Source of the DNA: Cyanidioschyzon merolae
Lineage: Eukaryota
Strand: one strand, 5' to 3'
DNA length: 64,000 nt
Assembly: GCA_000091205.1 (NCBI GenBank)
Contig: AP006500.2
Shown: piece by piece, positions 1 through 64,000 of the stretch
How the letters are laid out: the number at the start of each line of letters is the position of its first letter
How positions within the stretch are numbered: the first letter of the stretch is position 1
Notes under the pieces: model-generated
The model's input: only the letters and a program-made list of their open reading frames with translations
The model's database searches: none
What the model was told of the DNA's origin: nothing
Translations under genes and position numbers: made by a program

Positions 1-13
1 AGGCAGTCCTCTT

Positions 14-523
14 GTGAGGCAAGTCGCGAAGATCGCGGACCAGGCATCCAAGACTCCGGGATACCGCCAGGTCGTTGCCTGGGAGCATCTGGAAGAGCTC
101 GCAGATGCGGCAACTGCAGATGGTGTATTCGGTTCGCAGTCGCGGTCGATGTCACGTATCTTACGTCGCCCAGAAAGTCGGTTTCGACTCTTGCTCACGA
201 AACTAGAGCTTGGTGAGGAGCTCTGCACACGCGACGAGCGGCGTTTGATGCTAGCATTGGATACCTCTGATGCGAGACTTGAACCCGAACGCATGCGCTC
301 GAGGAAGAGGGCACCTGGTGGAGCGCAGGATGGCGCCTCTGCAAAGCGCGACCACGGGAGGTCTGCATCCGTTTCGTCGTCGTCGTCGTCGTCGTCGTTA
401 GAGCCAGAGCACGAGGATCACGTGCACCCAGCGGCCAAGAACGCGTCTTCCGCGAGAAAGAAAAGACGACATCATCGGCGACGATCATCCAACAAAAACG
501 AAACCCTGGAGAATCCTCAGTAA
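14..523 (+). CDS. hypothetical protein with a Ser/Arg-rich low-complexity tail; N-terminus may lie outside the window
   Basis: 169-aa ORF from the supplied track; poly-Ser encoded by (TCG)n near 370-400; no recognisable domain. Confidence 0.2.
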   Translation: MRQVAKIADQASKTPGYRQVVAWEHLEELADAATADGVFGSQSRSMSRILRRPESRFRLLLTKLELGEELCTRDERRLMLALDTSDARLEPERMRSRKRAPGGAQDGASAKRDHGRSASVSSSSSSSSLEPEHEDHVHPAAKNASSARKKRRHHRRRSSNKNETLENPQ

Positions 524-1517
524 GCTAGCATTTGAGCGAGATTGCTGCCGAATCATCGCCGTGCCCTGGCCCAGTGGATATCGCATGATGCATCGTTTAC
601 AGCGTTTCAGTCATGATCCTGGGTGGTGATTATCCCCGCCGGAATACCTCAGGACTAGATCGCGGATCGTTGGAAGCTACGCTCGCGTCCATCGCGTGTA
701 CCATGCGCTGCAAAAGTGGTGCTTGTCTGCAGCTCCTCAAAGAGCACATGATCGCTTGCTGTGCTGCGAGCACCACGCCGCCGGCCTCTGTCGGCAAACG
801 CGCTCAAAGGCGTACTCGCGACAAGCATGAATTCAGCAGGAATATTGGCGCTGGTTGAGGCACTGCGACTGACTATCGAGAGACCAATCTCAGCAACCGC
901 AGCATGCGTCGATCACTGGGGCGCAGCTTAAACTCCAGCAGCGATGCGGCAGTGTCAGAGCCAGACCTGCAGACTAGTGGACAGAGCGCAGCATGCCTCG
1001 TTCTGGATTTCGCAGAAGTACCCGCCAGAGACGCTTTTCAGGGTAGCCAGTGGCGGATCGCGTCTATTTCGCTACCGGGAATTCGGACGGATTCCGCGTC
1101 CAGTCGACCGGGGACGGTTCACGCTCTCCACTCGGACGTCAACGCGTTTCACTTTGGTGATGAAGGTGCTGCATTCATCGACCGACCAGTCTGCATGACG
1201 ATTCGAAGAACATCGGGCGGAATCTTTGATGCATACCTCTGGAGCATGATTCGCAGAGGTGTACTTTTTTGCGGGTCGTCGAGGTGGAGCGTGTGGCGAG
1301 AGCCACATATTTGAGCGACCTCGCACCGGGCGTGATCCAAGTCACCATTCGGCTGATGCTCAAGCGTGCCTCGCGTACCCGACATGTCGTTGCTCACCTT
1401 CGTGATGCTGGTGTGCTTCTGTGGGTAGCGCACTTGCGCCCGTTTGCGAAGCGTAGCGGACCTTGAGGACAAATGGCACGCTCCAGCAGCCATGCGCTTG
1501 CATAGGTCATGCATTCA

Positions 1518-2177
1518 TCATGTGATGCTTTCCAAAGCAGCACCCAGGGCGTGGTCATCAAACACGTCGTGGAAATCCCAGAACTGCACATTCCAGCGGG
1601 GGTGGTAGCGCCGACACCAGCGCTCAAACCCCTGGATATATGCGGGTCGCAGGTGCGCATCCAAAGCGTTCCGGAACGCCACCATGGACTCCTCGATGAT
1701 CGAGGGATCCATGAGAATGCTCCCCGACAACGGATCCAGCATCACCTTGACCGGAACATGCTCATAACCCCAGAAAGGCAGTTTCGTCCCGATATCGCCG
1801 ACCGCTGCCCATCGGAATGAAAACGGCACATGTCGCTGGAACGCTGCAGCGAAAGCGCGATTCCCGACTCGAGGCGACCCAAAAGTCACACTCATCACCA
1901 GATCCGATGACAGACGCAACGACTGTGAATTCTCAAAACACGTCATATCGAGGGCAGCGATGCTTGCCAGAGCCCCGCCGAGAGAGTGACCTCAAAAGAT
2001 CACCGGTTTGTGGTTGCAAGATGCACTATCCAAGGAGTTCATCGCACTACACGGTTGCGCTTCGCTCGCATCTGCATCTGCTGCTGCTGCTGCTGCTGCT
2101 GCATAGGTCAGTTGAGCGTTCTGTGCAGTCTCTGCTTCCCAGCGGCTGGGGTGCCGGCTGCACTGGGGTCCGCGCAT
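1518..2177 (-). pseudogene. class-3 (fungal-type) lipase, disrupted
   Basis: ORF 1518..1946 contains the Lipase_3 motifs 'GSPRVGNRAFA' and 'GHSLGGALASIAAL'. An in-frame TGA (1992-1994) occupies the conserved position directly before GHSLGG ('KPVIF*GHSLGG'). Reading frame changes upstream around the (CTG)8 run. Confidence 0.5.
2071..2100. repeat. (CTG)8 microsatellite
   Basis: direct reading: ctgctgctg... run. Confidence 0.9.
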
Positions 2178-2680
2178 CGAGATCCTATCAGGTTGAGGCT
2201 TTCCGAACGATACCGTCCATCAGGAAGCTTATCCATGATCCACGAATGCATCCTGATGTGCTGTTCAAGGAGCAGGTTGCTTCTTTCCATGCATAGCTCA
2301 TGCACCGCTGACAGGTGCCGCGTACGGACGCACGCACGGCTCGCGCAAAGCCGCCCAGACACTCAAAGGCGTCTGCGAAACCGTTCCATCAAATCAGACT
2401 TGACGCTAAAACGACAGCACTGTTCTGGTTGCAGCGTAACGTGGACGCGTCCGTATCGGAGTCGAGGTCTGGTCCTCGGGTCCAAGCAGCGTCGGTGCAT
2501 CGCCTAGTACCTGGTTCAAACGAGGGAACACCTGCGTGGATGCGGCTTCATGTGGAGTGTCCTATTTGTACAGTATACGACAACGATGCGCTGGAGAGGA
2601 TATTTTGGAACAATCATATATATTTAGGACAATAGTCCGCCGAGCGTTTCGGGATTTCAAATGCAAACGCCTCGGAACGG

Positions 2681-5600
2681 ATGCGCCCGTCGGCCGGGCA
2701 CACTGCGCAGCTGCAGCGCGCTCCCGCTCCAAAACACCCTATCGCTCTAGTTCACAAAACACTTCAAGCAATGACGTCTGCGGAAGCGTTTCTGCTCCCG
2801 TTCCATTGGGAAGATGTGGTTCTGGATCCGGACCTCAGGAGCAAGCACCCCGCGAGAGGGCCGGTTGCTCCGCGCTACGCCGTTTCCGTGGACGCATTCG
2901 ACCTCTCCGACCCTGATATGGTACAGAGCGCTGTGGCGCTCGCCTCCGGTCACGTTTCCGACCATGCTGCCAACGCGCTGCTCATACCCGAAGACGTTGC
3001 GGAAAACGAAACCATCCAATGTTTGGACTCGCTTGCCGGTGTCGATGGCGACCAGTCCCTGTCCTGGTGGCTCGCTCCTCTGAGCGACCGAGCAGCAGCG
3101 CAACTGCGCGCTCTTCTTTGGTGCATTCATCACTGGTGCGGACTGAATGACTTCAGCATCCGGGCACAGCTTTTTACTTGTGTTCAACACGGGATCAAGC
3201 AAGCACTACACGTCATGCGGAACGCAGCCCGCGCTGAGCTCAGTGCAGACCCCGCAAACCGAACCGGTACGGATACCTGGCGCTCTATTCTTCGCTTGGT
3301 GGCGTTCGTTAGCGCCCACTGGCTGCAGGCCGTGGAGCGTGAACTTGCTGAGGACGCTGTCGCCTTAAGTCTGCCGCTTGCCGGTACCTCTGGTGGCAGC
3401 AGGGTAACTCGTCTTGAGAGCAGCTCGGCGCGCACAGGCACCAATCAAGGCGGCACACCGGCGCGCTGTCGGGCGAAGCGCCCCAACCTTCGCAAGAAGA
3501 CGTCTCGTTTCATCGTCGAGTCGGATGCTTCCGATGAGGAATCGCCAGCATACGCAGAAGACCAGGCAACGGTATGCACCGGGGACTTGCCTGGAGAACG
3601 CGAGCATGCTGGTCCAGAGAATTCATGGGCTGAGCTCTACGAGGGCGAGCGCGAGCGTCTCCTAGAGGCATTCGGTGAGCTCCTGCGCCAAGAAGGCATC
3701 ATCAAACTCGCCTTTCCCTCAGCAATTCCCGAAGACGCATACCTCTACCTGTTTGTGCGCACGTCCTGTGCCTTGCTCGAGTCGCGTCTGGTATGTCGCA
3801 AGGAGCGAGCACGAGCGCTGCTCGTTGATCTCATCGTAGAGTGCCTCTCGCGCTACGGACAAGCTGGTCGATTGTGTCCCATTCTCGTTCACAGTTTGCA
3901 ACGGTATGAGCATGTAGCCCCGGTTCTCGTCGATATCGTGGTGGTGCTGTGTCAAGATGACGCTGACAGCGGCAACACGCAGCGCCGCAGCGGCTCTAAT
4001 ACCAGGGACGCGCTCCAGGAATCGTTGACTCGTGGCGATGTACCAGCGCTCTCCGTCAGCCAAGCCGGACGCGATGACTGCATTCGAGACCTGATGACGC
4101 AAGTGACCCAGATTCCTATTAGTGAACTCGCTCGTGACAATACCTGTGCGCGTCATGTTGCACGGTTTCTCACGGAGCTTGCAGAGCGCTCTCCTGGGAC
4201 GCTGGTTCCCTATTTTGCTGCATGGATTCCGCATTTCGATGGTGAGGCATACTCCGTTCGTAACGCGCTTGTGCAAGCCTTTGGATGTGTCCTGAAGCAT
4301 CTGGCAGAACACAGGAGCCCTGAGGCTGTACAGGCGCCTCACCAGGAGCCACACGACGAGTCCATGACGCTCCAAGAGCGCCTGCTGCAGTTGCTCTTGC
4401 GACGCCTGGATGACGTGCATGCTTTGGCGCGCTCGCGGACGCTCCAGGTCTGGCAACAGCTCATCGAGGCTCGTTGTGTACCCGTCAGCTTGTATGCTAC
4501 CCTGGCTGCTCAGGTCGCGCAGCGGCTGCAAGACAAGTCGATGCACGTACGCCGTGCTGCCCTGCAACTTATTGCCGTTGCCATCCGGTTGAACCCGTTT
4601 GCTGATCGTCTGCAGCCGGCATTGTTTATACAGCGCCAAGCTCAGTGCCTCCGTATAGCGCCCGATGACCCCGCCTCAACGTTCGAGATGCCCTTCGCGT
4701 TAGCGCAAGAAGGTGCTTCTTTCTATGCGGGCGCAGCTACTTTTGCGGAAATTCTCAACAAAGCTATCCCGCTGGTCAGCAGGCTGTGTCGTTCCCGTCA
4801 GAACGGTGACGTGCTCGATGCCATTCGTGTCTTGTGCACAGCTTACCAGTTCGAGGTGCCAGCTGCTGTGGCTGAGGCACCCAAGCAGACTTTACGTCTG
4901 GGTTTATCCCGGGAGGAAAGCGTTCAGACAGCAGCGCTCGATGCCTTTTACACCATGTGCTTCGTTCTGCCGCTGGAACAGGTCTTGCGCTCGACAAAGC
5001 AGCAACAAGATATGGCACTCGCGACAGAAGCGCTGCAGACCATGGGTGTCTTGGCCATCACCAGATCCCTGGTGTCGCTGGTCGCTCGGGCTACTGTTGG
5101 CGAACTGACCTGCTTCGAGCGACTCTTGCCAGCATTGTATCGCAGTGAGCGCCTCGCTCCTTCGGTCCTGCAGTGCTGGTGGGACGTGCTCGCCGGTCGA
5201 ATTCCCGGTGCGAACTTGGAACTCATCCGTGGATGCACCTTCCTCATTCAGTGCGTCGTATCCGCAAAGCCACTCACCAAGTCGCAATGCGAGCTGCTGC
5301 GAGAGCACGCGTTTACTGATCTGGTGACTGCCCGTTGGGCCTGCGCGGCACTTACCCACGGTCTAGCAGCCCAGTCGTTAGACTCCGAAGATGGACTGCT
5401 TGTCGGCAAGGTCGAGGCGCTGCTCGTCGACGACACCAGGAGTGTGTACTGGCCAGCAGCCGCTCAGGCCGCTGTCACATGCCTCTTCCATTGCAGCCGG
5501 GATCCTTCGCAGAGCGTTCATCGGGTTCTGCAGCGCCTTGTGGAGCGGCACCAGGTTGCACAGCAACAGGCGAGAGGCTCGCAAGGCAGCACGGCTCATG

Positions 5601-7150
5601 GCGACGTGCACCAAGACAAACCGCAGGTTCGTTGCGCCAGCTCTTGGCTAAGCCGCCTCTTCACCGTGGGCAGCGCTTTTGCTGTGCACCAACTGCACTT
5701 TGCCGTGAAGAGTGTACGCGCTTGTCTGCGCTCCGAGTCGTCGACGAACCCGGTCGAGACCTGTCTCGCCGAGGCAGTTGCGCAGCTGCAACTCGACGAT
5801 GCGTCAAAGCAGGTGGAGGCAACTTTGACGACACCGGCAACGGGCCAAGCGCGACGTGCTCGTCAGTCGCACTCGAAAGCGGCCGCGTCCGTTACGGAAG
5901 CTAGCGTCGCGCACGTTGGTATCGATCCCGAGCGCCTCCAGTACCTGGAAAGTCGTCTGGATCAGCTGTGCAGCGTGCTGGAGACGGAGCTGACGGCACC
6001 GGAGGCACCTCTGGCGGCGCTGGCACCACTCGCTGCCCATGTGCTGTTACGCGCTTGTGCTTGGACACCGCAGTCGCAGTCGCAGTCGCAGTCGCAGTCG
6101 CAGCCTGCTGCATCTCTCGAGGACGACTCCAGCGTTACCGCAGCGCAGACGCCTGTGCATGGCGCCCGAGTCCAGCCTCGGTCTAGCGCGGACAATACAC
6201 TCGGGGCTGCTGCCGCCCTGTGCCTGGGACGACTCGCCTGTCTCCACGAGTCCGTTGCCGAGCGCTTCCTGCGTGTGCTCTTCACCGCCCTGCAACAAGC
6301 ATCCAGCGCTGTAGTGCGCATCAACATTGTGGTCGCACTGGGTGACCTGGTTGCCCGCTTTCCCAACCGGCTCGAGCCGTGGACAGATCAACTGTATACG
6401 GTACTGCGCCAGGATCAAGACGCTCGGGTGCGTCGCTATATGCTCATGGTGCTGACGCACCTCATTCTTAACGAAATGATCAAAATTAAGGGACACTGGG
6501 TCGACCTGGTGCGCTGTCTGCAGGATTCTGACGCTAGCGTCGCGCGACTCGCTCGAACACTTTTCACTGAAATGCAGCGTAAGCGCGTCAGTGCAGCACA
6601 AACGTTCATGCTGCTGCTTCCGGACCTGGTTTGCAGTCTGTCCCAGGAGGAGGAGGCGGAGGAGGAGGCGGCAACGCTGGTTAGCGGGCACGCACCGAGC
6701 CGGCTCACAAAACCGAAAGCTCTGCAACCGTCCATATCCACGGAAGCATTCCTGGATATGATGCAATTCCTCTTATCGTTTGTGCGCCAGGAGCGTCTGA
6801 CAGAGCACCTGCTGGAACGTTTCTGTTACCGTCTGCGGGGTGCCGCCGATGTGCATACTGCACAACGTTTGGCGCTGTGCCTGCCGCTGTTGCACTGCAC
6901 CAGCGAGCGTTGTCTCCGCCGTCTCGTGGAGCTCAGCAAGTGCTACACGCACTGGCTAGCAGACGGTGTCGTAGCGGAGGCTCTGTCCCATGTGCTGGCT
7001 CGGGTGCAACGAGCCGCCAAGCGCCCAGAGCAACGCGAACTCGTCCAAGCGTTCGCACAGTGCCTCGCACGCGGCGCACATGTTGATCAGGGCGTTGGTT
7101 GTCACGGGATCAGCACTGGCGACAATGACGACGATGATGACAAGGGTGGC

Positions 7151-7188
<38 letters not shown>

Positions 7189-7660
7189 GATGACGACACC
7201 CGCACGCGTGCCCCAGCACCTCAGCAACAGCAACAGCAGTAGGTTGTCGATGCTCAGGTCTCCAGACGCGGACTCGCCCGTACTCTGGACACCAGGAGCA
7301 CCTACAGCAACGACAAGGGCAATATCAGCGTCTACATCGACTCCGAAAAACGCGGCTGGTGTGCCTGGGAGCGCTGCACTGTGCACACCAGGCAGCGGCT
7401 GGCGAACACCGGCAAGTGCGCGGCAACTTGCACGAGCGCGTGCTCGCACTGCAATGCAGCAACTACTCCAAGAGCACCTTCATCACCGTCATAATCATAA
7501 CCATCGTAGTCATTCTCGTAAGCAACAACAGAACAGCACCAAGCTGGAGCGTTCGCCCTCGTTTGATCAAGTGACGCCTGAGCGAGGTCGCTCGACAAGT
7601 CGTCGTCGTCGTCGTCGTCGTTGTGCGGGCAGCCCAGGGGCCTCGATACGTTCGCCCTAG
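2681..7660 (+). CDS. condensin complex subunit 1 (Cnd1/Ycs4/NCAPD2-like); true start may be a downstream Met (e.g. 2771 'MTSAEAFLLPFHW')
   Basis: 1659-aa ORF. The C-terminal Cnd1 domain aligns to NCAPD2 from memory: 'ALGDLVARFPNRLEPWTDQLYTVLRQD..VRRYMLMVLTHLILNEMIKIKGHWVDLV..DSDASVARLARTLFTEMQRK'. The tail (from ~7100) is acidic/poly-Ala/poly-Arg low complexity. TAG stop. Confidence 0.8.
6071..6100. repeat. (CAGTCG)5 hexanucleotide repeat encoding (QS)n inside the condensin ORF
   Basis: direct reading. Confidence 0.9.
7153..7185. repeat. (CAG)11 microsatellite encoding Ala12 in the condensin tail
   Basis: direct reading. Confidence 0.9.
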
Positions 7661-9423
7661 ACACCTACATCAGAGGAACGAAGGACTCTTGAAAAACGCA
7701 ATCCATACATCGCTTTCGCTACGCATGTGTTCGTGGGGTTACCATACAAGCTCGGTGCGCTTGAGGCAGCGTCGTCGCTTGGCTATGGTCAGGTGTTTCC
7801 GTCTATCCAGCATCGCTCATCTTCTAAAGCCGGTACAGCGACGCAGGAACGTTCTCTGTTTCATCGCTCGGCACGTATCGTGAACCGGTACAGAGGGCTC
7901 CTTTCGATCTCCTGCTTCATCATCTGCGCCAGGTGCTGTACCAGTCGATCACGGACCGCGGTTTGGCGATCGACTTGACGAGTACGCTGGGTGCTGCAGG
8001 TGCAAGCGCACGCTATGCCGATCGCTCGAAACGACTTGTGGAGTGCGGTACTGTCCAGTATGACTCGAGTACCATACGAAAAACCCAGACCGGTGCCGCA
8101 GTCGAGATATCAGCTCGATCCGTTGGGGCTCTGGTCGGGCGGAGGAGTCACGCGCGCTCCACTGGAAGCGAACGTTGCGAGACCGCTCGCGTCCAAGAAG
8201 TTTTTTTTTTGCCTAGGACCAGAAGAGACCGGGGCCTCGCTGGGACCACAATTGCTCGTGAACGGTTCATGTTGCCGTGGAGTGTCGTTTCGTTGATGTC
8301 CATAAAAAGAAGGCGATCTTTCGTTCTAGCGAAATCGATCATTTGACGTGACAAGCTCCGTGACCATTCGGTATACGCTGGTGAGCAAGTCGTCGAAAGC
8401 ACGACGTCGTCGACGTGCTATGCTCGTCTTTCGAGTAGTGCGAACTGGTGTGCCCGCGAGTTGCCTTGAATCAGGAAAAACGAAAACGTGAAAAATGTCT
8501 GATTTCAGCATGCCATACGGACGGAGATGAGAGGAACAGGGGATTCTGCGCCTGCACTGGATCCCGGTATCGATTACCTTGCGAATGCTTCTTCCGTTGC
8601 GTTCCGGATCATGTTGATTCTGTTGACGACGACGGGAACTCTAGCGCCAAACAGTCTACGAAGCCACATCGAAAAGAAGACCGTGCATCCTGAAGCGACA
8701 TGCGAGTCCGCAAGGCCTTGCTCTTCTGCTGCGCTTCGAAATTCGGCACAATGCATATACGAGGGAACACCTCGGAGAACGTCGACGAACAGGTCCAGAT
8801 CTAGCTGTCCAGTGTTCCAGTTCAAGCTGAAACTGGTGTCGTGATGCTGGGGCATGGACGGCGAGTCAACCGCTGTCGCACGGCTCGCGGAGGACGCACC
8901 CAGGCAACCGCTATTGTCGTCCTCGTAACGATGCTGGCACGCTGGAACGCATCGGATGCGTATCGGTAAGCACGAGCACCGGTCGCTACCCGGAATTCAG
9001 AACAGGAGTGGCGTATTCACGAAGCATACGTCGTTTCACAGCATTGATCGTGTACCGCGCACACACATACACAAGCGATCCACGAGTCGGGAGCAGAACG
9101 TTACGCCCTGATACCCTGAGCTCCTGGTCATTTGCGCGCTTGCGGTAGCGCTCGACGTGACACACGAGGCCGGCGGAAACCTCACGGGAGTGCAGAGCGA
9201 AACGAGATGCCAAAGCGCGCTTACGAAGCATCCCGCACGTCTTGAACCGAGTATCGACACGCGTGACCCAGCGTCGTGCGTATTCTCCCGCTCGGTGCAG
9301 CATGACAGCTGCTCCCAGCGATACCGAAAAACGTCATGCACTCGGCGATGCCTGGTTAGGAGCGACATCCTCGAGAAAGAAAGGCGCTGAACGCAGTCGT
9401 AGCATGCCGCCTCTGGTGTTGGT

Positions 9424-12221
9424 TCAGAGGTTTAGACGTTCACTCACGTCGCTGCTGCGCCACCATACTTGCCCGTAAAACTCCCATGACGCCAGTACCA
9501 GTCGATCTGTACCTGAACTATTTCGCAGAGCTCGTAAGCGAATGTAGCGCAGCAATGGTGCCTGAGCAGCAGCACCGGCAGCATCAGAAGCACCAGCAGC
9601 ACCAACAGCACCAGCAGCAGCAGCACCAGCAACGGCAGCTTCAGAAGCACCAGCAGCAGCGCCCCGCTTGTCATGCGGATGCACACCAGTCCACGCTCTG
9701 CTTGGCTTGTTCGGCACTGCGCCCAGCGACCAGACAGCGAACGCATGTGGACTTGTCAGCCGTTCATCGTGGTGCTGGTGCTGGAGCACTACCCAGGGCA
9801 ACCCATGGGTGGCGTTCGTTTGCCGTATCCGCTGCGACGATGTCGACGGTGCTGAGCAAGCGCAGGCGACCTGCGTAGGTCCACCGGCTTGAGTGTGCGC
9901 CTTGTCAAGCTTCTGATTCTCGAAATCGACATGATCGTTGTCGTCGGGTCTGCCTTCAAGAATCCATTCACGCAGGTATTCACCATCGCGCTCATCATGA
10001 CGTAAAGCGTAATGCGTCAAGCGAACGCGACGCAAAGCACCCAAGTCAATAGAGACCCATGCAGTGTCATTGTCATTGTCATTGTCGTTCGACTCTTGCA
10101 GAGCGGTCACTGGTCCCGTCTGTGTTATCGAACCGCTGTGCTGTCGCGCAGCACGCCCAGAAGAAAGCGTCGCACGATCCACGTCGTCGTCGTTGTCGTC
10201 GTATACAGGCAACGAACGTCTGGCTGGCTCCTTGGTCCGCCTCGGAGCGACAAAGCTATGGGCAGCACGCCCCAGATGATCGCAGAGTAGTTCGCAGTTC
10301 AGGTTCAGTAACGAGGAAGCGGTGATGCGCACCATACCAGTTCGATGCGGATTTCTCCACACGCGTCCCTGGGGAAGCGTCCCGAGAAACGACAGGATAC
10401 CATTGGCTTCTGTTCCCGGTAGATATCGCACAAAGACGTGCTGCCAGTTTCGTCCGTCTGGTGGCATATTCACTGGATCGCGACTCCATGGCGACGGTTG
10501 GAGTACTGAACAAGCCACGGCTAGCGACACGTGTTCGTCCACGAATGTGTCCAGCTGCGGCGGCACACAAACTCTCGGCCTATAGAACAGATGATCCTCG
10601 TCAATGAGTTCGAGGCTCGGCAAGCAATGCTCGTCGATTTCGTGTCGTTCGATATGGTGCTCCAGACTCGAAACATCGGCAGCTGCTGCGAATGCACAAG
10701 CCCATTCCAAAAGCATATTCGCTCGCTTTGCAGCGGCGTCGGCAGCAGGCCCTACCGCAGATGCTGCTGTCCCCGGTGATCCCATGAGTACCAGCTGCTC
10801 GGGTGTGTCGACTTTCGTGCACGTTGGTGCCTGGGCGCGCGTGTCGAGCCACTGCTGCAGTAGCACGAGCGATGCCTCAGGTCGATTCCAGAACGAAAGC
10901 ATACCAAGGAGGCAGTACAAGTCCAGACGCTGCAGTGTCGCCTCGACAAGGGCGTTGGGATCCTCTGGCGGTGTCGAGGTGCTCGAGGCCGAAGCGCACG
11001 CTGCACCTCTACTCTGGCCTTCGAGGATGCCGGTCTGCACCTCCGCGGGTACCCAGGGAGGTACTGGCACGCTCGCTTCCTGTTCGTCGGGCGACGCAGG
11101 AGAATGCCACTGTGGTGACACGTTTTGTTCGGCACTTGGTACCGACGGGCGCGCGTCTGCCGTACTCGCACAACAGTGACTGGTATCGCAACTGCTCTCG
11201 CTGCTGCTGCCGCTGCTGCTGCTACTGCTGCCCGTCATGTCGGTTTGCATCAGGTCCCAGCAGTGATCCAGTGAACGCGCCATCGCTTCCCAGGCGGTGA
11301 GGAGCATATCCGAACGACTCAGTCGCAGAGCTGTCTCCGCGACAGCTGCAGTCCACGGCAAGTGATGCTCACTCAATGTGCGCATATGGTGCACCAGTGC
11401 TCGGGCTGCTTCGCATTCAAGGTGATCCCATTGAAAAGTATCAGCGAAACAGAGCAGCGCTAGGGCCTGTTCCGGAGTCCAGTGCTCTCGATACGGGGTT
11501 TTCGCTTCTCCGGGGTATCGTTCGAGGAACTGCAGCGCGGTGCGCAGACACCCTGCCGACACGCTAGGTAGCATGATGCCACACAGAGGGTCCGGCTGCT
11601 TTACCACCGTTTCCGATTCGGGTGGTGCCCCAGCACCGGGGCATGTGCTGGTGAGTGATCGGCTCTCTCGCATGCCCGAGGTCTCGAGAAGTGCCCGAAA
11701 TACCGGCGACACGGCGATGAGCTGCTGCCGTGGCGCCCATACGGGTACCCACTCGCCAGGCACGTCACTGGTGTTGGTGTTGATGTGCTGCTTCGTTCCG
11801 TGGTGACTGCTAGTGCTGCTGTTACTGTTCTTACGATTCTTAATGCTTTCATCTGTGTTTCTCAGTGCGAGTGCTTCGAGCTCCACTGACAATTTTCTCG
11901 GTGATCGATTTGCTGGAGCGGGCACAGCACCCGTCGTCCACGCAGGCACGTACACGGCATCCTTGGCACACCAGAAGAGCACCAGGTCGCTGCTCGATCG
12001 ATGCTGGGATGCTTTCTGGCCCGTGCCGTTCTCTGCATCTCCCTGATCAGGTATTGGCGGGCGTGTTGTTGAGCGCAGGGGTCCAGCCTGCCGACGAAGG
12101 CTCGCGTCTTGTGCACGTGAAGGCAGCGGGCTCGTCGCGTGCTCGCAGCGCACCCGAGCCTGCGCACTGCCATGAACGCCGTCTCCGAGCGCTGTTGTAG
12201 AGCCTTCTTCTTCCTCTTGTT

Positions 12222-12252
<31 letters not shown>

Positions 12253-12984
12253 TATCCACGGTAGCAGCCGAACCTGCGGCAGATGCAGGACATCGACTCG
12301 ATAGAAGATGACCGCGGTGTCCCAGCAAGAGAAGCCAATCCATTGAATGGGGCATGATTCGGTGAAAGCGTCCAGCACGCTTCCCGTAGCAACTGTTGTC
12401 GTTTGCTCACGCCGCATTCGCCGGTAATGGAGGTGAGACGACTCGCCCGGCCAACCGAGACCAGCGGCAACATATTCCGGCGAGAGCGCGACCCAGTAGC
12501 GTTGCCGACTTTGTCCATTGAGGAACTCTTGTGAGAGCGGGGCGATATCTCTTCCTGCATTGGTGAACGGGCCACCAGTCGCTACAGAATGCCCGGGAAA
12601 AGGCAAAGCAGCTCCACGGGGTCCAGCATGTGACTCCTGGCTCGCATTGCGTCCCAGTGCAGGACGCTCATATATGTACTCTTGGCGGACAACGCCATGC
12701 TCCCGAAGAAGCGTTCGCGTCCGTCGATGGCTTTGAAAGGATATCTCGAAGCAGGCTCGCGAGCCTTGTGCCTGTGTCTCGACCCGCGAGTCCGCATCGA
12801 CACCAGTTGAGCGGTGACAGAGCAGACAAACAATGTCGTGGTCGCCGGCAGCCTCGAACACCACCAGGCCGAGGTTCGGCACCCTCAGGCGATGGGAGGT
12901 GAGCCAAACCGGCCGACCGCGACGGTTTACCAACGCAAAGGCTCCATCAGGATACGTTACCACCGTCGACGAGGAAGCCGGCAT
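9424..12984 (-). CDS. BTB-like plus F5/8 type C (discoidin)-like domain protein (BTBD9-like architecture), tentative
   Basis: 1186-aa ORF. Central 'QQLIAVSPVFRALLETSG' is BTB-like. C-terminal 'WVSIDLGALRRVRLTHYALRH' ... 'PLLRYIRLRALRNSSGTDRLVLASWEFYGQ' resembles the discoidin-domain consensus. Several low-complexity runs (Ala, Ser/Gly, DND). Confidence 0.4.
12223..12252. repeat. (CAG)10 microsatellite, poly-Ala in the BTB-like gene
   Basis: direct reading. Confidence 0.9.
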
Positions 12985-13180
12985 TCACCACCGTGATGCG
13001 AGGAGCGTGCGGGCACGGCGTTTCTCACACGGTGGAGCGCCCCCAGCCCAGCTTTGCCACTCGCGTTTTGCTCTCTGTACCAGATCATGTACGCGTAGAG
13101 CGTACAGTTGAAAAGAGACCCGCCTCGTAACAAGGAATTCGAAGAACGGCTCGTAAACTCCAAGCGAGACAGCGTCGAGC

Positions 13181-13207
13181 ACACAGACAGACAGACAGAC
13201 AGACAGC
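13181..13207. repeat. (ACAG)6 microsatellite, intergenic
   Basis: direct reading. Confidence 0.9.
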
Positions 13208-13918
13208 GCAGCGTTGACAGTAGCTGCCAGACGCTGCACCAGAGGACACCTGGTTCCACAACCAGGAGCAACTCAGTCAGGGCCCAAGACCCTGTACGGG
13301 TACCGGAACAGCGTACTACACAGCGCTCGTAGCGTTGTGGAAATCCGTAGTGACACAGCGGCAGCAGCAGTACTGATAGTTCACCAGGTGTCGAGGTACG
13401 TTCCGTAGAGGGCTCGTCTGTACCTGGGGGCTCCACCGCCGCACCGTTTCCCGAGCCAGTCAGTCGAGTCACTCTCGGCGAAAGCGCACAAATCGTGCGA
13501 TTCTACCAGCAAGAACGCGTGTCGTAGCAGGCAACCCTACGACACCAGTCACTGTTCAGGCTGGTCCAACGCTCGAGCGCCAACACCTCCTCGATTAGCC
13601 TTTCACGCTCCGCTCCGCTACGACAAGACAAGCTACGCGCTCACAAGTCGGGAACCGTTGACCCGTAGGTATCGTGACTCGTGTCCCAAGGCAGTCCCTC
13701 ACTGAACCGAAACTGATCAGGCTACTCCCTGTCAGTGTTCTTGTTTTACGTCTGAGAAGCACTGTGACTTTTTCGCCTGTAACGCAGTCCCCGCGGTACC
13801 GGTACCGGGGCTTCGCTGCAGCGGCCGATGCTCCCCTGCCCGGTTACGACGCTGAACGCTAAACGCTTCATGCACAAGGCTACCATCGTTACTTTCGAGC
13901 CCTAACAAGTATTTCGGG

Positions 13919-14875
13919 GTGTATTCTCTGCAAGACGAGAGTCACTGCGTAACCGACATCGATGCGATGAACGGCAGTTACGCTCTGGAAGCGCTTGACA
14001 GTGAGCGTCGTTGGATGAAGCGTTCGGAACTGGTGGACTGCAGCCTGGCGGTGCTTGTCGGATGGGTGCTCCCCCTTGTCCTCGATCGATACATACCGCC
14101 TCGGGTCACTGCAGTAGCGTTGGAAGATCCCAGCGTTCAACTTCCGAAACGGGCAGAGCTGGTCCCGGCGCCGCTGCTGCTCCTTTTTGCCTACGTGGCT
14201 CCAGTGGGGATGCTTTGGTGGCAGCAGCAGCAGCAGCAGCAGCGGCTGCGCGAGTCGTTTGGAAACGGCTTCAGATCGAAGGGCGGCACCTTGCTGGATC
14301 TTTTAACGGGCGTTATCGAGGCCAATGGCCTGACACTGCTCGCTACCGTCGTACTGAAGCTGCTGATCGGAAAACCGCGTCCCTACTTTGCACAAGTCTG
14401 TGGGCAGTACCTGGACCCCGTCCTGCGTCACGAGTGTGCCGGTGACCCGTGGCAGGTACGTGAAGCGCGCAAGTCGTTCCCGTCTGGACATGCCGCTTTA
14501 GCTTTCAGTGGTGTCATGCACTGGCAGTGCTGCATCTGGTATCTCGGCATACCGCTGCCCTGGTTCGAGGCATTGCCCAGCGTAACCATGGTTCATTTGC
14601 TTTTACGCTTGCTGCCGTGGACCGGGGCGACCCTGGTTGCGGCCTCACGCGTTCTCGATCATCACCATGACGTGGTTGACGTGCTAGGAGGAGCAGTGCT
14701 GGGTTGTGCATTGTCGCACTTGGTGACCATGAACCGGTTCCTCCGACTCGAGGGACGCGTACCTGGACATCAGAGTACCGCGTCGACGGTTGGTGCACGA
14801 AGGACTGCATCCGCATCGGAGATGGAAGCGATACAGGTTTCCGAGACGACGTCCATTCCTGACGCTGTCGTCTAG
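13919..14875 (+). CDS. lipid phosphate phosphatase, PAP2 family
   Basis: 318-aa ORF with the three PAP2 motifs: 'KLLIGKPRPYF' (KxxxxxxRP), 'SFPSGHA' (PSGH), 'SRVLDHHHDVVDV' (SRxxxxxHxxxD); several TM-like hydrophobic segments; TAG stop. Confidence 0.75.
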   Translation: MYSLQDESHCVTDIDAMNGSYALEALDSERRWMKRSELVDCSLAVLVGWVLPLVLDRYIPPRVTAVALEDPSVQLPKRAELVPAPLLLLFAYVAPVGMLWWQQQQQQQRLRESFGNGFRSKGGTLLDLLTGVIEANGLTLLATVVLKLLIGKPRPYFAQVCGQYLDPVLRHECAGDPWQVREARKSFPSGHAALAFSGVMHWQCCIWYLGIPLPWFEALPSVTMVHLLLRLLPWTGATLVAASRVLDHHHDVVDVLGGAVLGCALSHLVTMNRFLRLEGRVPGHQSTASTVGARRTASASEMEAIQVSETTSIPDAVV

Positions 14876-15383
14876 GGCAGCAGGCCTGTAACCAACCGGT
14901 GTTTACCCACGATACGTTGCTCTGGGTTCGTCTGGGAGCACGGTGTGGTGAATTCGAGTCGGCGGCTTGCATGTTTCATGCTAAAGAACATTGAGCTGTG
15001 GAATAATTGTCCATGACTATCAATTGTGGATACGGAGAATCTATGAGGCATCCACACTACTGATCAATCTATGCATTGATCCGTCTCCACCGCTCTACCT
15101 GTCTATCGATGGATCGCTTCGGGGCAAGCGCCAAGGCGAAGTGCATCGCCTGGAGCGCCGACGGACGCATTGGTAGAACACCAAAACGCATCTAGACTGC
15201 TCATCAGTGATAGAGGAGAAGGCGTGGAGCCCAGTGCTCGTCGAACATGCAATGCTGCCGCACACCAGTGCGTTCACGATAACCCTGCCTCCTCTGGTGC
15301 GCTTCTTCCATAGGCAGCGCCGCGCCTTTGCATACGTTGTGCACAAGGCGTGCTCGATAGCCTCGCTCGACACCGATGCCCAT

Positions 15384-15423
15384 CATTCATTCATTCATTC
15401 ATTCATTCGTTCGTTCGTTCATC
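15384..15423. repeat. (CATT)6(CGTT)3 microsatellite
   Basis: direct reading. Confidence 0.9.
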
Positions 15424-15810
15424 CAGCATGATCTTTGTACATCATCATGCTGGAGATCGGTTTTTCCGTTGGCAACGATTACGGCCTGGCTGCACTCTAC
15501 CGCGTTACAGCAGTTCAAGCGGACCTGCAACGCGTGTATCGAGAGAAACGGGGCCAGTGGCCCTCTGCATACACTGTATCGACCTTGTCGATGTCGATGC
15601 CGCCACCCGCACGGTATCTTTGCGGCTGTATGGCGCCCACAGGTAGCCAAGCAGGGCGTCGCTGCGTCGCAGAGCCTTGCTCCCACGCGACTGCAAAGCA
15701 AAAGCATGTGTATGAATGTGTGTCTGTGTCCAGAGATGTTTTACGAATGCGTACGACCAGCATGATGTGTCCCGCTGCTTCCGCTCATACGGCATGCGCG
15801 TTTCAGAGCG

Positions 15811-18612
15811 TTATCGATCGTAGCCGTGCACCTGTGCCGCCACCGCATCCAACAGCAGAGAACGCATGCGCTCCTGGTGCTGTCGCAGCGTCGACACTGC
15901 CGCCCGCACCGTCTGAAAGCCGAAACGAGCAACCGCATGACAAAGCACTGCCTGCATGGTCTCTGGAAGCAAGCGCTCCGTTCTCGTCGTCAATGTACTC
16001 TTACCGGAATCATCGGTATGCTCAACCAAGTATTGCCAGATGTGATCCAGGGCTTGCACAACGGCAGGCGCCTCGCCGTGCTCTGTCTGCAAGGCCGCCA
16101 AACGAAACCAGACGGTAAGCGTTGGCGTCTGAGCCCGCTCTGCAACACCGAGGCAGATACGGTAGGCGCGCTCTGCCATCTCTGGTCGACCGAGTCGCTC
16201 GGCCAGTTCACCACGTCGAAGCCAATCCACTGGTGCACGTCGTGTTTCGGTAATCAACAATGATTCAGAGACCAGCGCTGGAGATGCAGCACGCTCGGCA
16301 TTCTCCGCAGCCGTCGTTTCGTTCGAATGCAGAGACTCATAGAGCGTGGATTCTTCGTGTTGCCAAATCGACCAGGCTCTCAGGTCCTCATACAAGCAAT
16401 GAATCAGCATATCCAACCACGCCGTGCAGAGCGCTTTGCTGAGCGCAGCAGGGTGCACCTGACGCCGCGCGTCCGCCAGTGTCAGGGTTGCTTTGGGTTC
16501 GCCTTGTTGGTGGCCGTCCAGGTCGCTTTGGGTAGCGCCAAGCGGTCCAGTGCCCGTGCTGTGTACTTGTGTTTCGGTTGCTGGTTCGCGTCTTGAAGAC
16601 AACGAGATCGTCTGCAGGGACGGCTCTTCAGCGTTGTCCGTACTTGAGTGCTGCGGAGGGGATTCGTGTGGCGGTGCGGGGCGAGCCTCGGCAGATGCCG
16701 TCGACAACTCGAGAGCTCCAGTACCAGCCGACTCCAAAGGCAATACATCCGACTCCATGATAAAGACTCGATTGCGAATGAGAAGGAACTCATCCCAACC
16801 GATTTGGTTGACGATCTTCACCAGGATATCGAATGCTTCCCGCTCCTCCGGGCTGAGTACACTCGCTGTGAGATCACCCAGCAGGCGATCGGCGTGGTGT
16901 TGCTCACGACCCTTGCCAAAGGCGCCTGCTCCTATACGTTCCTCCGAGAGGCGACGCGCCAGTACTCGAACACCGTCGGTTCCGGCTGCAAAGCCCGGAC
17001 GAGGCTGTGTCAACTGCCGCATCTTGCTTGTTTTCCCCTCAATCCCAGGGCTTGAATCGGGTGCTGTCACCTGCCTCAGAAACCAGTCCATCTGCGGCGG
17101 TTCCACATCTGCTATATTCAACGAGCGGAGCGCGGACTCATACTCCCCAGTTTGTACATAGAGGCGCGCGAGCAGGAAACAGGCGAGACGTCCAAGTTCA
17201 CCTGGTGCAGCGATCCGAACGTTGGCGCTCTCTTCGTCGCTTGCTTCGACGGCATCAGTCGTATTCAGGTGCTTGGTGCGTTCCTCTTGAGCAGCTGCTC
17301 CAGTAGCCGATGATTCTGGAGACGTGTGCGTACCGAAGCACTCCGGAATCACCGTACCCTGGATGCGATCCGTAGCTTCGATCAGGTTGCCAAGCTCGAG
17401 CTCACATTCCGCGAGCGTCAGTTCGAGCAGCAGTCGATCGATACCAGGAAGTTCGGCGCAAGCTGCCTGATCCAAAAGCAGCTCTTCCAGCTTTTTCTGA
17501 GCAATCTGATGTTGGCGCTGGCCCATCAACGATCGAGCGACGTAGAGCACGAGTGCCGGCTCGTGGCATGACGTCGCGAGCGTCTGGAAGAAATCCTGAG
17601 CGGCCTGATAACGAGCGTAACGTGCGAAATACTCCCAAACGCCCTCAGCGATGATAGAGCAGGTCGCCGTCGCCTGGGCAGCGTCAACAAAGCGAGAGCC
17701 TGCCAGCTTCCATTGTGGCAAAGTACGCGCCGCAGCGTCGAGGAAGAGTTGTTCCGCGTTCCACGCTACATCCAACGTAGCAACAACTTTGAGAGCTGGA
17801 TAGAGGGGATGCTCACCAGTTGCTTTCACAGAGCGGAGAACAGCACTGACGAAGAGCTGTGCCCATTGGTTCTCGTCATCTTGAGTGTCGGCGACTTGTC
17901 GCGTAGCAGGTTGCCCATTCTCGTTTGCAACGCTTTGGTGGAACGGCTCCGGACCTCTCAGTCGTTTAACCTGCGTACACCCAGGAAAGCGTGCCTCGAC
18001 AACGGTATCTTCGTTGGTGAAACAGTTGTAAGCCAGGCAGGCAGCTCGATCGATCCGATAGCTTCCAGTAGCGTACCACGAGGCGCCCTCGAGACCGTGC
18101 TTCACGAGGGAGCCCAGATAGCTCGCTGCGTCCGCAGGTGTTCGATGCCATATCCCGCGAACGAAGTGAAACCAAGCAGCCAGCTGTGCTCCACGACTTT
18201 TGAGATCTCCGGACGTTACCTCCATGGCTAGGGAGTCTGGGGTGCTCGTTGCCGGCACTTCGGCACCGGCACCGCTAGAAATGTTCACTTTGGTGCTGTT
18301 TGCACGCCCGTCGCTTCCGCTCGCAAGCACAGTCCTCCAGCTTTTGTAAACGACACATAGATCAGGTGGCCCCAGCGTACGCCGGAAAGTCGGTAAGAGT
18401 ACCTGACGTACGCGTATCGAGCGCGCTACCCAGAGGTCTTCGTTCAACGTCGACGCGGCGTCATGTGTTGCAGTTCCTGTGTTTGCGTCAACGCCTGCCA
18501 GCACCGCTTCGTGCACACCAACAAACGGATCCGACACTTCAACGGTACCACGAATGGTTTCCGTCGTCATCAAGGTCCGGACTGACGTATAACCGCTGTA
18601 CACGAACACCAA
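15811..18612 (-). CDS. hypothetical TPR-like helical-repeat protein
   Basis: 933-aa ORF; repeated Ala/Leu-rich helical pairs (e.g. 'LGRLACFLLARLYVQTGEYESALRSLNIA', 'AERLGRPEMAERAYRICLGVAERAQ'); no specific family recognised. Confidence 0.35.
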   Translation of the reverse strand: MVFVYSGYTSVRTLMTTETIRGTVEVSDPFVGVHEAVLAGVDANTGTATHDAASTLNEDLWVARSIRVRQVLLPTFRRTLGPPDLCVVYKSWRTVLASGSDGRANSTKVNISSGAGAEVPATSTPDSLAMEVTSGDLKSRGAQLAAWFHFVRGIWHRTPADAASYLGSLVKHGLEGASWYATGSYRIDRAACLAYNCFTNEDTVVEARFPGCTQVKRLRGPEPFHQSVANENGQPATRQVADTQDDENQWAQLFVSAVLRSVKATGEHPLYPALKVVATLDVAWNAEQLFLDAAARTLPQWKLAGSRFVDAAQATATCSIIAEGVWEYFARYARYQAAQDFFQTLATSCHEPALVLYVARSLMGQRQHQIAQKKLEELLLDQAACAELPGIDRLLLELTLAECELELGNLIEATDRIQGTVIPECFGTHTSPESSATGAAAQEERTKHLNTTDAVEASDEESANVRIAAPGELGRLACFLLARLYVQTGEYESALRSLNIADVEPPQMDWFLRQVTAPDSSPGIEGKTSKMRQLTQPRPGFAAGTDGVRVLARRLSEERIGAGAFGKGREQHHADRLLGDLTASVLSPEEREAFDILVKIVNQIGWDEFLLIRNRVFIMESDVLPLESAGTGALELSTASAEARPAPPHESPPQHSSTDNAEEPSLQTISLSSRREPATETQVHSTGTGPLGATQSDLDGHQQGEPKATLTLADARRQVHPAALSKALCTAWLDMLIHCLYEDLRAWSIWQHEESTLYESLHSNETTAAENAERAASPALVSESLLITETRRAPVDWLRRGELAERLGRPEMAERAYRICLGVAERAQTPTLTVWFRLAALQTEHGEAPAVVQALDHIWQYLVEHTDDSGKSTLTTRTERLLPETMQAVLCHAVARFGFQTVRAAVSTLRQHQERMRSLLLDAVAAQVHGYDR

Positions 18613-20365
18613 TACCGAGCAGTTAGGCCCGTACCAAGCCGCGTGGTATGCCGAGTCACGAGCACAGCTGCTATTGCGCTCGTCTACGACGACATCGTCT
18701 ACATCCTGTGGATGCTACTCAGAACTGGTGCATCGTTCGTGCGTTCGTTCTATGTCGATTTTCGACTAGATGGGAATGGGTTCCCAAACCAAACACGAGG
18801 CTACACACGAAAGTTCGCGTCTCTTCCCAGTGTCATGAGCGTTGGAATCTGCAGCCTGTTTTTGCTTGTGCGACTGCTTCCGTTTCCTGTGTCTCTGATT
18901 TCCGCCTTGAACGACGCCTGCCTCTTCTGTGCTTCGAGATCGGTGATCAGCAGTCATTGGATATTGATGATGGCGTTCAAATCCCGATATCGGTGCTTTG
19001 GATTGTTGCCGACGCATTTCATGCACAAGCGGTCGATACGAAATGCGCTTGGCTTGCCACTTTCATCCGCTTGGTAGACCGTCCTGTACGCCAGTTGCAA
19101 CGGTGACACTTGGTTGTGTTCTGGGATACCTGTATGCCAACTGCAGCTTCGCTTAGTGAGGTCGCCCTATGGCTTGTGTGAACGTTCGCATCATCGCCGG
19201 TCACATGTCCTTGACGAGCTCCGAGGGATGCCTCTGACGTTCGCATCAGACTCCGCACTCGGTATCGTGTCCTGGGATCAGCGGCTTCTTCTTCGTGGTC
19301 TTGTCTGCGAGTTTACGTTATAGAGCGCCCGCCGGTGCACGATGTTCCAATCGATCGAGGATTTGTGGAAGGCGCGTTGTTGTCCCTGATGAAACAGGAA
19401 TCAAAAAGGAAAATTCCAGGATGGAGAAGTGGAGAGCGTCTGATCCATCTGCGATTCCTTCAAGCAAGGCGGTGACAGTCGCTCCACTTGTCGAGATCGC
19501 TACGATGACTCGAATCCGAATCCAACACCATTATCCATGCAAACGGAAGCACCGGGAGTCTCTGGAAGCATATCCAGATAGAGGACTCATGCAGACGCGG
19601 AATGCCGTCGCCTCCATGACCGCAAAGAGAGCAGTTTTTGTGTTTGGAATGGCATGTTTTACTTGACAGTTTCTTTGAACATTGTGTAGGAGCTTGCGCG
19701 AGAATCACCAACGCACGACCTAGCGTACTTCTCCTTGTCGATCCAGAGGCGCTCATCGTTGCACCATTCGCTTACGTTGATGCACAAAAATCTAAAACTT
19801 GGAGAATGCCAGATTTTGAAGCATGCTGCACGCAAGGCAAGCAGAAGAAAAGAGACCTGCAGGTACGCATTGGATAAGGACATGGGAGAGGCTACGAGCC
19901 CGTGTTCAAGAGCGTCGCGATTGATCCTGACTCCATCGATCGAACATGTTGCAGCGGCAGAGCGTCTAAGGAACGCCCTGGAAAGGACGACTGAGAATTC
20001 TTGTAACCCACGTATGAATCCAAAATTGATTGTGACTGCAAACAGATGTTCAATGCTCAGTCTCGAAAAAAGTTCGGAAAAAAACCGAAACGCACGAACG
20101 AATCGATCAGGTTCGAATACCACGTTCATTGGACTAGGGCGTCGCAGGGACGTTCGCTCGACAAGCGCCTCACCGCCACTGCAACTGGTAGCTAGCTAGG
20201 TATTCCTTCGAGATCAAAGGCGGAATCGCTTATCATTGTGTGGACGGAAACAACTGAGCACGCCACGGGAGACTTCTGGTACGGAATCTGGGAACTCGCT
20301 CAGCGCTTCGTTTCGGGGAAGCGAGCAAGGCACGACCCCAGCCTCCTGCTCGCTGCAGCGAAGTC

Positions 20366-22153
20366 GTGTGCCCAGGATCGTATCACGCTACGACTCGCTC
20401 TGTAAATTTCCTGCATCGAAACAGTGCGTCGTTTCAAGCGGTTCACAGGACGCTGTCAGTCACCAGAATGGAGAGCGCCAACCAGCGACCAGCAGGGGAC
20501 GTAGCAACAGATGCAACGGCAACCCGTACACCGCTGTCGTCGAACCTGTCTGCGGAAACCGCGTCTCCGGGTACGGCACCAGCAGCGCTGCACCCGGAGA
20601 CTGCTGGACCAGAGTCCGCTGTTTCGGCTTCAGAAGCCCTGGACAACTGGCGCAGACGAGTATGCAAAGCACTACACAAACTTACGACAGCGGAGTCGAT
20701 CTCCTCCATAACCTCTGGGCTTCAGGTGCATAGAGGAAAGCTTGCAGCCCTCGCAGACCTACTCGAGGAGCTCCACTTCATCGAGTGCTGGGTACACGAG
20801 CTCGCCCTTCGTCGCGAAGCCGCACGCCTCGCATCCGACTGTGCTTCACCGGAGCAGTCAGCAACCCGCGAAGAACCGCTCGTTATTCCCGATATTCCAG
20901 CGTGTTTTGCCGACTCCCTCCTGAACTGGCAGGGCATATTCACGGAAACTTGCAAGCCATCACCGCTCGACATAGCCCTGTATACCTGGCGAACATGTTT
21001 CGGAGTTCTTCTGGCGGCTGCGATCCAGCATGCAGTCGCTATCGATGGCCACGCGCTGGTCCTCGATTACCTAACCTCCTTCCTGACCCGCACTGGCTAC
21101 TTTCAACAGAGCGTCTGCAGCGCATGCCTGGCGAAACAGGCCACCACAACGCACCACCGGATACACGGCTGGCAACCGCTACTCGATATGGTACCAAACG
21201 CGCTCAATCTCTGGGAGACGACGCAGCTCGTTCAGCTTCTGCTTTGTATCATGCGAGGGTTCCTTTCCCTGTTAGCCATCGAGTGCGCCGTAGCGACACT
21301 GCAGCTTTGCGAGCAAATTCTCAAGCGACTGCAGTTGCTGGCCGGAGAAACCGGTATACGCGCACCCGACACCGCCGACACCGCCCCGCGTGCGGAGATT
21401 TTCCAGGTACCCGACGAAACACCAGAGTCGATGATCCAGAGTCAAGAGCGTCCACGCGAAACGCTGCCCATTCCAGTGGCTCCCGAAATGCCGTCCAGTG
21501 CGTCCACGGGGGAAGCGCTGCCAGAGCGCACGTCGTTCGAAGCTGTCCCTGCAATGACCTCCGATATCGTCCAGGGGCAAAGTCGAATAGCGCAACCCGC
21601 TCTGGAAATGACCGTGCAAGCGTTGCGGGCATTGCTGTTGTTTCATCGCGGCCTTCTGGACGGTATGCGCGGTGCCCACGAGGACAGCATTGATGCCTTC
21701 GATGCGGCAGTGATTCTGTGTGAATCGCTCGATCATGGCGACTGGGCGTTAACCCCAGAATCCGAAGCGATGCTGCCGTCGGCAGCGGTGCCCAGCGGCC
21801 TATTCCGTACTGCACCTATTCGGGACTGGGTTCGAGTTGCCTACAACAACAGCGCCCTCTGCAGTGTGCAAGTGGAAGATCTTGCGGATGCTCTGGAGAA
21901 ACTTGATCAGGCGAAGCGTTTCTCGGTTTCAGCAGCGACGGCATGGCTATCGGATCCGTGTTCGTTAGGACGCAACGAGGACGTGGAGCGCTCTGCGGAG
22001 ATGCCGCTGCATTCCGAGGAGCACTGTGTGCATGCCCATTACGCCTGGGTTGCGGAGCGTGTGCCGTGGGAGCTGCAGCCTACCGACCATAGTGCGGCCC
22101 TAGAATGGTCCTCGGTTATCCAGCAATTCGAGGATACGAGTCTCAGACGCTGA
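20366..22153 (+). CDS. hypothetical protein
   Basis: 595-aa ORF, no recognisable motif; long uninterrupted frame in an otherwise ORF-poor interval. Confidence 0.35.
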   Translation: MCPGSYHATTRSVNFLHRNSASFQAVHRTLSVTRMESANQRPAGDVATDATATRTPLSSNLSAETASPGTAPAALHPETAGPESAVSASEALDNWRRRVCKALHKLTTAESISSITSGLQVHRGKLAALADLLEELHFIECWVHELALRREAARLASDCASPEQSATREEPLVIPDIPACFADSLLNWQGIFTETCKPSPLDIALYTWRTCFGVLLAAAIQHAVAIDGHALVLDYLTSFLTRTGYFQQSVCSACLAKQATTTHHRIHGWQPLLDMVPNALNLWETTQLVQLLLCIMRGFLSLLAIECAVATLQLCEQILKRLQLLAGETGIRAPDTADTAPRAEIFQVPDETPESMIQSQERPRETLPIPVAPEMPSSASTGEALPERTSFEAVPAMTSDIVQGQSRIAQPALEMTVQALRALLLFHRGLLDGMRGAHEDSIDAFDAAVILCESLDHGDWALTPESEAMLPSAAVPSGLFRTAPIRDWVRVAYNNSALCSVQVEDLADALEKLDQAKRFSVSAATAWLSDPCSLGRNEDVERSAEMPLHSEEHCVHAHYAWVAERVPWELQPTDHSAALEWSSVIQQFEDTSLRR

Positions 22154-23837
22154 CCTCATTCCCCAGGCCGTGACTCCATCTCTGAGACGTTCACCTCACT
22201 CGACGGGCATCAGAAGCATCCTGGTGCGCAGGGCACTTCATGTTGATGATTCCTATCGCTGTGCTTTAGGGGTCTGGATGCGCGACCGCTTCGCGAACCT
22301 GCACCGCTCGGTACCGTTTGAAATGATCACGACGTTCTGGTCAAGCAACGACGTGTGCAGCGGATCGCCAACGCTTTGGAAGAGCGAGCGAGCGAGCGAG
22401 CGAGCCAGCTACGTCCATATCGAAAGAGGGACTGGACTAGGTTCACGTGGCTGACTCTGGCGTGCACGCTCGAGTTTGGACCTATTGACATCGTTGTGAA
22501 CATCAGCATGTTTGCGACGCTTTTGTAACCGTGTCGTTTTCCCCACTCTTATATCCGACTGTGAAAACATTGGTCTGTCTTTTGACGCCAGATGTGTTGC
22601 CGTCAGTCGAAGGACGTTGATGGTCGCGTGCAAGTCCCGAATGCACCGCCATTGCCTCTTGTCGACGCTTTTTATGAACAGGCGCATGAGGAGATCTTCG
22701 CTTTGCTTGACGGTTTCATTCTGTTTGCAGACAGCCTCGGTGCACGCTTCGCAGCAGTGACACTTTGCTGCGGTCCGGTATTCGCAGGCGTCCACCTGAC
22801 CTGGTCTCTCGCCGGCCGTCATAGTTGGTGCGTAAAAGCTTGCCTCGTCGCTCGTTACGTGCCTGTGACGGGTACAGAGGGTGCCCCTTCGACGCTGTCG
22901 TCCGTTTTCCGCGCCCGTGGTGTACGCTTCGATCACCGGCTTCTTCTGGGCGATGCTCTCCGCGCGAGTACTCCGTCTGCCGCACACACGCGCACGCGTT
23001 TCCGTTCGTGAAAGGATTTGTGGAACGGAACCCGTCCGTGATGAAAGAAGAACTGGAAGCACAATCCATTCTGGAGAGCAGTCCCAAAAGTTCGAACTGT
23101 CTTCGCCACCTTGAAGCGATTGCCGTTATGACTCAAGCCCGAATGACTGCCAGACACGCTCCCATGCACACCCAAGAGCTGGGCACGTCTCGGAGCATAT
23201 CCCGTGATACGTTGCATGCTGGAGTCGAATGGCGTCTCGTCAAAGCGTAGATCCCGATGGAGACGAGTTTTACCACCAGAAGCGATTGTTTCGCAAGTTC
23301 ATTGAACTTTCCGCACGAACCTGTGAACAAGTCGTCGAGGGACAATGGCTCGTGCTTTCCATCGTGCATTGCGCGGCGAGTACTGATGCAACCACAAGTT
23401 TATTTCGAAAAAGAACGATAAAAAACTTGGAGAATGCCTGAAACAAGCGTGCTACCCGAATGGAAAGGACAAGTCTTAAACCCATTCCGAATGTATTCGA
23501 TATTCATAGATCGCATACCTTACGAAAGCTTCATTGAGAGCGTCGTAAATCATCCTGATTTCAATCGCATCACGATTTCCAGCTGCCGAGCATCTAAGCA
23601 GCCACTCCGGAAACAACTCTCAAGGAATCCGTAGAATTTGATTTTCAAATGCCGATTTTCGGCACTTTACAATTAGGAAAATACTTCGAAAACAGATATC
23701 GCAAGCCAGGACCATACCGAACACTTCACTACCCGGTTTCTTTCTCTGACACGGTTGTAGCCGCAATACTGAGGTTTCGAATATCGAGCGCATGCCTTAC
23801 TAACGTCCTCGCAGTTGCCTCCGTGCATCGATACCCA

Positions 23838-26567
23838 CTAGATGGCGAAAGCAAACCAGCGACTGAGAACCGAACGACTGCGATGCAGATGCGCTGTAAA
23901 CTCCTCGGGTTCGTGGTATTCGAATACAACGTGCAAAGGCAGGTTCGGGATCGTGTACAGTGTCAGCATTTCAAAGGAGTTTGTCGCTTGTCGTGTCTTC
24001 AGAGCAAGTTCCAGCTCTCGTTCAAGCGTCTCCCACATGGCAATTTTCTCGTGGATCGAGTCCACATAGAGGCACTCGGTTATGGCAATGTTCCACGCCA
24101 GGCGCAAGCTGGCATACAAAAGCTCCACCGGGGCACGCGAGCCACACCAGATGAAGAGACGCGTATCGCCGAGCCATTCGTTCTCCTCGGGACGCACGGC
24201 AGCCAGTGCATGACTCGGTGGATCGTGCACCATCGATTGGGTACCGACCGAGACCGAACGGCGATGTCGTACCCGATTGACTGGTTCAGCGGCGGGCTCT
24301 GGAGCTGAACCCGTGGGATACCGCTCCAGAATGGAGTCCGCCAGACGCCCTAAGAAGGTAGCGCTGAACGGTGTATGCAGCACGTAGCATCGATCGGAGG
24401 CGATGCGAATTCGTCGCTGCAGTTTGCCGGTGTAGAAGCTGTGGCATCCCGACGCTCGTCGTACGCTACGCTGCGTAGTGGCGGCGTCCTGCTGGGCGCC
24501 ACTGCCAGCATCCAGAGCACCGACGCTGTGCGGTTCCCCGGAGCGCTCTGTTTCATGCCCCGGGGAAAGCGGTGATCGGAACGAGCGCAACAGCAACAGG
24601 TATCGCATTCCGCGGTGACCTGTGGGACTCGGCATGCCGCGGTATTTTTCGAGGCGAAACAGCCGTAGCTTGAGCAGTTCATCAACCTCCTCGGGACGCA
24701 GCAGCGTGCACTTATCCGATGTATGTGGTTGCGTATCTGCAGGACACTCTGTTGATGAACCCAGAGTCCACATCGAAAGCAGGTTCGTTAGTCGGCTCGT
24801 GGAAAACTGGGAGATGCAGCGAAATGGTGCTGCGTTTGCTACCGTACTCGAAGCGCGGCCAGATGAGGCTCTCTCTCCCGATGGCATTCGTTGTGCATAA
24901 CCGCAGTTCGTCGCAATGGAGCGCTCTCTGACTTTGTGTTTCGCAGCTTCTCCGGTAGAGGCAGCGCCATCACTCGCTGTTGGCGACGCTGCAGACGTGG
25001 GCATCGAAGGCTCCAGTGCCCGATTCTGGTGATGCGTCGCCGCGAACGTGTTCTGGAAGAGAGCGTTGCGCGCGGTCATCGCAGCGTAGGCAAAGTCTCC
25101 GGTCTGGCCAAGGAGGGCGTTGCGCATTGCGGCGCGGTAGCGCCCAATAAGAATGCGAAGTTCGATCTCAGACAGTGCATCCAGAAAAGCCGCGTTCGGG
25201 CAGGCGGTTGGTCGAACCCGCAGCAGCTGGCGGACGGCCTCCTCCAAAGGCCAGATACTTTCCCTAATCAGCAGGTAAGCGAGAGCGAGTGCACTCGACC
25301 GTGAGATGCCTTGATAGCAATGAATGAGAACTCGCCCGCCTGCTACTCGAGCAGCGTCTATGAAGTCGCAAACTGGATAAAAGAGTTGCATCATTTCTTC
25401 GGTTGCGAAGCGTTCATCCCGATCCTGGATGAAGAGCGGCAGATAACGGAATTCGTTTTCAAAGAAATTCGGCACTTCGAGTCCCGAGGCGTTCACAATA
25501 TGCGTGATGCCGTGGTGCTGAAGCAGAGCCGCATTGGCAGCTGGTTTTCGCCCACTGACGCCTAGATAACTGCGAACGAACGAAATGCTCTCCGACAGGT
25601 GCTGCACAAGGCTCGATACGTCCTGCCCGGATACGGGCGTTACGGGTGGTAACGTTGCCTCCGTATAGCCTGCAGCTTTCCCTGAAGTTGTGGACGCGTC
25701 CGGTGTGAGCGATTCCGGTCGCCCCGACGCTGCGGTCGCGTGCAGCCGAAGCGGCGACCGACTGCGAAGGCGGCTCACCCAGCCCAAGGATCCAGCACGC
25801 GACCGATGGCCGACACCATTTTCAGTACCGTAAACAGACCGATTTCCAGTCTGGGATGACCGAGGCTGACCCGAGCTCGTTCCCGGAGGTGACAACGGTT
25901 GGGCTGCATCCGTGCGACGTTCAGTGCTGCAGTCAGCGTTCGCGCGCTGCGCTGCCGGGCAATCGGGACTCTCGGATCCCGTGCTGCACTTGGTTTTCCG
26001 AGTCTCGGCTTCTACCTGCGAAGCCAAATCTTGCCACCAATCGTCTCGTTCGCCATTGGATCGAGAACGGCTTCGGAACCGCCTTCGTGTCATGTTGCCC
26101 TCAATACTCCAGCCCAGTTCAGAGAGAAAATGTTTGGATTGCTGTTGTTGTTGTTGTTGTTGCTGCTGCTGCTGATCTTCTGCGGCCGGTATTGCAAAGC
26201 GTGCGAGCCCATCTTCGTTTGCAGCACACGATCGGCTGCAGGTCGCGGCGAGTTCCGAACGATAAATCGGACATGTCGCCACCGTGCTGAGATCCAAACT
26301 AGGCAGGCTTGTGGGTGTTGAGGTTCGACTCCCCAGTGAGCGCGCGCTGTTCAAGTCCTCTGCGTGTGAAGCTCTTATCGGTGTCGTCGGAATTACGAGG
26401 GTATCTGGCTTTGCATATTCGGCGGAGAAGCGCACCTCACTCCCGTGGCCTAGCTGTGGGCCAGTCCCGCGTTGCGAGCAAGAATGACAGGGTCGTGCAT
26501 GGGCGTCCGGCGTTTTCGGCAGCCCGAAATGTTTCGCGTGCTCGCCGCTCTCCAGCAAAGGACACAT
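23838..26567 (-). CDS. dual-specificity protein phosphatase (DUSP catalytic domain) with long flanking regions
   Basis: 909-aa ORF; catalytic loop 'VLIHCYQGISRSSALALAYLLI' matches HCxxGxxRS; preceded by 'GITHIVNAS' and 'DFIDAAR' as in DUSPs. Confidence 0.7.
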   Translation of the reverse strand: MCPLLESGEHAKHFGLPKTPDAHARPCHSCSQRGTGPQLGHGSEVRFSAEYAKPDTLVIPTTPIRASHAEDLNSARSLGSRTSTPTSLPSLDLSTVATCPIYRSELAATCSRSCAANEDGLARFAIPAAEDQQQQQQQQQQQQSKHFLSELGWSIEGNMTRRRFRSRSRSNGERDDWWQDLASQVEAETRKTKCSTGSESPDCPAAQRANADCSTERRTDAAQPLSPPGTSSGQPRSSQTGNRSVYGTENGVGHRSRAGSLGWVSRLRSRSPLRLHATAASGRPESLTPDASTTSGKAAGYTEATLPPVTPVSGQDVSSLVQHLSESISFVRSYLGVSGRKPAANAALLQHHGITHIVNASGLEVPNFFENEFRYLPLFIQDRDERFATEEMMQLFYPVCDFIDAARVAGGRVLIHCYQGISRSSALALAYLLIRESIWPLEEAVRQLLRVRPTACPNAAFLDALSEIELRILIGRYRAAMRNALLGQTGDFAYAAMTARNALFQNTFAATHHQNRALEPSMPTSAASPTASDGAASTGEAAKHKVRERSIATNCGYAQRMPSGERASSGRASSTVANAAPFRCISQFSTSRLTNLLSMWTLGSSTECPADTQPHTSDKCTLLRPEEVDELLKLRLFRLEKYRGMPSPTGHRGMRYLLLLRSFRSPLSPGHETERSGEPHSVGALDAGSGAQQDAATTQRSVRRASGCHSFYTGKLQRRIRIASDRCYVLHTPFSATFLGRLADSILERYPTGSAPEPAAEPVNRVRHRRSVSVGTQSMVHDPPSHALAAVRPEENEWLGDTRLFIWCGSRAPVELLYASLRLAWNIAITECLYVDSIHEKIAMWETLERELELALKTRQATNSFEMLTLYTIPNLPLHVVFEYHEPEEFTAHLHRSRSVLSRWFAFAI
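26142..26175. repeat. (TTG)7(CTG)4 microsatellite, poly-Gln/Asn antisense in the DUSP gene
   Basis: direct reading. Confidence 0.9.
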
Positions 26568-29264
26568 TGTGCTGGACTAGGCGTCTGTGAGCGACCACGC
26601 AGAACTCTATCACCAGCGCAAGATCCGCGCCAAGTATCTGGCCCAGCGCTGTAGCAATTATATCCGCAAGAAACACCCTCAAAAGCTCGTTCAACCAGGC
26701 TCGGCTGGGTGCCACCTCAAGAGCGCCCTGTGAGCGTGTACTGCCGTCGGTTCGCACGGCACCAATTGCCCCTCTACCGCGGGATCCCGTGTCTCAGAAT
26801 AGGGTCCGAAGTACCTGCGTTGAAAAGTCTGAGGTTACTTTCACCTCAGCGCTTCGCTAACTCGGTGAGCGCTCAGAAGAGGCGCTGCGGCGTTACCGCT
26901 ACGAACGTGGTCCACCGCGAGGTTCGTGTTCCCCCTGAAGACCGTCTCGACGAGCAGCCAAGCTCGCGTTTTCGTCTCTCCAAGCAACGTAAAGTTTCGC
27001 CCTCCAAAACAGACAGAATACCTCTGCAACGAGGCTTTGGCACGTTGATGAATTCCTTCACGAGCGTTTGCGTTTCAGAGCGTTCTGCACAGCACCAGCG
27101 CTATGCCCCGGAGTACTTACACCACACGAAGGCGTTTGAGCAAGCGCGAGCACAGTCCAAAACTGGATCAGGCACTGCTTCACCTGACAACTCGACGATG
27201 CGCGAGATGAAAACGCTCGGTTCCTGAGTCGATACCAAACGAAAACAAAACCTGTACGCGTTGTGCTGCCTTGCCGCGCTACAAACAGTTTCGGATGCGT
27301 GTTATTCGGGGCGAGGCGTCGTGCGCCCAGCGTGTGACACGTGTCCGTACACACGCATCATCGCTTTGGCATGGACATGCGCGAGGTACGATGCAACTGG
27401 GCGAATTTTTTTTTGTTTCACGGAACGTTTCCATGGATCAGGGATTCCAGATTGCGGGATGCGTATTGGTATTCGGAAAATGAGGGAAAATGCTGCATTC
27501 TACGTCCAAGTTCCATGACCAACACTTCCTCTAGGATATACTGGTCGTTTCGTACGTTCTATCGTGCACCGTGTACCTGCCTTGCTGCACGCGCCTTGGC
27601 GCGTATACCGTTGGTGCGGATGCAGTACGGAGACAGAACGGGATTGGCGTGCCGATGAGGGCTTCCGCTCGAGGAATGTTAGACCCGATACGGAGTCAGA
27701 ATTCATTATGATTCTGGGGGCCTGCAAGTTGCGCAGACAGAAGTACTTTATGCGACAGCGCGAAGCGAGATACTAGGACTCAACTGCGACCGGGGCGACG
27801 TCCAGACGCAAGCTACCCGCTCCTAGTCGCAGAAAGAAGTGCATTTCAGACGAGTTGCTGAGATACCACCAAAGTACCCGCCATTTGTGGAGCATGAAGC
27901 ACTCCACAGACAGACTCGTGCGGCTCGCGGGACTTTCCATTTAAAAGGTGAATCTTCGACAATACGGGATCCTTTTCTTCCCTGCAACGCTTGCTGCAGA
28001 GCTGGGAAGAAATTGCTCTCTCGTTGCTAGGTAGTAGTTCGGTTCTGTTTGTTTTTGCCAGTTCTTCGACATGGAGCGCAGCCCTGATCGCACATCGCCG
28101 ATGGCAAGAGGCGGTATCTGCGCGACCAGGTGTGCCTCTGTGCTGCATGGTTAGGGATACTGGTTGCGCAAATGGCAAGCAAGTTGTTGTCGCTGTTGCG
28201 TTCAGACCGACGTCTGCGTGCTCGCACTCCCACACCGGCGCATGGGTATGGTAGAGCATTTTCCAGTTCCGTGCGTTTGGAATCAACAGTTGATTTAGGA
28301 AGTCGTCGCAAGTACCTACATTGAATGCAGAAGCAGGAGCAGGTGTTGCTGGTTTTGGGAGCCGCCGTCCGACTCCCGCGAGCGCCTCGTAGCACCAGGT
28401 CTTGGACCGTTGACGCAAAGGCACGGCGTGATTTCTCTGCGGCAAGAGCTGTCTGTCGGGTTTCGGCATGCCGGGCACACTGGACCCTAGCCAAATCCGG
28501 ACCGGGTCGGGACGAAGCTCCCGTATGGCGCACTTGTGTCTGAAACGGTCTGCCTGCGCATCCGGAAACGTTCTCGTTCAGCTGCGCGTCATGTCCAGAT
28601 GATACCGGGCACCCGTCGAGCCGCCACAGAAACACGTCGTCCATCTGGGCACGCTTCAAGAGAAATGGGAATGTAGAGGCTGCTAAATGCCAGAGATAGC
28701 GCGCATTTACGTCCTGTTCCCACGAAACCGAGATCTATGCCGCGTCTTTTCCTTCTATCTCACCCGAAGGCACAACGTTCCAGCGGGTCGGATACGTCCG
28801 TGATACCTCTATCGACAAAGAGAACGCGCGAGTGCCACGGTAGGCGCGTATGAACCGTCCGGAAAAGAAGATGCGGACCATCCAGTGGCAGTCTGGAGCC
28901 TAACACCCACCACCTCAATTGCATACAACGACGATGACGGCTGCCAGAGGCACCCCGACCGAAACTACTTTTCATCAGTGACATTGCAACAACGTATTGG
29001 CCGTCCCCAAGGTATGATACAGCAGCAAAGCGGGTCCATTCGCAACGCGCACACGTCCTGCACGCACGATAGCCACGCATCGCCCGTGCGGCAACGGCAT
29101 CGGATGCCCGCAGCAGCGCCTCGTTTGCCGGATCGCGCGAAACAGGCCCTGGTGCACTCCCATATTGTTCTATTTTGTCCATGCGATCCTATGTGCGTGC
29201 GTGCGTGCGTGCCGCTCGACCTTATCCATGCGATCGGATTCGTGTGCGCGCGTGTATGTGCGGC

Positions 29265-31655
29265 TCACGCCCGCGTCCGCAGTGCAGATGAGGATGACGA
29301 TTCCGAAGTGCTCGCGCCCACGCTGCGTTCCTGATGCATAGAGACTGTTGCCGTAGAGTCTCTGTGGCAGGAATGTACCGGGTGCAGTTGGCACACGGTT
29401 CGATGCTTCGCGAGCGCTACCCGCGTATCATATGCGAACACACGAACGAACTCGTCGATCGCAAAAGTATTCAGTTCGTTGAGAGCGTACATGTTCCGAA
29501 ACGCAGCAACGGCCCGACGGTAAGCGCACGGGTCATAGTAGAATCCCTGCAAGGCCAAGGAGTGGGCTCGTTGCATATCCAGCCTACCGTGCACGGCAGC
29601 AGCAGTCTGTGCGGAGCAGATTGAGCATGAAGCCTGGTCTGCCACAAAGGCACGAATGTAGGCCTCCTCGCCGATGCCGCAGCACACATCCGGTGGAAAT
29701 CGAGCCATTAACGCAGCCAGTCGATAGACACCAAGGGCGTACAGCTTTGACAGCGACTGATGCGCATTGCGCACCAGCGCAATGATTCTGCTGATGCTCG
29801 GAATTTCACGCGTCAGCGGAAGTGGCGGTATCGAAGCAAGCAACTGTCCAGCATGTTTGATTTCCCGAACGGTTGGCGCAAGCTCCTTAAGATCGGTCAA
29901 CACGGGGCGCTCACCGTTGGTCCGCAGGGACGGGTGCGTCCACAGCGACGCGGCAGGCGCACTGCCGTCCGCCAGCGGGTGAGCAACAGCATCTGCAACT
30001 GACAATGCAGACGGCGCATGAGGTAAATCCCCCTGGTGATGCGACGCTTCGGATGCAGCGGATGCAGAAGCATTGGTCCTCCCTACAACCTTTTGTATTC
30101 CGGGTGTTTGCTGCGCAAACTGCTGGCAATGCGTCAGCGATCCCCTCTTCTGCTCAGCCTCGGTGCATTCCAGATGATTTCCTTGGAGCATGCGCTCGCC
30201 GCTGCGATTCCGCGCTGCTGAGCGCGCTGCCGGCGCCATAAACAAAGGTGACCAGGCCTCCTCTGGTTCAGTGCCCTGAGAATCGGTTCGCGAGCACCGC
30301 CGATCAACCGTTGCCGTCGCGCTTGTCTTGAGGCATACCCGCGAATACGGGTCCGTCATGTCAACAACGCTCGATTCCAGATTGGACGCATTTGTACAGA
30401 ATGAACGATCGTTCTCTTGAACACAGAATCCGTGGACGGCGGCGACCATGAAAGCCTCTTCAGAAGCGCTCATCAACCCCTGTTCGCGTGGATGCGTTCC
30501 ATGCGATACCGAAAAAACGGAACAGGCAGGATCCCCGACGTTTCCGGCATAGATGCGCGATAAATCTTGATCCATGCGGTGCGTGCTTTCCCATCCGGGG
30601 TATTCGCCAAGCACAAAGTTTGCGTCCGTGGACGCAACCCGCTCGTCTTCGTTATCTTCGGCGGCGATCGTGCGATGGCTCACTTCACCGTAACCCGAGC
30701 TGGCCAGGGGCCATGCTGAAAGCATTGGCATCCGCTCCCCCAGCCAGGCATCCTCAACATTGTCGTATAGCGTCTGATCCGCCATCAGACGATGCTCGCT
30801 CGACACCCCAGAGTTCGTGGTATTCGCCTGGTCATCCACGACAACGCTGTGGCAGCGATCCCTTGGCGATGAGTGCTCACCTTCATCGGCATCGTCCCCT
30901 TCTGAAGGAAAACAAGTCCAGAGATTGGCTGGGAGTCTCGCAGATGCGTACGTTGTTTCTGATTGGTCCCCTCCCGGTACCGCCTGCTGATACTCGTGTA
31001 ACGGTGCGAGACTGACTGCCGATGCGGAGCGCTGGAGTCTCCCGAATCGAGCTTGCTCGCCGCTGACGATGGGGCCCCTGCGACGCCGACCGCGACCCGG
31101 CTTACCCACGCCGCTGAGAGACCATGAAGCATCTCCAAACTGTGCCCAGGAAGCGCTCCGTGGAAGCGTATGCGTCGCACCGCGAACAGATACCCTAGTC
31201 TGGCTTCGGCTACGGGCCAGCGAGCGCTCGCGCCCTTGAGGCTGCGTGATGCGGCGGTTCAGTGTTGCAGGTGTCGCACGACTACGACTGTTTTGAGCGC
31301 CAGTGCCGAACTGGCGACTTCTCCCAGCAGCGGATCCACGATCGGCTGCTTTGCGCACCTCATCTGTTGTCGGTGCTGAAGACGTTTCTTCCCCGTCCAC
31401 GATCGGTCGCCGGTTCGTGGACGCACCCTGCGCGAAGCCTTTTCCGAAACCCCGGGGTGCCGCACTGCCACGGGTTGCGTTCACCGCCAAATCTCCGTAG
31501 GAGTAGGTCACCCCGTCGATCACAAGCGCAAGCTTCCCCTTCTTCCACTTGACCCCACAAGCGTTGCACAGTGTCTTGGCACCCGTAGGTCCCGCCCGCC
31601 ACAGGGGCGTGTCGTTCGTCGAGCACGATATGCAACGCAAACTGTTCGAAACCAT
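29265..31655 (-). CDS. GATA-type zinc-finger transcription factor
   Basis: 796-aa ORF starting 'MVSNSLRCISCSTNDTPLWRAGPTGAKTLCNACGVKWKKGK', the canonical GATA finger (CxxC-x17-CxxC with TPLWR and LCNACG). Confidence 0.7.
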   Translation of the reverse strand: MVSNSLRCISCSTNDTPLWRAGPTGAKTLCNACGVKWKKGKLALVIDGVTYSYGDLAVNATRGSAAPRGFGKGFAQGASTNRRPIVDGEETSSAPTTDEVRKAADRGSAAGRSRQFGTGAQNSRSRATPATLNRRITQPQGRERSLARSRSQTRVSVRGATHTLPRSASWAQFGDASWSLSGVGKPGRGRRRRGPIVSGEQARFGRLQRSASAVSLAPLHEYQQAVPGGDQSETTYASARLPANLWTCFPSEGDDADEGEHSSPRDRCHSVVVDDQANTTNSGVSSEHRLMADQTLYDNVEDAWLGERMPMLSAWPLASSGYGEVSHRTIAAEDNEDERVASTDANFVLGEYPGWESTHRMDQDLSRIYAGNVGDPACSVFSVSHGTHPREQGLMSASEEAFMVAAVHGFCVQENDRSFCTNASNLESSVVDMTDPYSRVCLKTSATATVDRRCSRTDSQGTEPEEAWSPLFMAPAARSAARNRSGERMLQGNHLECTEAEQKRGSLTHCQQFAQQTPGIQKVVGRTNASASAASEASHHQGDLPHAPSALSVADAVAHPLADGSAPAASLWTHPSLRTNGERPVLTDLKELAPTVREIKHAGQLLASIPPLPLTREIPSISRIIALVRNAHQSLSKLYALGVYRLAALMARFPPDVCCGIGEEAYIRAFVADQASCSICSAQTAAAVHGRLDMQRAHSLALQGFYYDPCAYRRAVAAFRNMYALNELNTFAIDEFVRVFAYDTRVALAKHRTVCQLHPVHSCHRDSTATVSMHQERSVGASTSESSSSSALRTRA

Positions 31656-31949
31656 AGCCGCCGTACACGCACAGACTCAAACAAACGCTTCGTTTTGATC
31701 GCACGCGGTACGGCAACGGCCGAAGCGAGCCCAGCTTCGCACGAAACGAAGAAGTTTCGGTGGCGTCCGCCGCTTACCAGCGAGCAGCTCCGCCCCCAGC
31801 AATAACGGACGAGTGTTCGTTGCGGCTTGTAAGGTACTTGTTAGCAATAACGACCGCAGCAACACAAGGATTGCGCAAAACCCGGGACCCTGAGCAAGCA
31901 CAACGCTACCGGCAACGAGAAGGCCGCGAATCCGACGCCGCCACGGGCG

Positions 31950-33830
31950 ATATTCGGAGGTGGTGGCGGCTGCGGCCGCCCGCCGTTGCCAGGATTTCTG
32001 GCGGTACGCCTCCCGGTCTACTTGGACTAGGCACCTGCTGCTGATTTTGTTTTCTGCTTATATGATATCACCTTAAGAGGTTGCCCGACAAAGCTGGCTC
32101 TCATTAGCTCCGGGGGTCGCTTAATCATCAACACGCATCTTTCTATATTGATAGCGGCGTTAAAGTCTCGGTTCACAAACTCTATACGTTGATTGCCGTC
32201 GGTAGTTGTACTCACCAGTGCGAGTAGTCCAGGAACTTTTGCCCTGCTTTCCATTTGCTGTTTGGTCAGCGCTCCGTACTTTTTTATATCCTCAGAGTTC
32301 CACTGGCACTTTTGCATCTCGACCCTTTGGATTGTACACCTCGGCTCGTGGTGTGTATGTATGACGTTCGGAACTCATCTATCGGTATTGTGAGAAAACG
32401 GTGTGCGTACTCGTTGTACGCTCGTGTCGACGGAGCGGGCGTAGACTCTTTTTCGGACGCCCAGTGCCCTGATCCGTACGCTACTATAAGCCTTTGTCTC
32501 TCGTCTTCGTTCAGGGCACTCAACTGGTTGAAAAAGTTGGCAAATGCACGCTGCTTCCCATAGTATAAGTTCATGTGCTGACGAGCCCACCGGGCGGCTT
32601 GGTATACTCCTTTCACAGCTCCTCGTCATGAGCAGCGCGAAGTGGTATGAATTCTCAGAGGGCTCGAAAGTTCGCTCCGCGACTCGTCATTTTGCTGAAC
32701 TCCTCCCTGCTTACATCGAACTTCGGACTGATCTCTTTCATGATGCCGTAAAGGGCTGCGGAGTCGATTGTCACAAAATGTGCATTGATCTCGCATAACG
32801 GAACGACATGGAAGCGCTTACCCGGAAACGCAGCCATTCGTTTCTCCGACTCTTCATTTGCTTGCACACCTGGTTCCATCTCCGCCTTGCGTTCGAGTTC
32901 TCGGTCCAAAAACACGAAAGGGCGCAGGATTAGGCGATAGCATCTTTCTTCATCTTTTTTCAACGCTGGCATCTTTTTGTGCTCAGTTGACAAACCCTAG
33001 GACCGTGCGGCGCTCTTGGATGGCCACATGGAGTAGAGAAGCTTCATTCCTTCTCCTGCGTGACGTCTTCCTGTCGACGAATTCGATCTTCTGTTCATGC
33101 TGGCGATCGTCCGAAATGCCATTGATGATGGTCCGTATCCTTTTGCGAGAGAGGCGCGGGTAGAGTCCAAACATGGAACGTATCATGAAACGTTCGAGGT
33201 TCATGTTCAAATGGTTTTTCAGATTCGTGAGACACTTTTTAGACCCGTATTCATACATATTATCGTGACCCCTGTATCGAGTACTGTTGGAGCGGAATTT
33301 GGCGTAATTTTCGTGGAGGCCCTGCACTCGCTCATTTCTCCTCGACATTTCATATGTGCCCAGTATCAAGTGGCGAATGAAGGTCTTGTTGAAAAATTCC
33401 TTCGGAATCTCGGTTGTTTCCATATGCGTCACGTCGCGATTCGTCTCCCACACCAAATGCACGAGTCCTGAAGAACCGTTTCGAATGCTACTGGAGTAGG
33501 ACGCCACACGCTTTCTGATAGTCTCGTCCATCCTTGTCTCGTACGGATCCTTGCAATGTCCAAGAAGACAGGGTTTCACTACCATCTCGATGCACTGTCG
33601 TCTTTCTTGCAGCCATTGACGTCTGGCCTCCTGCCTTAGCTTCTTCGTGTTGTCTCGTTCATCCGGGATCGGCTCTGTTTTCGTTTCTTTCCGTCAGCCG
33701 GCGACAGTGGTCCTCCAGGATCCTCCACTTCCATGTCCATAGCTTGCCTTTTTACTTTTGAAAAAGAACGCACTTTAGACACTTCTGCTATAGACCCCGG
33801 AAAATCACTTGAGTAGACTATACTGGAGAT
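31950..33830 (-). mobile_element. old, internally deleted copy (copy 3) of the Fanzor/TnpB-like element
   Basis: Four -strand ORF fragments in different frames (32027..32317, 32284..32616, 32655..32993, 32983..33585) are homologous to the N-terminal, central and C-terminal parts of the nuclease in copies 1/2. RuvC-III 'FVNRDFNAAINIERC' and 'IPIDEFRTSYIH' are present. The RuvC-I region is deleted. Flanks show diverged homology to the copy-1 termini. Confidence 0.55.
32027..33585 (-). pseudogene. TnpB/Fanzor-like RuvC nuclease gene remnant (frameshifts plus ~250-aa internal deletion)
   Basis: see mobile_element 31950..33830. The N-terminal 200-aa ORF is ~50% identical to ORFs 49441..49707 and 48676..49398 of copy 1. 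Confidence 0.55.
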
Positions 33831-35541
33831 TAAAGTACAATGGAGATGAAAAACTATGCTTCGATATGACTTTAACGCGTATGCACCTTGTACGTTAGAT
33901 AAACACGCTAAGTGTAAGGATCGCATTTCCCTTCAATCACGAGATGCGCTTCCTATCTCACGCCTGCCAGATATGATGCTGCGAGTATCGACTGCACTAT
34001 ATAGAAAATAGAACAGAAATTATCCAATAACTAGCAACGAGATTGGGATTCCTTTCCGTCTCTACGATAAACGTTAAAAGGAGGAAAACGTTTCCACACG
34101 TTCAAAAGTCTACCGTATAGGCGGAAGGTCCAGCGACCCGGAAGAGTGCGCCGGGCTCGTGCTCCATACCCCCAATAGCAGGTGCTTTAGAGCGATCTGA
34201 GCAGCTCGTATCGAGCGCAATTCATTCTGGGATTCGAAGCGGGTAGTACGCGCCTGCGCGTCGCCCTGGTCTCCTTAGATATCGATTCGCGCTGTCGCAG
34301 GCAGTAGGTCCGTCTGCGCAGCTTGCAGGCTCCCAGCATGATCATTAGCCCTGATCCCGTGTCAGGTGTTGCGTTATTCGAGTCGACACCCTCAGTGGTA
34401 TGGCGAAGCCGTTTTGTCTCCGTGCAGCACCCGCTCCAGCGATATAGGCGCTATGGTAGGTTCCCAGGACAGGCACTTGGCTTACGATAGAACGCAAGAA
34501 ACGACCGGTGCGTCCGAAAGAATGCATAAGTAATGGAGCTTGAAGGTAGATGCTTCATGATGGACGCTTTCCAGATCATCAATACCCGTCCCGCAGCAAG
34601 GGATCCATGGTCACGATAAACGTTTCGTCATCTGAAAAAATGACAGCGGCTGCACGAAAGATTGCGCAAAGCGTTGGCTGATCGCCGCATATTGTTTGTT
34701 GGATGCGAGCATGTTGTCGATGCGTCTACATGGGTACGGCAATGGCAGCGCCTATTTGTTTGAACGCACTATGATTCCTGAAAGCAAGTCTGAGCGGCTA
34801 GTCGCACGACCTGTGGACTTGTGCAGCATGACGAATGCTGGTCTTGATACTGATCGTCATCGCACCGTTGGGGTTCCCAGGCTCGGTTCAACGATCCCAC
34901 TCGATTCGAAAAATCGATTCTGGAGCGTCCAAGCAGCACGTGCCTACTCAAGAAACCCTCATGGAAGGCACCAGCGCGCTTCTTCGCTCCACAGAGCCGA
35001 CGAAGGTCAGTGGCAGCAAGGCGGTATCGATGCTGATATCACGGGCGGAAGATCTCACGAACGTAAACAGCCCCCGTTTAGCCATTTTTGACACGGAGGA
35101 AGCCCTGTCACAACGCCACGGTTCCGCCCAGTGTGCCAGTGAAACACGGAAACCGCGATGCATGTTTCCGAGCTTCGCACATCTCATCAAGGCTTTCACG
35201 TTTGTTCTGCGTAGTCCTCTGAAAAATTTCCGGTGTGCCTTGGAGCCGGCCCCGGTTTCCATTTACAAAATAGAGGATTCTGTAAGCCAAAGGTCTTCCT
35301 ATGCGTACAACAGCGCTGCTGGTCGGATGTGTTTCAGCAGTATCGAACACCTTGCGCAGCGTTGCGAGGCGAGAGCCCCGTTCACGGCACCCGATGCGGT
35401 CGATAGCCCTGTATCATCATCCACGTGAGCATCCCGCACAACATTAACCGGCTTCGCAAGGCAGCACTAACCGTGGAATACGCACCGGCATCCGGTTCAC
35501 GGACTCTGCAAGATACATTCACTGCGCGTCAGTGCAGGCCG

Positions 35542-36720
35542 TTACACGGTTCCCGTCGGAACTGCGGCACTGTCATAAGCGCCGGGTTCGACGCTACCCA
35601 GTATACGGCCACGGCCTCGCGAGCGACGCGTTGTCGCTGCTCGATCTGGTCGATCGTCTGGACATCGCAATCGGGCAAGGAATACGTGGCGTTCTAGGGC
35701 ATCATCTTCGTCATCACCGCTTTGCCTGTATATTCGCGTCGAGTCCCGAGTCTCCGAGTCCGTGTCGGGCTCCAGCAATGGATCAGTGTAGCTGACTCGG
35801 GGCAACGTAGCAACCGCCCGGGGTTCGCATCGTCTTGTCGGTGGCTCTGGTTGCTCCAAAGACGATTTTTCATCGGCCTTGCGTTGGGCTTGCCTCCTAC
35901 CAGGCACCCTGGGCAGATGATCATCAATCGATCGCGACCGCAGCGTCTGCCTTGCGCGTGCTTGAACCGTATCTTGAAGCTTTTCGTGGTCCCCGGACAT
36001 CTCCATACGAGACGCACGCTGCAAATCATTCGTTCTCTGATGCATCCGACTGCGTATGTCACTTCGAAGCGACGACACAGCGTCTGGTGGAAGGACAGCA
36101 CCAACCGCATGGGAGCGTTTGCGCATGCCGCTGCTTGCAACGTTATGCGGGGCGGAAAAAGCATGCCTGGGTCCCTCCAGTGCCTCTGTGAGTTTCTCTG
36201 GGCTCTTGTCTGGAATATCAGCGGCACCACTGGACACTTGTTCCCGAAGCTGTCGCGCTATGCGGGCACGAAAACGCCTGATCAGTTTCAGAGCGCGCGG
36301 TGAGTGACCACCTTTCGGAAAGAGTGCCACGTATTTCACGCCCGCCGGAAAGTGCCGCACGTATTCTAGGTCTCGCTCCAGCTGCGCCTTTTTCGAGTCA
36401 TAGTCCGGAACGTCCTCCGGTCGTTCTTCCAGCAGGCGCTGAAGCTCGTTGCAGAGCTTGCGCTCCTCTCGCTTACGAATAGGAAGGTACTTACGCGTAA
36501 TAGCATCCTTTTCGGACTGGCGTTTTCTTCTATGAAGTAGACGCTGCAGACTTTCAAGTTCTTGGATTTTGGCTGCCCGCGCACCGGTAGCAAGGTTCTC
36601 CCAGCGTAGGAGACGCTCAAGTGCCCGAATGCGATTTCGAAGCGAGCGCGACCTCCGCTGAACCCCTTCCTCCAGTGCAAGAGCACCATCTTCGAAGAGT
36701 CCAACCATATCTACCTTCAA
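35542..36720 (-). CDS. rRNA-processing protein EFG1-like coiled-coil protein, tentative
   Basis: 392-aa ORF; N-terminal basic coiled coil ('RNRIRALERLLRWENL...IQELESLQRLLHRRKRQ...DYDSKKAQLERDLEYVRHFPAGVKYVALFPKG') resembles the Efg1 family; the C-terminal half has no recognisable motif. Confidence 0.35.
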   Translation of the reverse strand: MKVDMVGLFEDGALALEEGVQRRSRSLRNRIRALERLLRWENLATGARAAKIQELESLQRLLHRRKRQSEKDAITRKYLPIRKREERKLCNELQRLLEERPEDVPDYDSKKAQLERDLEYVRHFPAGVKYVALFPKGGHSPRALKLIRRFRARIARQLREQVSSGAADIPDKSPEKLTEALEGPRHAFSAPHNVASSGMRKRSHAVGAVLPPDAVSSLRSDIRSRMHQRTNDLQRASRMEMSGDHEKLQDTVQARARQTLRSRSIDDHLPRVPGRRQAQRKADEKSSLEQPEPPTRRCEPRAVATLPRVSYTDPLLEPDTDSETRDSTRIYRQSGDDEDDALERHVFLARLRCPDDRPDRAATTRRSRGRGRILGSVEPGAYDSAAVPTGTV

Positions 36721-37104
36721 CTGACGGACATAGTATGCATCCCAGCAGAGTCTTGTAGTTAGCTAAAAAGCGTCGACGCAAGGGCCCACAATCCCCCCAG
36801 TCCGCTTACGTGCTGCTTCGAGCGCGCTCGCAGATGGATACCAGCGAAGGGGTTCGATGTCCACGACCTGCCAAAACTTACCCTAATCTAGACTTCATTT
36901 GATGCGCACCGCGGCATTTTCTTCCTGTTTGCGATCAGGCCGCTTCCAGTTTTTAGCCTATACTCCTAGGCTCATTCATCGAGCCATCTGGACTTTTGCG
37001 AGCAGCCCGGTAGCGCGTGCCGTGCACGCGTGGATTTGCCAAGTGCCGCGTCGTCTCTGCAAGGAGAGTCGGTTGCGCTCCGGTTTATAGAGGCGAGGAA
37101 TGTC

Positions 37105-39720
37105 CTATGGCTCCTGGAAAGAGACTCGTTGGCTGCGTCGAGCCGTTCCAATATCACAGGCGTTCACCTTGGCAGCGAATCGCAGACTGCAGAGCGACTC
37201 GGGGAAACTCTCCGCTGTTGGGCTTATATTCACAAACATGAGTGTCTTTGAGTCACCGCCAAGCGAGTCTTGGAGCAAAAAAGTCAGCTTGCTGTTGCGA
37301 AATGGTACGTGTTTGTCCTTGTTCGCCAAGGCGGCGATCACATCTCCCAAGGCGCTCAGTGACTTGTTGATGTGCTGGGTCTCGCGAAGACGTTCGCCCT
37401 CGCTGCCGCTGCGCGCAAGCCGTTCGCTTCCGGCTAGATCGATCAAGTTCAGTAGACCGTGGATTTTCTGCTGCATTTCGCGATTCTCTCCCCGAATGTA
37501 CAGGCGAAAGACGGAATGCGAACGCGATGAGCGCTCGTTCATATTTGTTGAGGCGGTCATACGGTTGCGGGCGCTGATCGTCAAGAGGCGTTCTACGTCG
37601 TCAGCATTGCGGACTTGCACCATTTGCAAATCACTAACATAGGTACTGCCAGTGGCTCGATCCACCTTAATGGTGTATTTGTTCGTTTCGGAAGTCTCCG
37701 TCGACGCGGAGCCGTTGTCTTTCGCAAGCAAATCCCGAATATGCTCGTTATAGATCTCCAAAAAGCAAGCCTCGAAGGAGAACGTGAAGCCTTGCTCGGA
37801 GAGCCTAGCAGCATGGGCGAAAACCTGGCGCACCGAGAGCGGAATCATGCCCGGATTTTGCCGATCACCGATCATCGTGAACGTCTTCCCGCTCCCCGTT
37901 TGCCCGTACGCGAAAATGCAGACTTTGTAACCGTCCAGAGCACTCTGAACAAGTTGAGATATCTCTTCAAATACCTGGACTTGAGTGGAAGAAGCATCGA
38001 AAACTCGATCAAACTGGAATACCCATCTTGGTCGATCGTGCGTTGCAGCAGTGGATGCTACCTCTCCGCCGGACGACGGGCGATCAGTCCGGAAGCAGCT
38101 GCCACGCTTCTGATCACAAGGCGCATACACTTCGAGGCCTCTACCGGAAGAGCGCGCAACCGGTTGGAAGAGTACATCGGGGTTGCATTGGCGTTCTTCA
38201 GACAACAATGGACGTATTCGACAGAAAACTCGTATATTTCCCTTCAGTTCTTGAACCATGTTGTGGAGTTCTCGTCGAACCTTTTCATCTTCCCGAGCTT
38301 GCTCCTCAAGCTCCCGGACCATTTGTTCCCGATCCGCAAGCTTTGCGCGAAGTTCCATGATCTCGTTGTCATTCTGTTCGAAACGTTGTTCATGCGAACC
38401 CAGCATGGCTTCCATAGAGAGCTTCTCTGCTCGTATAGTTTGCAACGCAGTCTCGAGACTTTGACAAGCCGCTTTCAACGCAGCATTATCTTGACGGCAC
38501 CGTTCGAGCGCTTGCTCGATCGCTTGTTTGGCCTCCTCTGCGCTGCGAAGTTCGTTGCGCAAACACAGCAGATCACTGTCAAGCTGCCTGCATTTTTGCT
38601 CGTGCTCGCTTTGACGCTCCAGATTCTCCCGCATTTGAGTCTCTAAGAGACGAACGCGATCACGGAACGCGTTGGCTTCCGATTCTTTCTCAGCCAAGTG
38701 CAACCGTAGACGTTCGCATTCTTGACGCACTTCATCCGCATGGACTCGCTCCTTATGGATGGATTGGCGGATTTTTTCGGCAGACTCCTCCTCTAATTGC
38801 AGACGCACTCGAGCAATTTCAGCGTCTTTTTCCTCAACGATTCGCAACCGCTGCCGTTTTTCTGCCGCAAGAGCCTCCTCCAGCTCGGCACAGTCGCGCT
38901 CTAGCGCACGCAGTTTCCCCAGCTCTTTCTCGCTGAGGTGCTGCTGTTGCGAGCGGGCTTCCTCGAGTTCCTTTGCTAGTTGCCGCATGCGCCTTTCAGT
39001 CTCCTGCAGAGCATTTTTAAGCTCCATGACTTCCCGCTCTATCATTTGTTTTGCCAGACGCTCTGTTTGCAAAGCGTTCACAACCTGAGCCTTTTCGAGC
39101 TGTAACGAATCGATGAGGTGCTTCTGCGACGAGATCATGGTATGCAACGCCTCCATCTCCGCCGCTGCAGCGCCTTGGCCGCGGTTATATCCCGCTGGCG
39201 CAGCACTGCTCGAAAGCTGCTTCTGGTGTAGACGGATCATGGCTTGCAGACGTCGTTCCTGCTCTTCCATTCGCCGCCGTGTCTCCTCTATAAACGTCGA
39301 CAGCTGCGATGGCCCCGATTCACTCGGGAGCGACGTGTGAGGGAGACTGGCGGGAAACTGAGACGTTAGTTGCAAACCGGAGGCCGCAGGGCCGGCACCC
39401 TTACCCGTGTCTTCCGTCACAGGCGTTTCTGATCGAGACTCAACCGTTTGCCCGACTGGCTCCTTAGACGCGGCCGGTGCCGACCCGGCTGCCTTGCAGC
39501 CACCTTCGCCGTCACTGTTTCCGGGGGCCTTATTCTCACGCTCTACCACAGTGCTCGCAGCACCAGTGCGAGTCAAAAGCAGGCTGCCTACGCCCTCCAG
39601 CGAAGTGTTGATCGGGGTTGGTGGGCGCAGTCGCGAGGCTGGAACCCTGTCTCGAATCATTGCGCAGGCGCACTTGTGACGAGACCTTTGCCTTGCGGCT
39701 TTAACAAGAAACTTTTGCAC
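37105..39720 (-). CDS. kinesin-14 (C-terminal motor, KIFC1/Kar3/Ncd-type)
   Basis: 871-aa ORF: N-terminal Ala/Glu/Arg-rich coiled-coil stalk, then a C-terminal motor with 'NIRVFCRIRPL', P-loop 'GQTGSGKT', switch I 'SSRSHSV', switch II 'LIDLAGSE' and 'HVPFRNSKLTFLLQDSLGG'; TAG stop. Confidence 0.9.
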   Translation of the reverse strand: MQKFLVKAARQRSRHKCACAMIRDRVPASRLRPPTPINTSLEGVGSLLLTRTGAASTVVERENKAPGNSDGEGGCKAAGSAPAASKEPVGQTVESRSETPVTEDTGKGAGPAASGLQLTSQFPASLPHTSLPSESGPSQLSTFIEETRRRMEEQERRLQAMIRLHQKQLSSSAAPAGYNRGQGAAAAEMEALHTMISSQKHLIDSLQLEKAQVVNALQTERLAKQMIEREVMELKNALQETERRMRQLAKELEEARSQQQHLSEKELGKLRALERDCAELEEALAAEKRQRLRIVEEKDAEIARVRLQLEEESAEKIRQSIHKERVHADEVRQECERLRLHLAEKESEANAFRDRVRLLETQMRENLERQSEHEQKCRQLDSDLLCLRNELRSAEEAKQAIEQALERCRQDNAALKAACQSLETALQTIRAEKLSMEAMLGSHEQRFEQNDNEIMELRAKLADREQMVRELEEQAREDEKVRRELHNMVQELKGNIRVFCRIRPLLSEERQCNPDVLFQPVARSSGRGLEVYAPCDQKRGSCFRTDRPSSGGEVASTAATHDRPRWVFQFDRVFDASSTQVQVFEEISQLVQSALDGYKVCIFAYGQTGSGKTFTMIGDRQNPGMIPLSVRQVFAHAARLSEQGFTFSFEACFLEIYNEHIRDLLAKDNGSASTETSETNKYTIKVDRATGSTYVSDLQMVQVRNADDVERLLTISARNRMTASTNMNERSSRSHSVFRLYIRGENREMQQKIHGLLNLIDLAGSERLARSGSEGERLRETQHINKSLSALGDVIAALANKDKHVPFRNSKLTFLLQDSLGGDSKTLMFVNISPTAESFPESLCSLRFAAKVNACDIGTARRSQRVSFQEP

Positions 39721-39921
39721 AAGTAGCCAGATTTGTGTCTGTAAATGTCACCAAGAAGTAACTATATGACGCGAAAAAGCGCGGACTGTGTCTGCGTCGT
39801 TTTGGAGGCCTGCTTTGTGGTGCGCTGTATGCAGAACAACGTGTCGCTGAACCCCAGCGACTTCCAATGAGGCATTCAAATTGCGCAACGGTTTCATGGC
39901 CGGACACACCGGCGTCGCTGC

Positions 39922-40053
39922 TGCAGCGCTGCCGGATAGATTTCTCACGAGAGGGACATAGATAGATAAATATGTATAAAAGGGTTTTTATGACGTAGGA
40001 CGGCGCCCGCAGCGCTGCCGGATTGATTTCTCACGAGAGGGCCATAGATAGAC
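39922..40053. repeat. pair of ~46-bp direct repeats 86 bp apart, upstream of the kinesin-14 gene
   Basis: 'gcagcgctgccggatagatttctcacgagagggacatagatagat' (39922-39967) and 'gcagcgctgccggattgatttctcacgagagggccatagatagac' (40008-40053). Confidence 0.8.
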
Positions 40054-43000
40054 AATTAGTCAAAAAGGCGTACTTATGCAGCGGGGCGGTACCTGGATCG
40101 CTGCAGGATCGATCCGCTGCGAGCTGTATATCATTAGATAACGTGGACCTATGTGTGTTCGCACAACGCAGCGTCGAGGATTCGAAGATGCCGTCCGCGC
40201 GGCTTTTTACGTCGAAACCTAAGGAAATACGAAAGGCGATTCCCCGCGATAGCATACACGCCATCTCGACTCACGTCTTGTCATCCAAATATCTCTCAGG
40301 CACTTGTGCAAAGGCTACTTTACAACCAGCCTTAAAAGATATACCCTCAAACTTACAAAGCGTAGAGCGGTGAGTGCAATCTACCCGAAAAGGGAGAACT
40401 GCAGCTCTACAAATGGATTCCAATTGGTGCTTCTTCATTATTTGTAGTATCCTCCGGTTGTTGAGCTATAGGCGGCGAGTACTTCCTCAAATAAGATTCA
40501 TCAAGATTAGAGATGCTTTTAACGCTCAGAGGCAAGAGAGTCCAAAGGCCGACTTGGCGTCCGCATCGAAGTCGGACACCTAAGTGAGAATGAAATGAAA
40601 GCGGTCCCCTCACTGAACGCGACCGTGCACGCTGAGGTTCATGTCTCTTTCCAATGTAATCAACACCAGCAGCTGCAGGCTTTTTGTTTGACAGCTTCCT
40701 TTTCCTCCCATTTGTATCCAGCTTTGAATATGCCAGTCTCTCCTTCCAGATCACTTGTTTGCTGTGGAAGGACCTTGACGGCAGCATTAAGGTCCCACTG
40801 ATGCTGTTTCCCGAGGCTTCCAACGCATTTTATGCAAACCCTGTGGTGTTGACGCACGCTTCGGTGGCCGTGCCCATCTTCTTTGTGTCGTGCATCGATG
40901 CGCCTTTCGCACGGTAGCACTCGGCCGTGGTTAGGTGCCCCAACGTGACCATCACAGCTCGTCTTCCGAGGGCCACTCTGTGGCGCGTGATCGCTTGCGA
41001 TAGCGCTAGGTTTATGCCCTTGTCGAGGACAGATGGCAACCCTTGATGCTTTTCTCCATTTCCGCATCCGGTTCGGCACCCTAAGATCACGGGCTCCTTC
41101 TTTGAGATCTTCTCAATGCGTACGCTGACGGCTGCACGGAGAAGCGCGCGATTTCCATTCGAAAGAGAATTTGTGGAACGCAGTCTTGTCCGAGATGAAA
41201 AAAATATCGGCAGGAAAATCCAGGCCAGAGAACAAATCTAGAAACTGTCATTCGTGCACATTCCTTTTCTAAGACGGAGCGACACGCGCTTCACATGACG
41301 CGATCTCTACGATGACCAGAGTTTGGCTCCAAGAATCTTTTCCATGCAAAAAGAGCAGAAGAGATGGGAGCATCTGTAAGCATATCCCGTCGCAAATGCT
41401 ATGCTGCTGTCGAATGGCGTTTCTTTGATGGATACAAAGGGCGGTGGATTTGTATTTCGATCAGCATTGATACTTTGACGTGACAACTACAATGGATTTT
41501 CAGTGTACGCTTGTGAAAAGCCTTAAGTTCAGTGGCTCGAGTAGGCGCGCTCACAACTCGTCTCGAAACGGGAAGATCGAGAATTTTAAGAATGCGTGAT
41601 CTAGGCATACACCGCCTAAGGGCAGGAGAGGGAAGGAGGCATGTACACATGGACTAGATAACACTATCAGTTTTTCCTCAAACGCATGTTCGATGGCATC
41701 CCGGATCATCTTGATTCCTGTACCCAAATGAGCTTCGGCGGCAACGATATGAGGGACCAACTCCGAAAAGACGACCGAGAACCATGAAAATAAGTCTAAA
41801 TAAGTTGACCCTCCTTGTTACTCTTCTATTTTCAAGGCGACATACCGAAGGAAAACTTCAGGGAAAAATCGAAATACAGGAACGGAACGAGAAGTTCGGT
41901 GTTCTCATTCACTGCGACACGGGTGTGGCTCGTCACCTCAAAGAGCATTGAAAACGTTTCTATCCTAAACGAAAACGTTACCTGCAGGGATACCATCGAC
42001 GATTCGTCAACTACGACTGGCACCCGCGAAGAACTACACCATTCATGCTCCTGCCAGTGAATTGCGCTATCGCTGTCAGGAATTCAGGGAAATGAGCTCC
42101 AACTGAACTCGCCCCAGCAGCCTGTGACGCGAGTTTCGCTGCTTGCATAAAGTTCGCTGACATATGCGTTCCTATATCCAGATGGGCTGTACATATCCCC
42201 CGAAGGCGTACCATCAGGAAAACAAAATAGGAAACTTGTCGAGCTACGGCACTGGGCGATCGCAAAGGTCTAGCGAGGCCGCCTAACCTAAAGCAGGCAC
42301 TCACAGGCGTAGGTACGGGACAGAACCTCTATTCTAGGGGATCGCTAGCGAGCAGACGCCCTCCAGAGCGACCCCGCGTCATCGCAAGGTCTCGGCACCC
42401 GGTAGCGTTAGAACAGAGCACAATCTCAAGTAGCCGACGGGGGGCAGGGTATCTGTAGCAGTAACGAACGCTCGTGAGTCCTAAACTTGAGTGGTTCAAG
42501 CTCCATCGTACTTGAACAACAGCCTCAACACGTCCGCACGCTGAACCACGACAGGAACCTAGTGCACCGCTCGGCCCGCGCTGCGTTCACTCGACCTCTC
42601 CAGCCGACTGCAAGCTCCAACGTTAGAAAGCAGCCACGACGCCAAAACGGTTCCGTCTCGGTGTTCGTGTTGATCCCGACGCGCACCACAGCCTTGGAGC
42701 AGTGCACGGTTAGCAAACTGCGCAATGTCGCTTGCGGCTGCCAGTGTTTCTGATCTCACCGCTTTGCCTCACTGGAGAGGCCAGGCTACTGGTCGCCCTC
42801 CACGGTGTCGATACGTCCATCGCATTGTTGGTTCGTTCAGGTTCACGAGAAACGAGATACAGCGTCAGCAAAGGCTCACGTTCGATAATCATAACTGGCT
42901 CTGACGATAACAGAGTTCACCGTACGGCCTCGCTCTAGAAGTCGCCTGCTGCTCGAACGCCACCGTTTGCCGAAACATCTATATGATATTCCATGTAGAT

Positions 43001-43324
43001 ACTCCAAAGTTTCCTGTCATACTAGAGAGTCCAAGGAATATAACGTACGTTTCCACGTCTTCGTCGATTTGCTGCTGTACGCTCGAAGGCACAGCGTCTA
43101 TACAGAATAGCTTTGAAGCGCGGTGTACGCACGCGCGATGCGCTGCGCTGCGCGCCCAGATGGCACCCGGGTTCGGATTCGTTCGCGTTATCTCCCCGAA
43201 CGTTGCCGGTACGCGGCAAACGTGTACCATAAACCGCACTTGGGAGGCTGTCACTACGATTCGTGACTGTGAGTGCCACTGATAGAACCGGAACGAGTTT
43301 GTAGCGAAGACCAAGGTTAGTGCG

Positions 43325-46300
43325 GTGTCGTTCGCGGTGGCAATGGCGTTCGTTACTTTCGGGGTCGTGTCTGGAGGCACCGGGCGGCAACCGCTAGCTG
43401 ACAGGTCACCGGCGTTCTTGAATCAGCACCCAAGAAAGACAAGCCGATCGGTGCGGTGTCGACGGCGAAGATTCTCGCGTAAAGTGTCTCGAAGATGTCT
43501 GCTGAAGCTCTGCAGCGTTGCTGAACGACAGTCATCCGACTCGGTGCGACGAGAGCAGGGACAGAAGCGGGGCAGCAGTAGCAGCGCCAGCAGCCGTGAT
43601 GAGCGCTATGCGCGGAACGCAGCGGAACAGCGCCAGGCAAGCGACTCTGTATCGACGGAGACGCGAGCCCGAGTGTCTCGAGCGCTCCTACAGGGCGCGC
43701 AGGGGGTGGGCCTCGGCCTCTACTGGATTGCTCGGCAAGCGGTGCGTGTATGTGTGCCGATGGCTCGCTCGGCGTTTAGCCAGCTGTCAACGCTTGTGCA
43801 AGACCATTCCAGTCGCGCGTTCACCTCAGTGGGGGTCCAATCACAGCCAGAACCGCATCATAAGCCGTACGTTGCATCTGAAGCGGACGAGGCAGCGCGG
43901 GCGCGGCCTAACGACACAGCCGTTGGTGCGGATCGTGCTCAGCGGCGATCTAATCATAAGAAACGGGGGCCACGTTCAGGTCCACCATCGGGAGCGAATG
44001 CTCCAGAGCAAGCAGACGAGATGTCAGCTCGACTGCGGAGAAAGTACCTTCGATCGTTTGGGAGCATTCCGGAAGTTGTACTCTTTGACCTTGTCGCCGA
44101 ATGTGAAATGCGAAAGCAATTTGCGCTACCAGAGGAGACTCCATCAAATATGTCGCTTTTAGGGCAGCGAGCCTGCTATATCCCGTATGAGCTGCAGCGC
44201 ATTATTTTCGACGAAATTTTGACGCCAGATTTTGCCGCCTCTGACGCTGACCGCGATCTGTTTCAGAGCAGCAATACATCCATTCCGCTCGGCGCCAAAC
44301 ACACGTTGCGAGCTACAGACGGCTCAGCGGCGTCCACCCCGAGAGCACCCGAGGTCGCTGTGCCGGTTCCCGTTCATATCATGGATTCGCTGGTGGCGGC
44401 TGTGGCACCCTGGAGCGCCGGCACTGGGAGTCCGGGGAGCGCACCAAAGGCGGCAAATTCGCCGAATGATTGGAGTCAAACTGCGACAGCGCCTCGAGTC
44501 GGGGTCCAGGGCGAGTCGCCGGCATCTACTTCCAACCTGGACGATATGGTACCTGCAGCAGCAGCAGCAGCGGCAGCAGCAGCAGGGCAAGTATCCGTGG
44601 ATTCTTCCGCCCGCAGGGGCAGCATGCTGTACATCCCGATATCGGCGCTCGGGAGCTTGTGGCAAGCCATCTCGGCAATGAGTGCGGGCGGACGCAAACG
44701 GCGCGAGGAGGCGCAACGTATTCGTACGTACTCGAATGCCGCCGACGCTATGGCTCGCGAGGATGCCGTTATGGCGGGTCTCGCTGGCGCAGACGGTGGA
44801 AGCACCATGGCCTCGGCATTTGCAACAGCGAGCGCCATTATGGCGAGCACACCGACGCGATCGCCATCGATACCCGTGCAGGGCGCCGAGGCTGGAACTA
44901 CCGCTAGTACGCGCGAAACGGAACAGAAGGCCTCGCGTCCAACAAATGGATCCGTGGAATCAATCGAGGTATTGAGCAGACCGCAGGCATCGGCTGCCAA
45001 CTTGGGCAATCAGCAGAAGCGAGATCGCACGGAGTCGAAAGAGGGGACGGGTGCGAAGCAGAGCGCACCAGTGAACCCGTCATCAGCGTCTGCTGCATCC
45101 GCTGCAGCTACCAGTACAGAAGTAGCTGCAGCGGATGCAGCAGAAAGTCCTCTGTCGAAAGACAAGACGAGAAACTGGTGGTCGACGCTTTTCTCGTTTA
45201 CTTGGCCACGCCCGCGGAACGCTGTCGACTCGGGATCTGCGACTGCGACTAACTCGGAGGATCATGCAATTGAATCCATCCAGCGCCTGTTGCTTTCACG
45301 ACATTACGGGGCAGGCGCTGGCCATGGCCCTGTGGATGCTGCCGTCTTCGATGAGCTCGTCGATCGAGTGGAGCAGCTGACGCTTCGCGCTGCAGCAGAA
45401 GCGGCCATGGCGATTCGCACGCGAAAACAAGCCATTGCATTTCTGGAAGAGGTAGGTGTGGCACCGTTGTTGAATGCACTGAGCATGACGGACTCGCTGC
45501 AGCTCTCGAGGCCGGATGCTGGACGCCGCAGGAACAGCAACAGCAACACCAACCTAGACGATGAAACCGCATCACAGAGAAAGCGCCCACAACAAGAACA
45601 GCAACGTGAAGCCGCCTTCACGGTATCCCTAGCTGTGGCTGCACTCGCAAATCTGACCAACGTCTTGCCTCGCTGCAAACCGCAAATCCTTCGTTATCCA
45701 GGCCTCTTGGATGGTCTGTTGCGTATCTTGGAAGCACCGGTAGCCGGAGAGTCATGGGAGATGCAAGGCAAGTGGAGCGCATGTATGCTCATCGGCACCC
45801 TGATGATGGATGCTGCCACGAGCGATCGTGCCCTCTTCTTCCGGAATCGTCGACTGGTTCGCGTGCTCGAGTCCATGGCAGGCGGCACACGGGTCGGCTA
45901 CCCGGAGGATGTTGCACGGGCATCGCGTCGGGCGCTCGCTTGTCTGGGCGTGCATCACTGGAGGCCGCGCGTTCGAGGCCAGCGCGGTTTGCGCATCCTT
46001 GCACTTGACGGAGGTGGCACTCGGGCGCTCATGTCTTTCGAGATTCTGAAGCACCTAACCAAATTGACTGGCTGCCAGTTGCATGAAATGTTCGATATCA
46101 TTTGCGGAACCTCGACGGGGGCGATTATTGCCGGCTCGTTGGGGATTCGCCGGCGTCCAGTTGAGGAGGTCGAGAGCCTCTACCGTGAACTAATCGGCAA
46201 AATTTTCGCCAAAAAGCTGAGCAGTGCGCCGAAAATGTTGCTCACTCGGGCCTACTACGATACGGACTTGTTTGAGAGCATTCTGAAACGTGAGGCAGGC

Positions 46301-47197
46301 TCATTGCGGATGATTGATTCCACCATGGACCGGGATATGAACTACGTGTTCTTCGTAAGCTCCGTGATGAATCGACGTCCGCACCAGCTGCATCTGTTTC
46401 GAAACTATTGCCACGCACCAGGCCAGGAGTCCAGATACCCAGGGACTGTGGATGCAACCCTATGGCAGGGTATGCGGGCCTCGTCGGCGGCTCCGACGTT
46501 TTTTTCGGAAATTGTATTGAATGGACTCATTCACGCAGATGGAGCTCTGGTTGCGAATAATCCCGCAGGGGTGGCAGCGCACGAGGCACGCCGCTTGTTC
46601 CCGAATGTGCCTATCGAGCTCTTGGTGAGCGTGGGAACCGGAGTCGCCGAGAAGACTAGCCCTCTATCGCCGCTAAGCACCACGGACAGTGGTGTGTCCA
46701 CGGGCACCAGAGAGGGCAGCGGTGGCGACGGCGGTGCCTCAACCGAGAGCGAAGCTGCGAGTGCGCTTCGTGAAGCTGCCACGACTTCGGCGATTTCCGC
46801 AAGTGGTGGTGATGGTGCAGATGCCGCAGCTGCTGCCGTCCCGAGCCGAATGAGCTGGAACGACGTGATCAACTCGATTGTGGACTCTGCAGTCGGCACC
46901 GAGAGTGTGCATCACATCCTGGAAGATGTGTTGCCTGCAGATGTTTATTTTCGATGCAATCCAGAGATCAGCGTGATGAATATTGATGAGGTTCGTCCCG
47001 GCAAGCTCATGGAAATGATTCGATGTGCACAGGACTACATCGCCGCGAATGCTGATCGCTTTGATGAGTTAGCGGCACGGCTGCGCCCGAAAATGCCCCA
47101 GAATTTACTAGAACGGATCCGTTTTGAGCTGCAACAGGAGGCCAGTCTGATTCTCGACTTGGACGATGCACGGGAAGGGCCACTTCCTGCGCTTTAG
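43325..47197 (+). CDS. patatin-like phospholipase with an N-terminal armadillo-like helical region (iPLA2/PLAI-like)
   Basis: 1290-aa ORF; patatin motifs 'ILALDGGGTRALMSFEILKHL' (GGGxR), 'ICGTSTGAIIAG' (GxSxG) and 'DGALVANNP' (DGA/G dyad); preceded by ARM-like repeats ('LANLTNVLPRCKPQILRYPGLLDGLLRILE'). Confidence 0.75.
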   Translation: MSFAVAMAFVTFGVVSGGTGRQPLADRSPAFLNQHPRKTSRSVRCRRRRFSRKVSRRCLLKLCSVAERQSSDSVRREQGQKRGSSSSASSRDERYARNAAEQRQASDSVSTETRARVSRALLQGAQGVGLGLYWIARQAVRVCVPMARSAFSQLSTLVQDHSSRAFTSVGVQSQPEPHHKPYVASEADEAARARPNDTAVGADRAQRRSNHKKRGPRSGPPSGANAPEQADEMSARLRRKYLRSFGSIPEVVLFDLVAECEMRKQFALPEETPSNMSLLGQRACYIPYELQRIIFDEILTPDFAASDADRDLFQSSNTSIPLGAKHTLRATDGSAASTPRAPEVAVPVPVHIMDSLVAAVAPWSAGTGSPGSAPKAANSPNDWSQTATAPRVGVQGESPASTSNLDDMVPAAAAAAAAAAGQVSVDSSARRGSMLYIPISALGSLWQAISAMSAGGRKRREEAQRIRTYSNAADAMAREDAVMAGLAGADGGSTMASAFATASAIMASTPTRSPSIPVQGAEAGTTASTRETEQKASRPTNGSVESIEVLSRPQASAANLGNQQKRDRTESKEGTGAKQSAPVNPSSASAASAAATSTEVAAADAAESPLSKDKTRNWWSTLFSFTWPRPRNAVDSGSATATNSEDHAIESIQRLLLSRHYGAGAGHGPVDAAVFDELVDRVEQLTLRAAAEAAMAIRTRKQAIAFLEEVGVAPLLNALSMTDSLQLSRPDAGRRRNSNSNTNLDDETASQRKRPQQEQQREAAFTVSLAVAALANLTNVLPRCKPQILRYPGLLDGLLRILEAPVAGESWEMQGKWSACMLIGTLMMDAATSDRALFFRNRRLVRVLESMAGGTRVGYPEDVARASRRALACLGVHHWRPRVRGQRGLRILALDGGGTRALMSFEILKHLTKLTGCQLHEMFDIICGTSTGAIIAGSLGIRRRPVEEVESLYRELIGKIFAKKLSSAPKMLLTRAYYDTDLFESILKREAGSLRMIDSTMDRDMNYVFFVSSVMNRRPHQLHLFRNYCHAPGQESRYPGTVDATLWQGMRASSAAPTFFSEIVLNGLIHADGALVANNPAGVAAHEARRLFPNVPIELLVSVGTGVAEKTSPLSPLSTTDSGVSTGTREGSGGDGGASTESEAASALREAATTSAISASGGDGADAAAAAVPSRMSWNDVINSIVDSAVGTESVHHILEDVLPADVYFRCNPEISVMNIDEVRPGKLMEMIRCAQDYIAANADRFDELAARLRPKMPQNLLERIRFELQQEASLILDLDDAREGPLPAL

Positions 47198-47228
47198 GGG
47201 ATGGACAAGCCACCACCGCCGTTCTAAG

Positions 47229-47396
47229 TCGAACGACGCCAACGGTATACAGTAGTGGCGACCGGCGCCCTAGACGAAACGTCTCCAACTGACGTGCAGA
47301 CGCCTCCCCGCCTTTTTGGACCGGCCACCTACTACTGCTTCCAACTTTTTCTCGTATAGTTCGACTTTGAGAGGTTGTCCAATAAAGTTCCCTCTT
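47229..47396 (-). ncRNA. candidate omegaRNA scaffold region (overlaps the 3' end of the ancestral nuclease ORF plus a short flank)
   Basis: The 3'-terminal block is far better conserved between copies 1 and 2 than the upstream coding sequence. It ends in a hairpin with an 8-bp perfect stem in the solo copy at 54379-54401. The position matches where TnpB/Fanzor omegaRNAs are encoded. No direct evidence of transcription. Confidence 0.25.
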
Positions 47397-49707
47397 CATG
47401 ACTTTGGAGGTGTTTTCTCCAGCACCGCACATCTCCGTATATTGATAGCGGCATTAAAGTCTCGGTTCACAAATTCCATACGTTTCTTCCCATTGGTAGT
47501 TGTACTTACTAGTGCACCTAGTCCTCGCACTTTCGCTCTACTTTCCATTTGCTCCTCCGTCAGCGGTCCATACTTTTTCATATCCTCAGGGCTCCTCTGG
47601 AAATTTTCCATATCCACTCTCTGAAGTGTACAACCCAGCTCATGGTGTGTGCAGGACGTTCGAAACTCATCTACAGGTATTGTAACAAAACGCCTTGCGC
47701 ACTCCTTGTACGTTCTTGTCGTTGGAGCTGGCGTAGTTCCTTTTTGGGTCTTCCAGCGCCCTGCTCCATACGCTATTACGAGCCTTTGAGTCTTGTCTTC
47801 TTTGAGGGCGCTCAACTTATTGAAAAAGTTCGCGAATGCCCGCTGCGTCCCACCGAATAGATTCATTCGCAAACGAGCCCACCGGGGCTTGATATACCCC
47901 TCCCACAGCGCATCCCAATGGGCAACACGAACTTCCATGAATTTCCGAAAAGCTTCAAAGTCCGCGCCTCGGCTCGTCACCTCGCTCGAAGATTCCAGGT
48001 GATCCTTCATTCCTGCATTCCATGCAGCAATTTTCTTCCTTGCATTCATTATACCGGACTCTCGATAGTATCTTGCTCTCGAGAACCTCAACAAATGCAT
48101 GTCTTTCAGACGTAAGTTGCCGTCAATGCAATCTTCCGCACACTTTGGTGCTGCGATGGTAATGATATTCGTGTTCCCAGGGTCCATGCCAATGACAAAG
48201 TCGTTATCCTGCACTTTCTGCGCCGCAGGACCCGCCTCGTTCTTTTCTTCATGCTTCGTCGCGTCAAGCATAAAGGCGTTATCCTGCACCTCCTGCATCA
48301 CAGGATCCGCCTCCTTCCCAACTTCATCCTTCGTCACATCAACGATAAAGTCGTTACCCTCAATCTCCTGCGCCACAGGATGCTCCTCTTTGTTTTCTTC
48401 ATGCTTCGCCGCGTCAACGACAAGCTTGTTATCCTCCACCTCCTGCGTCGCAGGTTCCGCCTCCTTCTCATCTCCATCCTTCGCCACGTCAACGAGAAAG
48501 TCATTATCCTCCACCTCCTGCGTCGCAGGATACACCTCTTTGTTTTCTTGATCCTTCGTCACGGGTGCAGCCGAGTGAGGGACTGGCCGATCTCTCTTCA
48601 ACCGCCGATAGTGTGCACACAAGGCTACTCCATCGGTTTCGATCATCCCAGTGAACAACTTTTGCTTGCTCACTCTCAGGCGTTTGAAATCGAAGATGTT
48701 CTTCCAGTACGTCTTCCGGTTTTCACCGGAGAATTCCTCCCTGCTGACACTGAACCCCGGACTGATCTCCTTAAAGATGCCGTAAAGGACGCCGGAGTCG
48801 ATAGTCTCAAAACTTGAATTGATCCTGGACAACGGATCAGCGTGGGAGCGATTCTCCAGAAGCGCAGCCTTCCCTCTCTCCGACTATTCGTTTTTTCCAC
48901 ACCCGGCTCCATGTCGGCCTTGCGTCCGTGCTTTCGGTTCAGAAACATGAAACAGCGCAGGATTAGTTGATAAAATCTCTCTTCGTGTTTTTTCATATTA
49001 GGTAATTTTCCTGTTGGACTGAGTAGCCCCAAGACCGCACGGTGCTCTTGAATAGTCGCGCGGATTACGGAAGCTCCATTTGTGCTCCTGCGTGATGTCT
49101 TCTTATCGACAAATTCGATCTCATCTTCATACTTTCGATCGTTCGTGATGCCGTTGATCATCCCCCATATTCCTTTGCGAGAGATGCCCGGGTAGAGTGC
49201 AAACACGGCGCATATCATGAAACGTTCCGGGTACATAGTTAAATGGTTCTTCAGATTCGTGAGGTACTTCTTCGGCCCGTAGGCGTAAATACACGAGTCA
49301 ACCCTGTATCGGGTACGCTCGAAGCGGTATTCGGCGTAGTTTTCGTGGAGAGCGTGCACTAGCACATTTTCCTTCCGCGCTTCCCCTGTACCAAGCATCA
49401 GGTGACGAATAAAGGTCTTGTGGAAAAACTCGTCTGGAATCTAGACCGTTTCCATGTGCGCCACATCGCGATACATCTCCCTCGCCAAATGCATCAGTCC
49501 TGACGACGTCTTGACAATACTCTTGGAGTACGAGTCGACACGTTTTTTGATAGCGTCCCGCAACTTTTCCTTGTAGGGATGCTTGATATGTCCAAGAAGA
49601 AAGGTTTTCACCACCATCTCGTCGTACAGCCGTCTTCCTTGCCGCCTTCGACGTAGGGCCTTACCGTTTCGGTCCTTCTTCTCTTCTTTTTGTTCTGGAC
49701 TCGGCAC
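47396..49707 (-). pseudogene. TnpB/Fanzor-like RNA-guided-nuclease-family gene (RuvC-I, Zn-finger-like, RuvC-III), disrupted
   Basis: Three collinear -strand ORFs (49441..49707, 48676..49398, 47396..48832). RuvC-I '[21 protein letters not shown]', 'LVIAYGAGRW', 'VTIPVDEFRTSCTHHELGC' and C-terminal 'FVNRDFNAAINIRRC' match the TnpB D...E/ZnF...DxNAAxNI layout. In-frame TAG at 49441-49443 ('METV*IPDEF' where copy 3 has 'METTEIPKEF'). Frameshift near 48700-48830, where copy 3 reads straight through. Stop is premature relative to copies 2 and 3. Confidence 0.7.
48197..48565. repeat. ~72-bp minisatellite (5 units) inside the copy-1 nuclease ORF, encoding 24-aa repeats directly N-terminal to RuvC-I
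   Basis: Units 'gtcgttatcctgcacNtcctgcgccgcaggacccgcctc...catgcttcgtcgcgtcaagcataaag' repeat head to tail. Protein repeats '[25 protein letters not shown]' etc. The last unit becomes '[14 protein letters not shown]'. Copy 2 has a single unit. Confidence 0.75.
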
Positions 49708-50151
49708 TATATTTGGGTTTTTTTGGCAGCCGGCGACACTGGGCCTCCAGGATCGTCGACTTGCTATTTACTAGCTTTTCCGTTTTTTAGTTTTTTTTTG
49801 AAAAAGAACACTCTTTGAACGCTTCTTTTATATTCTACGAATAAACACTTGACTAGACTTGTTTGAGGGCTGGAACAAAAACGAACTGAAAGACTGTACC
49901 TGGCTAAGACCTCAACAGAAAACCAACTTTTTACAGCTGAACACCACGCTATTGATACCAATCGAGTTTCCCTTTAACGGCGACGCGGCGCTTTCGGAAC
50001 TCGATCCGCCGCATCTCCCGGCTGGATCCTGCTGCGGTTCAGAGACCGCAAGTCGAAAAGTGTGTGGCTGTAGTTGAAGGCAAATATGGTGCACCACGCG
50101 GCAGTAAACAACAGAAATAGGTTGTGAGACGCGACAGTCGTGCGATGAAGT

Positions 50152-50943
50152 GTGTGGCGGCTTCTGCAGCGCTCGTCGTCAGCCACTCTTTTAAAACATA
50201 TTGTCGTTCTTCTATCAACTGTGTTTGCAGAAGACTCTACTGTAAAACGTTTGACCAGGTGTGATTCGAAACGATCGGAAATGTTGCGCAAAGTATCCTT
50301 AGTGTTCCTGGTGACCCTGCTCTACGTGCTCGCTGCAGTTGTGTCGAAGCCGGTGCGTGGGCTCTCTCAGAGCAGCACGATTGCCGAGCTGCTCGCTGCG
50401 TCTCCAAGCTCGTACCTGCAGAACGCGCTCACAAGCGGTGCGTTTCTCGTGAATAACTCAGCCGGAAGTATTCAGTTGTTTGACGTTACACAGAACTCGT
50501 TGTTAACGAGCGTGGGCCTCTCTACCCTGATATCCACGTTGAACAAGTGCGGTATCCAGGAGCTGCACGTGCAGACGGACGCGATCGAGTACGCGTACGT
50601 TGTTGAGGGTGAGGGCACTTTCACGCTGTGGTCGTCTAACGGCTCGGTGGTATTGTTGAAGGCCCCCTTGAAGCCTGGCGACGTGGCGATTATTCCAGCC
50701 GGCTGGCCGCACTTTTTCACCGGGTCCGAGACGTCCACGACGCCGCTGGTCTTTGTCTCGACATTCACCAGCGGAGAGCCACAGGTTTATTTCCTGGCTG
50801 GTGCTGGGAATCTATTCGCGAACGTGCCATCCGAGGTCGGTAGCAGTCTGTTTAATGTTACCGCGTCGCAGTACGGATCGTTTTTCAGAGCGGAATCGAC
50901 TGTGGGTGTCGTCTTTAATGAGACCTGTTTGGGGAATGCCTGA
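50152..50943 (+). CDS. secreted cupin (germin-like) protein, tentative; probable start at the Met near 50282 (signal peptide 'MLRKVSLVFLVTLLYVLAAVVS')
   Basis: 263-aa ORF; 'PGDVAIIPAGWPHFF' resembles germin motif 2 (PxGxxHxxxN-like) and 'ELHVQTDAIEYAYVVEGEG' motif 1; N-glycosylation-like sites; lies between the two young Fanzor-like elements. Confidence 0.4.
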   Translation: MWRLLQRSSSATLLKHIVVLLSTVFAEDSTVKRLTRCDSKRSEMLRKVSLVFLVTLLYVLAAVVSKPVRGLSQSSTIAELLAASPSSYLQNALTSGAFLVNNSAGSIQLFDVTQNSLLTSVGLSTLISTLNKCGIQELHVQTDAIEYAYVVEGEGTFTLWSSNGSVVLLKAPLKPGDVAIIPAGWPHFFTGSETSTTPLVFVSTFTSGEPQVYFLAGAGNLFANVPSEVGSSLFNVTASQYGSFFRAESTVGVVFNETCLGNA

Positions 50944-51094
50944 ACGATTTGAAATCGGGAGATATCAGTGCTGCTTGCGAATGCTGTCGGGGATGTAGCT
51001 CTGCTGCGCTCCGTTGGTTACATGGACAGGAAATTTGCGGATTCTTAAAAGATAGATACGTGACGCCGCTGCTAGCGAGCCCCTTTCAAAACAA

Positions 51095-53523
51095 AAACGC
51101 TGCCGCTATCAGTACAAAAGTGGCTACCAACGCGCCCTAGACGAAACGTCTCCAACGGACGTGCAGACGCTTCCCAGTCTTTTTGGACCGGCCACCTACT
51201 ACTGCTTCCAACTTTTTCTCGTATAGTTCGACTTTGAGAGGTTGTCCAACAAAGTTCTCTCGTGTCCACTCTGGAGGTCTTTTCTCCAGCATCGCACATC
51301 TCCGTATATTGATTGCAGCGTTAAAGTCTCGGTTCACGAATTCCATACGTTTCTTGCCATCGTTCGTTGTACTCACCAGTGCGAGTAATCCCCGAACTTT
51401 CGCCCTCCTTTCCATTTGCTCTTCCGTCAGCGGTCCGTACTTTATTATATACTCAGGGCTCCTCCGACGCTTTTCCATCTCAACCCTTTGAAGTGTGCAC
51501 CCCAGTTCATGGTGTGTAAACGATGTTCGGAACTCATCTATTCGTATCGTAACGAAACGCCTTGCGCACTCCTTGTACGTTCTTGTCGTTGGAACTGGCG
51601 TGCTCCCTTTTCCGGGTACCCAGAGCCCTGCTCCATACGCTACTACAAGCCATTGGCTCGTCCCCTTTGAGGGTGCCCGACTCATTGAAAAAGTTGGCAA
51701 ATGCACGCTGTTTTCCGCAGTACAGATTCATATGCAGACGAGCCCACCTGAGCTTCGCGTACTCTTCACACACCTCCTCGTCATGAGAAACGCGAATTTT
51801 CATGAATTTCGGAAGAAAAAAAGAAAGTTCAATCGACGGCTCGTCACGTGCCTGATCGCTTCCAGATTCTCCTTCACTCTTGCGTTCCATTTCTCACTTT
51901 GATTCCTCGCATTCATCATTGCTTGTTCTCTGTACTAACTCTCTCTCGAGAACTTTAAACGACGCATGTCGCTCTGGCATAAGTTGTCGTCAGCGCCATC
52001 TTCCAAACGTTTGGGTGCTACGATGGTTATTACATTCGTGGTCCCGAGGTTAAGGCCGACGACAAGATCGTTATCCTGGGGATTATACGTGCCAGGGCCC
52101 GTCTTCTTGTGTTCGTGCTTCGGCAAGGGCGACAATGTAGATGAGGTAGGACGATCTGCCTTCAAGCGCTGATAGTGTACACATATGGATTTCCCATTGT
52201 AATCGATCGTCCCCGTGAATGCCATTTTTTGCTCGTTTTGAGGCTCTTGAAATCGAAGATATTCTTCCAGTACGTCTTCCGGTTTTCACCGGAGAATTCC
52301 TCCCTGCTGACACTGAACACCGGACTGATCTCCTTAAAGATGCCGTAAAGGACGCCGGAGTCGATAGTCACAAAACTTGAATTGATCCTGGACAACGGAT
52401 CAGCGTGGGAGCGATTCTCCAGAAGCGCAGCCTTCCCTCTCTCCGACTATTCGTTTTTTCCACACCCGGCTCCATGTCGGCCTTGCGTCCGTGCTTTCGG
52501 TTCAGAAACATGAAACAGCGCAGGATTAGTTGATAAAATCTCTCTTCGTCTTTTTTCAAATTAGGTAATTTTCCTGTTGGACTGAGTAGCCCCAAGACCG
52601 CACGGTGCTCTTGAATAGTCGCGCGGATTACGGAAGCTCCATTTGTGCTCCTGCGTGACGCCTACTTGTCGACAAATTCGATCTCATCTTCATGCATGCG
52701 ATCGTTCGTGATGCCATTGATAATTGCCCAGAATCCTTTGCGAGAGATGCCCGGGTAGAGTGCAAACACGGCGCATATCATGAAACGTTCCGGGTACATA
52801 GTTAAATGGTTCTTCAGATTCGTGAGGTACTTCTTCGGCCCGTAGGCGTAAATACACGAGTCAACCCTGTATCGGGTACGCTCGAAGCGGTATTCGGCGT
52901 AGTTTTCGTGGAGAGCGTGCACTAGCACATTTTCCTTCCGCGCTTCCCCTGTACCAAGCATCAGGTGACGAATAAAGGTCTTGTGGAAAAACTCGTCTGG
53001 AATCTAGACCGTTTCCATGTGCGCCACATCGCGATACATCTCCCTCGCCAAATGCATCAGTCCTGACGACGTCTTGACAATACTCTTGGAGTACGAGTCG
53101 ACACGTTTTTTGATAGCGTCCCGCAACTTTTCCTTGTAGGGATGCTTGATATGTCCAAGAAGAAAGGTTTTCACCACCATCTCGTCGTACAGCCGTCTTC
53201 CTTGCCGCCTTCGACGTAGGGCCTTACCGTTTCGGTCCTTCTTCTCTTCTTTTTGTTCTGGACTCGGCACTATATTTGGGTTTTTTTGGCAGCCGGCGAC
53301 ACTGGGCCTCCAGGATCGTCGACTTGCTATTTACTAGCTTTTCCGTTTTTTAGTTTTTTTTTGAAGACGGACGCGTTTCTTACGTGTCTACTATAAACCA
53401 CGAAAAACACTTGACTAGATATGTTTGAGGTGTGAAACAAAAACGAACTGAAAGACTGTACTTGGCTACGACCTGAACGGAAATCCAACTTTTTTCGGTA
53501 GAACAACACGCTACTGATCAGGA
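51095..53523 (-). mobile_element. Fanzor/TnpB-like element, copy 2 (~2.4 kb), more decayed
   Basis: Six -strand ORF fragments in shifting frames (51137..51706, 51534..51890, 51935..52225, 52162..52395, 52368..52595, 52662..52961, 53004..53270). 5' half nearly identical to copy 1 (ORF 53004..53270 = ORF 49441..49707, 88/88 aa). 3' half about 80-85% identical, with the full-length C-terminus '...FVNRDFNAAINIRRCAMLEKRPPEWTRENFVGQPLKV...RFV'. Confidence 0.65.
51137..53270 (-). pseudogene. TnpB/Fanzor-like nuclease gene, copy 2, with multiple frameshifts and the same in-frame TAG as copy 1
   Basis: RuvC-I 'DNDLVVGLNLGTTNVITIVAP', 'LVVAYGAGLW', 'IRIDEFRTSFTHHELGC', 'NRDFNAAINI'. TAG at 53004-53006 identical to copy 1. 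Confidence 0.65.
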
Positions 53524-54333
53524 TGGCGTTCCCCTTCGACGAAGGCATGCGCATCGTGTCAGTTGACTGACTGATCTCCCAGTTGCGCTCATTTAGCGCA
53601 ATGCATCCACTGCGCGCGACGCTACTCCGATCGATGAAGGACACGTGTCCGATACCCCGCCTTGGCACATGCGTGTTCGCATCCCACTGCAGCCAAAATA
53701 AAGTATCGTAGATCGCAAACTCACGTAGAATGATCTCTTGCTACAGGCTCTGTCGCTGGTGCCCATTGCAGTACCGCCCTGACATACGTGGAGATGTAGG
53801 GGCCTGGCACGATACCTCGCGATGCTTCTAACAAAAGCATCGCGTTCTCTGCGGCTTACACTTGTGTGGATAAGGTACACAACACTGTACTCAATAGAAA
53901 TTTCGTTAATTTTATTGATCGTATATAAACAAGACACGGAATGATTCCTGACCAAGGATATTCGTTTAATCAATATGCTTGTTATGCATGCCGCACCGAC
54001 ACTGGAATAAGGACCTGAACTGAAATTTGCATCTATCCGGCGTCATGGGCTGGAACTGATACCCGTTCAAGTCATTGCCATCCTGCCGTGGTTGTCCAAG
54101 TAATGGTGCCTGCTTCGTCCTCCGGATCCGGCGATCTTGGCAGAGGCAGAGCACGTAGGTAGCGTCCAAGTCTGCCACGAGGTTTGAGCCTTGCATCTCG
54201 CCTGGCACGATCGTGGCACTTGACAAAAGCGCATACTGTATTCTGGTCTACTCTATCAGATTATTTTCAAGAGCCTAACCCGTACATCGAGCCCGAACGA
54301 GGCACCCCTGGAAAGAAACGCCTTTCGAAAGTC

Positions 54334-54400
54334 GAACGGCGCCAGCGGTGTACAGTAGTGGCGAGTGGCCCGCCCTAGAAATGACGTCTGCAACTGACGT
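54334..54400. repeat. solo 3'-terminal fragment of the Fanzor-like element (~65 bp) with a perfect hairpin
   Basis: 'agtcgaacggcgccagcggtgtacagtagtggcgagtggcccgccctagaaatgacgtctgcaactgacgtgcagacgc' aligns to 47229-47290 and 51095-51170; stem 'cgtctgca'/'tgcagacg' with a 7-nt loop; homology stops abruptly after the hairpin. Confidence 0.5.
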
Positions 54401-54793
54401 GCAGACGCATCCAAAATAAGATACCACCTCAGGAAATTTCCTTATACCTCCTCTACGGTATTCGTCGGCGAGCTACGTGGAAGTTCGTCTACGATTGTTG
54501 TGATCTCTGAGCGCAGCACTGCGGAACCCTTGGCACCAATTACTGATGAGGTTGTTGATGGGAAGCATAGGAGTTCTGTCTAGTTTCTGAAAAAGACACT
54601 GAGCGCTTGTGCTAGATGTGCTCAACGCTAGACAGTCTACGGGAGATTTAGGTCGGACTCTGGACAATTGACGGGCGATCACTCGTGCAGCTACGCAAAA
54701 GAAGTTTTTTGCTGGATACGCACACCTATGCGAGCGATTCTAGCCGGTGACGTGATCGGCAGCTTTGCACCGGAGAAAATCTAATCCAAGAAA

Positions 54794-55869
54794 ATGCAAG
54801 CCCTATTCGTTTCTGTTCCGCTGTACCAGGAAAGACATATTGTTTGCGCGCGCGCTGCAACTCGAGCACCGTTCCCGCTGTGTACCGAACATGACAGGTG
54901 CTTCGCAGCTCGATACCGTCACCGCTGTCACCATCCGCTGCCCGTGGGGGTGCAGCGTTCGCCTGTAGTGCGCCGGCATCGTATGCCGCATCTTCGTATG
55001 GGCCCGAAACAGTCGCAGATCGCCGTGATCACTGGCTCGTCCTCTGGGGTCGGTCTGTATGCAGCTCGCGCTCTGATCAACAAGGGCAACTGGAACATCG
55101 TCATGGCATGTCGTGACGTCGACCGGGCGGAACGTGCAGCAAACAGCGTGAACCTTCCAAAGGACGCCTATACAGTGCTGCATTGTGATCTGGCAGATTT
55201 CGCCTCTGTGTTGAAGTTTGTGAGAGCGCTATCGAGTGTGGCGCGCATCGATCACCTGGATGCCCTGATCTGCAATGCCGCAATATGGCATCCGCAGGAC
55301 AAGAAACCGCGTTTCACGGTGGGCGGCATCGAGGAAACCATGCAGGTTTGCCATCTGAGCCATTTGCTTCTCTGTGGGGAGCTGTTGCCGAAGCTGAAAA
55401 AATCGCGCAGGCGCATTGTGTTTCTGACGACTCAGACACACTCGCCGAATTCGTTGCCGGGAAAGATCCCCCGCTGGCTCGTCTCGGGGATTCGTCTAGT
55501 CTAGCCGCGGGGCTTGGTCCGCAGACGACGGACATGGTAGAAAGTGGCCCGTTTGAGCCCACAAAAGCTTTCAAAGACGCCAAAGCCGAGAACGTGTTGA
55601 CAATGAAGGCGCTCAGTGATCGATACGGCCGCGACGGGGTGACCTCTGTGGCGATTTTCCCGGGATGTGTCGCCGACAGCAACCTCTTCCGCGAAAAGCG
55701 TGGCTGGTTCCGCTACGTATTCTTCCCGATTCTTCAGAAGTACATCACTCGGCAATACTTTCCCAATGATGAGGCCGGACGCCGTGTAGCCGAAATGGCG
55801 ACCCAGGGACAGTTCTCGGACTCGGGCTCGTATTATCAGTGGCGTGGCAAATATACGGATGGGGGATAG
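54794..55869 (+). CDS. por: light-dependent NADPH:protochlorophyllide oxidoreductase (POR), with a +1/-1 frameshift at a C5 run near 55475-55480
   Basis: ORFs 54794..55504 and 55285..55869 together align to POR from memory: 'IAVITGSSSGVGLYAARAL..WNIVMACRDVDRAERAA..LPKDAYTVLHCDLADFASV', 'ICNAAIWHPQDKKPRFT', 'YKDAKAENVLTMKALSDRY', 'FPGCVADSNLFREKRGWFRYVFFPILQKYITRQYFPNDEAGRRVAEM..SDSGSYYQW'. Frames switch exactly inside 'aaagatcccccgctg'. Confidence 0.75.
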
Positions 55870-56350
55870 AAGACGAAACCGCAGGTTATTGAACCAACGT
55901 ACGAAATCGACAAGGCAGATCAGCTTTACGAACTGAGTCTTGATCTGATCGACCAGGCTTTACGGAGGCGAGGCCTCAAGTCGACTACCTTGGTCCCTGT
56001 CTAAGGTTTGTTAGTGATGAATATGGGATGCGCCTTCGAAGCGCAGACCGCTGCGTCAAGGACGCATGTGGGAGCAACAGCGTAACGATGAAACGGCAAC
56101 CCACTGTTACGATCGGATAGTGATCGGGTGAAAGGGCACTCCTCCTGATGTGGAGAACCAAAATTGCTTCGCAAGTCATAAAGCGTACTGCAGTAGTGAT
56201 TAATATAGCTATAGCTATGACCTACTTCGCATCGAATGCGCCAGAGAATGCTAACTGCGGTCGTTCAAGAGGGCAGAGCGCGTTTATTTGGGTAATCTGT
56301 AACTCTTTTTGCCATAAAGGATACGGCAATAGAGGCGAACTTGCAGACGT

Positions 56351-57670
56351 TTGAACAATATGTGGGTATTCGATATCAAACTGGGTCAACGGGCATGGAT
56401 TAATGGAAGCTCGGTAGTGAATACTCCAGCAAGATATGGAGCATTGAGCGAGTCAGGCCCGAATAGTGTACCAAGTACTCGCTATGGATCAGCTTTCTGG
56501 AACATCAGATGGACCGATTCGATCATATTTGTTGGAAATGGATACATAAACACGAGCGGCAGTTACTTTCTCAATGATGTGTTTGCATTGAGGAAAGCAT
56601 TTCCTACTCCAACACCAAAACCTACGCGGACACCCACCCCCATCTGCACCGATGAGCTCTGCGGATCTCCAGGACAGTGCATCAACCAGGACGCTTACGA
56701 GCGAGTCGGGTGCTGCTTCAACGCCCAGACAAACGCGTGCACCCTGAAGAGCGTCTCAGCGGCGTGAAGCGCTGTTCCAGTGACGCAGCGCGTCACCTGC
56801 GGTTGGAGCTACATCTACCCTGATGAGTGCACTGCGATACCGGGATGCTGCTGGCAGCCCACAGCGAACGGCATCCTCGCGCCCTGGTGCTACTACGACA
56901 TCGACCATGCACCCCAGGCTTCTGTAGCGCTGCAGGAGGTGCAGGCACCGGTTCCCGTCTGCCCGTCACCGGGAGCGCAGCGCCAGCCGTGCGGCAACGC
57001 GGGTATCAACCAGTTTACCTGGTATGCCCAGGGCTGCTGCTACGACTCGCAGGCGCAGAACCAGTGGGTGCAGAACGGCAAGCAGCAGAGCGACTTTGCG
57101 TCGAACCCGTACTGCTTCCAGCCCGAGAAGACGTGCGCGGTGGGCGAGCTTGAGCGCCAGCCGCGCACGAACGCGCTGAATCAGAACCAGCAGCTGACCA
57201 ACAATAACATCAACAACAATAACCAGTTTGTGCGTCTGCTGAACACGCTCCAGTGCGGAGAGCAGCACGGGACGCAGCGCACGAGCTACGCGCCGTAGCA
57301 GTGTCTGGAGGCTGGTTGCTGCCTGGGGCTCGGCAACGAGTGCTTCCAGCCGGTTACTGAGTACGTGTGCCAGACCTACGGGTACGTCTCGAACTCGCTG
57401 AGCGGCACGACCGGCAACGTGTCGAACTCGACGTATATTCCGTGCGGCCCGGAGTGCTGCAACGCCGAGATAGAGAACTGTACGTACAACCCGTTCAGCA
57501 ACAGCAAGAACCTGCGACAACAGCAGCAGCAGCAACAGGTGCTGTTGCCGTCATTCTGTGTATGCAAGGACCCTACAAAGCAGTGCGGGACGTACCTGAT
57601 CCCTTCGGACAACCTTGTGAACAAGGTGCGTTCCTGCCGCTCTGATCAGGAGTGCATCAGCAACGAGTGA
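56351..57670 (+). CDS. secreted Cys-rich protein with several trefoil (P-type)-like domains; exon/frame structure unresolved (three ORFs: 56351..56767, 56780..57298, 57365..57670)
   Basis: Repeated motifs 'CxxxPGQCINQDAYERVGCCFNAQTNAC', 'CTAIPGCCWQPTANGILAPWCYY', 'CGNAGINQFTWYAQGCCYDSQAQNQWV...NPYCFQP' match the trefoil pattern (R..CG..gIt...C...GCCfd...pWCF.p). Gln/Asn-rich linker. Confidence 0.4.
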
Positions 57671-58426
57671 TTGTTGATTAGTCCTACTCCGACTCCGAGT
57701 GCCGTTATTTCGACTGGAACTGCGTCTCCAGGTGCGTCGGTATTGGTGTCGACCTCGACGCGTGCCTCAGCAAGTGCTTCAGTATGAACCACTGCGTTGA
57801 CGCCAGCTATCTGTACGGCCCCGCGCGCGTACACAGAACCAAAATATGTTTCAGTTATTGATATACTCATTCCATGAGGATCTTGGTTGTGCAATATAGT
57901 TCGCACGTGCATGCACGCAACCTTTCAGTCCGGGTTGGGGGCCCATAATTTAATGTTGAGGGTATCTGGACACCAAACATACCCCTAGACGGGATGTCAA
58001 CAAATATACAGATGGCGTGCGGAAAGAGGGAGTTTTTCGTACTGGGGCACAGCAGGCCGGGTCCGAATGTGCGACGGGCATGCTATTAGACCTTTTGGGT
58101 GTTTGGACTCTGCATGTGTATCTGAAACACGACTGCGGCGTAGACGACTATCTTGCATTGCCATTACGAGAGCGCCATCATGAAACTCAGTAGCAGGCGC
58201 TGCAAAATATCTTTGGCCGTTTATTATAGAAATGTCGTGTTGTGGGAGCGCCGTGCGCAGATCTGCGTCATTCAGACGGCGGTGCTTGACGCGCTCCCGT
58301 GCTGCTTACCTCAGAATACTTCGTGGAGCCTGGTGGTGGTAAGGACGGAGACAACAGTGACAACAGTACCAGCAGCTGGAGGCTCTCCTATCCCTGTAGA
58401 TTCTAAGCAACTCGTTTCCCTGGGAG

Positions 58427-60667
58427 GTGTTTTCTTTTCACTGGTGCAGAACCCCTTTCGTATCCTATATGCGAAAAAGATATTTTTCCATAGTGAGACT
58501 CCTGGTGGTAGTATTGGTTGTGTCGAGTACACACACAGTTCGTGGAGTTTTGTCCTCCGAAGATACTTTTTTATGGACCTGGATCGGTGGCAGTAACTCT
58601 ACCGGCAGTTCAGGTAGCTACGGTGTTCAGGGTGTGCCGAACACCAGCAACGTGCCTCCGGCGCGGTACGGTGCGGTCTTCTGGACCGGCGCTGACGGGG
58701 TGCTCTGGTTGTTTGGTGGTGGCAGCGACTTGAGAGACGTCTTCGGTGATCTCTGGAACTACAATCTAAGCACGTTCTCTTGGACCTGGGTTGGAGGCTC
58801 TGCATCCCTCAACTCTGCAGGGGTATACGGCTCCCGCGGAGTTCCCAACAAGAGCAACAATCCGCCTTCGAGGACGGAATCCGCTTCATGGAGCGACAGC
58901 TACGGAAACCTTTGGTTATATGGAGGCTGGAATTTTATCTCGGCCTATAGTGATTTGTGGATGTATAATGTATCGTCGGGCGAATGGACATGGGTGCAGG
59001 GATCCAACGAGACCAATGTTCCCCCGACATATGGTCCTCTTGGGAAGTCGGCTTCAAGCAACACGCCTGGCGGTCGTTACCAACCCGCGACCTGGGTTGG
59101 CCTAGATGGCCAGTTTTATCTCTTTGGTGGATTTAATCCTAGTGGATCTACTTACGGTGACTTGTGGCAGTATAACCCAGCGAACAACGAATGGAGCTGG
59201 ATAGGTGGCACTCAACAGCAGAATCCCTCTGGAAGCTATGGTAAGTTTCGCCAGGCATCGCCGAGCAATTATCCCGCTGGACGTCTCGGAGCCACATCGT
59301 GGCGAGACCTTGATGGGAACTTTTGGCTCTTTGGAGGTTTCGGACAGATTGAAACATTTGGCCGTCTCAATGATTTATGGCTGTACAATATCAGCTCCAG
59401 AGAATGGACTTGGATGTCTGGAAATGACAGTGTTGGTTTGGATGGGGAAGTATACGGCGAGAAAGGAGTGCCGTCATCGAGCAACACTCCGGGGTACAGA
59501 TCCTTTTCCTCTGGATTCCTAGATTCGACAAACACCCTGTATCTCTTCGGTGGTGTTTCACGCGCTGTCTGCAACGACCTGTGGACGTTCAATATAACGA
59601 GTCTTGAATGGACTTGGGTAGACGGTGACAATACAACGGATGGAGCCTATAGTTACGGCGAGCTTAACAAGACAAGCAATACAACGCTTCCACCTCCGCG
59701 ATACGGTGCAGTTCTTTGGGATACCTATCAAAACGACCCGGTCCTGTTCGGAGGCCTAGGCAACTCAGGTCTCCTTAACGACCTCTTCACATTATACATC
59801 GCAACACCGACGCCTGCACCGACACCAACACCGACACCAACACCGACTCCAATGGCATCACCGACGCCCTCCGTTACTGCAGAACCGTCGGCAACGACAA
59901 ATGTGACGCAGACCGCTGTAGGCGAAGGCTCTGCGGTCTGCTTCCCCGCGGATGCCTCGGTGCTGATCGATGGTCTGGGCAACCATCTGCAGATAAGCGA
60001 GCTTCGATCAGGTATGGCCGTAATGGGCGTCAATGGGCGCGGGCAACTGGTCGAAGATAGTGTACTAGGATGGTTGCATAACGAGGCCGGCGCTACTGCA
60101 GAGATTCTGGCGATCAAGACGCTTTCCGGAAAGCAGCTGCGTCTGACGAGACAGCATCTGGTATATCGAATGATCGAACACTCTAGAGACTTTTACGGTA
60201 TGACGACCGCTTTCTCGTGTATTTCACAGAAGCAGCAGCAGCAGCATCAGAAGCACATACGTCAGAGCCTTGAGTTGGATACCTCCGCCGTTGAGGCAGT
60301 TTTCGCGGAAGAAATCAGCGTTGGCGACGCTCTGCTGGACGTTGCTGCGCACCTGCCGGACCCCGTAGTGGCAATCGAGACCTTCGTTACGCACAATGGT
60401 CTCTATGCGCCGTTGACTCGCTCAGGGCGCTTTGTGGTCGACGGTGTTCTCGTGAGCTGCTACGGGACGTACGCATCGCATGCTGTGGCCCATGCAGTGT
60501 TGTGGCCTGCGCGGGTCAATGCTCTGCGCAAGGTATGGGGATCAGGGCTCGGCACAGAGGGTATTGTGGGTATCATGCCGTATGCAGAAAGGCTCTATCA
60601 CATTTGGACGAGTGCAGCACGTGTTTTAACGGAGGCTCGCATAAGTGTTGTAGTTGCAGCCTGCTGA
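58427..60667 (+). CDS. Kelch-type six-bladed beta-propeller fused via a (PT)n linker to a Hedgehog-type Hint (Hog) autoprocessing domain
   Basis: 746-aa ORF. Signal peptide 'MRKRYFSIVRLLVVVLVVSS'. Six repeats with 'W.W.GG' and 'LWLFGG...DLW.YN' Kelch signatures. 'TPTPAPTPTPTPTPTP' linker. Then 'AV|CFPADASVLIDGLGNHLQISELRSGMAVMGV' ... 'TRQHLVY' ... 'YAPLTRSGRFVVDGVLVSCYG', matching the Hint start (Cys-Phe), TxxH and terminal SCY motifs. Confidence 0.7.
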   Translation: MFSFHWCRTPFVSYMRKRYFSIVRLLVVVLVVSSTHTVRGVLSSEDTFLWTWIGGSNSTGSSGSYGVQGVPNTSNVPPARYGAVFWTGADGVLWLFGGGSDLRDVFGDLWNYNLSTFSWTWVGGSASLNSAGVYGSRGVPNKSNNPPSRTESASWSDSYGNLWLYGGWNFISAYSDLWMYNVSSGEWTWVQGSNETNVPPTYGPLGKSASSNTPGGRYQPATWVGLDGQFYLFGGFNPSGSTYGDLWQYNPANNEWSWIGGTQQQNPSGSYGKFRQASPSNYPAGRLGATSWRDLDGNFWLFGGFGQIETFGRLNDLWLYNISSREWTWMSGNDSVGLDGEVYGEKGVPSSSNTPGYRSFSSGFLDSTNTLYLFGGVSRAVCNDLWTFNITSLEWTWVDGDNTTDGAYSYGELNKTSNTTLPPPRYGAVLWDTYQNDPVLFGGLGNSGLLNDLFTLYIATPTPAPTPTPTPTPTPMASPTPSVTAEPSATTNVTQTAVGEGSAVCFPADASVLIDGLGNHLQISELRSGMAVMGVNGRGQLVEDSVLGWLHNEAGATAEILAIKTLSGKQLRLTRQHLVYRMIEHSRDFYGMTTAFSCISQKQQQQHQKHIRQSLELDTSAVEAVFAEEISVGDALLDVAAHLPDPVVAIETFVTHNGLYAPLTRSGRFVVDGVLVSCYGTYASHAVAHAVLWPARVNALRKVWGSGLGTEGIVGIMPYAERLYHIWTSAARVLTEARISVVVAAC
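59818..59848. repeat. (ACACCG/ACACCA)5 repeat encoding the PT linker of the Kelch-Hog protein
   Basis: direct reading. Confidence 0.9.
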
Positions 60668-63600
60668 TCTGGCAATCTGCGCGCAGGACAGGGGTGAACA
60701 GTACCGATGGTACCACTCTAGGTGCCGCTTTTTCTGCCATAGGATAATGTTTGAGTAATGATGGTAAAAAGCGCTCTATTGCGAAAAAGCATCCCGCAGC
60801 ATATTGTCAGGCATTTCGGTAAGGCACACAACCATAGCAACTTATACGAACGAGCAAAGTTGCATACAAGTATTGGTGTGTGCAATCGTGGAAAGCCGCG
60901 GAATACAGTTTTATGTGCGAAGAAGTACAGTAGCGCCAATGCTTCCGGAGAGCAAAAGCAGCAGCTGTCGGTTACATGAGAAAGAATGAGCAGAGGTTTG
61001 CATGGATCTATGCTTCGAAATAGTATGGTGGCTGGGGAGTTGTGGAGCGCCCCGCTCGAACATACATTCAGATATGAAAATTGGCTGTTAGCACTGTGGC
61101 GTGGTGCTTGGAACGGTGCAGTGAGAGCGATAAGGATTTGACAGTTGGGAAGATACGAGAAAAATCTATGGAAATTATTTCAAAAAAAAACGAAAAGCAA
61201 TATTGGATGCAATATGATCAAGATTCGCGACTGAATGTGGAGAAATAGAATTGGTTCTAGTCGTACAATTCTACAGCTCCTGCAGTGGAAAGCATGAAAA
61301 CGGAAAGTTATAAAGCCAAGGAGTAAATATCTCACGGTTATTCCGTTGATGCACTGCAGATGAGAAGGACTGCCAGGAAAAATATCGGCAGTGAAATGAC
61401 CCTGGCTGTCAGTAGATTTCACTACAAAGAACGTAACCACAGCCTGATCCCCATAGTTATAAAGGCAGAGTGTACTGTGCCAGAGGCTCTGCACACTGCT
61501 CCAAACTTTGTGTAGAACGATGTTTATATTTATGTTCTGGTGCCCTGGAGGGTGCACAGTATGTATATACTTCATAATTAATGCAAAGCAAGTTCCCGTG
61601 CTCATGAGCACAGTCGTGCCAGTCCTGCTGATCGCACAAGGCAGCCTACTGGTAGCAACAAACCGGTGCTTATGGAACGATCGACCTGATTGGGCCTGTC
61701 GCCACGACTCCGACCGACGAGGCGTACCCCAGAGCGAATCCTGCATACAGTGGAGCTAGTCAGAATGTCCATGATGTAAGTCTAGATGAAGCTCAAGTGG
61801 ACGCGCGACATTCAACTGGTACCTTGGAGTTTGCTACAGTCTCGTCCTGACAAGCTCCGAGTCTGCCGCGGTACCCGCGTTTGGAGTTGTTCGAGTACTG
61901 GCTCTAGTGCGTTTATCGGCATAAACCGCTACATGTCCGGAGTGAGCTAAAGGTGAAGCCAGTCTGTGCTTTGTGGATACGGAGCAGCCAGCATGTGCCA
62001 GGAGCTGCATCCGGTAAACTCTGGGTCATAAGGAATGAAGGCGAGACGCCAAGCAGCAAGCTTTGAAAAATAAACAAGAAGCCAGGACGCTAAGGTCAGA
62101 GTTTGGGTGCTCGCGATTTTTGCCTCCAACCAAGCATCCCTGAAGCAGCCGCAAGCAGACTTGTATGGGCGAAAAGCTCATTGTCATATCGGGGCCAGCT
62201 GCTCTTTGATGCCGAGGCGGCGCGGTGGCTGATTCCGCCTTCCAGGAACGGTAGCGCGGAACATTGCTATTGCTACTCTAGAGATGTGTAGGGGCAATAG
62301 CTAGACAGATTAGTGAACAGTGGTGCGTGAATTCAGTGTACGCGTACAAGAAAGAGCATAGGGAACAGTGTTGTGCGTGAATCCAACGAATCAGAATACA
62401 GACCAGAAAAAGAGGCCTCGATCATGGTCTGTTTCTAGTGCACATGTAGTTCCCTGCATGCTGCCCTGCGACAAAATGTGTTCATTCCTATAAACAATCT
62501 ATATGGATGGTAAACAATGTTGGATCTCAGCTTGTATGAAAATATACCTGGTACCGCAAGCACTGCCAAAGCGATAGACTGAGGTGCCTTGCTAGAGCGT
62601 ATTGATGGGCACGGGGGAGGGTAATCAGCGGTACTGGATCTTCTCAACTTCACAGAAAACGGTATCCGAGTCGGAATGCTGAATACGGGTCGGCAGCAGA
62701 GAAACAGATATAACGTACGCTTAGCGCCTGTGGATGCTTATGGTAAGGACGCGAAGCTAGACGTACATTCAAATCCTGAATGGACCCAACAAATTATATC
62801 CATGTACCTTGTCTGAACAACCACGGCACGCGCATCGATACGTAGGGTCCGTTTCCTGTATCAGACGCTCACTCCAGAAACGAGACCAGTCGACGTGCGA
62901 CGCACAGCTGCTGTTCGCAGTGGCGCCTAGTCCGGTGTGCTGCGTGCTGCATAGCGACCGCGCAAAGTGATTACAAGCGCCTCCTACACAATGATCGGTA
63001 GGCCGAAAAGGAGATTGGAGCTCCTAATAGAAGTAACGTGCCCACCGCTACTGTATTGCTGCCAGAGAATTTAGGGCCACGATGTAATTTTCCTATTTTG
63101 CTCTCGGATCCTCCGTGCAGTGGATCATTACGCAGGCAACAAAAGGTCCCGGACCTACAAGCTGTCGACGAAGAAATCGCACCAGAGTCGCCTGGAAGCT
63201 AGCCACTAGCAAAATTGAGCTTGGTTACGGCTAGTGCTAGGAACGCTGAAAGAGAAGAGATAGAATTCCAACTGAGAATATGATCCAAAGAAAATAAGTA
63301 GCTTTGTGCTTGCAGCTGAGTAGGGAGACTTAGAGCAAGTTCATAACCAAGAACGAAATACGTACAATGAGGACTACTGTGGATATTCGGAGATCTCTGA
63401 GACCGGTGGATATGAATGTATGGAAGAAGGGCTTGCAAACAAACATCAAAATCGTGCGAAGAAACACGATGAGGATAGCAGAGTTACAAAGCGGAGCAAA
63501 CAACACACACAGCCAATGGGCTGCTCTGAAGTCGTAGATAATTGAAAGCTAAACAATATCACGCCATGTGCAGATTTAAGGCCATTCATTAGGTACGATG

Positions 63601-63982
63601 GGAAAACGATTCGACAAGAATATAAGCAGAAATATATCGAAAATAACATAAAGTGAGCATTTTTTTTTTGTTCGGTTAAGATATTTGTGTTCCAATGGAG
63701 ACAACCTGGCACCGAGAAAGCAGCGTTTAAGTACTGTGAGATGTTGAGAGTAAAAAAAAGAAAACAAAAAATGGTGAAGAACAACACACACAAAAACAAC
63801 ACAAGCGAGCGCGCGATTCAGACCATGCGCGACGGCCAGGGCCAAAAACATAGGAAACGGCGAGGCGGTCACGCTAAAATGCATCGATACTACTGCGCGT
63901 ACAGGAGAATCCAGGTAGCCAAAAACAGAAATATGATGAAAAGGATTCCCCTCGGACCCATCGCTAGAGACATAATTACTGG

Positions 63983-64000
63983 AATGGGGGGAATGGGGGG
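63983..64000. repeat. telomeric repeat (AATGGGGGG)2 at the window edge
   Basis: Two perfect tandem 9-mers end the sequence. This unit is, from memory, the telomere repeat of Cyanidioschyzon merolae. It is preceded by a 3.3-kb AT-richer ORF-poor stretch typical of a subtelomere. Confidence 0.55.

Follow-up and report, generated by a model that had tools for sequence, protein, structure and literature searches.

Copy 3, a minus-strand element at 32006-34632 of the 64,000-nucleotide stretch of Cyanidioschyzon merolae DNA analysed here (the window), very probably belongs to the published family CMe-1A and is an ordinary, long-dead insertion of that old, single-ORF Fanzor1 family. We took the CMe-1A consensus from the supplement of Bao & Jurka and aligned it to the window. 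With blastn, nucleotides 2-1950 of the published 3169-bp consensus fall on 34632-32696 at 81.2% identity and nucleotides 2401-3080 on 32689-32006 at 79.1%, which delimits a 5′-complete, internally deleted and non-coding element. The earlier note, made from the letters of the DNA, had drawn this copy at 31950-33830; the element reaches 34632, approximately 800 nt past that end, and its 5′ module had been missed.

The Fanzor1 family CMe-1A has been described in C. merolae as numbering approximately 150 copies that lie at about 80% identity to a consensus of 3169 bp. Its ORF of 734 amino acids (CMe-1) occupies one exon, TIRs are lacking and TSDs are undetermined; its age was given as 'old', yet some copies are still intact (Bao & Jurka, Mob DNA 2013, PMC3627910). 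The same work does not describe individual CMe-1A copies or the RuvC-I deletion allele discussed below (PMC3627910). The family, its Fanzor1 nature, its age, the single-exon ORF and the consensus protein have all been known since 2013, and the proposal that the family has long been in this genome agrees with the old age already published (PMC3627910). Copy 3 lies in the same genome and is 79-81% identical to CMe-1A in nucleotides over the 5′ end, the ORF and the greater part of the 3′ region. It also shares with that element a one-exon ORF, an old character at about 80% from the consensus, and the absence of terminal inverted repeats. It differs from the published element by an in-frame internal deletion of 444 nt, by four frameshifts together with stop codons, and by the degeneration of its 3′ tail. 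What our analysis corrects is the extent of the element (to 34632), the reading of ancient and young copies, and the origin of the RuvC-I loss.

Window ORFs match exactly the C. merolae 10D proteins BAM82651.1, a GATA transcription factor, and BAM82645.1 (CYME_CMR487C), and a third falls in the 90% cluster of BAM82644.1 (condensin D2). The GATA transcription factor gene (BAM82651.1 / XP_005538687.1; GATA zinc finger, E=1e-13) occupies 29265-31655 on the minus strand, and copy 3 ends approximately 265-350 bp upstream of its ATG. A second strain, 98.8% identical over 3.7 kb (locus L001), carries the insertion in the same form.

Alignment to the two other copies in the window bore out the proposal of a third Fanzor-like copy adjoining the GATA gene. 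Copy 1 (47237-49983, minus strand) covers consensus 702-3145 at 82-89% by block, and copy 2 (51082-53576, minus strand) covers consensus 671-3167 at 82.2%. In blastn, 33819-32697 of copy 3 aligned with 49859-48731 of copy 1 (73.4%, E=0) and 32689-32006 with 47979-47300 (74.3%, E=2e-123); the blocks against copy 2 were equivalent. Order and orientation are kept throughout, all on the minus strand, and both a three-way MAFFT alignment and a repeat search concur that the fragments of copy 3 are collinear with copies 1 and 2. The identity of 50-65% that had been given for copy 3 holds for amino acids (56% to copy 1, 51% to copy 2) but not for nucleotides, where it is 73-75%.

Homology to copies 1 and 2 extends to 33952 and homology to the consensus to 34632, and among the three copies the 5′ end of the family is present in copy 3 alone. 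The non-coding 5′ module thus delimited (33953-34632, minus strand, approximately consensus nt 2-690) is supported by blastn and by metagenome loci, at least ten of which carry collinear DNA directly upstream of a Fanzor ORF. C. merolae also has a non-autonomous element of 635 bp, TE-N2_CMe, to which the 5′ region of the CMe-1A consensus has 95% identity (PMC3627910). The approximately 680 nt of the module correspond to that consensus region, and would on the statement of Bao & Jurka be equivalent to TE-N2_CMe. We also considered the 632-nt block that is identical between copies 1 and 2, of similar size, as TE-N2_CMe, and rejected it, as alignment to the consensus places TE-N2 in the upstream 5′ module. 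At the other end, a degenerate and partly lost 3′ tail (31920-32005, minus strand) retains 44 alignable positions of the last 89 consensus nucleotides, at 73%; the complete 3′ terminus (consensus 3081-3169) is missing from copy 3, whereas copies 1 and 2 keep it at 86-87%. An inverted-repeat search of the 64-kb window found no terminal inverted repeats pairing the ends of copy 3. The sole inverted repeat near it (27594-27790 / 34260-34456) reflects a second copy of the 5′ module, which lies separately on the plus strand at 27424-28049 (consensus 10-632, 78.8% by blastn).

What remains of the ORF in copy 3 consists of an N-terminal remnant (32697-33740, CMe-1 amino acids 1-348, a helical REC-like region) and a C-terminal remnant of the RuvC-II/III region (32006-32696), both on the minus strand. 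The N-terminal remnant retains the ancestral reading at two places that are broken in copies 1 and 2. At the first, 'METTEIPKEF' (33423-33394) of copy 3 includes a Glu encoded by GAG (33411-33409). The corresponding peptide of copies 1 and 2 is 'METV*IPDEF', with a TAG at 49443-49441 and 53006-53004, respectively, as had been proposed. At the second, a stretch of 41 residues (32819-32697) runs straight through a frameshift of copy 1. That observation held, although the lesion itself, a 1-nt deletion common to copies 1 and 2 at ~48896 and ~52459, is just upstream of 48700-48830, where it had been placed. Four intact relatives (P0005, P0107, P0114 and P0120) and the published CMe-1 protein are continuous across both sites, with 'IETVE(I/V)P' and 'GKRFNVVPLCNIKSHFVTIDS...SREEF', and in the MAFFT alignment the TAG of copies 1 and 2 is a single-base change from GAG with no added sequence. 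By these alignments the TAG and the frameshift are evidently mutations and not introns, which agrees with the earlier note and was already deducible from the 2013 consensus; that consensus supplies the ancestral residue and frame that had been inferred from copy 3.

The lesions of the three copies sit at different sites, which is why copy 3 is still ancestral at the two points broken in copies 1 and 2; preservation of the frame is confined to those two places. Relative to the consensus ORF, copy 3 carries four frameshifts of its own, at ~33681 (-1), 32979 (+1), 32596 (+2) and 32360 (+2). A premature TGA at 32655-32657 (minus strand) replaces the consensus CGG, a further codon-aligned stop lies at 32615, and 32985, 32029 and 32020 are candidates, giving a total of at least 2-3 in-frame stops. 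The RuvC triad is incomplete: the first Asp is deleted, and the codons for the Glu ('IDEFRTS', 32382-32362) and the third Asp ('NRDFNAAINI', 32173-32144) are kept. Copy 1, in which a 75-nt repeat has expanded to five units, has other stops at 49766, 48886 and 47398, for totals of two frameshifts and four stops. Copy 2 has five frameshifts and five stops, and its RuvC-I Asp is replaced by Asn ('GLNLGTTNV'). All three copies are dead. Copy 3 in particular is unable to make a Fanzor1 protein because of the 444-nt deletion, which takes the WED hairpin and RuvC-I, the four frameshifts and stops, and the degenerate 3′ tail.

The deletion has a precise structure. The RuvC-I motif of copy 1, 'GMDPGNTNI' (48190-48164), has no counterpart in copy 3, in keeping with the claim that this segment was lost; the loss is not one of in situ erosion but a clean, in-frame removal of consensus nt 1950-2393, with the junction ...GAGGAGTTC/AGCAAAATG... 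at 32696-32697 (minus strand). The 444 nt encode CMe-1 amino acids 349-496, including the catalytic Asp431, and on an AlphaFold2 model they would correspond to the WED β-hairpin, a disordered repeat linker, RuvC strands β1-β3 and the helices that follow. Such a clean, in-frame excision, whose boundaries recur identically at a second locus, could be taken to mean that the missing segment is an intron and copy 3 a processed retrocopy, or that introns bridge the stop and frameshift of copies 1 and 2. However, the boundaries read TTC/ACC...ATG/AGC in the consensus and TTC/TCC...TCG/AGC in copy 1, not GT...AG, and on these sequences we rejected the idea. The catalytic motif that is best conserved in the protein (the invariant Asp, GxDPG) is encoded by this segment, in frame, in every intact relative; the published model of the gene is a single exon (PMC3627910); the TAG arose without extra sequence, as noted above; and copy 3 keeps a 5′ module that does not look transcribed, with no poly(A) tail. 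An intron or retrocopy origin is therefore extremely unlikely.

The same junction, GAGGAGTTC/AGCAAAGTG, occurs in metagenome DNA of an organism close to strain 10D (locus L002, with counterparts L003 and L004 in other samples), where the ORF is open and encodes a protein of 562 amino acids, P0107. Copy 3 and this locus also have in common two derived codons adjoining the junction, AAA and CGA. As an identical junction is found there, the deletion is not a private decay event of copy 3, which would have inherited this allele or gained it by recombination. Copy 3 and this one other locus are the only carriers of the junction among the 80 loci fetched and, for strain 10D, the window.

An identical in-frame junction within an open ORF raises the prospect of a nuclease-dead sub-lineage of Fanzor1 that propagates and may be under selection, with P0107 as its living representative and copy 3 as a decayed one. 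The deletion length is a multiple of three, comparison of copy 3 with L002 gives a Ka/Ks of 0.47 for the whole and 0.28 for the C-terminal part, and the nearest relatives of P0107 are just 80-84% identical to it. Against this, differences between strains at the P0107 locus number 1 synonymous and 9-10 non-synonymous; codon 6 has gained one nucleotide, and in L004 a TGA ends the frame early. The locus thus evolves neutrally between strains. By the same counts, together with the stop in one strain, domestication of P0107 was considered and rejected. Three of the five core RuvC strands are gone, and on the model folding of the domain is unlikely. Derived sites common to copy 3 and L002 are enriched near the junction only and show no excess outside its neighbourhood (rank 21 of 55), a pattern that transfer by recombination fits better than a clonal sub-lineage; with this restriction, and with two junction loci among the 80 fetched, a clonal deletion subfamily was likewise rejected. 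We consider a propagating sub-lineage very unlikely. The stronger version, in which the RuvC-I-deleted form is a nuclease-dead Fanzor1 derivative copied or even retained for an RNA-guided DNA-binding or regulatory role, has slightly less still to recommend it. Such a derivative would, if true, be a eukaryotic analogue of the TldR repressors of bacteria, which derive from TnpB. We read the deletion instead as a non-functional allele that was moved between copies by recombination or copied once, and not as a living nuclease-dead protein.

The relative ages of the copies require a different reading from that of the earlier note, which cast copy 3 as 'ancient' and copies 1 and 2 as young. Spelled out, copy 3 would be a distinctly older insertion, and copies 1 and 2 would have transposed recently from a master element that was mutated beforehand. 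The contrast has some grounds. Copy 3 is 73-75% identical to copies 1 and 2, whereas the 5′ parts of the latter are 94% identical to each other overall and 100% over 632 nt. Over ORF nt 2401-3080 copy 3 is 79.6% identical to the published consensus, compared with 89.0% for copy 1 and 86.7% for copy 2. Against a consensus of metagenome loci, copy 3 diverged further than any other of 56 non-redundant copies (24.9% versus a median of 11.9%), but that consensus drew on the 80 top-ranking matches of a query led by P0107 and is biased accordingly; judged by the published 10D consensus, the rank of copy 3 largely reflects sampling, and we rejected it as a sign of exceptional divergence.

The N-terminal part of the ORF gives a contrary answer. 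Over nt 906-1950, identity to the published consensus is 83.6% for copy 1, 83.8% for copy 2 and 83.5% for copy 3, so that no copy is set apart by distance from the 10D consensus. The 3′ halves of copies 1 and 2 are just 78% identical by blastn, which speaks against a recent duplication of the whole element, and lesion counts are alike, with four frameshifts in copy 3 and five in copy 2. Ka/Ks is ~0.4 for each copy against a consensus. Because of this ratio, much of the divergence between copies would have arisen under selection in active lineages, and pairwise identity is therefore no clean clock for insertion age. A distinctly ancient copy 3 beside young copies 1 and 2 is improbable. On these distances copy 3 is typical of a uniformly old family, with no more than a slight excess of divergence in the 3′ half, and all three copies would be about equally old relative to the CMe-1A consensus. 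Given the lower C-terminal identity (79.6% versus 87-89%), copy 3 may be somewhat older or may stem from a more divergent source lineage.

The young appearance of copies 1 and 2 is accounted for by homogenisation of approximately 1.1 kb of their 5′ halves, within which the 632-nt block shows no difference. On an orthologous contig from another strain (L075, 99.1% identical overall), the two corresponding 5′ blocks are identical to each other at 625 of 626 positions, and each differs from 10D by 2.4-2.8%, compared with 0.9% in the flanks, the mark of concerted evolution. This block pattern indicates ongoing gene conversion. The likeness of the 5′ halves would accordingly be local in origin, through gene conversion or duplication, and gene conversion between copies 1 and 2 would be the reason that they share the TAG and the frameshift. 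Two by-products may be of use to transposon specialists: the concerted evolution of the tandem copies 1 and 2, and a deletion allele common to dispersed copies. From these it would follow that ectopic recombination shuffles segments among CMe-1A copies, and from such shuffling that pairwise identity is a poor clock for the family.

Assignment of the CMe-1A family to Fanzor1 is supported by both sequence and predicted fold. Database searches recovered hundreds of relatives (1265 cluster representatives at E <= 1e-3). A profile of 120 diverse full-length homologues matched PpFz (9cf0, E=9.4e-19), SpuFz (8gkh, E=7.8e-12) and GtFz (9cer, E=0.009) across the TDG hairpin, the DPG RuvC-I motif, 'DEFRTS' and 'NRD.NAA'; a narrow profile of 7 sequences found no match among PDB sequences. 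Across the 120 homologues, D484 and E656 of the RuvC triad are invariant and D725 nearly so. PF26935 is annotated on many relatives. An AlphaFold2 model was made of the intact relative P0005, and not of copy 3 (pLDDT 84.3, pTM 0.81). Seven Foldseek matches of this model are significant (E <= 0.001), every one of them to a Fanzor1 structure and in the range of E 1e-15 to 3e-13, and its TM score to SpuFz is 0.71-0.73 when normalised to SpuFz; weak Cas12 matches rank after the Fanzor1 structures. Intact members encode a protein of ~734 amino acids that combines a predicted Fanzor1 fold with the conserved Asp-Glu-Asp triad of RuvC.

Compared with the determined structures of SpuFz (8GKH, 9CEU-9CEZ), PpFz (9CF0-9CF3) and GtFz (9CER-9CET), intact members of the family have in common the predicted fold (Foldseek E ~1e-15) and the TDG hairpin, DPG RuvC-I, 'DEFRTS' Glu and 'NRDxNAA' RuvC-III motifs. 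They differ in that sequence identity is just 12-15%, and in that the CxxC zinc-finger cysteines after DEFRTS are, judging from the sequences, mostly missing; copy 3 is in addition wholly without RuvC-I. The relation to TnpB (IS200/IS605) and Cas12f-type nucleases is a distant one, through the RuvC core. When ORFs of the window and intact relatives were scanned against Pfam and NCBIfam, no usable match resulted, save a faint one to Cas12f1-like_TNB at NRDFNAAINI, which together with the weak Cas12 Foldseek matches makes up the likeness. The CMe family, in contrast, has no significant direct sequence match to these nucleases, lacks TnpA, resides in a eukaryotic host and has a larger N-terminal helical region.

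By homology to characterized Fanzor1 proteins, intact CMe-1 proteins would be DNA endonucleases guided by an omega-RNA that derives from the element's 3′ end. The 3′ ~170 nt of the family are highly conserved, synonymous positions included, and this conserved terminus, as carried by other copies, is where an omega-RNA scaffold would be expected. RNAalifold on 26 of these 3′ tails returned weak structure (-5.7 kcal/mol) without covariation, and an Rfam search for a family 3′-end RNA gave no match. The window also holds a solo copy of the 3′ end, on the minus strand at 54412-54319 (descending coordinates), which aligns by blastn with consensus 3073-3169 at 80.4%.

Copies 1 and 2, two dead minus-strand CMe-1A (Fanzor1) elements, share a 632-nt block (window 49802-49171 and 53365-52734) without a single difference. 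Their 5′ similarity, at 97-100% over ~1.1 kb, reaches about 48700 and 52263, respectively, whereas identity between the 3′ halves drops to 78%. In L075, the orthologous contig of a related strain, the two corresponding blocks match each other at 625 of 626 positions, yet differ from those of strain 10D by 2.4-2.8%, compared with 0.9% in the flanks. Because the blocks are alike within a strain and have diverged between strains beyond their flanks, these sequence comparisons indicate that the tandem copies undergo concerted evolution through gene conversion. Between the two copies lies a plus-strand ORF of 263 amino acids (50152-50943).

Copy 1 carries an array of five 75-nt units (48190-48564), each encoding an acidic stretch of 25 amino acids, in the disordered linker preceding RuvC-I. 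The published consensus has one unit and the relatives' proteins P0005 and P0003 have four and more, respectively, so repeat number is variable between copies. Copy 2 has GLNLGTTNV as its RuvC-I motif (52057-52031), with the catalytic Asp replaced by Asn on top of the stops and frameshifts in that copy.

The in-frame deletion that removes RuvC-I from copy 3 recurs in a metagenome locus (L002 422-2110; also L003 and L004) that encodes P0107, an open ORF of 562 amino acids; its junction, at about nt 1465 of L002, is exactly that of copy 3. Between strains, the P0107 locus shows 9-10 non-synonymous changes versus 1 synonymous change; codon 6 is also affected by a frameshift, and L004 has acquired a stop.

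A separate copy of the 5′ module, matching the first ~630 nt of the CMe-1A consensus at 78.8%, occupies 27424-28049 on the plus strand and accounts for the inverted repeat 27594-27790/34260-34456; it is presumably a TE-N2_CMe element. A solo CMe-1A 3′ end, comprising the last 97 nt of the consensus, lies on the minus strand at 54319-54412, ~750 nt upstream of copy 2. Between the two is a different repeated 5′ module (53540-54290, also listed as 53577-54290) that several metagenome loci (L022, L055/L067, L021 and L049) also carry upstream of their Fanzor ORF; L022 has the entire arrangement in common with the window as far as 55000, at 82%.

Across copies, nucleotide-level conservation is unusually high at the 3′ end of the family (for example, 47385-47237 in copy 1), both in the final ~35 codons, where it extends to synonymous positions, and in the 60-nt 3′ tail. 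This conservation is compatible with a putative omega-RNA or transposition signal. Long-range pairing of CAGTAGT(A)GG with CCACTACTG is possible, and no covariation backs this pairing. Among precomputed annotations (P0003-P0298), many relatives carry Pfam accession PF26935.1, and P0298, a distant relative, is annotated with PF07282, the TnpB and Cas12f zinc-ribbon/TNB domain.

Follow-up and report, generated by a model that had tools for sequence, protein, structure and literature searches.

A dead copy of the Fanzor1-encoding CMe-1A repeat near the right end of Cyanidioschyzon merolae chromosome 18

The element described here occupies 2.77 kb of the minus strand in a 64-kb window (the whole stretch of DNA that was analysed), and its features are listed in Table 1. 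By exact protein matches, the window belongs to the right end of chromosome 18 of Cyanidioschyzon merolae 10D: nine of its ORFs are exact matches to proteins BAM82644-BAM82656, and it closes with the telomere repeat AATGGGGGG, the stretch GGAATGGGGGGAATGGGGGG spanning 63979-64000. This repeat is of a species-specific type (PMC1955436); standard telomere repeats (TTAGGG and similar) were found nowhere in the window. Some 14 kb separate the element, referred to below as copy 1, from the right telomere, so that its placement near a chromosome end by an earlier note, made from the sequence alone, is borne out. Three copies of the element, together with fragments, are present in the window, all within 27 kb of the telomere. 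The C. merolae 10D annotation carries no protein entries for the ORFs of the element, the flanking proteins BAM82654 and BAM82655 having consecutive accessions, and no NCBI source was found among the homologues of its longest ORF.

Table 1. Positions of copy 1, its coding and structural features, and copy 3 in the 64-kb window
Feature	Position	Strand	Remarks
CMe-1A Fanzor1 element, copy 1	47217..49983	-	5'-truncated; aligns to consensus 702-3169; without 5' module
Degenerate Fanzor1 reading frame	47270..49774	-	from three-frame translation, tblastn with CMe-1, codon-aware alignment and codon checks
Longest surviving ORF	47396..48832	-	478 codons, TTG start; from WED 'IETDGVA' through RuvC; holds all four motifs quoted in the earlier note
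In-frame 75-bp minisatellite	48190..48563	-	25-aa units; 5 copies versus 1 in consensus; linker just before RuvC-I
RuvC-I catalytic Asp, DPG in GMDPGNTN	48182..48184	-	D in 81/82 relatives; aligns with DPGR/DPNK of PpFz, SpuFz
QRLVIAYGAGR motif	47756-47788	-	within 478-codon ORF
RuvC-II 'alternative' catalytic Glu, VDEFRTS	47666..47668	-	E in 78/82 relatives; aligns with DEFRTS/DEYKTS of PpFz, SpuFz
RuvC-III catalytic Asp, VNRDFNAA	47459..47461	-	D in 79/82 relatives; aligns with NRD of PpFz, SpuFz
Structured 3' terminus	47217..47340	-	candidate omega-RNA scaffold, by inference
Copy 3	32006-34632		has the 5' part shared with TE-N2_CMe

The published CMe-1A consensus and the CMe-1 protein (supplements of PMC3627910) served as reference. 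In blastn searches, copy 1 is 82-89% identical in nucleotide sequence to the 3169-bp consensus, the span 47237-49983 corresponding to consensus 702-3145, and a global alignment to consensus 702-3169 gives 85.6% identity; with tblastn, the CMe-1 protein matches copy 1 at 69-85% amino-acid identity. The 3' boundary (...GAACGGCG at 47217) was set by comparison with 60 other copies, and the 5' limit was taken as the point where likeness to the consensus and to copy 2 ends. The limits proposed in the earlier note, 47229-49962, fall within about 20 bp of these. Likeness to the consensus begins only at its position 702 and the DNA upstream is unique, so the full unit of ~3.2 kb is not present here; the missing part is the first ~700 bp of the consensus, where a 5' part of ~635 bp is shared with TE-N2_CMe. 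The suggestion that the element is multi-copy holds as well: two further occurrences in the window and 71 loci in hot-spring metagenomes indicate that it is not a chance assembly, and such multiplicity (the three window copies, their fragments and the metagenome loci) is what is expected of a mobile element encoding Fanzor1.

Copy 1 is very probably a decayed, 5'-truncated member of CMe-1A, the Fanzor1-encoding interspersed repeat of C. merolae. By its sequence it is one member of that family and not a separate kind of element: host, protein, the lack of terminal inverted repeats and the prevalence of old, mostly degenerate copies are common to both, while copy 1 differs in having lost the first ~700 bp, in carrying four extra 75-bp units and in being inactivated. 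The family is already known and is not a new one. The premise of the earlier note that no member had been described from this host lineage is wrong, since CMe-1A and CMe-1 of C. merolae were named by Bao and Jurka in the 2013 paper that defined Fanzor (PMC3627910) and the repeat had been counted before that (PMC1955436); later surveys also list Fanzors in rhodophytes (PMC10530073). The copies of CMe-1A are about 80% identical to its consensus (PMC3627910). Nozaki et al. in 2007 reported a novel interspersed repetitive element of C. merolae with 253 copies of 3.2 kb each, making up about 5% of the genome, distributed across all chromosomes, transcribed, and containing an ORF similar to WSV486 of WSSV (PMC1955436), a virus that bears a Fanzor1 (PMC3627910). 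We infer that this element and CMe-1A are the same, an equation stated in neither paper, because the host, the size of ~3.2 kb and the WSV486-like ORF agree; copy numbers reported for CMe-1A are about 150-253 (PMC3627910, PMC1955436).

The consensus protein CMe-1 has 734 aa. In copy 1 its start codon has been lost (ATG to AGT), 1-bp deletions near 49724 and 48896 cause two frameshifts, the consensus frame is interrupted by stops at 49766, 49443 and 48886, and a fourth stop, a premature TGA at 47396-47398, precedes the original stop codon at 47270-47272. Without its start codon, and with its frame shifted twice and stopped four times, copy 1 is a dead, non-functional pseudogene copy. The gene of ~800 codons proposed in the earlier note corresponds to a frame of ~830 codons after correction of the frameshifts, counting a 300-bp in-frame repeat expansion, but it is split over frames: the N-terminal part upstream of the 478-codon ORF lies in another frame (48676-49398 and 49441-49707). 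The 478-codon ORF has 166 homologues at E<=1e-3, the best of which, from the environmental relative P0001, is 95% identical. In P0005, an intact relative, the linker that corresponds to the minisatellite, residues 378-470, comes out disordered in the AlphaFold2 model (pLDDT <50). Third codon positions are less like the consensus (0.79-0.83 identical) than positions 1 and 2 (0.84-0.92), which suggests that the protein of the element was under selection in the past, and decay is even along the whole element. An uninterrupted long ORF with all motifs was found in only 1 of 79 sources, and this one lacks the consensus start and the C-terminal tail.

Copy 2 shares five of the lesions of copy 1. The 5' halves of the two copies are 94% identical and the 3' halves 78%, and since the same lesions are found in both 5' halves, the two were duplicated or homogenised in the subtelomere, through segmental duplication or gene conversion, only after the gene had died.

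Homology of the element to Fanzor1 is visible only with profiles or structure. A single-sequence phmmer search of the ORF against PDB gave chance matches only, a shallow 14-sequence profile reached SpuFz1 at a non-significant E=2, and a second homologue search from a 3-sequence alignment was dominated by close relatives and added no diversity. AlphaFold on a shallow alignment gave an unusable model (pLDDT 41). Profiles built from 46 and from 82 relatives, on the other hand, matched in hmmsearch against PDB chains PpFz (9CF0; E 1e-21 and 7e-20, respectively), SpuFz (8GKH; 7.6e-13 and 7.6e-15) and GtFz (9CER; 2.6e-7 and 1.7e-3). The alignment to PpFz begins at profile position 144-148 and thus includes the long N-terminal REC region, so the long N-terminal extension pointed out earlier is indeed the Fanzor1 feature, co-linear with the REC region of the solved proteins. 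The AlphaFold2 model of P0005 (752 aa; pLDDT 83.1, pTM 0.81) was compared with PDB using Foldseek, and the top seven matches, with E between 3e-16 and 1e-13 and a TM on the target of at most 0.72, were SpuFz, PpFz and GtFz, followed by Cas12 proteins. A Pfam scan of the window ORFs and five relatives gave no family above threshold. The precomputed label, PF26935, is a DUF only (DUF8286, weak).

Sequence identity to the solved Fanzor1 proteins SpuFz1 (8GKH), PpFz1 (9CF0) and GtFz1 (9CER) is 12-15%. The alignment with them runs co-linearly from REC through WED ('F.G.I.TDG') to RuvC, and the Asp of DPG, the alternative Glu of DE[FY].TS and the Asp of NRD are common to both sides. A DPG Asp and an alternative RuvC-II Glu are among the features of Fanzor1, and in all Fanzors the catalytic Glu is at the 'alternative' position (PMC10711439). 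Among the 82 relatives, the Pro and Gly that follow the RuvC-I Asp (Table 1) are present in 78 and 81, respectively. As in other Fanzor1 proteins, the alternative Glu lies just upstream of [TS][TS] and the canonical TnpB position carries no Glu. The motifs quoted in the earlier note all lie on the minus strand in the one 478-codon ORF, although two of them need a different reading. RLVIAYGAGRW, taken there as RuvC-II, is the beta-strand that bears the canonical Glu in TnpB, but in copy 1 this strand (VIAYGAG) has no acidic residue, and the catalytic Glu is that of VDEFRTS. The segment read as zinc-finger-like is in fact the one that holds this Glu, and there is no zinc finger in it. Between the alternative Glu and NRD, CxxC or Cx2-4C pairs are absent from copy 1 and from all 79 relatives (0/79), with 0-3 Cys each.

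A CCCC zinc finger is part of the Fanzor1 motif as written by Bao and Jurka (PMC3627910) and is common to SpuFz1 and ISDra2 TnpB (PMC10432273); in the whole CMe-1 clade, the C4 (CCCC) finger found in the NUC domain of the solved Fanzor1 proteins is replaced by a short Cys-poor hairpin. CMe-1 was nevertheless listed as Fanzor1 by Bao and Jurka despite the published zinc-finger motif (PMC3627910), which means that this motif is not universal, and we keep CMe-1 in Fanzor1 on homology and fold despite the absent zinc finger. Because it is absent clade-wide, activity of even the intact members is not guaranteed.

The central reading of the earlier note, a Fanzor1-type, TnpB-related RuvC nuclease gene, is upheld by the profile matches, the fold and the identity with CMe-1A. 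It is extremely improbable that the gene is instead a TnpB of bacterial type (IS200/IS605 or IS607) or else a Fanzor2, gained by horizontal transfer. A RuvC layout is common to both, and a weak, sub-threshold Pfam match to Cas12f1-like_TNB in copy 2 (E 0.024) and in one relative could be taken to point that way; however, no TnpB, Fanzor2 or Cas12 chain was matched at E<=1 in the PDB profile searches, which returned Fanzor1 chains only, Cas12 proteins trail Fanzor1 by 13 orders of magnitude in the fold search, and the DPG motif, like the alternative Glu and the long N-terminal extension, is a mark of Fanzor1 (PMC10711439). The compact size of TnpB and Fanzor2 (about 400-500 aa) is not that of CMe-1, at about 734 aa with its extension, and no TnpA-like gene or ORF adjoins copy 1. 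TnpB of IS200/IS605 (ISDra2) and type V Cas12 do resemble CMe-1 in their RuvC-based architecture of an RNA-guided nuclease, with Cas12f, Cas12o and Cas12i giving weak fold matches to the P0005 model, but they differ in giving no sequence-profile match, in having the canonical RuvC-II Glu where CMe-1 has Gly (AYGAG), and in lacking its long N-terminal extension; the C. merolae element, for its part, has neither TnpA nor a CRISPR array.

We regard it as very unlikely that copy 1 still makes a shortened working nuclease consisting of WED and RuvC only. In favour are the length of the 478-codon ORF, which has lost none of the three catalytic residues, the 95% identical ORF of the environmental relative P0001 and the reported transcription of the repeat family (PMC1955436). 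Yet a eukaryote would have to start this ORF at TTG, the entire N-terminal REC region (about 290 residues in the P0005 model and in the solved Fanzor1 structures) is missing from it, and a TGA cuts it short by 42 codons; copy 1 has no 5' module or promoter region, copy 2 carries the same lesions, and nearly all copies are broken likewise. Retention for a subtelomeric host function, as a source of non-coding RNA or a substrate for chromatin or recombination, is very unlikely too: three copies and fragments do lie close to the telomere (within 27 kb), homogenisation has affected the 5' halves of copies 1 and 2, the family is reported to be transcribed (PMC1955436) and copy 1 has a strongly structured 3' end (z -5.9), but copies occur on all chromosomes (PMC1955436), decay is even from one end of the element to the other, the 3' structure shows no covariation, and nothing sets copy 1 apart from the 70 other copies examined.

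That 3' terminus, a candidate omega-RNA scaffold, is predicted to form a long helix (CAGUAGU.../...ACUACUG) across the stop codon and two hairpins, one inner and one terminal, with an MFE of -61.9 kcal/mol in copy 1; the 3' end of copy 2 folds no better than shuffles (z -0.4). In 42 copies, 82% of cells pair, compared with 37-61% once the partners are slid. No covariation above shuffles was found in the hand-specified structure (129/500 shuffles), RNAalifold on the 42 3' ends gave no consensus structure, and Rfam gave no match above its gathering score, permissive E-values adding only sub-threshold chance matches (mir-156, 29.8 bits versus a cut-off of 62, and sR30). The boundary itself is sharp, with variable flanks in which only the first two bases (TT) are conserved. 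The 3' end could be an omega-RNA scaffold with conserved pairing potential but without covariation.

Fanzor1 proteins are omega-RNA-guided, TAM-dependent dsDNA endonucleases (PMC10432273, PMC11423790); our literature search found no report of RNA-guided cleavage for the C. merolae protein. Intact members of CMe-1A encode a protein of ~734 aa laid out like the solved Fanzor1 nucleases, with a helical N-terminal REC, a WED and a split RuvC carrying Asp (DPG), the alternative Glu (DEFRTS) and Asp (NRD), and with a short hairpin standing where the CCCC zinc finger would be. By homology, its RNA partner would be an omega-RNA transcribed from the element's own 3' end, the DNA just beyond the sharp boundary ...GGCG[TT] would provide the guide, and the complex would cut matching double-stranded DNA beside a TAM, which may aid persistence or spread of the element. 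Copy 1, lacking a start codon and the 5' module and carrying two frameshifts and four stops, is capable of none of this. The locus itself is of little import, being one dead copy of a repeat whose copies were counted in 2007 and which was assigned to Fanzor1 in 2013, and the worth of the result lies in the correct label for ORFs that have no C. merolae 10D annotation. The family, however, accounts for about 5% of a genome otherwise poor in transposons, brings no transposase with it and falls in a clade that lacks the zinc finger, so an intact member could merit testing for nuclease activity and mobility.

The clade is large, with more than 600 cluster representatives at E<=1e-10, and retains the catalytic triad. 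Different copies of the element have different 5' modules, which start with CGATG, and one common 3' end, and about 43 distinct 3' flanks include four independent head-to-tail pairs, the spacer being 18-56 nt. The fixed 3' end, the interchangeable CGATG modules and these pairs raise the idea that transposase-less elements may spread or persist by means of their own RNA-guided nuclease, inserting beside resident copies, an idea that we hold to be improbable at present. If true, it would amount to Fanzor-driven self-propagation in a eukaryote whose 16.5-Mb genome has almost no other transposons, and the clade would offer a zinc-finger-less nuclease from an acidic hot-spring alga. LINE-like retroposition in trans, to which 5' truncation and a 3' simple repeat might point, was set aside because most of the apparent 5' truncations, at consensus positions ~650-690, mark the places where alternative 5' modules join, and because conservation of the flank is limited to its first two bases (TT). 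The reading of an upstream 3'-end fragment as a terminal direct repeat of the element was rejected for loci L010 and L041, as their flanks are homologous to the window and belong to the same locus or block.

The C. merolae element differs from the solved Fanzor1 systems (PMC10432273, PMC11423790) in having no associated transposase. It also differs from the Tc1/mariner Fanzor1 elements (PUl-1, PGv-1 and others, PMC3627910), as CMe-1A has no transposase, TIRs or TA duplications and its copies combine different 5' modules with one 3' end. A likeness to these elements is seen among the more distant relatives of CMe-1 (P0120, which shares about 41% identity with the intact relative P0005): in four of six contigs, a DDE_3 transposase gene lies immediately upstream of them.

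The element at the centre of this analysis (copy 1), whose limits the earlier note had placed correctly to within ~20 bp, is a pseudogene of a family that is already known. CMe-1A of C. merolae was described in the founding Fanzor paper of Bao and Jurka in 2013 as a repeat of ~150 copies, each ~80% identical to a 3169-bp consensus; it lacks TIRs, its target-site duplications were given as undetermined, its first 635 bp are common to another repeat, TE-N2_CMe, and its product CMe-1 is a 734-aa Fanzor1 protein (PMC3627910). The genome paper reported 253 copies of a transcribed interspersed repeat with a mean length of 3.2 kb that makes up ~5% of the genome; its truncated ORF bears a weak resemblance to the white spot syndrome virus protein WSV486 (PMC1955436), and Bao and Jurka list a Fanzor1 for this virus (PMC3627910). 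Because of this viral link, the same host and the same size, we treat the two repeats as one, an equation explicit in neither paper. CMe-1A ranks among the families with which Fanzor1 was founded, and the genome paper had already counted its copies. The CMe-1A consensus and CMe-1 protein, taken from the supplements of PMC3627910, were aligned to the window (see the table). In the literature searched, no biochemical test of any C. merolae Fanzor was found.

Features of the CMe-1A copies and the chromosome end in the window
Feature	Position	Strand	Details
Copy 1, element	47217-49983	-	2.77 kb
Copy 1, match to CMe-1A	47237-49983	-	consensus 702-3145, 82-89% identity
Copy 1, longest ORF	47396-48832	-	478 codons, TTG start
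Copy 1, N-terminal part of protein	48676-49398 and 49441-49707	-	different frame, upstream of longest ORF
Copy 1, lost start		-	ATG to AGT
Copy 1, 1-bp deletions	near 49724 and 48896	-	
Copy 1, stops in consensus frame	49766, 49443, 48886	-	
Copy 1, premature TGA	47396-47398	-	42 codons before original stop at 47270-47272
Copy 1, 75-bp minisatellite	48190-48563	-	5 units, in-frame, 300 extra bases; 1 unit in consensus
Copy 2, whole element	51080-54318	-	~3.24 kb
Copy 2, match to CMe-1A	51082-53576	-	consensus 671-3167, 82% identity
Copy 3	32006-34632	-	consensus 2-3080, internal deletion
Solo TE-N2-like piece	27424-28049	+	consensus 10-632, 79% identity
3'-end fragment	54319-54412	-	consensus 3073-3169
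Telomere repeat	63979-64000		window end reads GGAATGGGGGGAATGGGGGG

The Fanzor1/TnpB-related identity proposed in the earlier note is borne out by both profiles and fold. Pfam and single-sequence PDB searches with the copy 1 ORF returned nothing, and a shallow profile reached only SpuFz1 in the PDB, at E=2. An exhaustive phmmer search with P0005, an intact 752-aa relative, gave 1232 cluster representatives at E<=1e-3, of which 613 reach E<=1e-10. Two profiles, one of 46 diverse representatives and one built on a separate search (82 sequences), match Fanzor1 chains only among 177,635 PDB sequences: Parasitella PpFz (9CF0; E 1e-21 and 7e-20, respectively), Spizellomyces SpuFz (8GKH; 7.6e-13 and 7.6e-15) and Guillardia GtFz (9CER; 2.6e-7 and 1.7e-3). 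The alignments are co-linear through the REC region, the WED 'F.G.I.TDG' motif, DPGR, DEFRTS and NRD. AlphaFold2 modelling of P0005 was unusable with a shallow alignment (pLDDT 41) and reached pLDDT 83.1 and pTM 0.81 with the 82-sequence alignment, the sole low-confidence stretch being the repeat linker (residues 378-470). The top seven Foldseek matches of this model in the PDB are SpuFz, PpFz and GtFz (E 3.3e-16 to 1.2e-13, TM up to 0.72 on the target), followed by Cas12o, Cas12f and Cas12i at E>=0.01. In the model, the strands and helices near the catalytic residues follow the order of the RNase H/RuvC fold: the Asp ends strand one, the Glu comes after strand five and Arg-Asp starts the last helix. 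Both a Fanzor profile match and a RuvC fold order, on which the earlier note had made its reading depend, were thus found.

All the motifs quoted in that note, FVNRDFNAAINIRRC among them, do lie in the single longest ORF of copy 1, yet two of them had been given the wrong role. Fanzor RuvC domains are marked by a DPG motif at RuvC-I and by an 'alternative' Glu, six residues before the zinc finger, that replaces the canonical TnpB Glu (PMC10711439). The segment RLVIAYGAGRW, labelled as the RuvC-II region, contains no acidic residue; its strand RLVIAYGAG occupies the canonical TnpB Glu position, whereas the catalytic Glu of copy 1 sits in VDEFRTS, the very stretch that had been read as zinc-finger-like. 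No zinc finger is present. Two Cx2-4C motifs between the catalytic Glu and NRD were found in none of 79 relatives, which have 0-3 Cys each; the CMe-1 clade (79/79 sequences checked) thus differs from SpuFz1 and ISDra2 TnpB, which have a CCCC finger in common (PMC10432273). The finger-less clade comprises the 613 cluster representatives at E<=1e-10, and the catalytic columns are conserved in 81 (D), 78 (E) and 79 (D) of 82 relatives. It follows that the CMe-1 family fails the zinc-finger clause of the 2013 Fanzor1 motif definition, though its authors included CMe-1.

Scored against the CMe-1A consensus frame, copy 1 has lost its ATG and carries two 1-bp deletions and four stops, and the earlier note was right to call it mutated; it also lacks any 5' module. 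Each minisatellite unit encodes an acidic stretch of 25 aa, and the repeat falls in a linker that directly precedes the RuvC-I strand and is disordered in the model; several units occur in P0005 and in another relative, P0003, too. Copy 2, whose ORF has five frameshifts and five stops, has lost its start as well and repeats both deletions and three stops of copy 1; the two copies are 94% identical in their 5' halves and 78% in their 3' halves. The common part was therefore already inactive when it was duplicated or converted, and the two copies do not go back to separate insertions of a live element. Of 79 sources (the window and 78 loci), a single one retains all motifs in an unbroken ORF longer than 550 codons, and it lacks the consensus start and tail. 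Across copies, codon position 3 is less conserved (0.79-0.83) than positions 1 and 2 (0.84-0.92), and the copies therefore descend from masters under protein-level selection.

In Fanzor1 systems that have been solved or tested, the right end of the element encodes the omega-RNA that the protein binds, and cleavage of double-stranded DNA depends on both guide and TAM (PMC10432273, PMC11423790). By analogy, an intact CMe-1A member would most likely work in the same way. The 3' boundary of CMe-1A is sharp and common to the copies (...GAA(A/C)GGCG); the next two flank bases are usually TT (34/43 and 39/43 distinct flanks), and the flank is essentially without information after ~11 nt. The last ~125 nt can fold into a long helix, CAGUAGUGG.../...CCACUACUG, across the stop codon, with an inner and a terminal hairpin. 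Fold z-scores are -5.9 for copy 1, -4.2, -2.8 and -1.6 for three other copies, and -0.4 and -0.5 for two more, copy 2 among them. Over 42 copies, 82% of cells pair, as against 37-61% with the partners slid; covariation was not above shuffles (129/500; 42 copies), RNAalifold predicted no structure for the CMe-1A 3' ends, and Rfam gave no match above the gathering score. The 3' end is compatible with a candidate omega-RNA scaffold whose guide would lie in the flank.

Upstream of consensus ~650-690, the copies carry at least three unrelated 5' modules: a TE-N2 type, a 743-bp type and an A-rich type, of which the first two both start with CGATG. Copy 2, which appears to be full length, has the 743-bp module, unrelated to the published consensus and containing the palindrome GGACACGTGTCC. 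Copy 3 is older, with a TE-N2-type 5' part and a deletion of consensus 1950-2401. About 25 nt upstream of the copy 2 module is the 95-bp fragment, the 3' end of another copy; this is one of four independent head-to-tail cases among ~43 distinct 3' flanks in which a module of the same orientation follows ...GGCG after 18-56 nt, the others being at the loci L063:2517-2952, L025/L038 and L010/L037. Four such pairs far exceed the expectation from random placement (~250 copies, 16.5 Mb) and could come from tandem duplication or targeted insertion. The metagenome contigs L010 and L041 are 80-90% identical to window 53500-55642, a span that covers the 5' part of copy 2 together with unique flanking sequence of 1.3 kb; they share this insertion, and stem either from related Cyanidioschyzon populations or from a subtelomeric block that is paralogous. 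Relatives of the P0120 type (contigs L002-L005), which share ~41% identity with P0005 and ~46% with the window ORF, directly follow a DDE_3 (Tc1/mariner-type) transposase gene on four of six contigs, and in this resemble the Fanzor1-in-mariner cases of 2013 (PMC3627910); unlike those elements, CMe-1A has no transposase of its own.

Nine other ORFs of the window match exactly C. merolae 10D proteins in the series BAM82644-BAM82656, located on the 1,253,087-bp contig, chromosome 18. Since the window ends in the species-specific telomere repeat of C. merolae (AATGGGGGG; PMC1955436), it is the right end of this chromosome, and copy 1 lies ~14 kb from the telomere. Copy 1 is flanked by two annotated genes, BAM82654 for a patatin-like phospholipase and BAM82655 for a cupin; their consecutive accessions, together with the lack of any NCBI source among homologues of the copy 1 ORF, indicate that the element ORFs are not annotated as proteins. 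Only 19 nt separate the 3' end of copy 1 from the point where the phospholipase gene (43343-47197, +) ends in its stop codon, so that a hypothetical omega-RNA guide from this flank would overlap the last codons of that gene. Closer to the telomere, the 'similar to hedgehog protein' gene BAM82656 (58469-60667, +) has a close paralogue, BAM80407, on another chromosome (852,849-bp contig), consistent with the shared subtelomeric blocks described for the C. merolae genome.

Follow-up and report, generated by a model that had tools for sequence, protein, structure and literature searches.

The minus-strand segment 47209-47345 of the window (the whole stretch of 64,000 nt analysed here) belongs with certainty to a known Fanzor1 transposon family, of which it is the 3' terminal module. 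As modelled here, this module rather probably encodes an omegaRNA scaffold, or encoded one in active master copies. Among the mechanisms considered, this one is the best supported. The support comes from the location of the module, the strand-specific stability of its predicted fold, a conserved complementary island, a retained terminal hairpin and the covarying structure of relatives. A Fanzor with a 3' omegaRNA is a kind of system that is already well known. The result is mainly corrective, in that the striking conservation of this block between two neighbouring copies appears to reflect gene conversion.

The window is part of chromosome 18 of Cyanidioschyzon merolae 10D. Three long ORFs of the window were exact matches to C. 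merolae 10D proteins, including CMR487C (GATA factor). The genome of C. merolae is tiny and fully finished, and the alga is genetically tractable. The repeated element carries a long ORF on the minus strand, and the block 47229-47396, to which the original prediction referred, lies at its low-coordinate end. A self-comparison of the window identified four pieces of the element: copy 0, copy 1, copy 2 and a solo 3' end (Table 1). Copies 1 and 2 are arranged in tandem and in the same orientation, 3.9 kb apart. Element copies were 74–85% identical to one another and ~89% identical to the consensus in the 3' part.

Because the host is C. merolae and the published features match, the element is CMe-1A, a TIR-less Fanzor1 (eukaryotic TnpB) family of ~3 kb; the Repbase consensus was compared by description only. 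CMe-1A was described in 2013 with ~150 copies, ~80% identical to a consensus of ~3 kb, without TIRs and with an unknown mechanism of mobilisation, and its 5' 635 bp are common to TE-N2_CMe (Bao & Jurka 2013, PMC3627910). The window element agrees with CMe-1A / TE-N2_CMe in the genome, the length (~3 kb), the identity to the consensus (~80%) and the large number of copies. Moreover, both have a Fanzor1 ORF and a separable 5' part of ~0.6–0.7 kb, and both are without TIRs or recognisable TSDs. The 2013 paper is older than the discovery of omegaRNA, and neither the 3' module and its fold nor solo modules or conversion tracts are described in it (PMC3627910).

Table 1. Positions of the element copies and of the features of the 3' module in the window
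Feature	Positions	Strand	Basis or comment
Copy 0	32006-33819		Self-comparison; ~74% identical, internal deletion
Copy 1	~47209-49985	-	Self-comparison
Copy 2	~51080-54315	-	Self-comparison
Solo 3' end	54315-54445	-	Self-comparison
Copy-1 decayed Fanzor1 ORF	47396-49707	-	Three fragments: 47396-48832, 48676-49398, 49441-49707
Ancestral stop TAG of the Fanzor ORF	47270-47272	-	Same alignment position as the stop in most copies and in the open copy-2 frame (51137-51706)
Copy-1 3'-terminal structured module, candidate omegaRNA scaffold	47213-47345	-	Covariance model, 145.6 bits, full length
Helix H1, 5' strand (GCAGUAGU-A-GGUGGCCGGUCC)	47318-47338	-	Minimum-free-energy and centroid structures
Helix H1, 3' strand (GGCGCCGGUCGCCACUACUGU)	47249-47269	-	1–22 nt past the ancestral stop
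Extended hairpin H2, enclosed by H1	47273-47312	-	Holds the 47280-47302 hairpin; ends at the ancestral stop codon
Terminal hairpin H3 (CGUCGUUC-GACUUA-GAACGGCG)	47217-47238	-	Alignment and fold; last structured element before the flank
Flank 3' of the copy-1 module, guide segment if the module is an omegaRNA	47195-47214	-	Overlaps the stop codon of the patatin-like gene
Copy-2 3' module, degraded fold	51076-51212	-	Covariance model, 118 bits; z -1.2
Solo 3' module	54315-54445	-	63.5 bits, full length; H1 5' strand lost; perfect 8-bp hairpin at 54384-54406
71-nt identity block of copies 1 and 2, read as a gene-conversion tract	47312-47382	-	Exact match and shared TAT>TAC
632-nt exact match of copies 1 and 2	49171-49802 (= 52734-53365)	-	Self-comparison

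A profile of 42 homologues matched solved Fanzor1 structures from Parasitella (9cf0, 6e-17), Spizellomyces (8gkh, 4e-10) and Guillardia (9cer, 2e-4). Only this 42-sequence profile reached them; when the window ORF or an intact relative was compared singly with the PDB, there was no match. The RuvC triad (D421, E592, D659) was invariant among the 42 homologues, and PF07282 was matched in seven of them. No Pfam family was found in the ORF fragments of the window or in close homologues. The copy-1 ORF keeps the RuvC and zinc-finger motifs DPGNTN, VDEFRTSC and NRDFNAAINI, which are TnpB/Fanzor motifs. Judged by profile and motifs, the protein family is Fanzor1, a predicted RuvC D-E-D nuclease with a zinc-finger/TNB domain, homologous to TnpB/Fanzor.

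A premature stop at 47396-47398, fragmentation upstream and an expansion of a 75-nt tandem repeat at 48190-48564 mark copy 1 as a pseudogene. Its module could therefore be active at present only with a Fanzor protein provided in trans. Nearly all copies examined were pseudogenes. When 76 ends were searched for an intact copy, the best was a 722-aa frame ending ...NFIG*.

The original prediction had placed the end of the element at 47229. In the multi-copy alignment, the element runs on through the terminal hairpin to ~47209-47215, and the earlier boundary was ~15–20 nt too far in. The module of copy 1 consists of the last 24–25 ancestral codons, 55 nt past the ancestral stop and a tail of 4 nt. 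The element ends here 11–18 nt from the stop codon of a convergent patatin-like gene (ORF 43325-47197, plus strand). Past the ancestral stop, the consensus reads, in order, GGCG, a variable loop of 5–9 nt, CGCC and the island ACTACTGTACAC. Downstream of the island follow ~8 variable nt, the terminal hairpin CGTCGTTCGA-CTT-TCGAACGGCG and then TT.

Two parts of this non-coding stretch stood out. The conserved island GCCACUACUGUA lies within the 3' strand of H1. Its consensus frequency was 0.82–1.00 (alignment columns 95-110, 16 columns), compared with 0.47–0.73 in the neighbouring non-coding columns. The terminal hairpin H3 occurred in the family in two sequence variants, CGUCGUUCGA/UCGAACGGCG and CAACGUUUUUC/GAAAGGCGUUG, each of which forms a hairpin of 10–11 bp. 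The second subfamily, which includes copy 2, carries CAACGTTTTTC-TTTT-GAAAGGCGTTG at the H3 site. This version is 7 substitutions away and has G.U pairs on the sense strand.

The block had been described as the best-conserved part of the element, with an absolutely conserved core of 75 nt. A perfect block is indeed present in copies 1 and 2, but its longest exact match is 71 nt (47312-47382 = 51179-51249); the quoted string of 70 nt was found at 47313 and 51180. The local contrast to the coding sequence was also real. Instead of ~92% over ~140 nt against ~80–85%, we measured ~95% (47270-47388 vs 51137-51255) against 76–82% in the adjoining 3' coding sequence, and the copy-2 coordinates had been off by 13 nt. 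A perfect run of 71 nt within DNA of ~80% identity is far beyond chance.

However, even within these two copies, other parts of the element are better conserved than the block. Copies 1 and 2 have an exact match of 632 nt elsewhere, and ~1.07 kb of their 5' halves is 98–100% identical, while the stretches between the identical tracts reach 55–80% identity only. The 632-nt match means that copies 1 and 2 are mosaics. Moreover, a derived base in the block (TAT>TAC, T>C) was found in copies 1 and 2 only and in none of the 43 other copies. Both copies were unusually close to the consensus in the 71-nt core (copy 1: 0.972, copy 2: 0.986). Owing to the unique derived base common to both copies and to the other identical tracts, the near-identity of the block is best explained by recent gene conversion, not by special conservation. 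Gene conversion had been named in the original prediction as the alternative.

The conservation of the block was then compared across the family. Relatives were fetched from hot-spring metagenomes (79 loci; one of these, L003, represents this very region in the genome of an environmental strain), and the 3' ends were reduced to 45 copies, <97% identical to one another. Mean pairwise identity was lower in the block than in the upstream coding sequence at codon position 1 (0.81 vs 0.88, p=0.0002) and at codon position 2 (0.85 vs 0.90, p=0.004). At codon position 3, it was not significantly higher (0.78 vs 0.73, p=0.12). The identity to the consensus did not differ between the block (0.888) and the upstream coding sequence (0.895, p=0.25); it was 0.907 in the 71-nt core and 0.70 in the post-stop region. 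Against copy 0, the block was the least conserved part (60–64% identity, coding sequence: 74–86%). Codon periodicity held through most of the block.

Family-wide, conservation of the block does not exceed that of the remaining ORF. The absolute conservation of the core is a trait local to copies 1 and 2, and no extra conservation was seen in the 45 copies. At other loci, the block diverges at the rate of the rest of the element, which the original prediction had named as counting against it, and its conservation can no longer be used as an argument for an omegaRNA.

The predicted RNA fold gave a different kind of evidence. The minus-strand RNA of copy 1 (47200-47345) had a folding energy of -69.6 kcal/mol (z -5.4), and none of 200 shuffles was as stable. 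The plus strand reached -38 kcal/mol (z -0.6). Among 43 overlapping windows along the element, the 3' module of copy 1 had the most stable fold (z about -5.5). In the predicted structure, the long-range helix H1 pairs GCAGUAGU-A-GGUGG.. in the ORF with ..CGCCACUACUGU just past the stop. Its 5' strand lies inside the ancestral ORF, in the codons of ...EAVVGGRS....

The hairpin near the stop had been predicted from its sequence, with a perfect 8-bp stem in the solo copy. The string was found at 47280-47302 and the perfect solo stem was confirmed, the latter ~5 nt away from the position given before. In the predicted structure, which is larger, this hairpin forms the inner part only. A perfect stem is not the norm of the family, as 35 of the 38 copies have a central G.G mismatch in H2. 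Across copies, 78–80% of the H2 cells were paired. The 12 core pairs of H1 were kept in 91.7% of cells (38 copies), and 81.6% of cells were paired overall in CMe-1A.

The fold was not equally stable in all copies. In 45 copies, the mean z was -1.6 for the sense strand (17 copies below -2) and -1.0 for the antisense strand (8 copies below -2; Wilcoxon p=0.02). No significant fold was seen in many copies, copy 2 among them (z -1.2), and the stability of copy 1 is partly due to an extension of H1 that is specific to its subfamily. One copy (L064) showed a full compensatory change in H1, from A-U to C-G. Nevertheless, covariation within the family was not significant: 11 pairs were changed on both sides vs 7.9 +/- 1.7 in shuffles, and 42 of 500 shuffles were as high. 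Most changes in the helices were disruptive, as expected of dead copies. A weak covariation signal is expected if most differences are neutral decay of dead copies.

Third-codon positions did not differ in conservation between paired and unpaired sites. RNAalifold on a plain MAFFT alignment of the 45 tails yielded hardly any consensus structure, as the variable loop is misaligned there. No Rfam match at E<=1 was found in 47200-47400, 51070-51280 or 54300-54450. At the same threshold, a scan of 44000-58000 gave only sub-threshold miRNA-like matches on a GCN repeat in the patatin gene.

These data also bear on the possibility that the block has no RNA function. It would then consist of C-terminal coding sequence and a transposon end, with a gene-conversion tract. 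The fold would be incidental in a GC-rich, Arg/Gly-codon-rich sequence with short repeats. The equal conservation of block and ORF across the family, the codon periodicity in most of the block, the non-significant covariation within the family and the many copies without a significant fold all agree with this explanation. The same applies to the mosaic structure of copies 1 and 2, with their 632-nt exact match elsewhere and the shared derived base. We still consider it rather unlikely, since it leaves three features unexplained: the island GCCACUACUGUA, which is the exact complement of an ORF stretch ~80 nt upstream; the strand asymmetry of the fold; and the terminal hairpin kept in two sequence versions. 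Moreover, every characterised Fanzor/TnpB needs an omegaRNA encoded at the 3' end (PMC10432273).

Further evidence for a structured 3' region came from relatives of the family. The relatives P0114 and P0120-P0126, from saline and other metagenomes, have proteins that are 46–55% identical. Their Fanzor1 genes (loci L082-L094) are located downstream of a DDE_3 (Tc1/mariner-type) transposase gene, and the elements end in ...GAGTATA, with a 28-nt TIR found in L091. RNAalifold on six of these lineages, from the stop codon to the right end (~190 nt), predicted 30 pairs, 11 of them with compensatory changes. A 6-bp helix reads CCGGCG/CGUCGG, UCGGCG/CGCCGG, GCGGUG/CACCGU and CCAGUG/CACUGG across the lineages; the hairpin inside it is unrelated in sequence. 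At one pair of a second helix, three double changes were seen.

The 5' strands of H1 and of the first covarying helix of the relatives aligned with each other over a short length. This alignment and the position of the two helices suggest that they may be homologous. The CMe-1A covariance model had no match in the mariner-type relatives, and the whole 3' UTRs of two distant relatives were not unusually stable (z 0.65 and -0.40). CMe-1A and the relatives are alike in the Fanzor1 protein, and in the relatives, the structured and covarying region extends from the stop to the right end. Unlike CMe-1A, the relatives carry a transposase gene (DDE_3) and have TIRs of 28 nt with TATA at the end; the protein of the relatives either terminates sooner or is without ~16 residues, and their 3' region is ~190 nt long. 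In the window copies, neither a DDE_3 transposase gene nor TA-flanked TIRs were found (inverted-repeat search and Pfam on ORF fragments).

The omegaRNA of Fanzor and TnpB is read from the transposon's 3' end and may overlap the last codons, by 17 aa in GtFz1 (PMC10432273). The omegaRNAs of Fz1 originate in the 3' IR and are 75–150 nt long, with stem-loops followed by the guide (PMC11423790; PMC10432273; PMC10530073). As an omegaRNA comes from the 3' end and can overlap the last codons, the location of the original candidate scaffold was right. Location and strand-specific stable fold speak for this candidate, but the argument from conservation does not hold.

In the proposed mechanism, an omegaRNA of ~130–140 nt would be read from the Fanzor sense strand and would start within the last ~25 codons of the ORF. 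A long-range helix between ORF codons and the island just past the stop would enclose the hairpin that spans the stop codon. The terminal hairpin would end the scaffold; the transcript would then run into the flank, and the flank would be used as a guide for the RuvC nuclease. We infer that the module folds as RNA, that the Fanzor protein binds this RNA and that the flank acts as the guide.

The candidate module resembles the Fanzor1 omegaRNAs of SpuFz1, GtFz1 and PpFz1 (PMC10432273, PMC11423790) in the nuclease family, in its position at the 3' end of the element, in the sense strand and in the possible overlap with the last codons. The predicted length also falls within the range of 75–150 nt, and the predicted stem-loops would likewise be followed by a guide derived from the flank. 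However, the known Fanzor1 examples end in the TIR of a recognised transposon, whereas the CMe-1A copies end in a simple hairpin without a TIR. The window copies also differ from these examples in being pseudogenes. No documented Fanzor1 omegaRNA counterpart was found for the predicted long-range helix between the ORF and the 3' UTR. The TnpB omegaRNA (reRNA) of IS200/IS605 (ISDra2) is similar in that the 3' end of the nuclease ORF is also part of the scaffold, which contains the right-end hairpin, and the guide is the DNA beside the right end. IS200/IS605 elements are prokaryotic and are mobilised by the Y1 TnpA using hairpins at both ends, and their TAM is the insertion target. From the CMe-1A copies, neither a TnpA nor a TAM or a rule for the left end emerged.

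A covariance model was built from 38 CMe-1A copies. It had three matches in the window, namely the modules of copy 1, copy 2 and the solo 3' end (Table 1). No further solo modules were found in the window, and the degenerate end of copy 0 was missed. Upstream of the solo module (above 54445), no Fanzor coding remnant was found by tblastn. The solo module directly adjoins the ~0.7-kb 5' region of copy 2, and this arrangement was seen again in several loci. The solo module was considered as a true 5' terminus (terminal direct repeat) but was rejected as a general rule. One locus had a longer partial Fanzor copy and therefore a tandem arrangement, and two loci had the same 5' region without the module. 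Being a 3' end or omegaRNA-like region without a nuclease gene, the solo module is like the 'ghost' omegaRNA loci that Saito et al. 2023 (PMC10432273) named in Spizellomyces punctatus. In contrast to these loci, it is without the 5' strand of H1 and may be a 5'-truncated copy.

Similarity among copies past ...GGCG decayed between +2 and ~+13. The information content was 1.1–1.75 bits at +1/+2, with a weak G/T-rich signal to ~+13 and none beyond. The 20-mer that would be the guide segment of copy 1 had no other match with <=3 mismatches in the window or in 94 loci, except for the orthologous locus L003. Guide-like matches of the left flanks to other sites had been proposed as a test in the original prediction; for the three 20-nt flanks, none was found in the window and the 94 loci. 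Since only the empty site is matched by a guide of the TnpB type, this result carries no information.

Several independent copies, with either hairpin variant, had the same 12–18 nt beyond the terminal hairpin, followed by unique DNA. There were two recurrent tails, TTGATGGTGYG and TTTGNTTCCAGGGGYGCG, and the boundary between module and flank is blurred by them. The DNA beyond the recurrent TTCCAGGGG tail was considered as another repeat but turned out to be unique. In one reading, the shared tails result from insertion at sites chosen by the parental guide (RNA-guided target choice). In another reading, a parental flank of guide length was co-mobilised. That the module is a live omegaRNA gene whose guide segment takes part in the spread of the element is very unlikely. 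If true, spread via the guide would connect a Fanzor guide with transposition in a new way, in an element that has neither TIRs nor a transposase.

The hairpins and the island could also be transposition signals at the DNA level, i.e. a 3' end recognised by a transposase or a rolling-circle terminator, with single-strand DNA hairpins of the Helitron-like or IS200/IS605 type. This would be compatible with an omegaRNA. In IS200/IS605, the right-end hairpin belongs to both the DNA signal and the omegaRNA. Helitron ends are 5'-TC ... CTRR-3', with a hairpin 10–12 nt before the 3' end. The present element terminates in ...UCGAACGGCG-TT (...GGCGTT), without the CTRR of a Helitron, and a Helitron was rejected on this end sequence. 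In favour of DNA-level signals, the terminal hairpin is located at the element boundary and conserved in two variants. Across loci, the 5' regions were heterogeneous and the 3' ends uniform, and the recurrent short tails past the hairpin look like read-through. Moreover, the family is without TIRs and its mechanism is unknown (PMC3627910), and no inverted repeats were found in the window region of the element. We nevertheless regard signals of this kind as distinctly unlikely: apart from the missing CTRR, no transposase ORF was found in the copies (Pfam on ORF fragments), and several G.U pairs of the helices would be A.C mismatches on the other strand, and the fold is better in the sense RNA. 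That the structure is an element of the 3' UTR of the Fanzor mRNA (a signal for 3'-end formation or stability) and not a guide RNA is very unlikely: it is sense-strand specific and spans the stop codon, but it is without a specific signal and reaches 70 nt into the ORF, and the solo module persists without any ORF.

If the omegaRNA reading is confirmed, the module would provide the only Fanzor family of a tractable, thermo-acidophilic red alga with the RNA partner that it has lacked so far. The ~150 dated copies, the solo modules and the conversion tracts could then be used to follow the evolution of a guide-RNA gene that overlaps its nuclease ORF. The copies could also help to explain how an element without a transposase or TIRs persists. 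A Fanzor working at about 42–45 °C could be of practical interest. The identity of copies 1 and 2 in the block stands apart from the support for an omegaRNA.

Copies 1 and 2, two decayed Fanzor1 elements of family CMe-1A, were 98–100% identical over ~1.07 kb of their 5' halves (48730-49802 versus 52290-53365), and this tract contained an exact match of 632 nt. The identity of the 3' halves was only ~78%. The two tandem copies are clearly mosaics, produced by recombination or conversion between them.

When the 5' regions of the loci were aligned, the ORF and ~130 nt upstream of it were common to all aligned copies. Many short palindromes were found in these ~130 nt (e.g. GCGCTCAGTGAGCGC and GTCAACTGAC), and at least three unrelated sequence types occurred further upstream. 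The 5' end of the element was heterogeneous, whereas the 3' end was uniform.

A 3' module without Fanzor coding sequence upstream (solo 3' module) lies beside copy 2 (see the table). The ~0.7-kb region that it adjoins is probably the part resembling TE-N2_CMe, a C. merolae element that shares the 5' 635 bp of CMe-1A. The same arrangement, a 3' end abutting the ~0.7-kb 5' region, was also present at other loci (L008, L017, L063 and L033/L040); at L033/L040, the upstream piece was a longer partial Fanzor copy. The repeated juxtaposition suggests either tandem arrays or a preference for inserting beside a 3' end already in place.

Directly 3' of the terminal hairpin, two tails of 12–18 nt recurred, TTTGNTTCCAGGGGYGCG and TTGATGGTGYG, each followed by unique DNA. 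The tail-bearing copies were listed as two groups, one comprising L007, L028, L043/L054 and the window at 54297-54317, the other L010, L019, L041, L050, L052, L056 and L068. Both hairpin variants were associated with recurrent tails. The tails may belong to the element as an extension, reflect a preferred target or be flanking DNA that was carried over.

The closest relatives outside Cyanidioschyzon (L082-L094, on contigs from saline-lake and other metagenomes) had intact Fanzor ORFs of 610–731 aa, placed behind a DDE_3 (Tc1/mariner) transposase gene. These elements were ~3.4–4 kb long and had TIRs with TATA ends.

Positions of the additional features
Feature	Position	Strand	Remarks
Solo 3' module	54315-54445		Adjoins copy 2, immediately upstream of its ~0.7-kb 5' region (53600-54315)
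Tandem 75-nt units (n=5)	48190-48564	-	Within the Fanzor ORF of copy 1
6-bp hairpin CUGGAG-loop-CUCCAG	47405-47423	-	Codons VLEKRPPE, just upstream of the 3'-terminal block
Antisense ORF, 102 codons	47316-47624 and 51183-51491	+	Open in copies 1 and 2, opposite the Fanzor C-terminus

Sub-threshold Rfam miRNA matches on both strands at 45089-45144 fell on a GCN repeat encoding a poly-alanine run of the patatin-like gene. These matches are an artefact of low complexity.

Each 75-nt unit of copy 1 encodes a 25-aa acidic repeat, and the array follows the N-terminal part of the ORF and precedes the RuvC-I motif. Most units were absent from copy 2, and the repeat number varied among the family proteins (P0002, P0003, P0005 and P0034).

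The CUGGAG/CUCCAG hairpin was conserved, with near-invariant stems and a variable loop, and codon periodicity was flat at this site; in copy 1, the last pair was missing. It might be part of the same candidate RNA as the block. The antisense ORF probably reflects no more than a side effect of codon usage.

Follow-up and report, generated by a model that had tools for sequence, protein, structure and literature searches.

The closest described relative of the repeats considered here is CMe-1A of Cyanidioschyzon merolae, a family of ~150 copies that are ~3 kb long, ~80% alike and devoid of terminal inverted repeats, and that includes a 635-bp part, TE-N2_CMe (Bao and Jurka 2013, Mob DNA 4:12, PMC3627910). 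In the window (the whole stretch of 64,000 nucleotides that we analysed), a three-way repeat comparison located three copies of one family, all on the minus strand, at ~47217-49974 (copy 1), ~51095-53540 (copy 2) and 32006-33952 (copy 3). This repeat fits the published CMe-1A family, an identity that we infer from the published description rather than from alignment to the Repbase consensus. The host, to judge by the cupin, is the same, there is a single Fanzor1 ORF, copies 1 and 2 measure 2.85 and 3.15 kb, copies are ~80% alike (inter-copy identity 72-88%), and no terminal inverted repeats were found in the window repeats. Copy number is likewise high (353 relatives in metagenome contigs and 1,508 cluster representatives), the copies are mostly broken, with intact ones at 2 of the 82 fetched loci, and some of them, but not all, have a ~630-nt 5′ module that agrees with the 635-bp part described. 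The CMe-1A paper (PMC3627910) contains no report of gene conversion between copies, of hairpins at both ends or of two 3′-end subtypes, all of which are described below.

Two element copies around a cupin gene

The features of the locus, with element ends mapped family-wide where indicated, are as follows:

32006..33952, minus strand: copy 3, degraded and internally deleted, 72-75% identical to copies 1 and 2
47201..50050, minus strand: copy 1, a CMe-1A-like Fanzor1 element of ~2.85 kb (family-wide end mapping against 80 metagenome loci)
47217..47306, minus strand: 3′-terminal structured block of copy 1, with hairpins H1 (47276-47306), H2 (around the stop codon) and the terminal H3 (47217-47238)
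47270..49707, minus strand: Fanzor1 pseudogene of copy 1 (three-frame translation; tblastn with the intact homologue P0001; profile and fold matches)
48190..48564, minus strand: tandem array in copy 1, five units of 75 nt (25 aa) immediately before RuvC-I, nearly absent from copy 2
50281..50943, plus strand: host cupin gene (ATG at 50281, stop at 50943; Cupin_1, E = 5e-18)
51072..53605, minus strand: heavily decayed core of copy 2, the full copy being 51072-~54220 (3.15 kb)
53606..54220, minus strand: extra 5′ module of copy 2, ~615 nt, common to only a subset of family members
54311..54412, minus strand: solo 3′-end block of a third element, hairpins H1, H2 and H3 only, ~90 nt upstream of copy 2

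The gene order is patatin, copy 1, cupin, copy 2 and short-chain dehydrogenase, and the ~1.0 kb between the copies (50051-51071) holds the cupin ORF, so that the two same-orientation copies do bracket this gene as the preliminary description had it. End mapping against the 80 metagenome loci placed the 3′ end of copy 1 at 47210 (47201 with locus L019 included), i.e., 4-13 nt beyond the patatin stop codon (47195-47197), and its 5′ core at 49984 or further, with a 5′ hairpin at 50033-50050; the corresponding hairpin of copy 2 lies at 53585-53599. Copy 1 is missing the ~630-nt 5′ module. That of copy 2 is matched at L016 (78%, to 54219), at L026 and L082 (75%, to 54030) and at L074 (81%, to 53828), and its probable counterpart in CMe-1A, as compared by published description, is the 635-bp part TE-N2_CMe. 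The cupin, which has a hydrophobic N-terminus, matches BAM82655.1 of C. merolae 10D, an "unknown cupin family protein", at 100% identity. Copy 3 has no part in the conversion discussed below.

The repeat carries a Fanzor1 pseudogene

The protein of the repeat is a Fanzor1, a eukaryotic TnpB-like, RNA-guided nuclease, by sequence similarity, RuvC triad and fold alike. Single-sequence searches of the element protein against Pfam, NCBIfam and the PDB gave no match. A profile built from 44 family members matched PpFz1 of Parasitella (E = 1.3e-18), SpuFz1 of Spizellomyces (3.5e-14) and GtFz1 of Guillardia (3.8e-6) in alignments that bring the DPG, DEFRT and NRD motifs together, and had no significant PDB matches beyond these Fanzor1 proteins. 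All 44 diverse members have D217 (GxDPG) and E389 (DEFRT), and nearly all have D458 (NRDxNAAxNI). The top seven Foldseek PDB matches of an AlphaFold model were all Fanzor1 (E = 5e-9 to 8e-6), followed by Cas12o, TnpB 8H1J and Fanzor2; the mean pLDDT of this model was 75, rising to 85-96 outside the repeat insert and falling below 50 at residues 83-203, where the 75-nt repeat array is predicted to be disordered. Fanzor-type proteins carry a rearrangement that puts the catalytic Glu a few residues before the zinc-finger motif (PMC13565253), and in DEFRTSCTHHELGC the Glu sits 5 residues ahead of the first Cys. The C. merolae subfamily lacks the second zinc-finger Cys pair; the wider family retains one Cys in RGLLWC.

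Compared with the solved structures SpuFz1 (8GKH), PpFz1 (9CF0) and GtFz1 (9CER), the element protein shares the Asp-Glu-Asp triad in the same motifs and the fold; the position of the Glu ahead of the first Cys of the zinc-finger region, and a structured 3′ region that continues beyond the stop codon to the element end, may be further points of likeness. It differs in having only 11-19% sequence identity to them, a 25-aa tandem-repeat insert before RuvC-I, no second Cys pair and, in the window, pseudogenes in both copies. In copy 1, all three catalytic residues and the motifs GMDPG, DEFRTS and NRDFNAAINI are intact, but the ORF (native stop at 47270-47272) is broken by two premature stops, one in frame at 49441-49443 and a TGA at 47396-47398, and by a frameshift near 48835-48890. 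Copy 2 has at least three frame changes and at least six stops, and its RuvC-I Asp has become Asn. Both window copies are therefore relics of the family rather than working members, and no nuclease activity is expected from either.

Identity mosaic of copies 1 and 2

Sliding-window and segment identities were calculated for copy 1 against copy 2 over 2,429 aligned columns, which are 86.7% identical overall. By segment of copy 1, the result was:

47210-47283: 69%
47284-47384: 95%
47229-48189: 78.7%
48190-48564: 303 gap columns, the 75-nt repeat array of copy 1
48565-48689: 64.5%
48690-49081: 98.7%
49082-49170: 85.4%, 13 mismatches, an unconverted patch (52645-52733 in copy 2)
49171-49802: 100%, 632 nt with no mismatch (52734-53365 in copy 2)
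49803-49984: 75.7%

The high-identity segments define one tract in each copy:

48690..49802, minus strand: conversion tract of copy 1, including the 632-nt perfect run; 98.3% identical over 48690-49760
52253..53365, minus strand: conversion tract of copy 2, including the one unconverted patch

Hence a tract of ~1.1 kb with 98.3% identity lies between flanks of just 64-79%, and homology between the copies ends past ~50050. With 86.7% identity over 2,429 columns, a perfect run of 632 nt has P ~1e-36 under uniform divergence, and uniform divergence consequently fails as an objection to the mosaic that the preliminary description had proposed. Several of its details also hold, namely the identity of the 88-aa ORFs at 49441..49707 and 53004..53270 and that of the ORFs at 49583..49774 and 53146..53337, both of the latter lying within the perfect run. 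Its figure of ~98% for the 5′ halves applies to the inner 1.07 kb and drops to 95.2% over the halves as it had delimited them, and for the 3′ halves we measured 76.6% in place of the 80-85% given there. The "terminal conserved block" is not terminal, as the last ~70 nt differ and the copies carry different 3′-end subtypes; nor are the copies young, the tract being their only recent part.

Evidence for probable gene conversion in place

The relationships of the two copies to the rest of the family reverse at the tract borders. In the 3′ half, 83 of the 85 other family matches from the 82 fetched loci are nearer to copy 1 than copy 2 is, and outside the tract copies 1 and 2 resemble each other no more than either resembles a random family member. 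Within the tract, the best other locus among the 82 is only 83.5% identical, so that nearest-neighbour ranks inside and outside are phylogenetically incongruent. Had the arrangement arisen by tandem duplication (period 3,563 nt), the cupin would be present twice, yet it is single; the tract is also internal, with diverged sequence on both sides, and the earlier proposal of gene conversion or recombination between diverged members, as opposed to tandem duplication, is borne out.

Strain comparisons, for which short-read metagenome contigs were used, point in the same direction. Contigs L086 and L003 carry the same locus at 97-99% identity, and at ~16 sites in 49270-49692 both window copies have one base and both copies of L086/L003 another. 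At site 49443, both window copies have the stop codon, and L086, L091 and L088 have Glu. Such strain-specific substitutions shared between paralogues, including a nonsense codon, imply copying after the strains diverged, although the contigs L004 and L087 are recombinant or chimeric inside the repeats, so that collapsed assembly could account for part of the alleles that the two paralogues share in L086. The tract borders vary as well: the patch at 49082-49170 is absent from L086, i.e., it was converted there, and in L091, identity to the window falls to 68-82% over 48761-49081 in copy 1 and to 70-82% over 49558-49900 in copy 2. The fetched loci include five further pairs of neighbouring elements, which are 70-82% identical and have no homogenised tract; proximity alone is thus no guarantee of conversion.

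Together these data support recent, repeated gene conversion in place between copies 1 and 2. Our favoured reading, to which we assign a probability of roughly 80%, is that two CMe-1A-type copies were inserted anciently and independently, decayed and were then homogenised internally by ectopic gene conversion around a resident cupin. Two members of this Fanzor1-element family would have entered the patatin-cupin and the cupin-short-chain dehydrogenase intergenic regions long ago, and both would subsequently have decayed to pseudogenes. Lying 3.56 kb apart in the same orientation, they would have exchanged sequence repeatedly and in both directions by non-crossover homologous recombination (ectopic gene conversion), and the outcome would be an internal tract of ~1.1 kb that is 98-100% identical, with the leader, 3′ half and ends as different as in any two members. 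The differing terminal hairpins, and a 5′ module that only copy 2 has, also speak for this reading. The data directly show the mosaic, the protein family, the pseudogene state, the phylogenetic incongruence and the strain-specific changes common to both paralogues; the recombination mechanism itself, and the order, direction and number of events, are what we infer from these patterns. The locus shares with ectopic gene conversion a sharp-bordered internal tract of high identity, a patchy mosaic, partners that have one orientation and lie a few kb from each other, lineage-specific substitutions shared by paralogues (concerted evolution) and, in contig L004, a possible crossover product deleting the intervening gene. 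Such a process is commonplace in genomes and the family is already known; the locus documents it for a pair of Fanzor elements.

One copy could instead have been recombinant already when it inserted, having acquired the 5′ part of its neighbour's lineage through template switching or recombination between two family members before or during transposition, with no conversion in place. The family is certainly large, and the shuffling of leader modules among its subfamilies means that recombinant elements do exist. Nevertheless, we regard this as unlikely: since the tract is internal and bordered 5′ by a diverged leader, it would take two switches, the nonsense codon and frameshift are common to both copies of the tract, and no other fetched locus exceeds 83.5% identity to it. 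In addition, because the borders and the paralogue-shared alleles vary between strains at the same locus, the events must have come after both copies were in place.

An assembly or polishing artefact, in which reads from diverged copies collapsed to one consensus, is a still less probable source of the identical tract. L004 and L087 show that metagenome assemblers have trouble with repeats of this family, but a collapse would not keep the unconverted patch with its 13 mismatches or the sharp borders, and in the independent assemblies L086 and L088-L091, two copies are again arranged in this way and nearly identical over long stretches. Moreover, the window matches strain 10D exactly in its cupin, the one part so matched, and the C. 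merolae 10D genome was finished by clone-based Sanger sequencing. Selection on the 5′ part, e.g., for a functional N-terminal domain or as a cupin promoter, has next to no plausibility. The leader of copy 1 does face the cupin start codon at ~230 nt, but this adjoining stretch (49803-49984) is the non-conserved part; synonymous and non-coding positions are equally 100% identical, the tract copies share a stop codon and a frameshift, and other family members reach at most 83.5% over the same stretch.

Comparison with composite transposons

Bacterial composite transposons such as Tn5 and Tn10 likewise consist of two element copies flanking a gene, and the preliminary description had likened the present locus to one. 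The geometry stands, with two same-orientation copies around a single gene-bearing segment of 1 kb, and in contig L087, the portion of copy 1 on the side of the cupin adjoins another flanking gene, which codes for a helicase. The remainder of the likeness does not: the element codes only for a Fanzor1 nuclease homologue with no transposase-domain ORF in 47200-54400, both copies are dead, the outer ends belong to different subtypes with copy 1 lacking the 5′ module, and, unlike Tn5 and Tn10, the C. merolae family has no known target-site duplication. The break in L087 lies inside copy 1 (~47550), from where on the sequence matches the L030 element at 99-100% identity, and thus denotes homologous recombination or chimeric assembly, not transposition of a unit. 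As far as their flanks extend, the other contigs that carry the identical cupin show the gene neighbours seen in the window, namely patatin in L086 and the dehydrogenase side in L086 as well as L088-L090. No Fanzor sequence was found near the cupin homologues (70-80%) of related algae, and neither the metagenome contigs nor exact-protein look-ups yielded a unit at a new site bounded by the outer ends. Joint mobilisation of the cupin as cargo by its flanking elements is accordingly very improbable, and the cupin is a resident host gene between the two copies.

Element ends and a candidate omega-RNA

A more speculative extension of the favoured reading, to which we give little credence, is that conversion was a by-product of Fanzor1 cutting at or near family members and repair from the neighbouring copy. 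Restorative homing has been shown for bacterial TnpB, and cutting by intact Fanzor1 copies elsewhere would then represent a eukaryotic, paralogue-directed version of it. Relatedly, a hairpin at either end, combined with the lack of terminal inverted repeats and of a target-site duplication, could mean that the element moves as single-stranded DNA; it would in that case be IS200/IS605- or Helitron-like, with a trans-acting enzyme that it does not itself encode.

The 3′-terminal block of copy 1 is, on its sequence, a candidate omega-RNA scaffold or right end. An omega RNA of the Fanzor1 type would be encoded at the 3′ end and reach as far as the element end, with a non-conserved guide beyond it. 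It has no family in Rfam, and covariation across 48 3′ ends was not above shuffles (52/500). Two subtypes of the terminal hairpin occur: H3 of copy 1 is of the CGTCGTTCGA-CTTA-GAACGGCG type and the 3′ hairpin of copy 2 (51079-51100) of the GCGTTTTTG-TTTT-GAAAGGGGC type, copy 1 and the solo block having CGTTCGA/TCGAACG and copy 2 the CGTTTTT/GAAAGG form. Sequence conservation ends ~7 nt past the last 3′ hairpin, and the three hairpins are kept across the 48 ends, with 80.7% of cells paired vs. 40-58% in slid controls.

The repeat encodes a Fanzor1 protein of a published family

Self-comparison of the window resolved three minus-strand copies of one repeat (~47217-49974, ~51095-53540 and 32006-33952), which are listed here with their full limits and neighbouring features.

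32006-33952 (-), copy 3, degraded and internally deleted, 72-75% identical to copies 1 and 2, just past the start of a minus-strand GATA zinc-finger gene (29265-31655)
47201-50050 (-), copy 1, with a patatin gene beyond its 3' end
50281..50943 (+), cupin gene
51072-~54220 (-), copy 2
54311-54412 (-), solo ~100-nt 3'-end block, ~90 nt upstream of copy 2's extended 5' end
54794-55869 (+), short-chain dehydrogenase gene, split into overlapping frames 54794..55504 and 55285..55869

The minus-strand frames of copy 1 join into one conceptual protein of ~800 aa carrying the motifs GMDPG, DEFRTS and NRDFNAAINI, and are broken at 49441-49443 (stop), near 48835-48890 (frameshift) and at 47396-47398 (premature stop, late in the frame). 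Searches with single ORFs against Pfam, NCBIfam and PDB sequences gave no match, nor did a shallow 18-sequence profile against the PDB. A word-indexed search returned 44 close relatives, all in JGI metagenomes, and an exhaustive profile search matched 1,508 cluster representatives; a usable profile and model came only after distant relatives found by this representative search had been added to the alignment. Across 44 diverse aligned members, the Asp of GxDPG and the Glu of DEFRT are invariant and the Asp of NRD nearly so. In the PDB, the 44-member profile significantly matched only the three solved Fanzor1 proteins, from Parasitella (E = 1.3e-18), Spizellomyces (E = 3.5e-14) and Guillardia (E = 3.8e-6). 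AlphaFold with the shallow alignment was unusable (pLDDT 34), while the deep alignment raised the mean pLDDT to 75 (85-96 once the repeat insert is set aside), and the best seven Foldseek matches of this model were Fanzor1 structures (E = 5e-9 to 8e-6), ahead of Cas12o, TnpB and Fanzor2. The profile matches and the Foldseek ranking together identify the predicted protein as a Fanzor1, a eukaryotic relative of the TnpB RNA-guided nuclease. The Cas12f1-like_TNB Pfam matches of relatives were sub-threshold (E = 0.002-0.09) and carry no weight here. Directly before the RuvC-I motif lies an acidic 25-aa tandem repeat (48190-48564 (-), 75 nt x 5), whose number varies in the family (about 1 in copy 2, more in the homologous protein P0009, with P0001 also concerned); this insert, predicted to be disordered, is unusual for a Fanzor or TnpB protein.

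One Fanzor1 family, CMe-1A, has been described in C. merolae (Bao and Jurka 2013, PMC3627910), with about 150 copies that are each about 80% identical to the consensus. The element is ~3 kb long, without terminal inverted repeats and with target-site duplications undetermined; a few copies are still intact, and its 5' 635 bp correspond to a separate element, TE-N2_CMe (PMC3627910). The window elements are alike in length (2.85 and 3.15 kb), inter-copy identity (72-88%), the absence of detectable inverted repeats, high number (353 relatives in metagenome contigs) and the rarity of a long open frame (2 of 82 loci; intact frames of the L002/L013 type run to 819 or 778 aa), and a ~615-nt 5' module (53606-54220), which copy 2 has in common with some of the loci and copy 1 lacks, is consistent with TE-N2_CMe. 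All of these measurements fit the published description, by which we assign the repeat to CMe-1A, a family known in this species from that paper. Over 47000-54000, G+C content is 48-51% in the element copies, with negative GC skew, and 55-60% in the host genes on either side. Head-to-head inverted element pairs occur in four metagenome loci (L036, L039, L045 and L013), with arms of 1.2-1.6 kb that are 72-82% identical.

Copies 1 and 2 share an internal near-identical tract

The preliminary description had proposed mosaic identity between copies 1 and 2, and global alignment bears this out, with a strongly non-uniform profile.

Identity of copy 1 segments to copy 2
47210-47283: 69%
47284-47384: 95%
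47229-48189: 78.7%
48190-48564: five 75-nt tandem repeats, copy 1 only
48565-48689: 64.5%
48690-49081: 98.7%
49082-49170: 85.4%
49171-49802: 100%, 632 nt, equal to 52734-53365 of copy 2
49803-49984: 75.7%

Given the overall identity of 86.7%, a 632-nt perfect run has P ~1e-36 under uniform divergence. The two 88-aa ORFs singled out earlier (49441..49707 and 53004..53270) are indeed identical. The percentages first given were somewhat optimistic, since the 5' halves (48660-49962 vs 52230-53523), put at ~98%, are 95.2% identical and the 3' halves (47229-48660 vs 51095-52230), put at ~80-85%, are 76.6% identical; the mosaic pattern stands. Where the ORF ends on its 3' side, 47284-47384 is closer to 51151-51251 than is usual in the family (mean 81-87%, 95th percentile 87.7%), and this block may reflect a second, short conversion patch added to constraint acting across the family.

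Gene conversion rather than tandem duplication probably explains the tract

The near-identical tract (48690-49802 in copy 1, 52253-53365 in copy 2) is internal, with a diverged leader on one side and a diverged 3' half on the other. Across 47431-48190, 83 of 85 other matches are nearer to copy 1 than copy 2 is, while in the tract the best other locus reaches only 83.5%; outside the tract, the two copies are related no closer than at family level. They also differ in 3'-end subtype and 5' architecture, and the inactivating mutations in the tract are common to both. A tandem duplication with the 3,563-nt period would have had to duplicate the cupin gene too, which is present once. The internal tract, the non-duplicated cupin gene, the family-level flanks, the differing ends and the shared inactivating mutations together support the earlier proposal of gene conversion between diverged copies. 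The copies had also been called young; they are two old pseudogenes, whose young look comes from the local conversion tract.

The literature searches turned up no account of CMe-1A copies converting one another. In the fetched loci, five further pairs of neighbouring elements are just 70-82% identical, so conversion between neighbours is no general rule in this Fanzor1 element family. TnpB-type nucleases have been summarized as promoting transposon retention via break-induced gene conversion (2026 review, PMC13565253), and by analogy such a process might conceivably have acted on the window pair, although we consider this improbable. The process between copies 1 and 2 is ordinary and the family known. 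The pair is of some use as a small, clear case of transposon relics evolving in concert within a very compact eukaryotic genome, and shows that the ages of transposon copies can be misjudged from pairs of this kind.

Tract extent differs between metagenome strains

The same locus was found in several metagenome contigs, at 97-99% identity in L003/L086 and 95-97% in L088-L091; all are short-read assemblies, and two contigs (L004 and L087) plainly show a recombinant or chimeric structure within repeat sequence. Copies 1 and 2 of L086 match each other fully across 49171-49802, and at about 16 sites both carry a base other than the one common to the two window copies; L086 copy 2 is without the unconverted 49082-49170 patch. 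Position 49443, one of these sites, belongs to a stop codon in both window copies and to a Glu codon in L086, L091 and L088. Over 48761-49081, copy 1 of L091 is only 68-82% identical to the window and copy 2 matches it; over 49558-49900 the pattern is reversed, with copy 2 diverged and copy 1 window-like. This strain pattern suggests several events, in which copies 1 and 2 would have been converted repeatedly and in both directions after the populations split.

L004 (Ga0209012_1012097) joins the upstream flank and leader of copy 2 to the 3' half of copy 1, the product expected of a crossover between copies 2 and 1 with the cupin gene deleted. L087 (Ga0506611_000132) leaves copy 1 at ~47550 and continues in the element of a different locus (L030), with a helicase flank. 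Both could be taken as possible evidence of mobility, a reading dropped because each changes partner inside element sequence; each is a genuine product of ectopic recombination or else a chimera of assembly, and the two illustrate how such repeat pairs give rise to chimeric contigs in metagenomes or to true deletions.

The cupin gene is not mobile cargo

The cupin is 100% identical to C. merolae 10D BAM82655.1 and 52% identical to a Cyanidiococcus protein. Its position between two same-orientation copies had been likened to a composite transposon, a comparison we found unsupported: Fanzor1 is not a transposase, no transposase domain was found in 47200-54400, both copies are dead and their outer ends do not match. 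Wherever contigs with an identical cupin extend far enough, the genes next to it are those of the window (on the dehydrogenase side in L086 and L088-L090; patatin in L086), the exception being L087, broken inside copy 1. No Fanzor sequence was found near cupin homologues in related algae (70-80% identity) or Cyanidiococcus (about 50%), and loci L083, L084 and L085 carry cupin homologues in other contexts. The copies flank the gene by coincidence, each having inserted into one of two adjacent, short intergenic regions of a compact genome. L055, which shares the dehydrogenase side and has an element where copy 2 sits, was considered as an empty site and set aside, its downstream gene being a Myb gene and its synteny uninformative. 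The dehydrogenase that is split in the window is called as one gene in L086 (320 aa) and L090 (403 aa), and the split could reflect a frameshift, an intron or a pseudogene.

Element ends carry recurring hairpins

Alignment of 80 loci to copy 1 placed its 3' end at 47210 (47201 with L019), 4-13 nt beyond the stop codon of patatin. Three hairpins recur in the final ~130 nt, and conservation stops about 7 nt past the third.

Hairpins of the copy 1 3' end
H1: 47276-47306
H2: around the native stop TAG, 47270-47272
H3: 47217-47238, terminal, 10-bp

H3 occurs as two subtypes that differ in sequence and both fold (47217-47238, 51079-51100 and 54319-54342; alignment A6): CGTTCGA/TCGAACG (CGTTCGA-CTT-TCGAACG) in copy 1 and the solo block, and CGTTTTT/GAAAGG (CGTTTTTC-TTTT-GAAAGGCG) in copy 2 (51079-51100). 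RNAalifold predicted just 6 pairs on the 3'-end alignment, and a hand-specified structure paired 80.7% of cells, versus 40-58% with partners slid, with covariation not above shuffles. Given good pairing with covariation within shuffles, a structured omega-RNA scaffold or right end is a plausible candidate reading. The sole Rfam match, a sub-threshold MIR156, was taken as chance. A GC-rich hairpin opens the 5' core (50033-50050 in copy 1, 53585-53599 in copy 2), and the family's ends, with a 3' hairpin, a 5' GC-rich hairpin and no inverted repeats, recall those of IS200/IS605 or Helitron elements. For defining the family's presumed omega RNA and its transposition mechanism, the end and hairpin positions given here could be of help. 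The solo block in the window consists of H1-H3 only, and in L082, L060/L080 and L051/L052 a 3' end is followed by another same-orientation element within 0.1-2 kb; these arrangements hint at insertion beside existing right ends, or at internal deletions.

Follow-up and report, generated by a model that had tools for sequence, protein, structure and literature searches.

The Fanzor1 element CMe-1A/CMe-1 was described from Cyanidioschyzon merolae (Bao & Jurka 2013, Mob DNA 4:12, PMC3627910). CMe-1A is a transposon of about 3.2 kb and its sole gene encodes Fanzor1. About 150 copies are present, each with about 80% identity to the consensus and none with terminal inverted repeats. A 635-bp module at the 5' end is common to CMe-1A and TE-N2_CMe, and some CMe-1A copies in the C. 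merolae genome were stated to be intact (PMC3627910).

The window is the whole stretch of DNA that was analysed, 64,000 nucleotides in length. A kinesin ORF at 37105-39720 is identical to BAM82653.1 of C. merolae 10D (851/851). The window also contains three copies of a Fanzor1 nuclease gene, and copies 1 and 2 share an in-frame TAG. It is very probable that this TAG was spread by non-allelic gene conversion between two old, dead CMe-1A copies, and that it arose after both of them were in place.

CMe-1A copies in the window

The three nuclease genes belong to old, decayed CMe-1A copies, each an independent insertion in the nuclear DNA of C. merolae 10D. The CMe-1A family is already known, and the finding is the ordinary decay of a known repeat family. 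The copies were compared by blastn with the published consensus of 3169 bp, taken from Additional file 2 of Bao & Jurka 2013 (PMC3627910), and the following features were found:

47213..49983, minus strand: copy 1, a CMe-1A (Fanzor1) pseudogene, consensus about 702-3169
51082..53576, minus strand: copy 2, a heavily decayed CMe-1A pseudogene, consensus 671-3167 (blastn)
32006..34632, minus strand: copy 3, CMe-1A, consensus 2-3080, 3' end truncated
54319..54412, minus strand: solo CMe-1A 3' terminus upstream of copy 2, consensus 3073-3169
53600..54300, minus strand: alternative 5' module of the subfamily (about 700 nt) upstream of copy 2, replacing the TE-N2_CMe-type module
27424..28049, plus strand: solo TE-N2_CMe-like element, CMe-1A consensus 10-632 at 79%
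48190..48564, minus strand: in-frame tandem repeats of 75 nt (25 aa) in copy 1, just upstream of RuvC-I

Identity to the consensus was 83-89% for copy 1, 82% for copy 2, and 79-81% for copy 3. Copy 1 matched at 49983-48484 and 48258-47237, and its element edge is at 47215/47216, where family-wide conservation falls sharply. It exceeds the published consensus by 300 nt in the 75-nt repeat array (four extra repeats), and the number of these repeats differs between family members. The TE-N2_CMe-type 5' module (635 bp) is kept in copy 3, in which an internal deletion takes out RuvC-I. It is missing from copy 1, whose match begins at consensus position 702, and from copy 2, whose match begins at 671. 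Both are 5'-variant or truncated CMe-1A members, and several alternative 5' modules occur in the family. The segment of about 700 nt at 53600..54300 is also in 9-14 other loci, and the arrangement of the solo 3' terminus and copy 2 recurs in L005, L036, L058, and L070. The solo TE-N2_CMe-like element and the 5' region of copy 3 form an inverted repeat (I1).

Copies 1 and 2 are separate insertions. They are 3.56 kb apart in the same orientation, have unrelated flanks, and are separated by a unique cupin gene; the unique flanking genes also include those for a patatin and a short-chain dehydrogenase. Similarity begins and ends at the element ends, and 46-55 kb holds no other duplicated sequence. 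The original prediction took both for young copies, but their identity to the coding consensus is 86% (copy 1) and 83% (copy 2), and their nuclease halves are no closer to each other than to unrelated copies.

Fanzor1 identity of the encoded protein

By homology, the encoded protein is a Fanzor1, one of the RuvC endonucleases of eukaryotes that resemble TnpB; its characterised relatives are guided by RNA. A profile built from 86 homologues matched the PDB sequences of PpFz (9cf0, E=5.7e-22), SpuFz (8gkh, 6.1e-16), and GtFz (9cer, 6.8e-10), spanning RuvC-I to RuvC-III. A single-sequence Pfam scan gave nothing at E<=0.1, its sole match being PF07282 (E=3.2). The AlphaFold model (pLDDT 90.7, pTM 0.88) was that of P0114, an intact relative with 42% identity, and not of the window copies. 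The seven best PDB matches of this model in Foldseek were all Fanzor1 (SpuFz, GtFz, PpFz; E=7e-17, TM 0.65/0.72), and Cas12f and Cas12i were far behind. This is the Fanzor/TnpB fold, with a REC-like N-terminal part and a split RuvC. In the alignment of 86 sequences, D398 and E569 of the RuvC triad are invariant and D636 is conserved in at least 90%. All three codons are present in copy 1; the first encodes Asn in copy 2 and is deleted in copy 3.

47459..48184, minus strand: RuvC catalytic span of copy 1, with Asp at 48182-48184 (GMDPG), Glu at 47666-47668 (VDEFRTS), and Asp at 47459-47461 (NRDFNAA)

No active protein could be made from the window copies. A guide RNA (omega/fRNA) would be expected at the 3' end of the ORF and the right end of the element, where about 80 nt past the stop codon are conserved up to the sharp element boundary. 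RNAalifold gave no consensus structure for this post-stop region (consensus fold z=-1.7), a candidate 9-bp stem had no compensatory changes, and Rfam gave no match.

Lesions shared by copies 1 and 2

The published CMe-1A coding consensus served as the reference for scoring lesions. As the original prediction stated, copies 1 and 2 have the same in-frame TAG, which reads CTA on the plus strand at 49441-49443 and 53004-53006. The minus strand of both copies has ATG GAA ACG GTC TAG ATT CCA (METV*IP) here, and copy 3 has the Glu that had been noted at this site (GAG, 33409-33411, METTEIP). A search for copies without the TAG found GAG at this codon in 47 of the 53 related loci, and the published consensus has it as well. 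The main lesions of copies 1 and 2 are:

49441..49443, minus strand: in-frame TAG of copy 1 at codon 111 of the Fanzor1 ORF, ancestral GAG (Glu)
53004..53006, minus strand: equivalent TAG of copy 2, same codon
49770-49772, minus strand: lost start of copy 1 (ATG to AGT), with a TAG at codon 3 (49764-49766)
53327-53335, minus strand: equivalent of the lost start and the codon 3 TAG in copy 2, offset 3563 nt
48884..48897, minus strand: older shared lesion of copy 1, a 1-nt deletion in an A run and, two codons later, GAG to TAG (48884-48886)
52447-52460, minus strand: equivalent of this older lesion in copy 2
47396..47398, minus strand: TGA specific to copy 1 (from ACA, TPPKS*), 42 codons before the natural stop

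At the position of the lost start, ATG is found in most members of the family. Copy 1 also has a poly-A frameshift, a 1-nt deletion near 49725, and past the TGA its frame is open to the natural TAG at 47270-47272. The 1-nt deletion of its older lesion is near 48894-48897, and the premature C-terminal stop (TPPKS*) reported earlier for copy 1 is the TGA at 47396-47398. Three of the lesions common to copies 1 and 2 had been overlooked: the loss of the start codon, the second TAG, and the poly-A frameshift.

Copy 2 has the first six lesions of copy 1, each at an offset of 3563 nt. Its further stops are TAG at 52662-52664 and at 51935-51937, making five in-frame TAGs in total, and its further indels are -1 at 52228, +2 at 51816, and -2 at 51660. 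Copy 2 has five frameshifting indels, in line with the at least five noted earlier, when the one upstream of the previously assumed GTG start is included. The catalytic Asp of RuvC-I in copy 2 has changed to Asn (52049-52051; GMDPG to GLNLG). Copy 3 is frameshifted at four or more sites, has five stops in frame, and has lost RuvC-I through a 444-nt deletion. All three are pseudogenes, in agreement with the claim that every nuclease copy in the window is inactivated, and they have no present function. The original prediction held that the family is either extinct here or has an intact master copy elsewhere; no fully intact close relative was found among the 71 related loci surveyed, of which only L001/P0005 is nearly intact.

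Mosaic identity of copies 1 and 2

Identity between copies 1 and 2 varies along the gene. It is 81-85% at 49803-49975, 100% at 49171-49802, 83% at 49096-49170, 99% at 48700-49095, and 57-85% downstream. The homogenised segments are:

49171..49802, minus strand: 632-nt tract of 100% identity on the copy 1 side, holding the TAG, the lost start, and the poly-A frameshift
52734..53365, minus strand: the same tract on the copy 2 side, at an offset of 3563 nt
48700..49170, minus strand: older homogenised part of copy 1 (52263-52733 in copy 2), 99% identical except for a 75-nt patch at 49096-49170 (83%)

The 632-nt tract sits within a patchwork block of about 1.1 kb, and its edges are sharp, with 17 differences in the adjoining 40 nt on one side and 13 in the adjoining 75 nt on the other. 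When the 376 differences were shuffled 20,000 times over the 2,523 aligned sites, the longest identical run never exceeded 91 nt. The run of 632 nt is far longer, and thus the sharing of the TAG is not due to chance and the TAG has a single origin, as had been supposed.

The kinship of the two copies conflicts between segments. In the 5' block neither has a closer relative than the other copy (98.5%, against 82% for the next best), while in the 3' block the identity of copy 1 is 87% to unrelated loci but only 79% to copy 2. In the nuclease half as a whole, the two are about 79% identical, mostly 64-83% per 100 nt, and reach about 90% only near the 3' end.

Copies 1 and 2 in related strains

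The related strains are represented by metagenome contigs, in which chimeras are possible across near-identical repeats; in three of them (L077, L079, and L082) both copies are at the same positions with GAG in both, and L078, which covers copy 1 only, also has GAG. L077 is syntenic with positions 40280-60232 of the window at 97.2%. Since both orthologues have GAG in these three strains, the TAG is younger than the copy pair, contrary to the original prediction that the duplication post-dates inactivation. The TAG was found only in the window copies and in L002, a contig of the copy 1 type that comes from a different sample.

Orthologues group together at 49803-49975, where copy 1 is 98-100% identical to copy 1 of other strains and 77% identical to copy 2. 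At 49171-49802, the two copies of one strain are 99.7-100% identical to each other, and 2-3% of the sites of the 632-nt tract differ between the related strains and the window. The older shared lesion is present in every copy 1 and copy 2 orthologue except L082_c1, which retains intact GAGACAAATGAAGAG.

Origin of the shared TAG

Sharp identity tracts, segment-wise conflict of kinship, and two copies that are older than their shared mutation are the marks of gene conversion, and all three were found here. We therefore infer gene conversion as the molecular process. Copies 1 and 2 would have repeatedly swapped sequence by ectopic gene conversion over about 1.1 kb in the 5' half of the gene. Codon 111 would have changed from GAG to TAG once, in the 10D lineage, when both copies were already in place and dead, and the latest conversion event would have carried the TAG to the other copy, leaving the 632-nt identical tract. 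The older lesion about 550 nt downstream, the 1-nt deletion with the second TAG, probably passed from one copy to the other by the same process. Compared with L082, which is taken as the least converted state, the TAG tract looks to be of the copy 1 type in both copies and the deletion tract of the copy 2 type in both, and thus the likely direction of each conversion leans on this one strain.

The identity could also be an assembly artefact, in which only one copy truly has the TAG and reads were merged during assembly or polishing. Repeat collapse is also expected to give perfect identity with razor-sharp edges, the 632-nt identity in 10D is that of the genome assembly, and several of the metagenome contigs, from short-read assemblies, break inside the homogenised block. 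However, in the independent assembly of the related strain L077 the two copies are 99.7% identical in the same tract, indicating that the homogenisation is biological. The independent contig L002 also has the TAG, which speaks against the assembly error that had been considered earlier. Moreover, the 10D genome was reportedly completed clone by clone from Sanger reads that exceed the 632-nt tract in length, which also counts against an artefact. We regard this explanation as improbable.

Recent duplication of a copy that already had the TAG, either segmental or trans-mobilised, is very unlikely. It would place inactivation before duplication and would account for the TAG, the lost start, the poly-A frameshift, and the deletion with the second TAG being common to both copies, all at the 3563-nt offset. 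However, identity in the nuclease halves is only about 79%, the related strains have GAG in both copies, and in one strain copy 1 is without the older shared lesion. Segmental duplication, which had been suggested as the means of propagation, does not fit the unduplicated flanks, the unique cupin gene, and the end of similarity at the element ends. The signature of segmental or tandem duplication, uniform low divergence with co-duplicated flanks, is absent, as identity varies from 57% to 100%.

There is almost no chance that the TAG is read through, reassigned, or intronic in a gene that is still expressed: the frame is open on both sides of it and nothing more favors this, while the long host ORFs in the window end in TAG (5/12), TGA (5/12), or TAA (2/12), and the copies also have no ATG, two frameshifts, and two or more further stops. 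The copies align with the consensus colinearly, codon for codon, with TAG replacing GAG, and thus there is no intron at the site, a possibility raised before. To our knowledge, the ATT codon after the TAG matches no known read-through context. Independent GAG to TAG changes in both copies are extremely improbable; the same change does recur at codon 297, but there it is likewise common to both copies, and the surrounding 632 nt are identical while related strains differ at 2-3% of the sites.

Gene conversion between the dead copies might have a wider role. Ectopic conversion among CMe-1A copies could be frequent enough to shape the whole family, although we consider this unlikely. If so, the process that spreads lesions could equally repair broken copies from intact neighbors, which would explain the puzzle in Bao & Jurka of intact Fanzor1 ORFs in a family whose identity to its consensus is about 80%. 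Breaks from an active Fanzor1 elsewhere in the genome might even set off the exchanges. The exchange seen here involves two partners only, both dead, in both directions, and the mosaics differ between strains.

Comparison with known systems

The three copies are from the same host genome as the published CMe-1A and align to its consensus at 79-89%, and the published account of the family fits. They encode the same Fanzor1 as the published CMe-1, whose protein has Glu at the TAG site. They differ from the published element in that the TE-N2_CMe-type 5' module is absent from copies 1 and 2, another 5' module of 700 nt, with a solo 3' end before it, is present in copy 2, and copy 1 has four extra 75-nt repeats. 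Sequence exchange between copies was not described in Bao & Jurka 2013 (PMC3627910).

Similar to the solved Fanzor1 proteins SpuFz (8gkh/9ceu), GtFz (9cer), and PpFz (9cf0), the lineage has the full-length fold, as predicted for P0114, profile homology over RuvC-I/II/III, and the D/E/D triad. Sequence identity to them is only 11-16%, and the lineage is without the canonical CxxC...CxxC zinc finger between RuvC-II and RuvC-III (TSYTHHELGC...). The window copies are dead.

The exchange between copies 1 and 2 resembles ectopic gene conversion between nearby dispersed repeats or pseudogenes. The partners are direct repeats on the same chromosome, separated by a few kb, short and sharply bounded identity tracts lie within diverged copies, the copies show concerted evolution within strains, and disabling mutations are passed between them. 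The difference is that here both partners were already non-functional transposon relics, and thus the exchange has no phenotypic consequence.

Elements in the window and their lesions

The published CMe-1A consensus (Additional file 2 of Bao & Jurka, PMC3627910) was aligned to the window and located three copies and two solo modules.

Elements of the window on the CMe-1A consensus
34632-32006, minus strand: copy 3, consensus 2-3080, with positions 1951-2400 deleted
49983-47237, minus strand: copy 1, consensus 702-3145
53576-51082, minus strand: copy 2, consensus 671-3167
27424-28049, plus strand: solo 5' module, TE-N2_CMe-like, consensus 10-632 at 79%
54319-54412, minus strand: solo 97-nt CMe-1A 3' terminus, consensus 3073-3169

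The solo TE-N2_CMe-like element pairs with the 5' module of copy 3 (34260-34456), about 6.5 kb apart, to form the only long inverted repeat of the window. A 700-nt module (53600-54300) precedes copy 2, and the solo 3' terminus lies just upstream of it. Since this order of 3' end, module and gene is found again in four related loci (L005, L036, L058, L070), it is either an architecture that has propagated as a subfamily or an insertion, nested or tandem, which has been copied in its turn. In-frame 75-nt (25-aa) tandem repeats with an acidic KHEE..ATQEVQDND motif lie directly before RuvC-I at 48190-48564. Their number varies among copies: about one unit is present in the published consensus, and copy 1 is longer by 300 nt.

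Lesions were scored against the published CMe-1A coding consensus, and those of copies 1, 2 and 3 confirmed that every nuclease copy in the window is inactivated. The in-frame TAG that had been noticed is present in copies 1 and 2, where the minus strand of both sites reads ATG GAA ACG GTC TAG ATT CCA (METV*IP; CTA on the plus strand at 49441-49443 and 53004-53006), and copy 3 has the Glu that had been noticed (METTEIP, GAG at 33409-33411). All three stop codons terminate ORFs in the window, TAG in 5 of the 12 long ones. In the 5' part of copy 1 the ATG is changed to AGT, codon 3 is TAG, a poly-A run has a 1-nt deletion and codon 111 is TAG; further on are a 1-nt deletion and, two codons later, a GAG to TAG change (48884-48886). 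Copy 1 further carries four additional 75-nt repeats, in frame, and a TGA 42 codons ahead of the natural stop. Copy 2 shares the first six lesions of copy 1 and adds a further two TAGs and three frameshifting indels, giving five such indels in total, in agreement with the earlier count of at least five if the one upstream of the GTG start is included; its RuvC-I has Asn in place of Asp. Copy 3 kept the ATG; it carries five stops, four or more frameshifts and a deletion of 444 nt that takes out RuvC-I.

Repeat-induced point mutation was ruled out as the source of the stops because the differences between copies 1 and 2 comprise 187 transitions and 189 transversions, and the GAG to TAG change itself belongs to the transversions. 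An intron behind the missing ATG (AG stands just before a GTG) was also rejected, since an in-frame ATG stands 22 codons upstream in most family members and has been lost from copies 1 and 2.

Origin of the shared TAG

Copies 1 and 2 had been taken for young duplicates of a copy already carrying the TAG. This was not borne out, as their identity is a mosaic.

Identity of copy 1 to copy 2, by segment of copy 1
49803-49975, minus strand: 81-85%
49171-49802 (632 nt), minus strand: 100%
49096-49170, minus strand: 83%
48700-49095, minus strand: 99%
Rest of copy 1, including the whole nuclease half, minus strand: 57-85%

When the differences between the two copies were shuffled 20,000 times, the longest identical run was 91 nt, compared with the 632 nt observed. 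Over the 5' block no other locus is as close to either copy as its partner (98.5%, against 82% for the next best); over the 3' block copy 1 matches unrelated loci at 87% and copy 2 at only 79%. No duplicated sequence was found beyond the element boundaries of copies 1 and 2, and a unique cupin gene lies between them.

Related strains gave the deciding evidence and were reached by a look-up of the ATG-started cupin protein; exact look-ups of the 478-aa, 88-aa, 240-aa and GTG-started cupin ORFs of the window matched no record. Contig L077 aligned to window 40280-60232 at 97.2%, and L078, L079-L081 and L082 aligned at 93.6-97.5%. L077, L079 and L082 have both copies at the equivalent positions with GAG at the codon in both, and L078, which covers copy 1, also has GAG. 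Apart from the window copies, TAG occurred only in L002, a contig of copy 1 type that comes from a different sample (97.4% identical); in the wider family, codon 111 is GAG in 47 of 53 loci. At 49803-49975 the sequences group by orthology: copy 1 of one strain matches copy 1 of another at 98-100%, and copy 1 matches copy 2 at 77%. At 49171-49802 identity is 99.7-100% between the two copies of a strain and 97-98% between strains, a pattern of concerted evolution. An older shared lesion (a deletion and a second TAG) is in all orthologues of copies 1 and 2 except copy 1 of L082, which is intact there and matches window copy 1 at only 83% over this segment.

Taken together, GAG in both copies of related strains, the mosaic and copy 1 of L082 indicate that lesions were exchanged between the copies and that the pair was already in place before the TAG at 49441 arose. 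A duplication later than the inactivation is therefore refuted. We infer non-allelic gene conversion as the process that would have passed the lesions between copies 1 and 2, apparently in both directions, with the direction judged from one strain. Thus, the copies are dead and the TAG arose from a single mutation, as originally interpreted, while the proposed mechanism and timing do not hold.

The related-strain sequences are metagenome contigs, some of which break within the homogenised block. L074 ends at window 48810 and L079-L081 start at 49672; such short-read contig ends are expected because the repeats are near-identical, and they warn of chimeras in this region. In L078 (1-6856), synteny with the window stops at the 3' end of copy 1 (47210), where a helicase gene replaces the patatin gene; either the repeat was the site of a rearrangement or the contig is chimeric. 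In L034 (582-3002, compared with window 58252-61505), from a lineage about 82% identical, a CMe-1 copy lies directly beside the Kelch-Hint orthologue and the window has none there; this difference in insertion site is evidence of past transposition.

Decay of the family

Among 71 related metagenome loci, the ORFs were broken in almost all. Only L001 (protein P0005) was nearly intact: its frame shifts at a poly-A run after the ATG, and a TAA stands 35 codons short of the end. With the published CMe-1 protein as query, no other close ORF covered more than 77% of that protein. In the majority-rule consensus of 36 decayed copies the ORF is restored from its ATG onwards, complete D/E/D triad included, and the only breaks come from alignment noise within the tandem repeats; each copy therefore decayed on its own from an active ancestor. 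Other organisms have intact relatives at about 42% identity (P0114, P0120, P0418), and some CMe-1A copies in strain 10D are described as still intact (Bao & Jurka, PMC3627910).

Host genes

The window contains eukaryotic genes for a GATA factor, patatin, cupin, Kelch-Hint, kinesin, condensin and Efg1, and the kinesin ORF (37105-39720) is identical at 851 of 851 residues to BAM82653.1 of Cyanidioschyzon merolae 10D. At 47197-47216, no more than about 20 nt separate the 3' end of copy 1 from the stop codon of a patatin-like phospholipase (ORF end 47197); the genome is compact, and element ends lie very close against host genes.

Comparison with Fanzor1 and CMe-1A

Pfam scans of the window ORFs and seven homologues gave no family at E<=0.1 (the sole match was PF07282, E=3.2). 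With a shallow 22-sequence alignment, a PDB sequence search returned chance matches only and the AlphaFold model was unusable (pLDDT 36). A family-profile search of 1.84 billion representative proteins found 2,144 relatives, mostly 600-700 aa, and the resulting 86-sequence alignment, in which the RuvC Asp, Glu and Asp columns show little or no variation, made both approaches usable. Its profile matched the solved Fanzor1 structures of Parasitella (9cf0, E=5.7e-22), Spizellomyces (8gkh, 6e-16) and Guillardia (9cer, 7e-10). The model of P0114 on this alignment (pLDDT 90.7) had these Fanzor1 proteins as its top seven Foldseek matches in the PDB (E=7e-17, TM 0.65/0.72), with Cas12f and Cas12i far behind. 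Many homologues (P0003-P0120, and the L001 gene at 10001-12259) carry a precomputed Pfam match to PF26935 (DUF8286), which our local Pfam copy did not return. As both profile and fold place the family in Fanzor1, DUF8286 appears to be a domain of Fanzor1, and for annotation PF26935 lands on Fanzor1 proteins.

Fanzor protein activity was published in 2023, and a CxxC...CxxC zinc finger is usual in TnpB and Fanzor. In this lineage the stretch from RuvC-II to RuvC-III (TSYTHHELGC...RGLLALVST; window 47654-47674 and the family consensus) is without it, and P0114 and other more distant relatives have additional Cys and His there. RNAalifold, single-sequence folding, a manual covariation count and Rfam gave no convincing guide-RNA structure at the 3' end.

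The finding is ordinary and of little importance on its own, because the element, its host and its decayed state, together with the high copy number, were published in 2013 (Bao & Jurka, PMC3627910). It is a clean, population-backed case of two dead repeats evolving in concert within a very compact eukaryotic genome. With active gene conversion, neither a disabling mutation common to neighbouring transposon copies nor a high-identity stretch between them dates their duplication.

CMe-1A was described from the C. merolae genome as numbering about 150 copies, with an identity to the 3169-bp consensus of about 80% per copy, without terminal inverted repeats and with its 5' 635 bp common to TE-N2_CMe (PMC3627910). 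No terminal inverted repeats were found at the element ends in the window, whose sole long inverted repeat lies elsewhere, and in this the window copies agree with the published description of CMe-1A.
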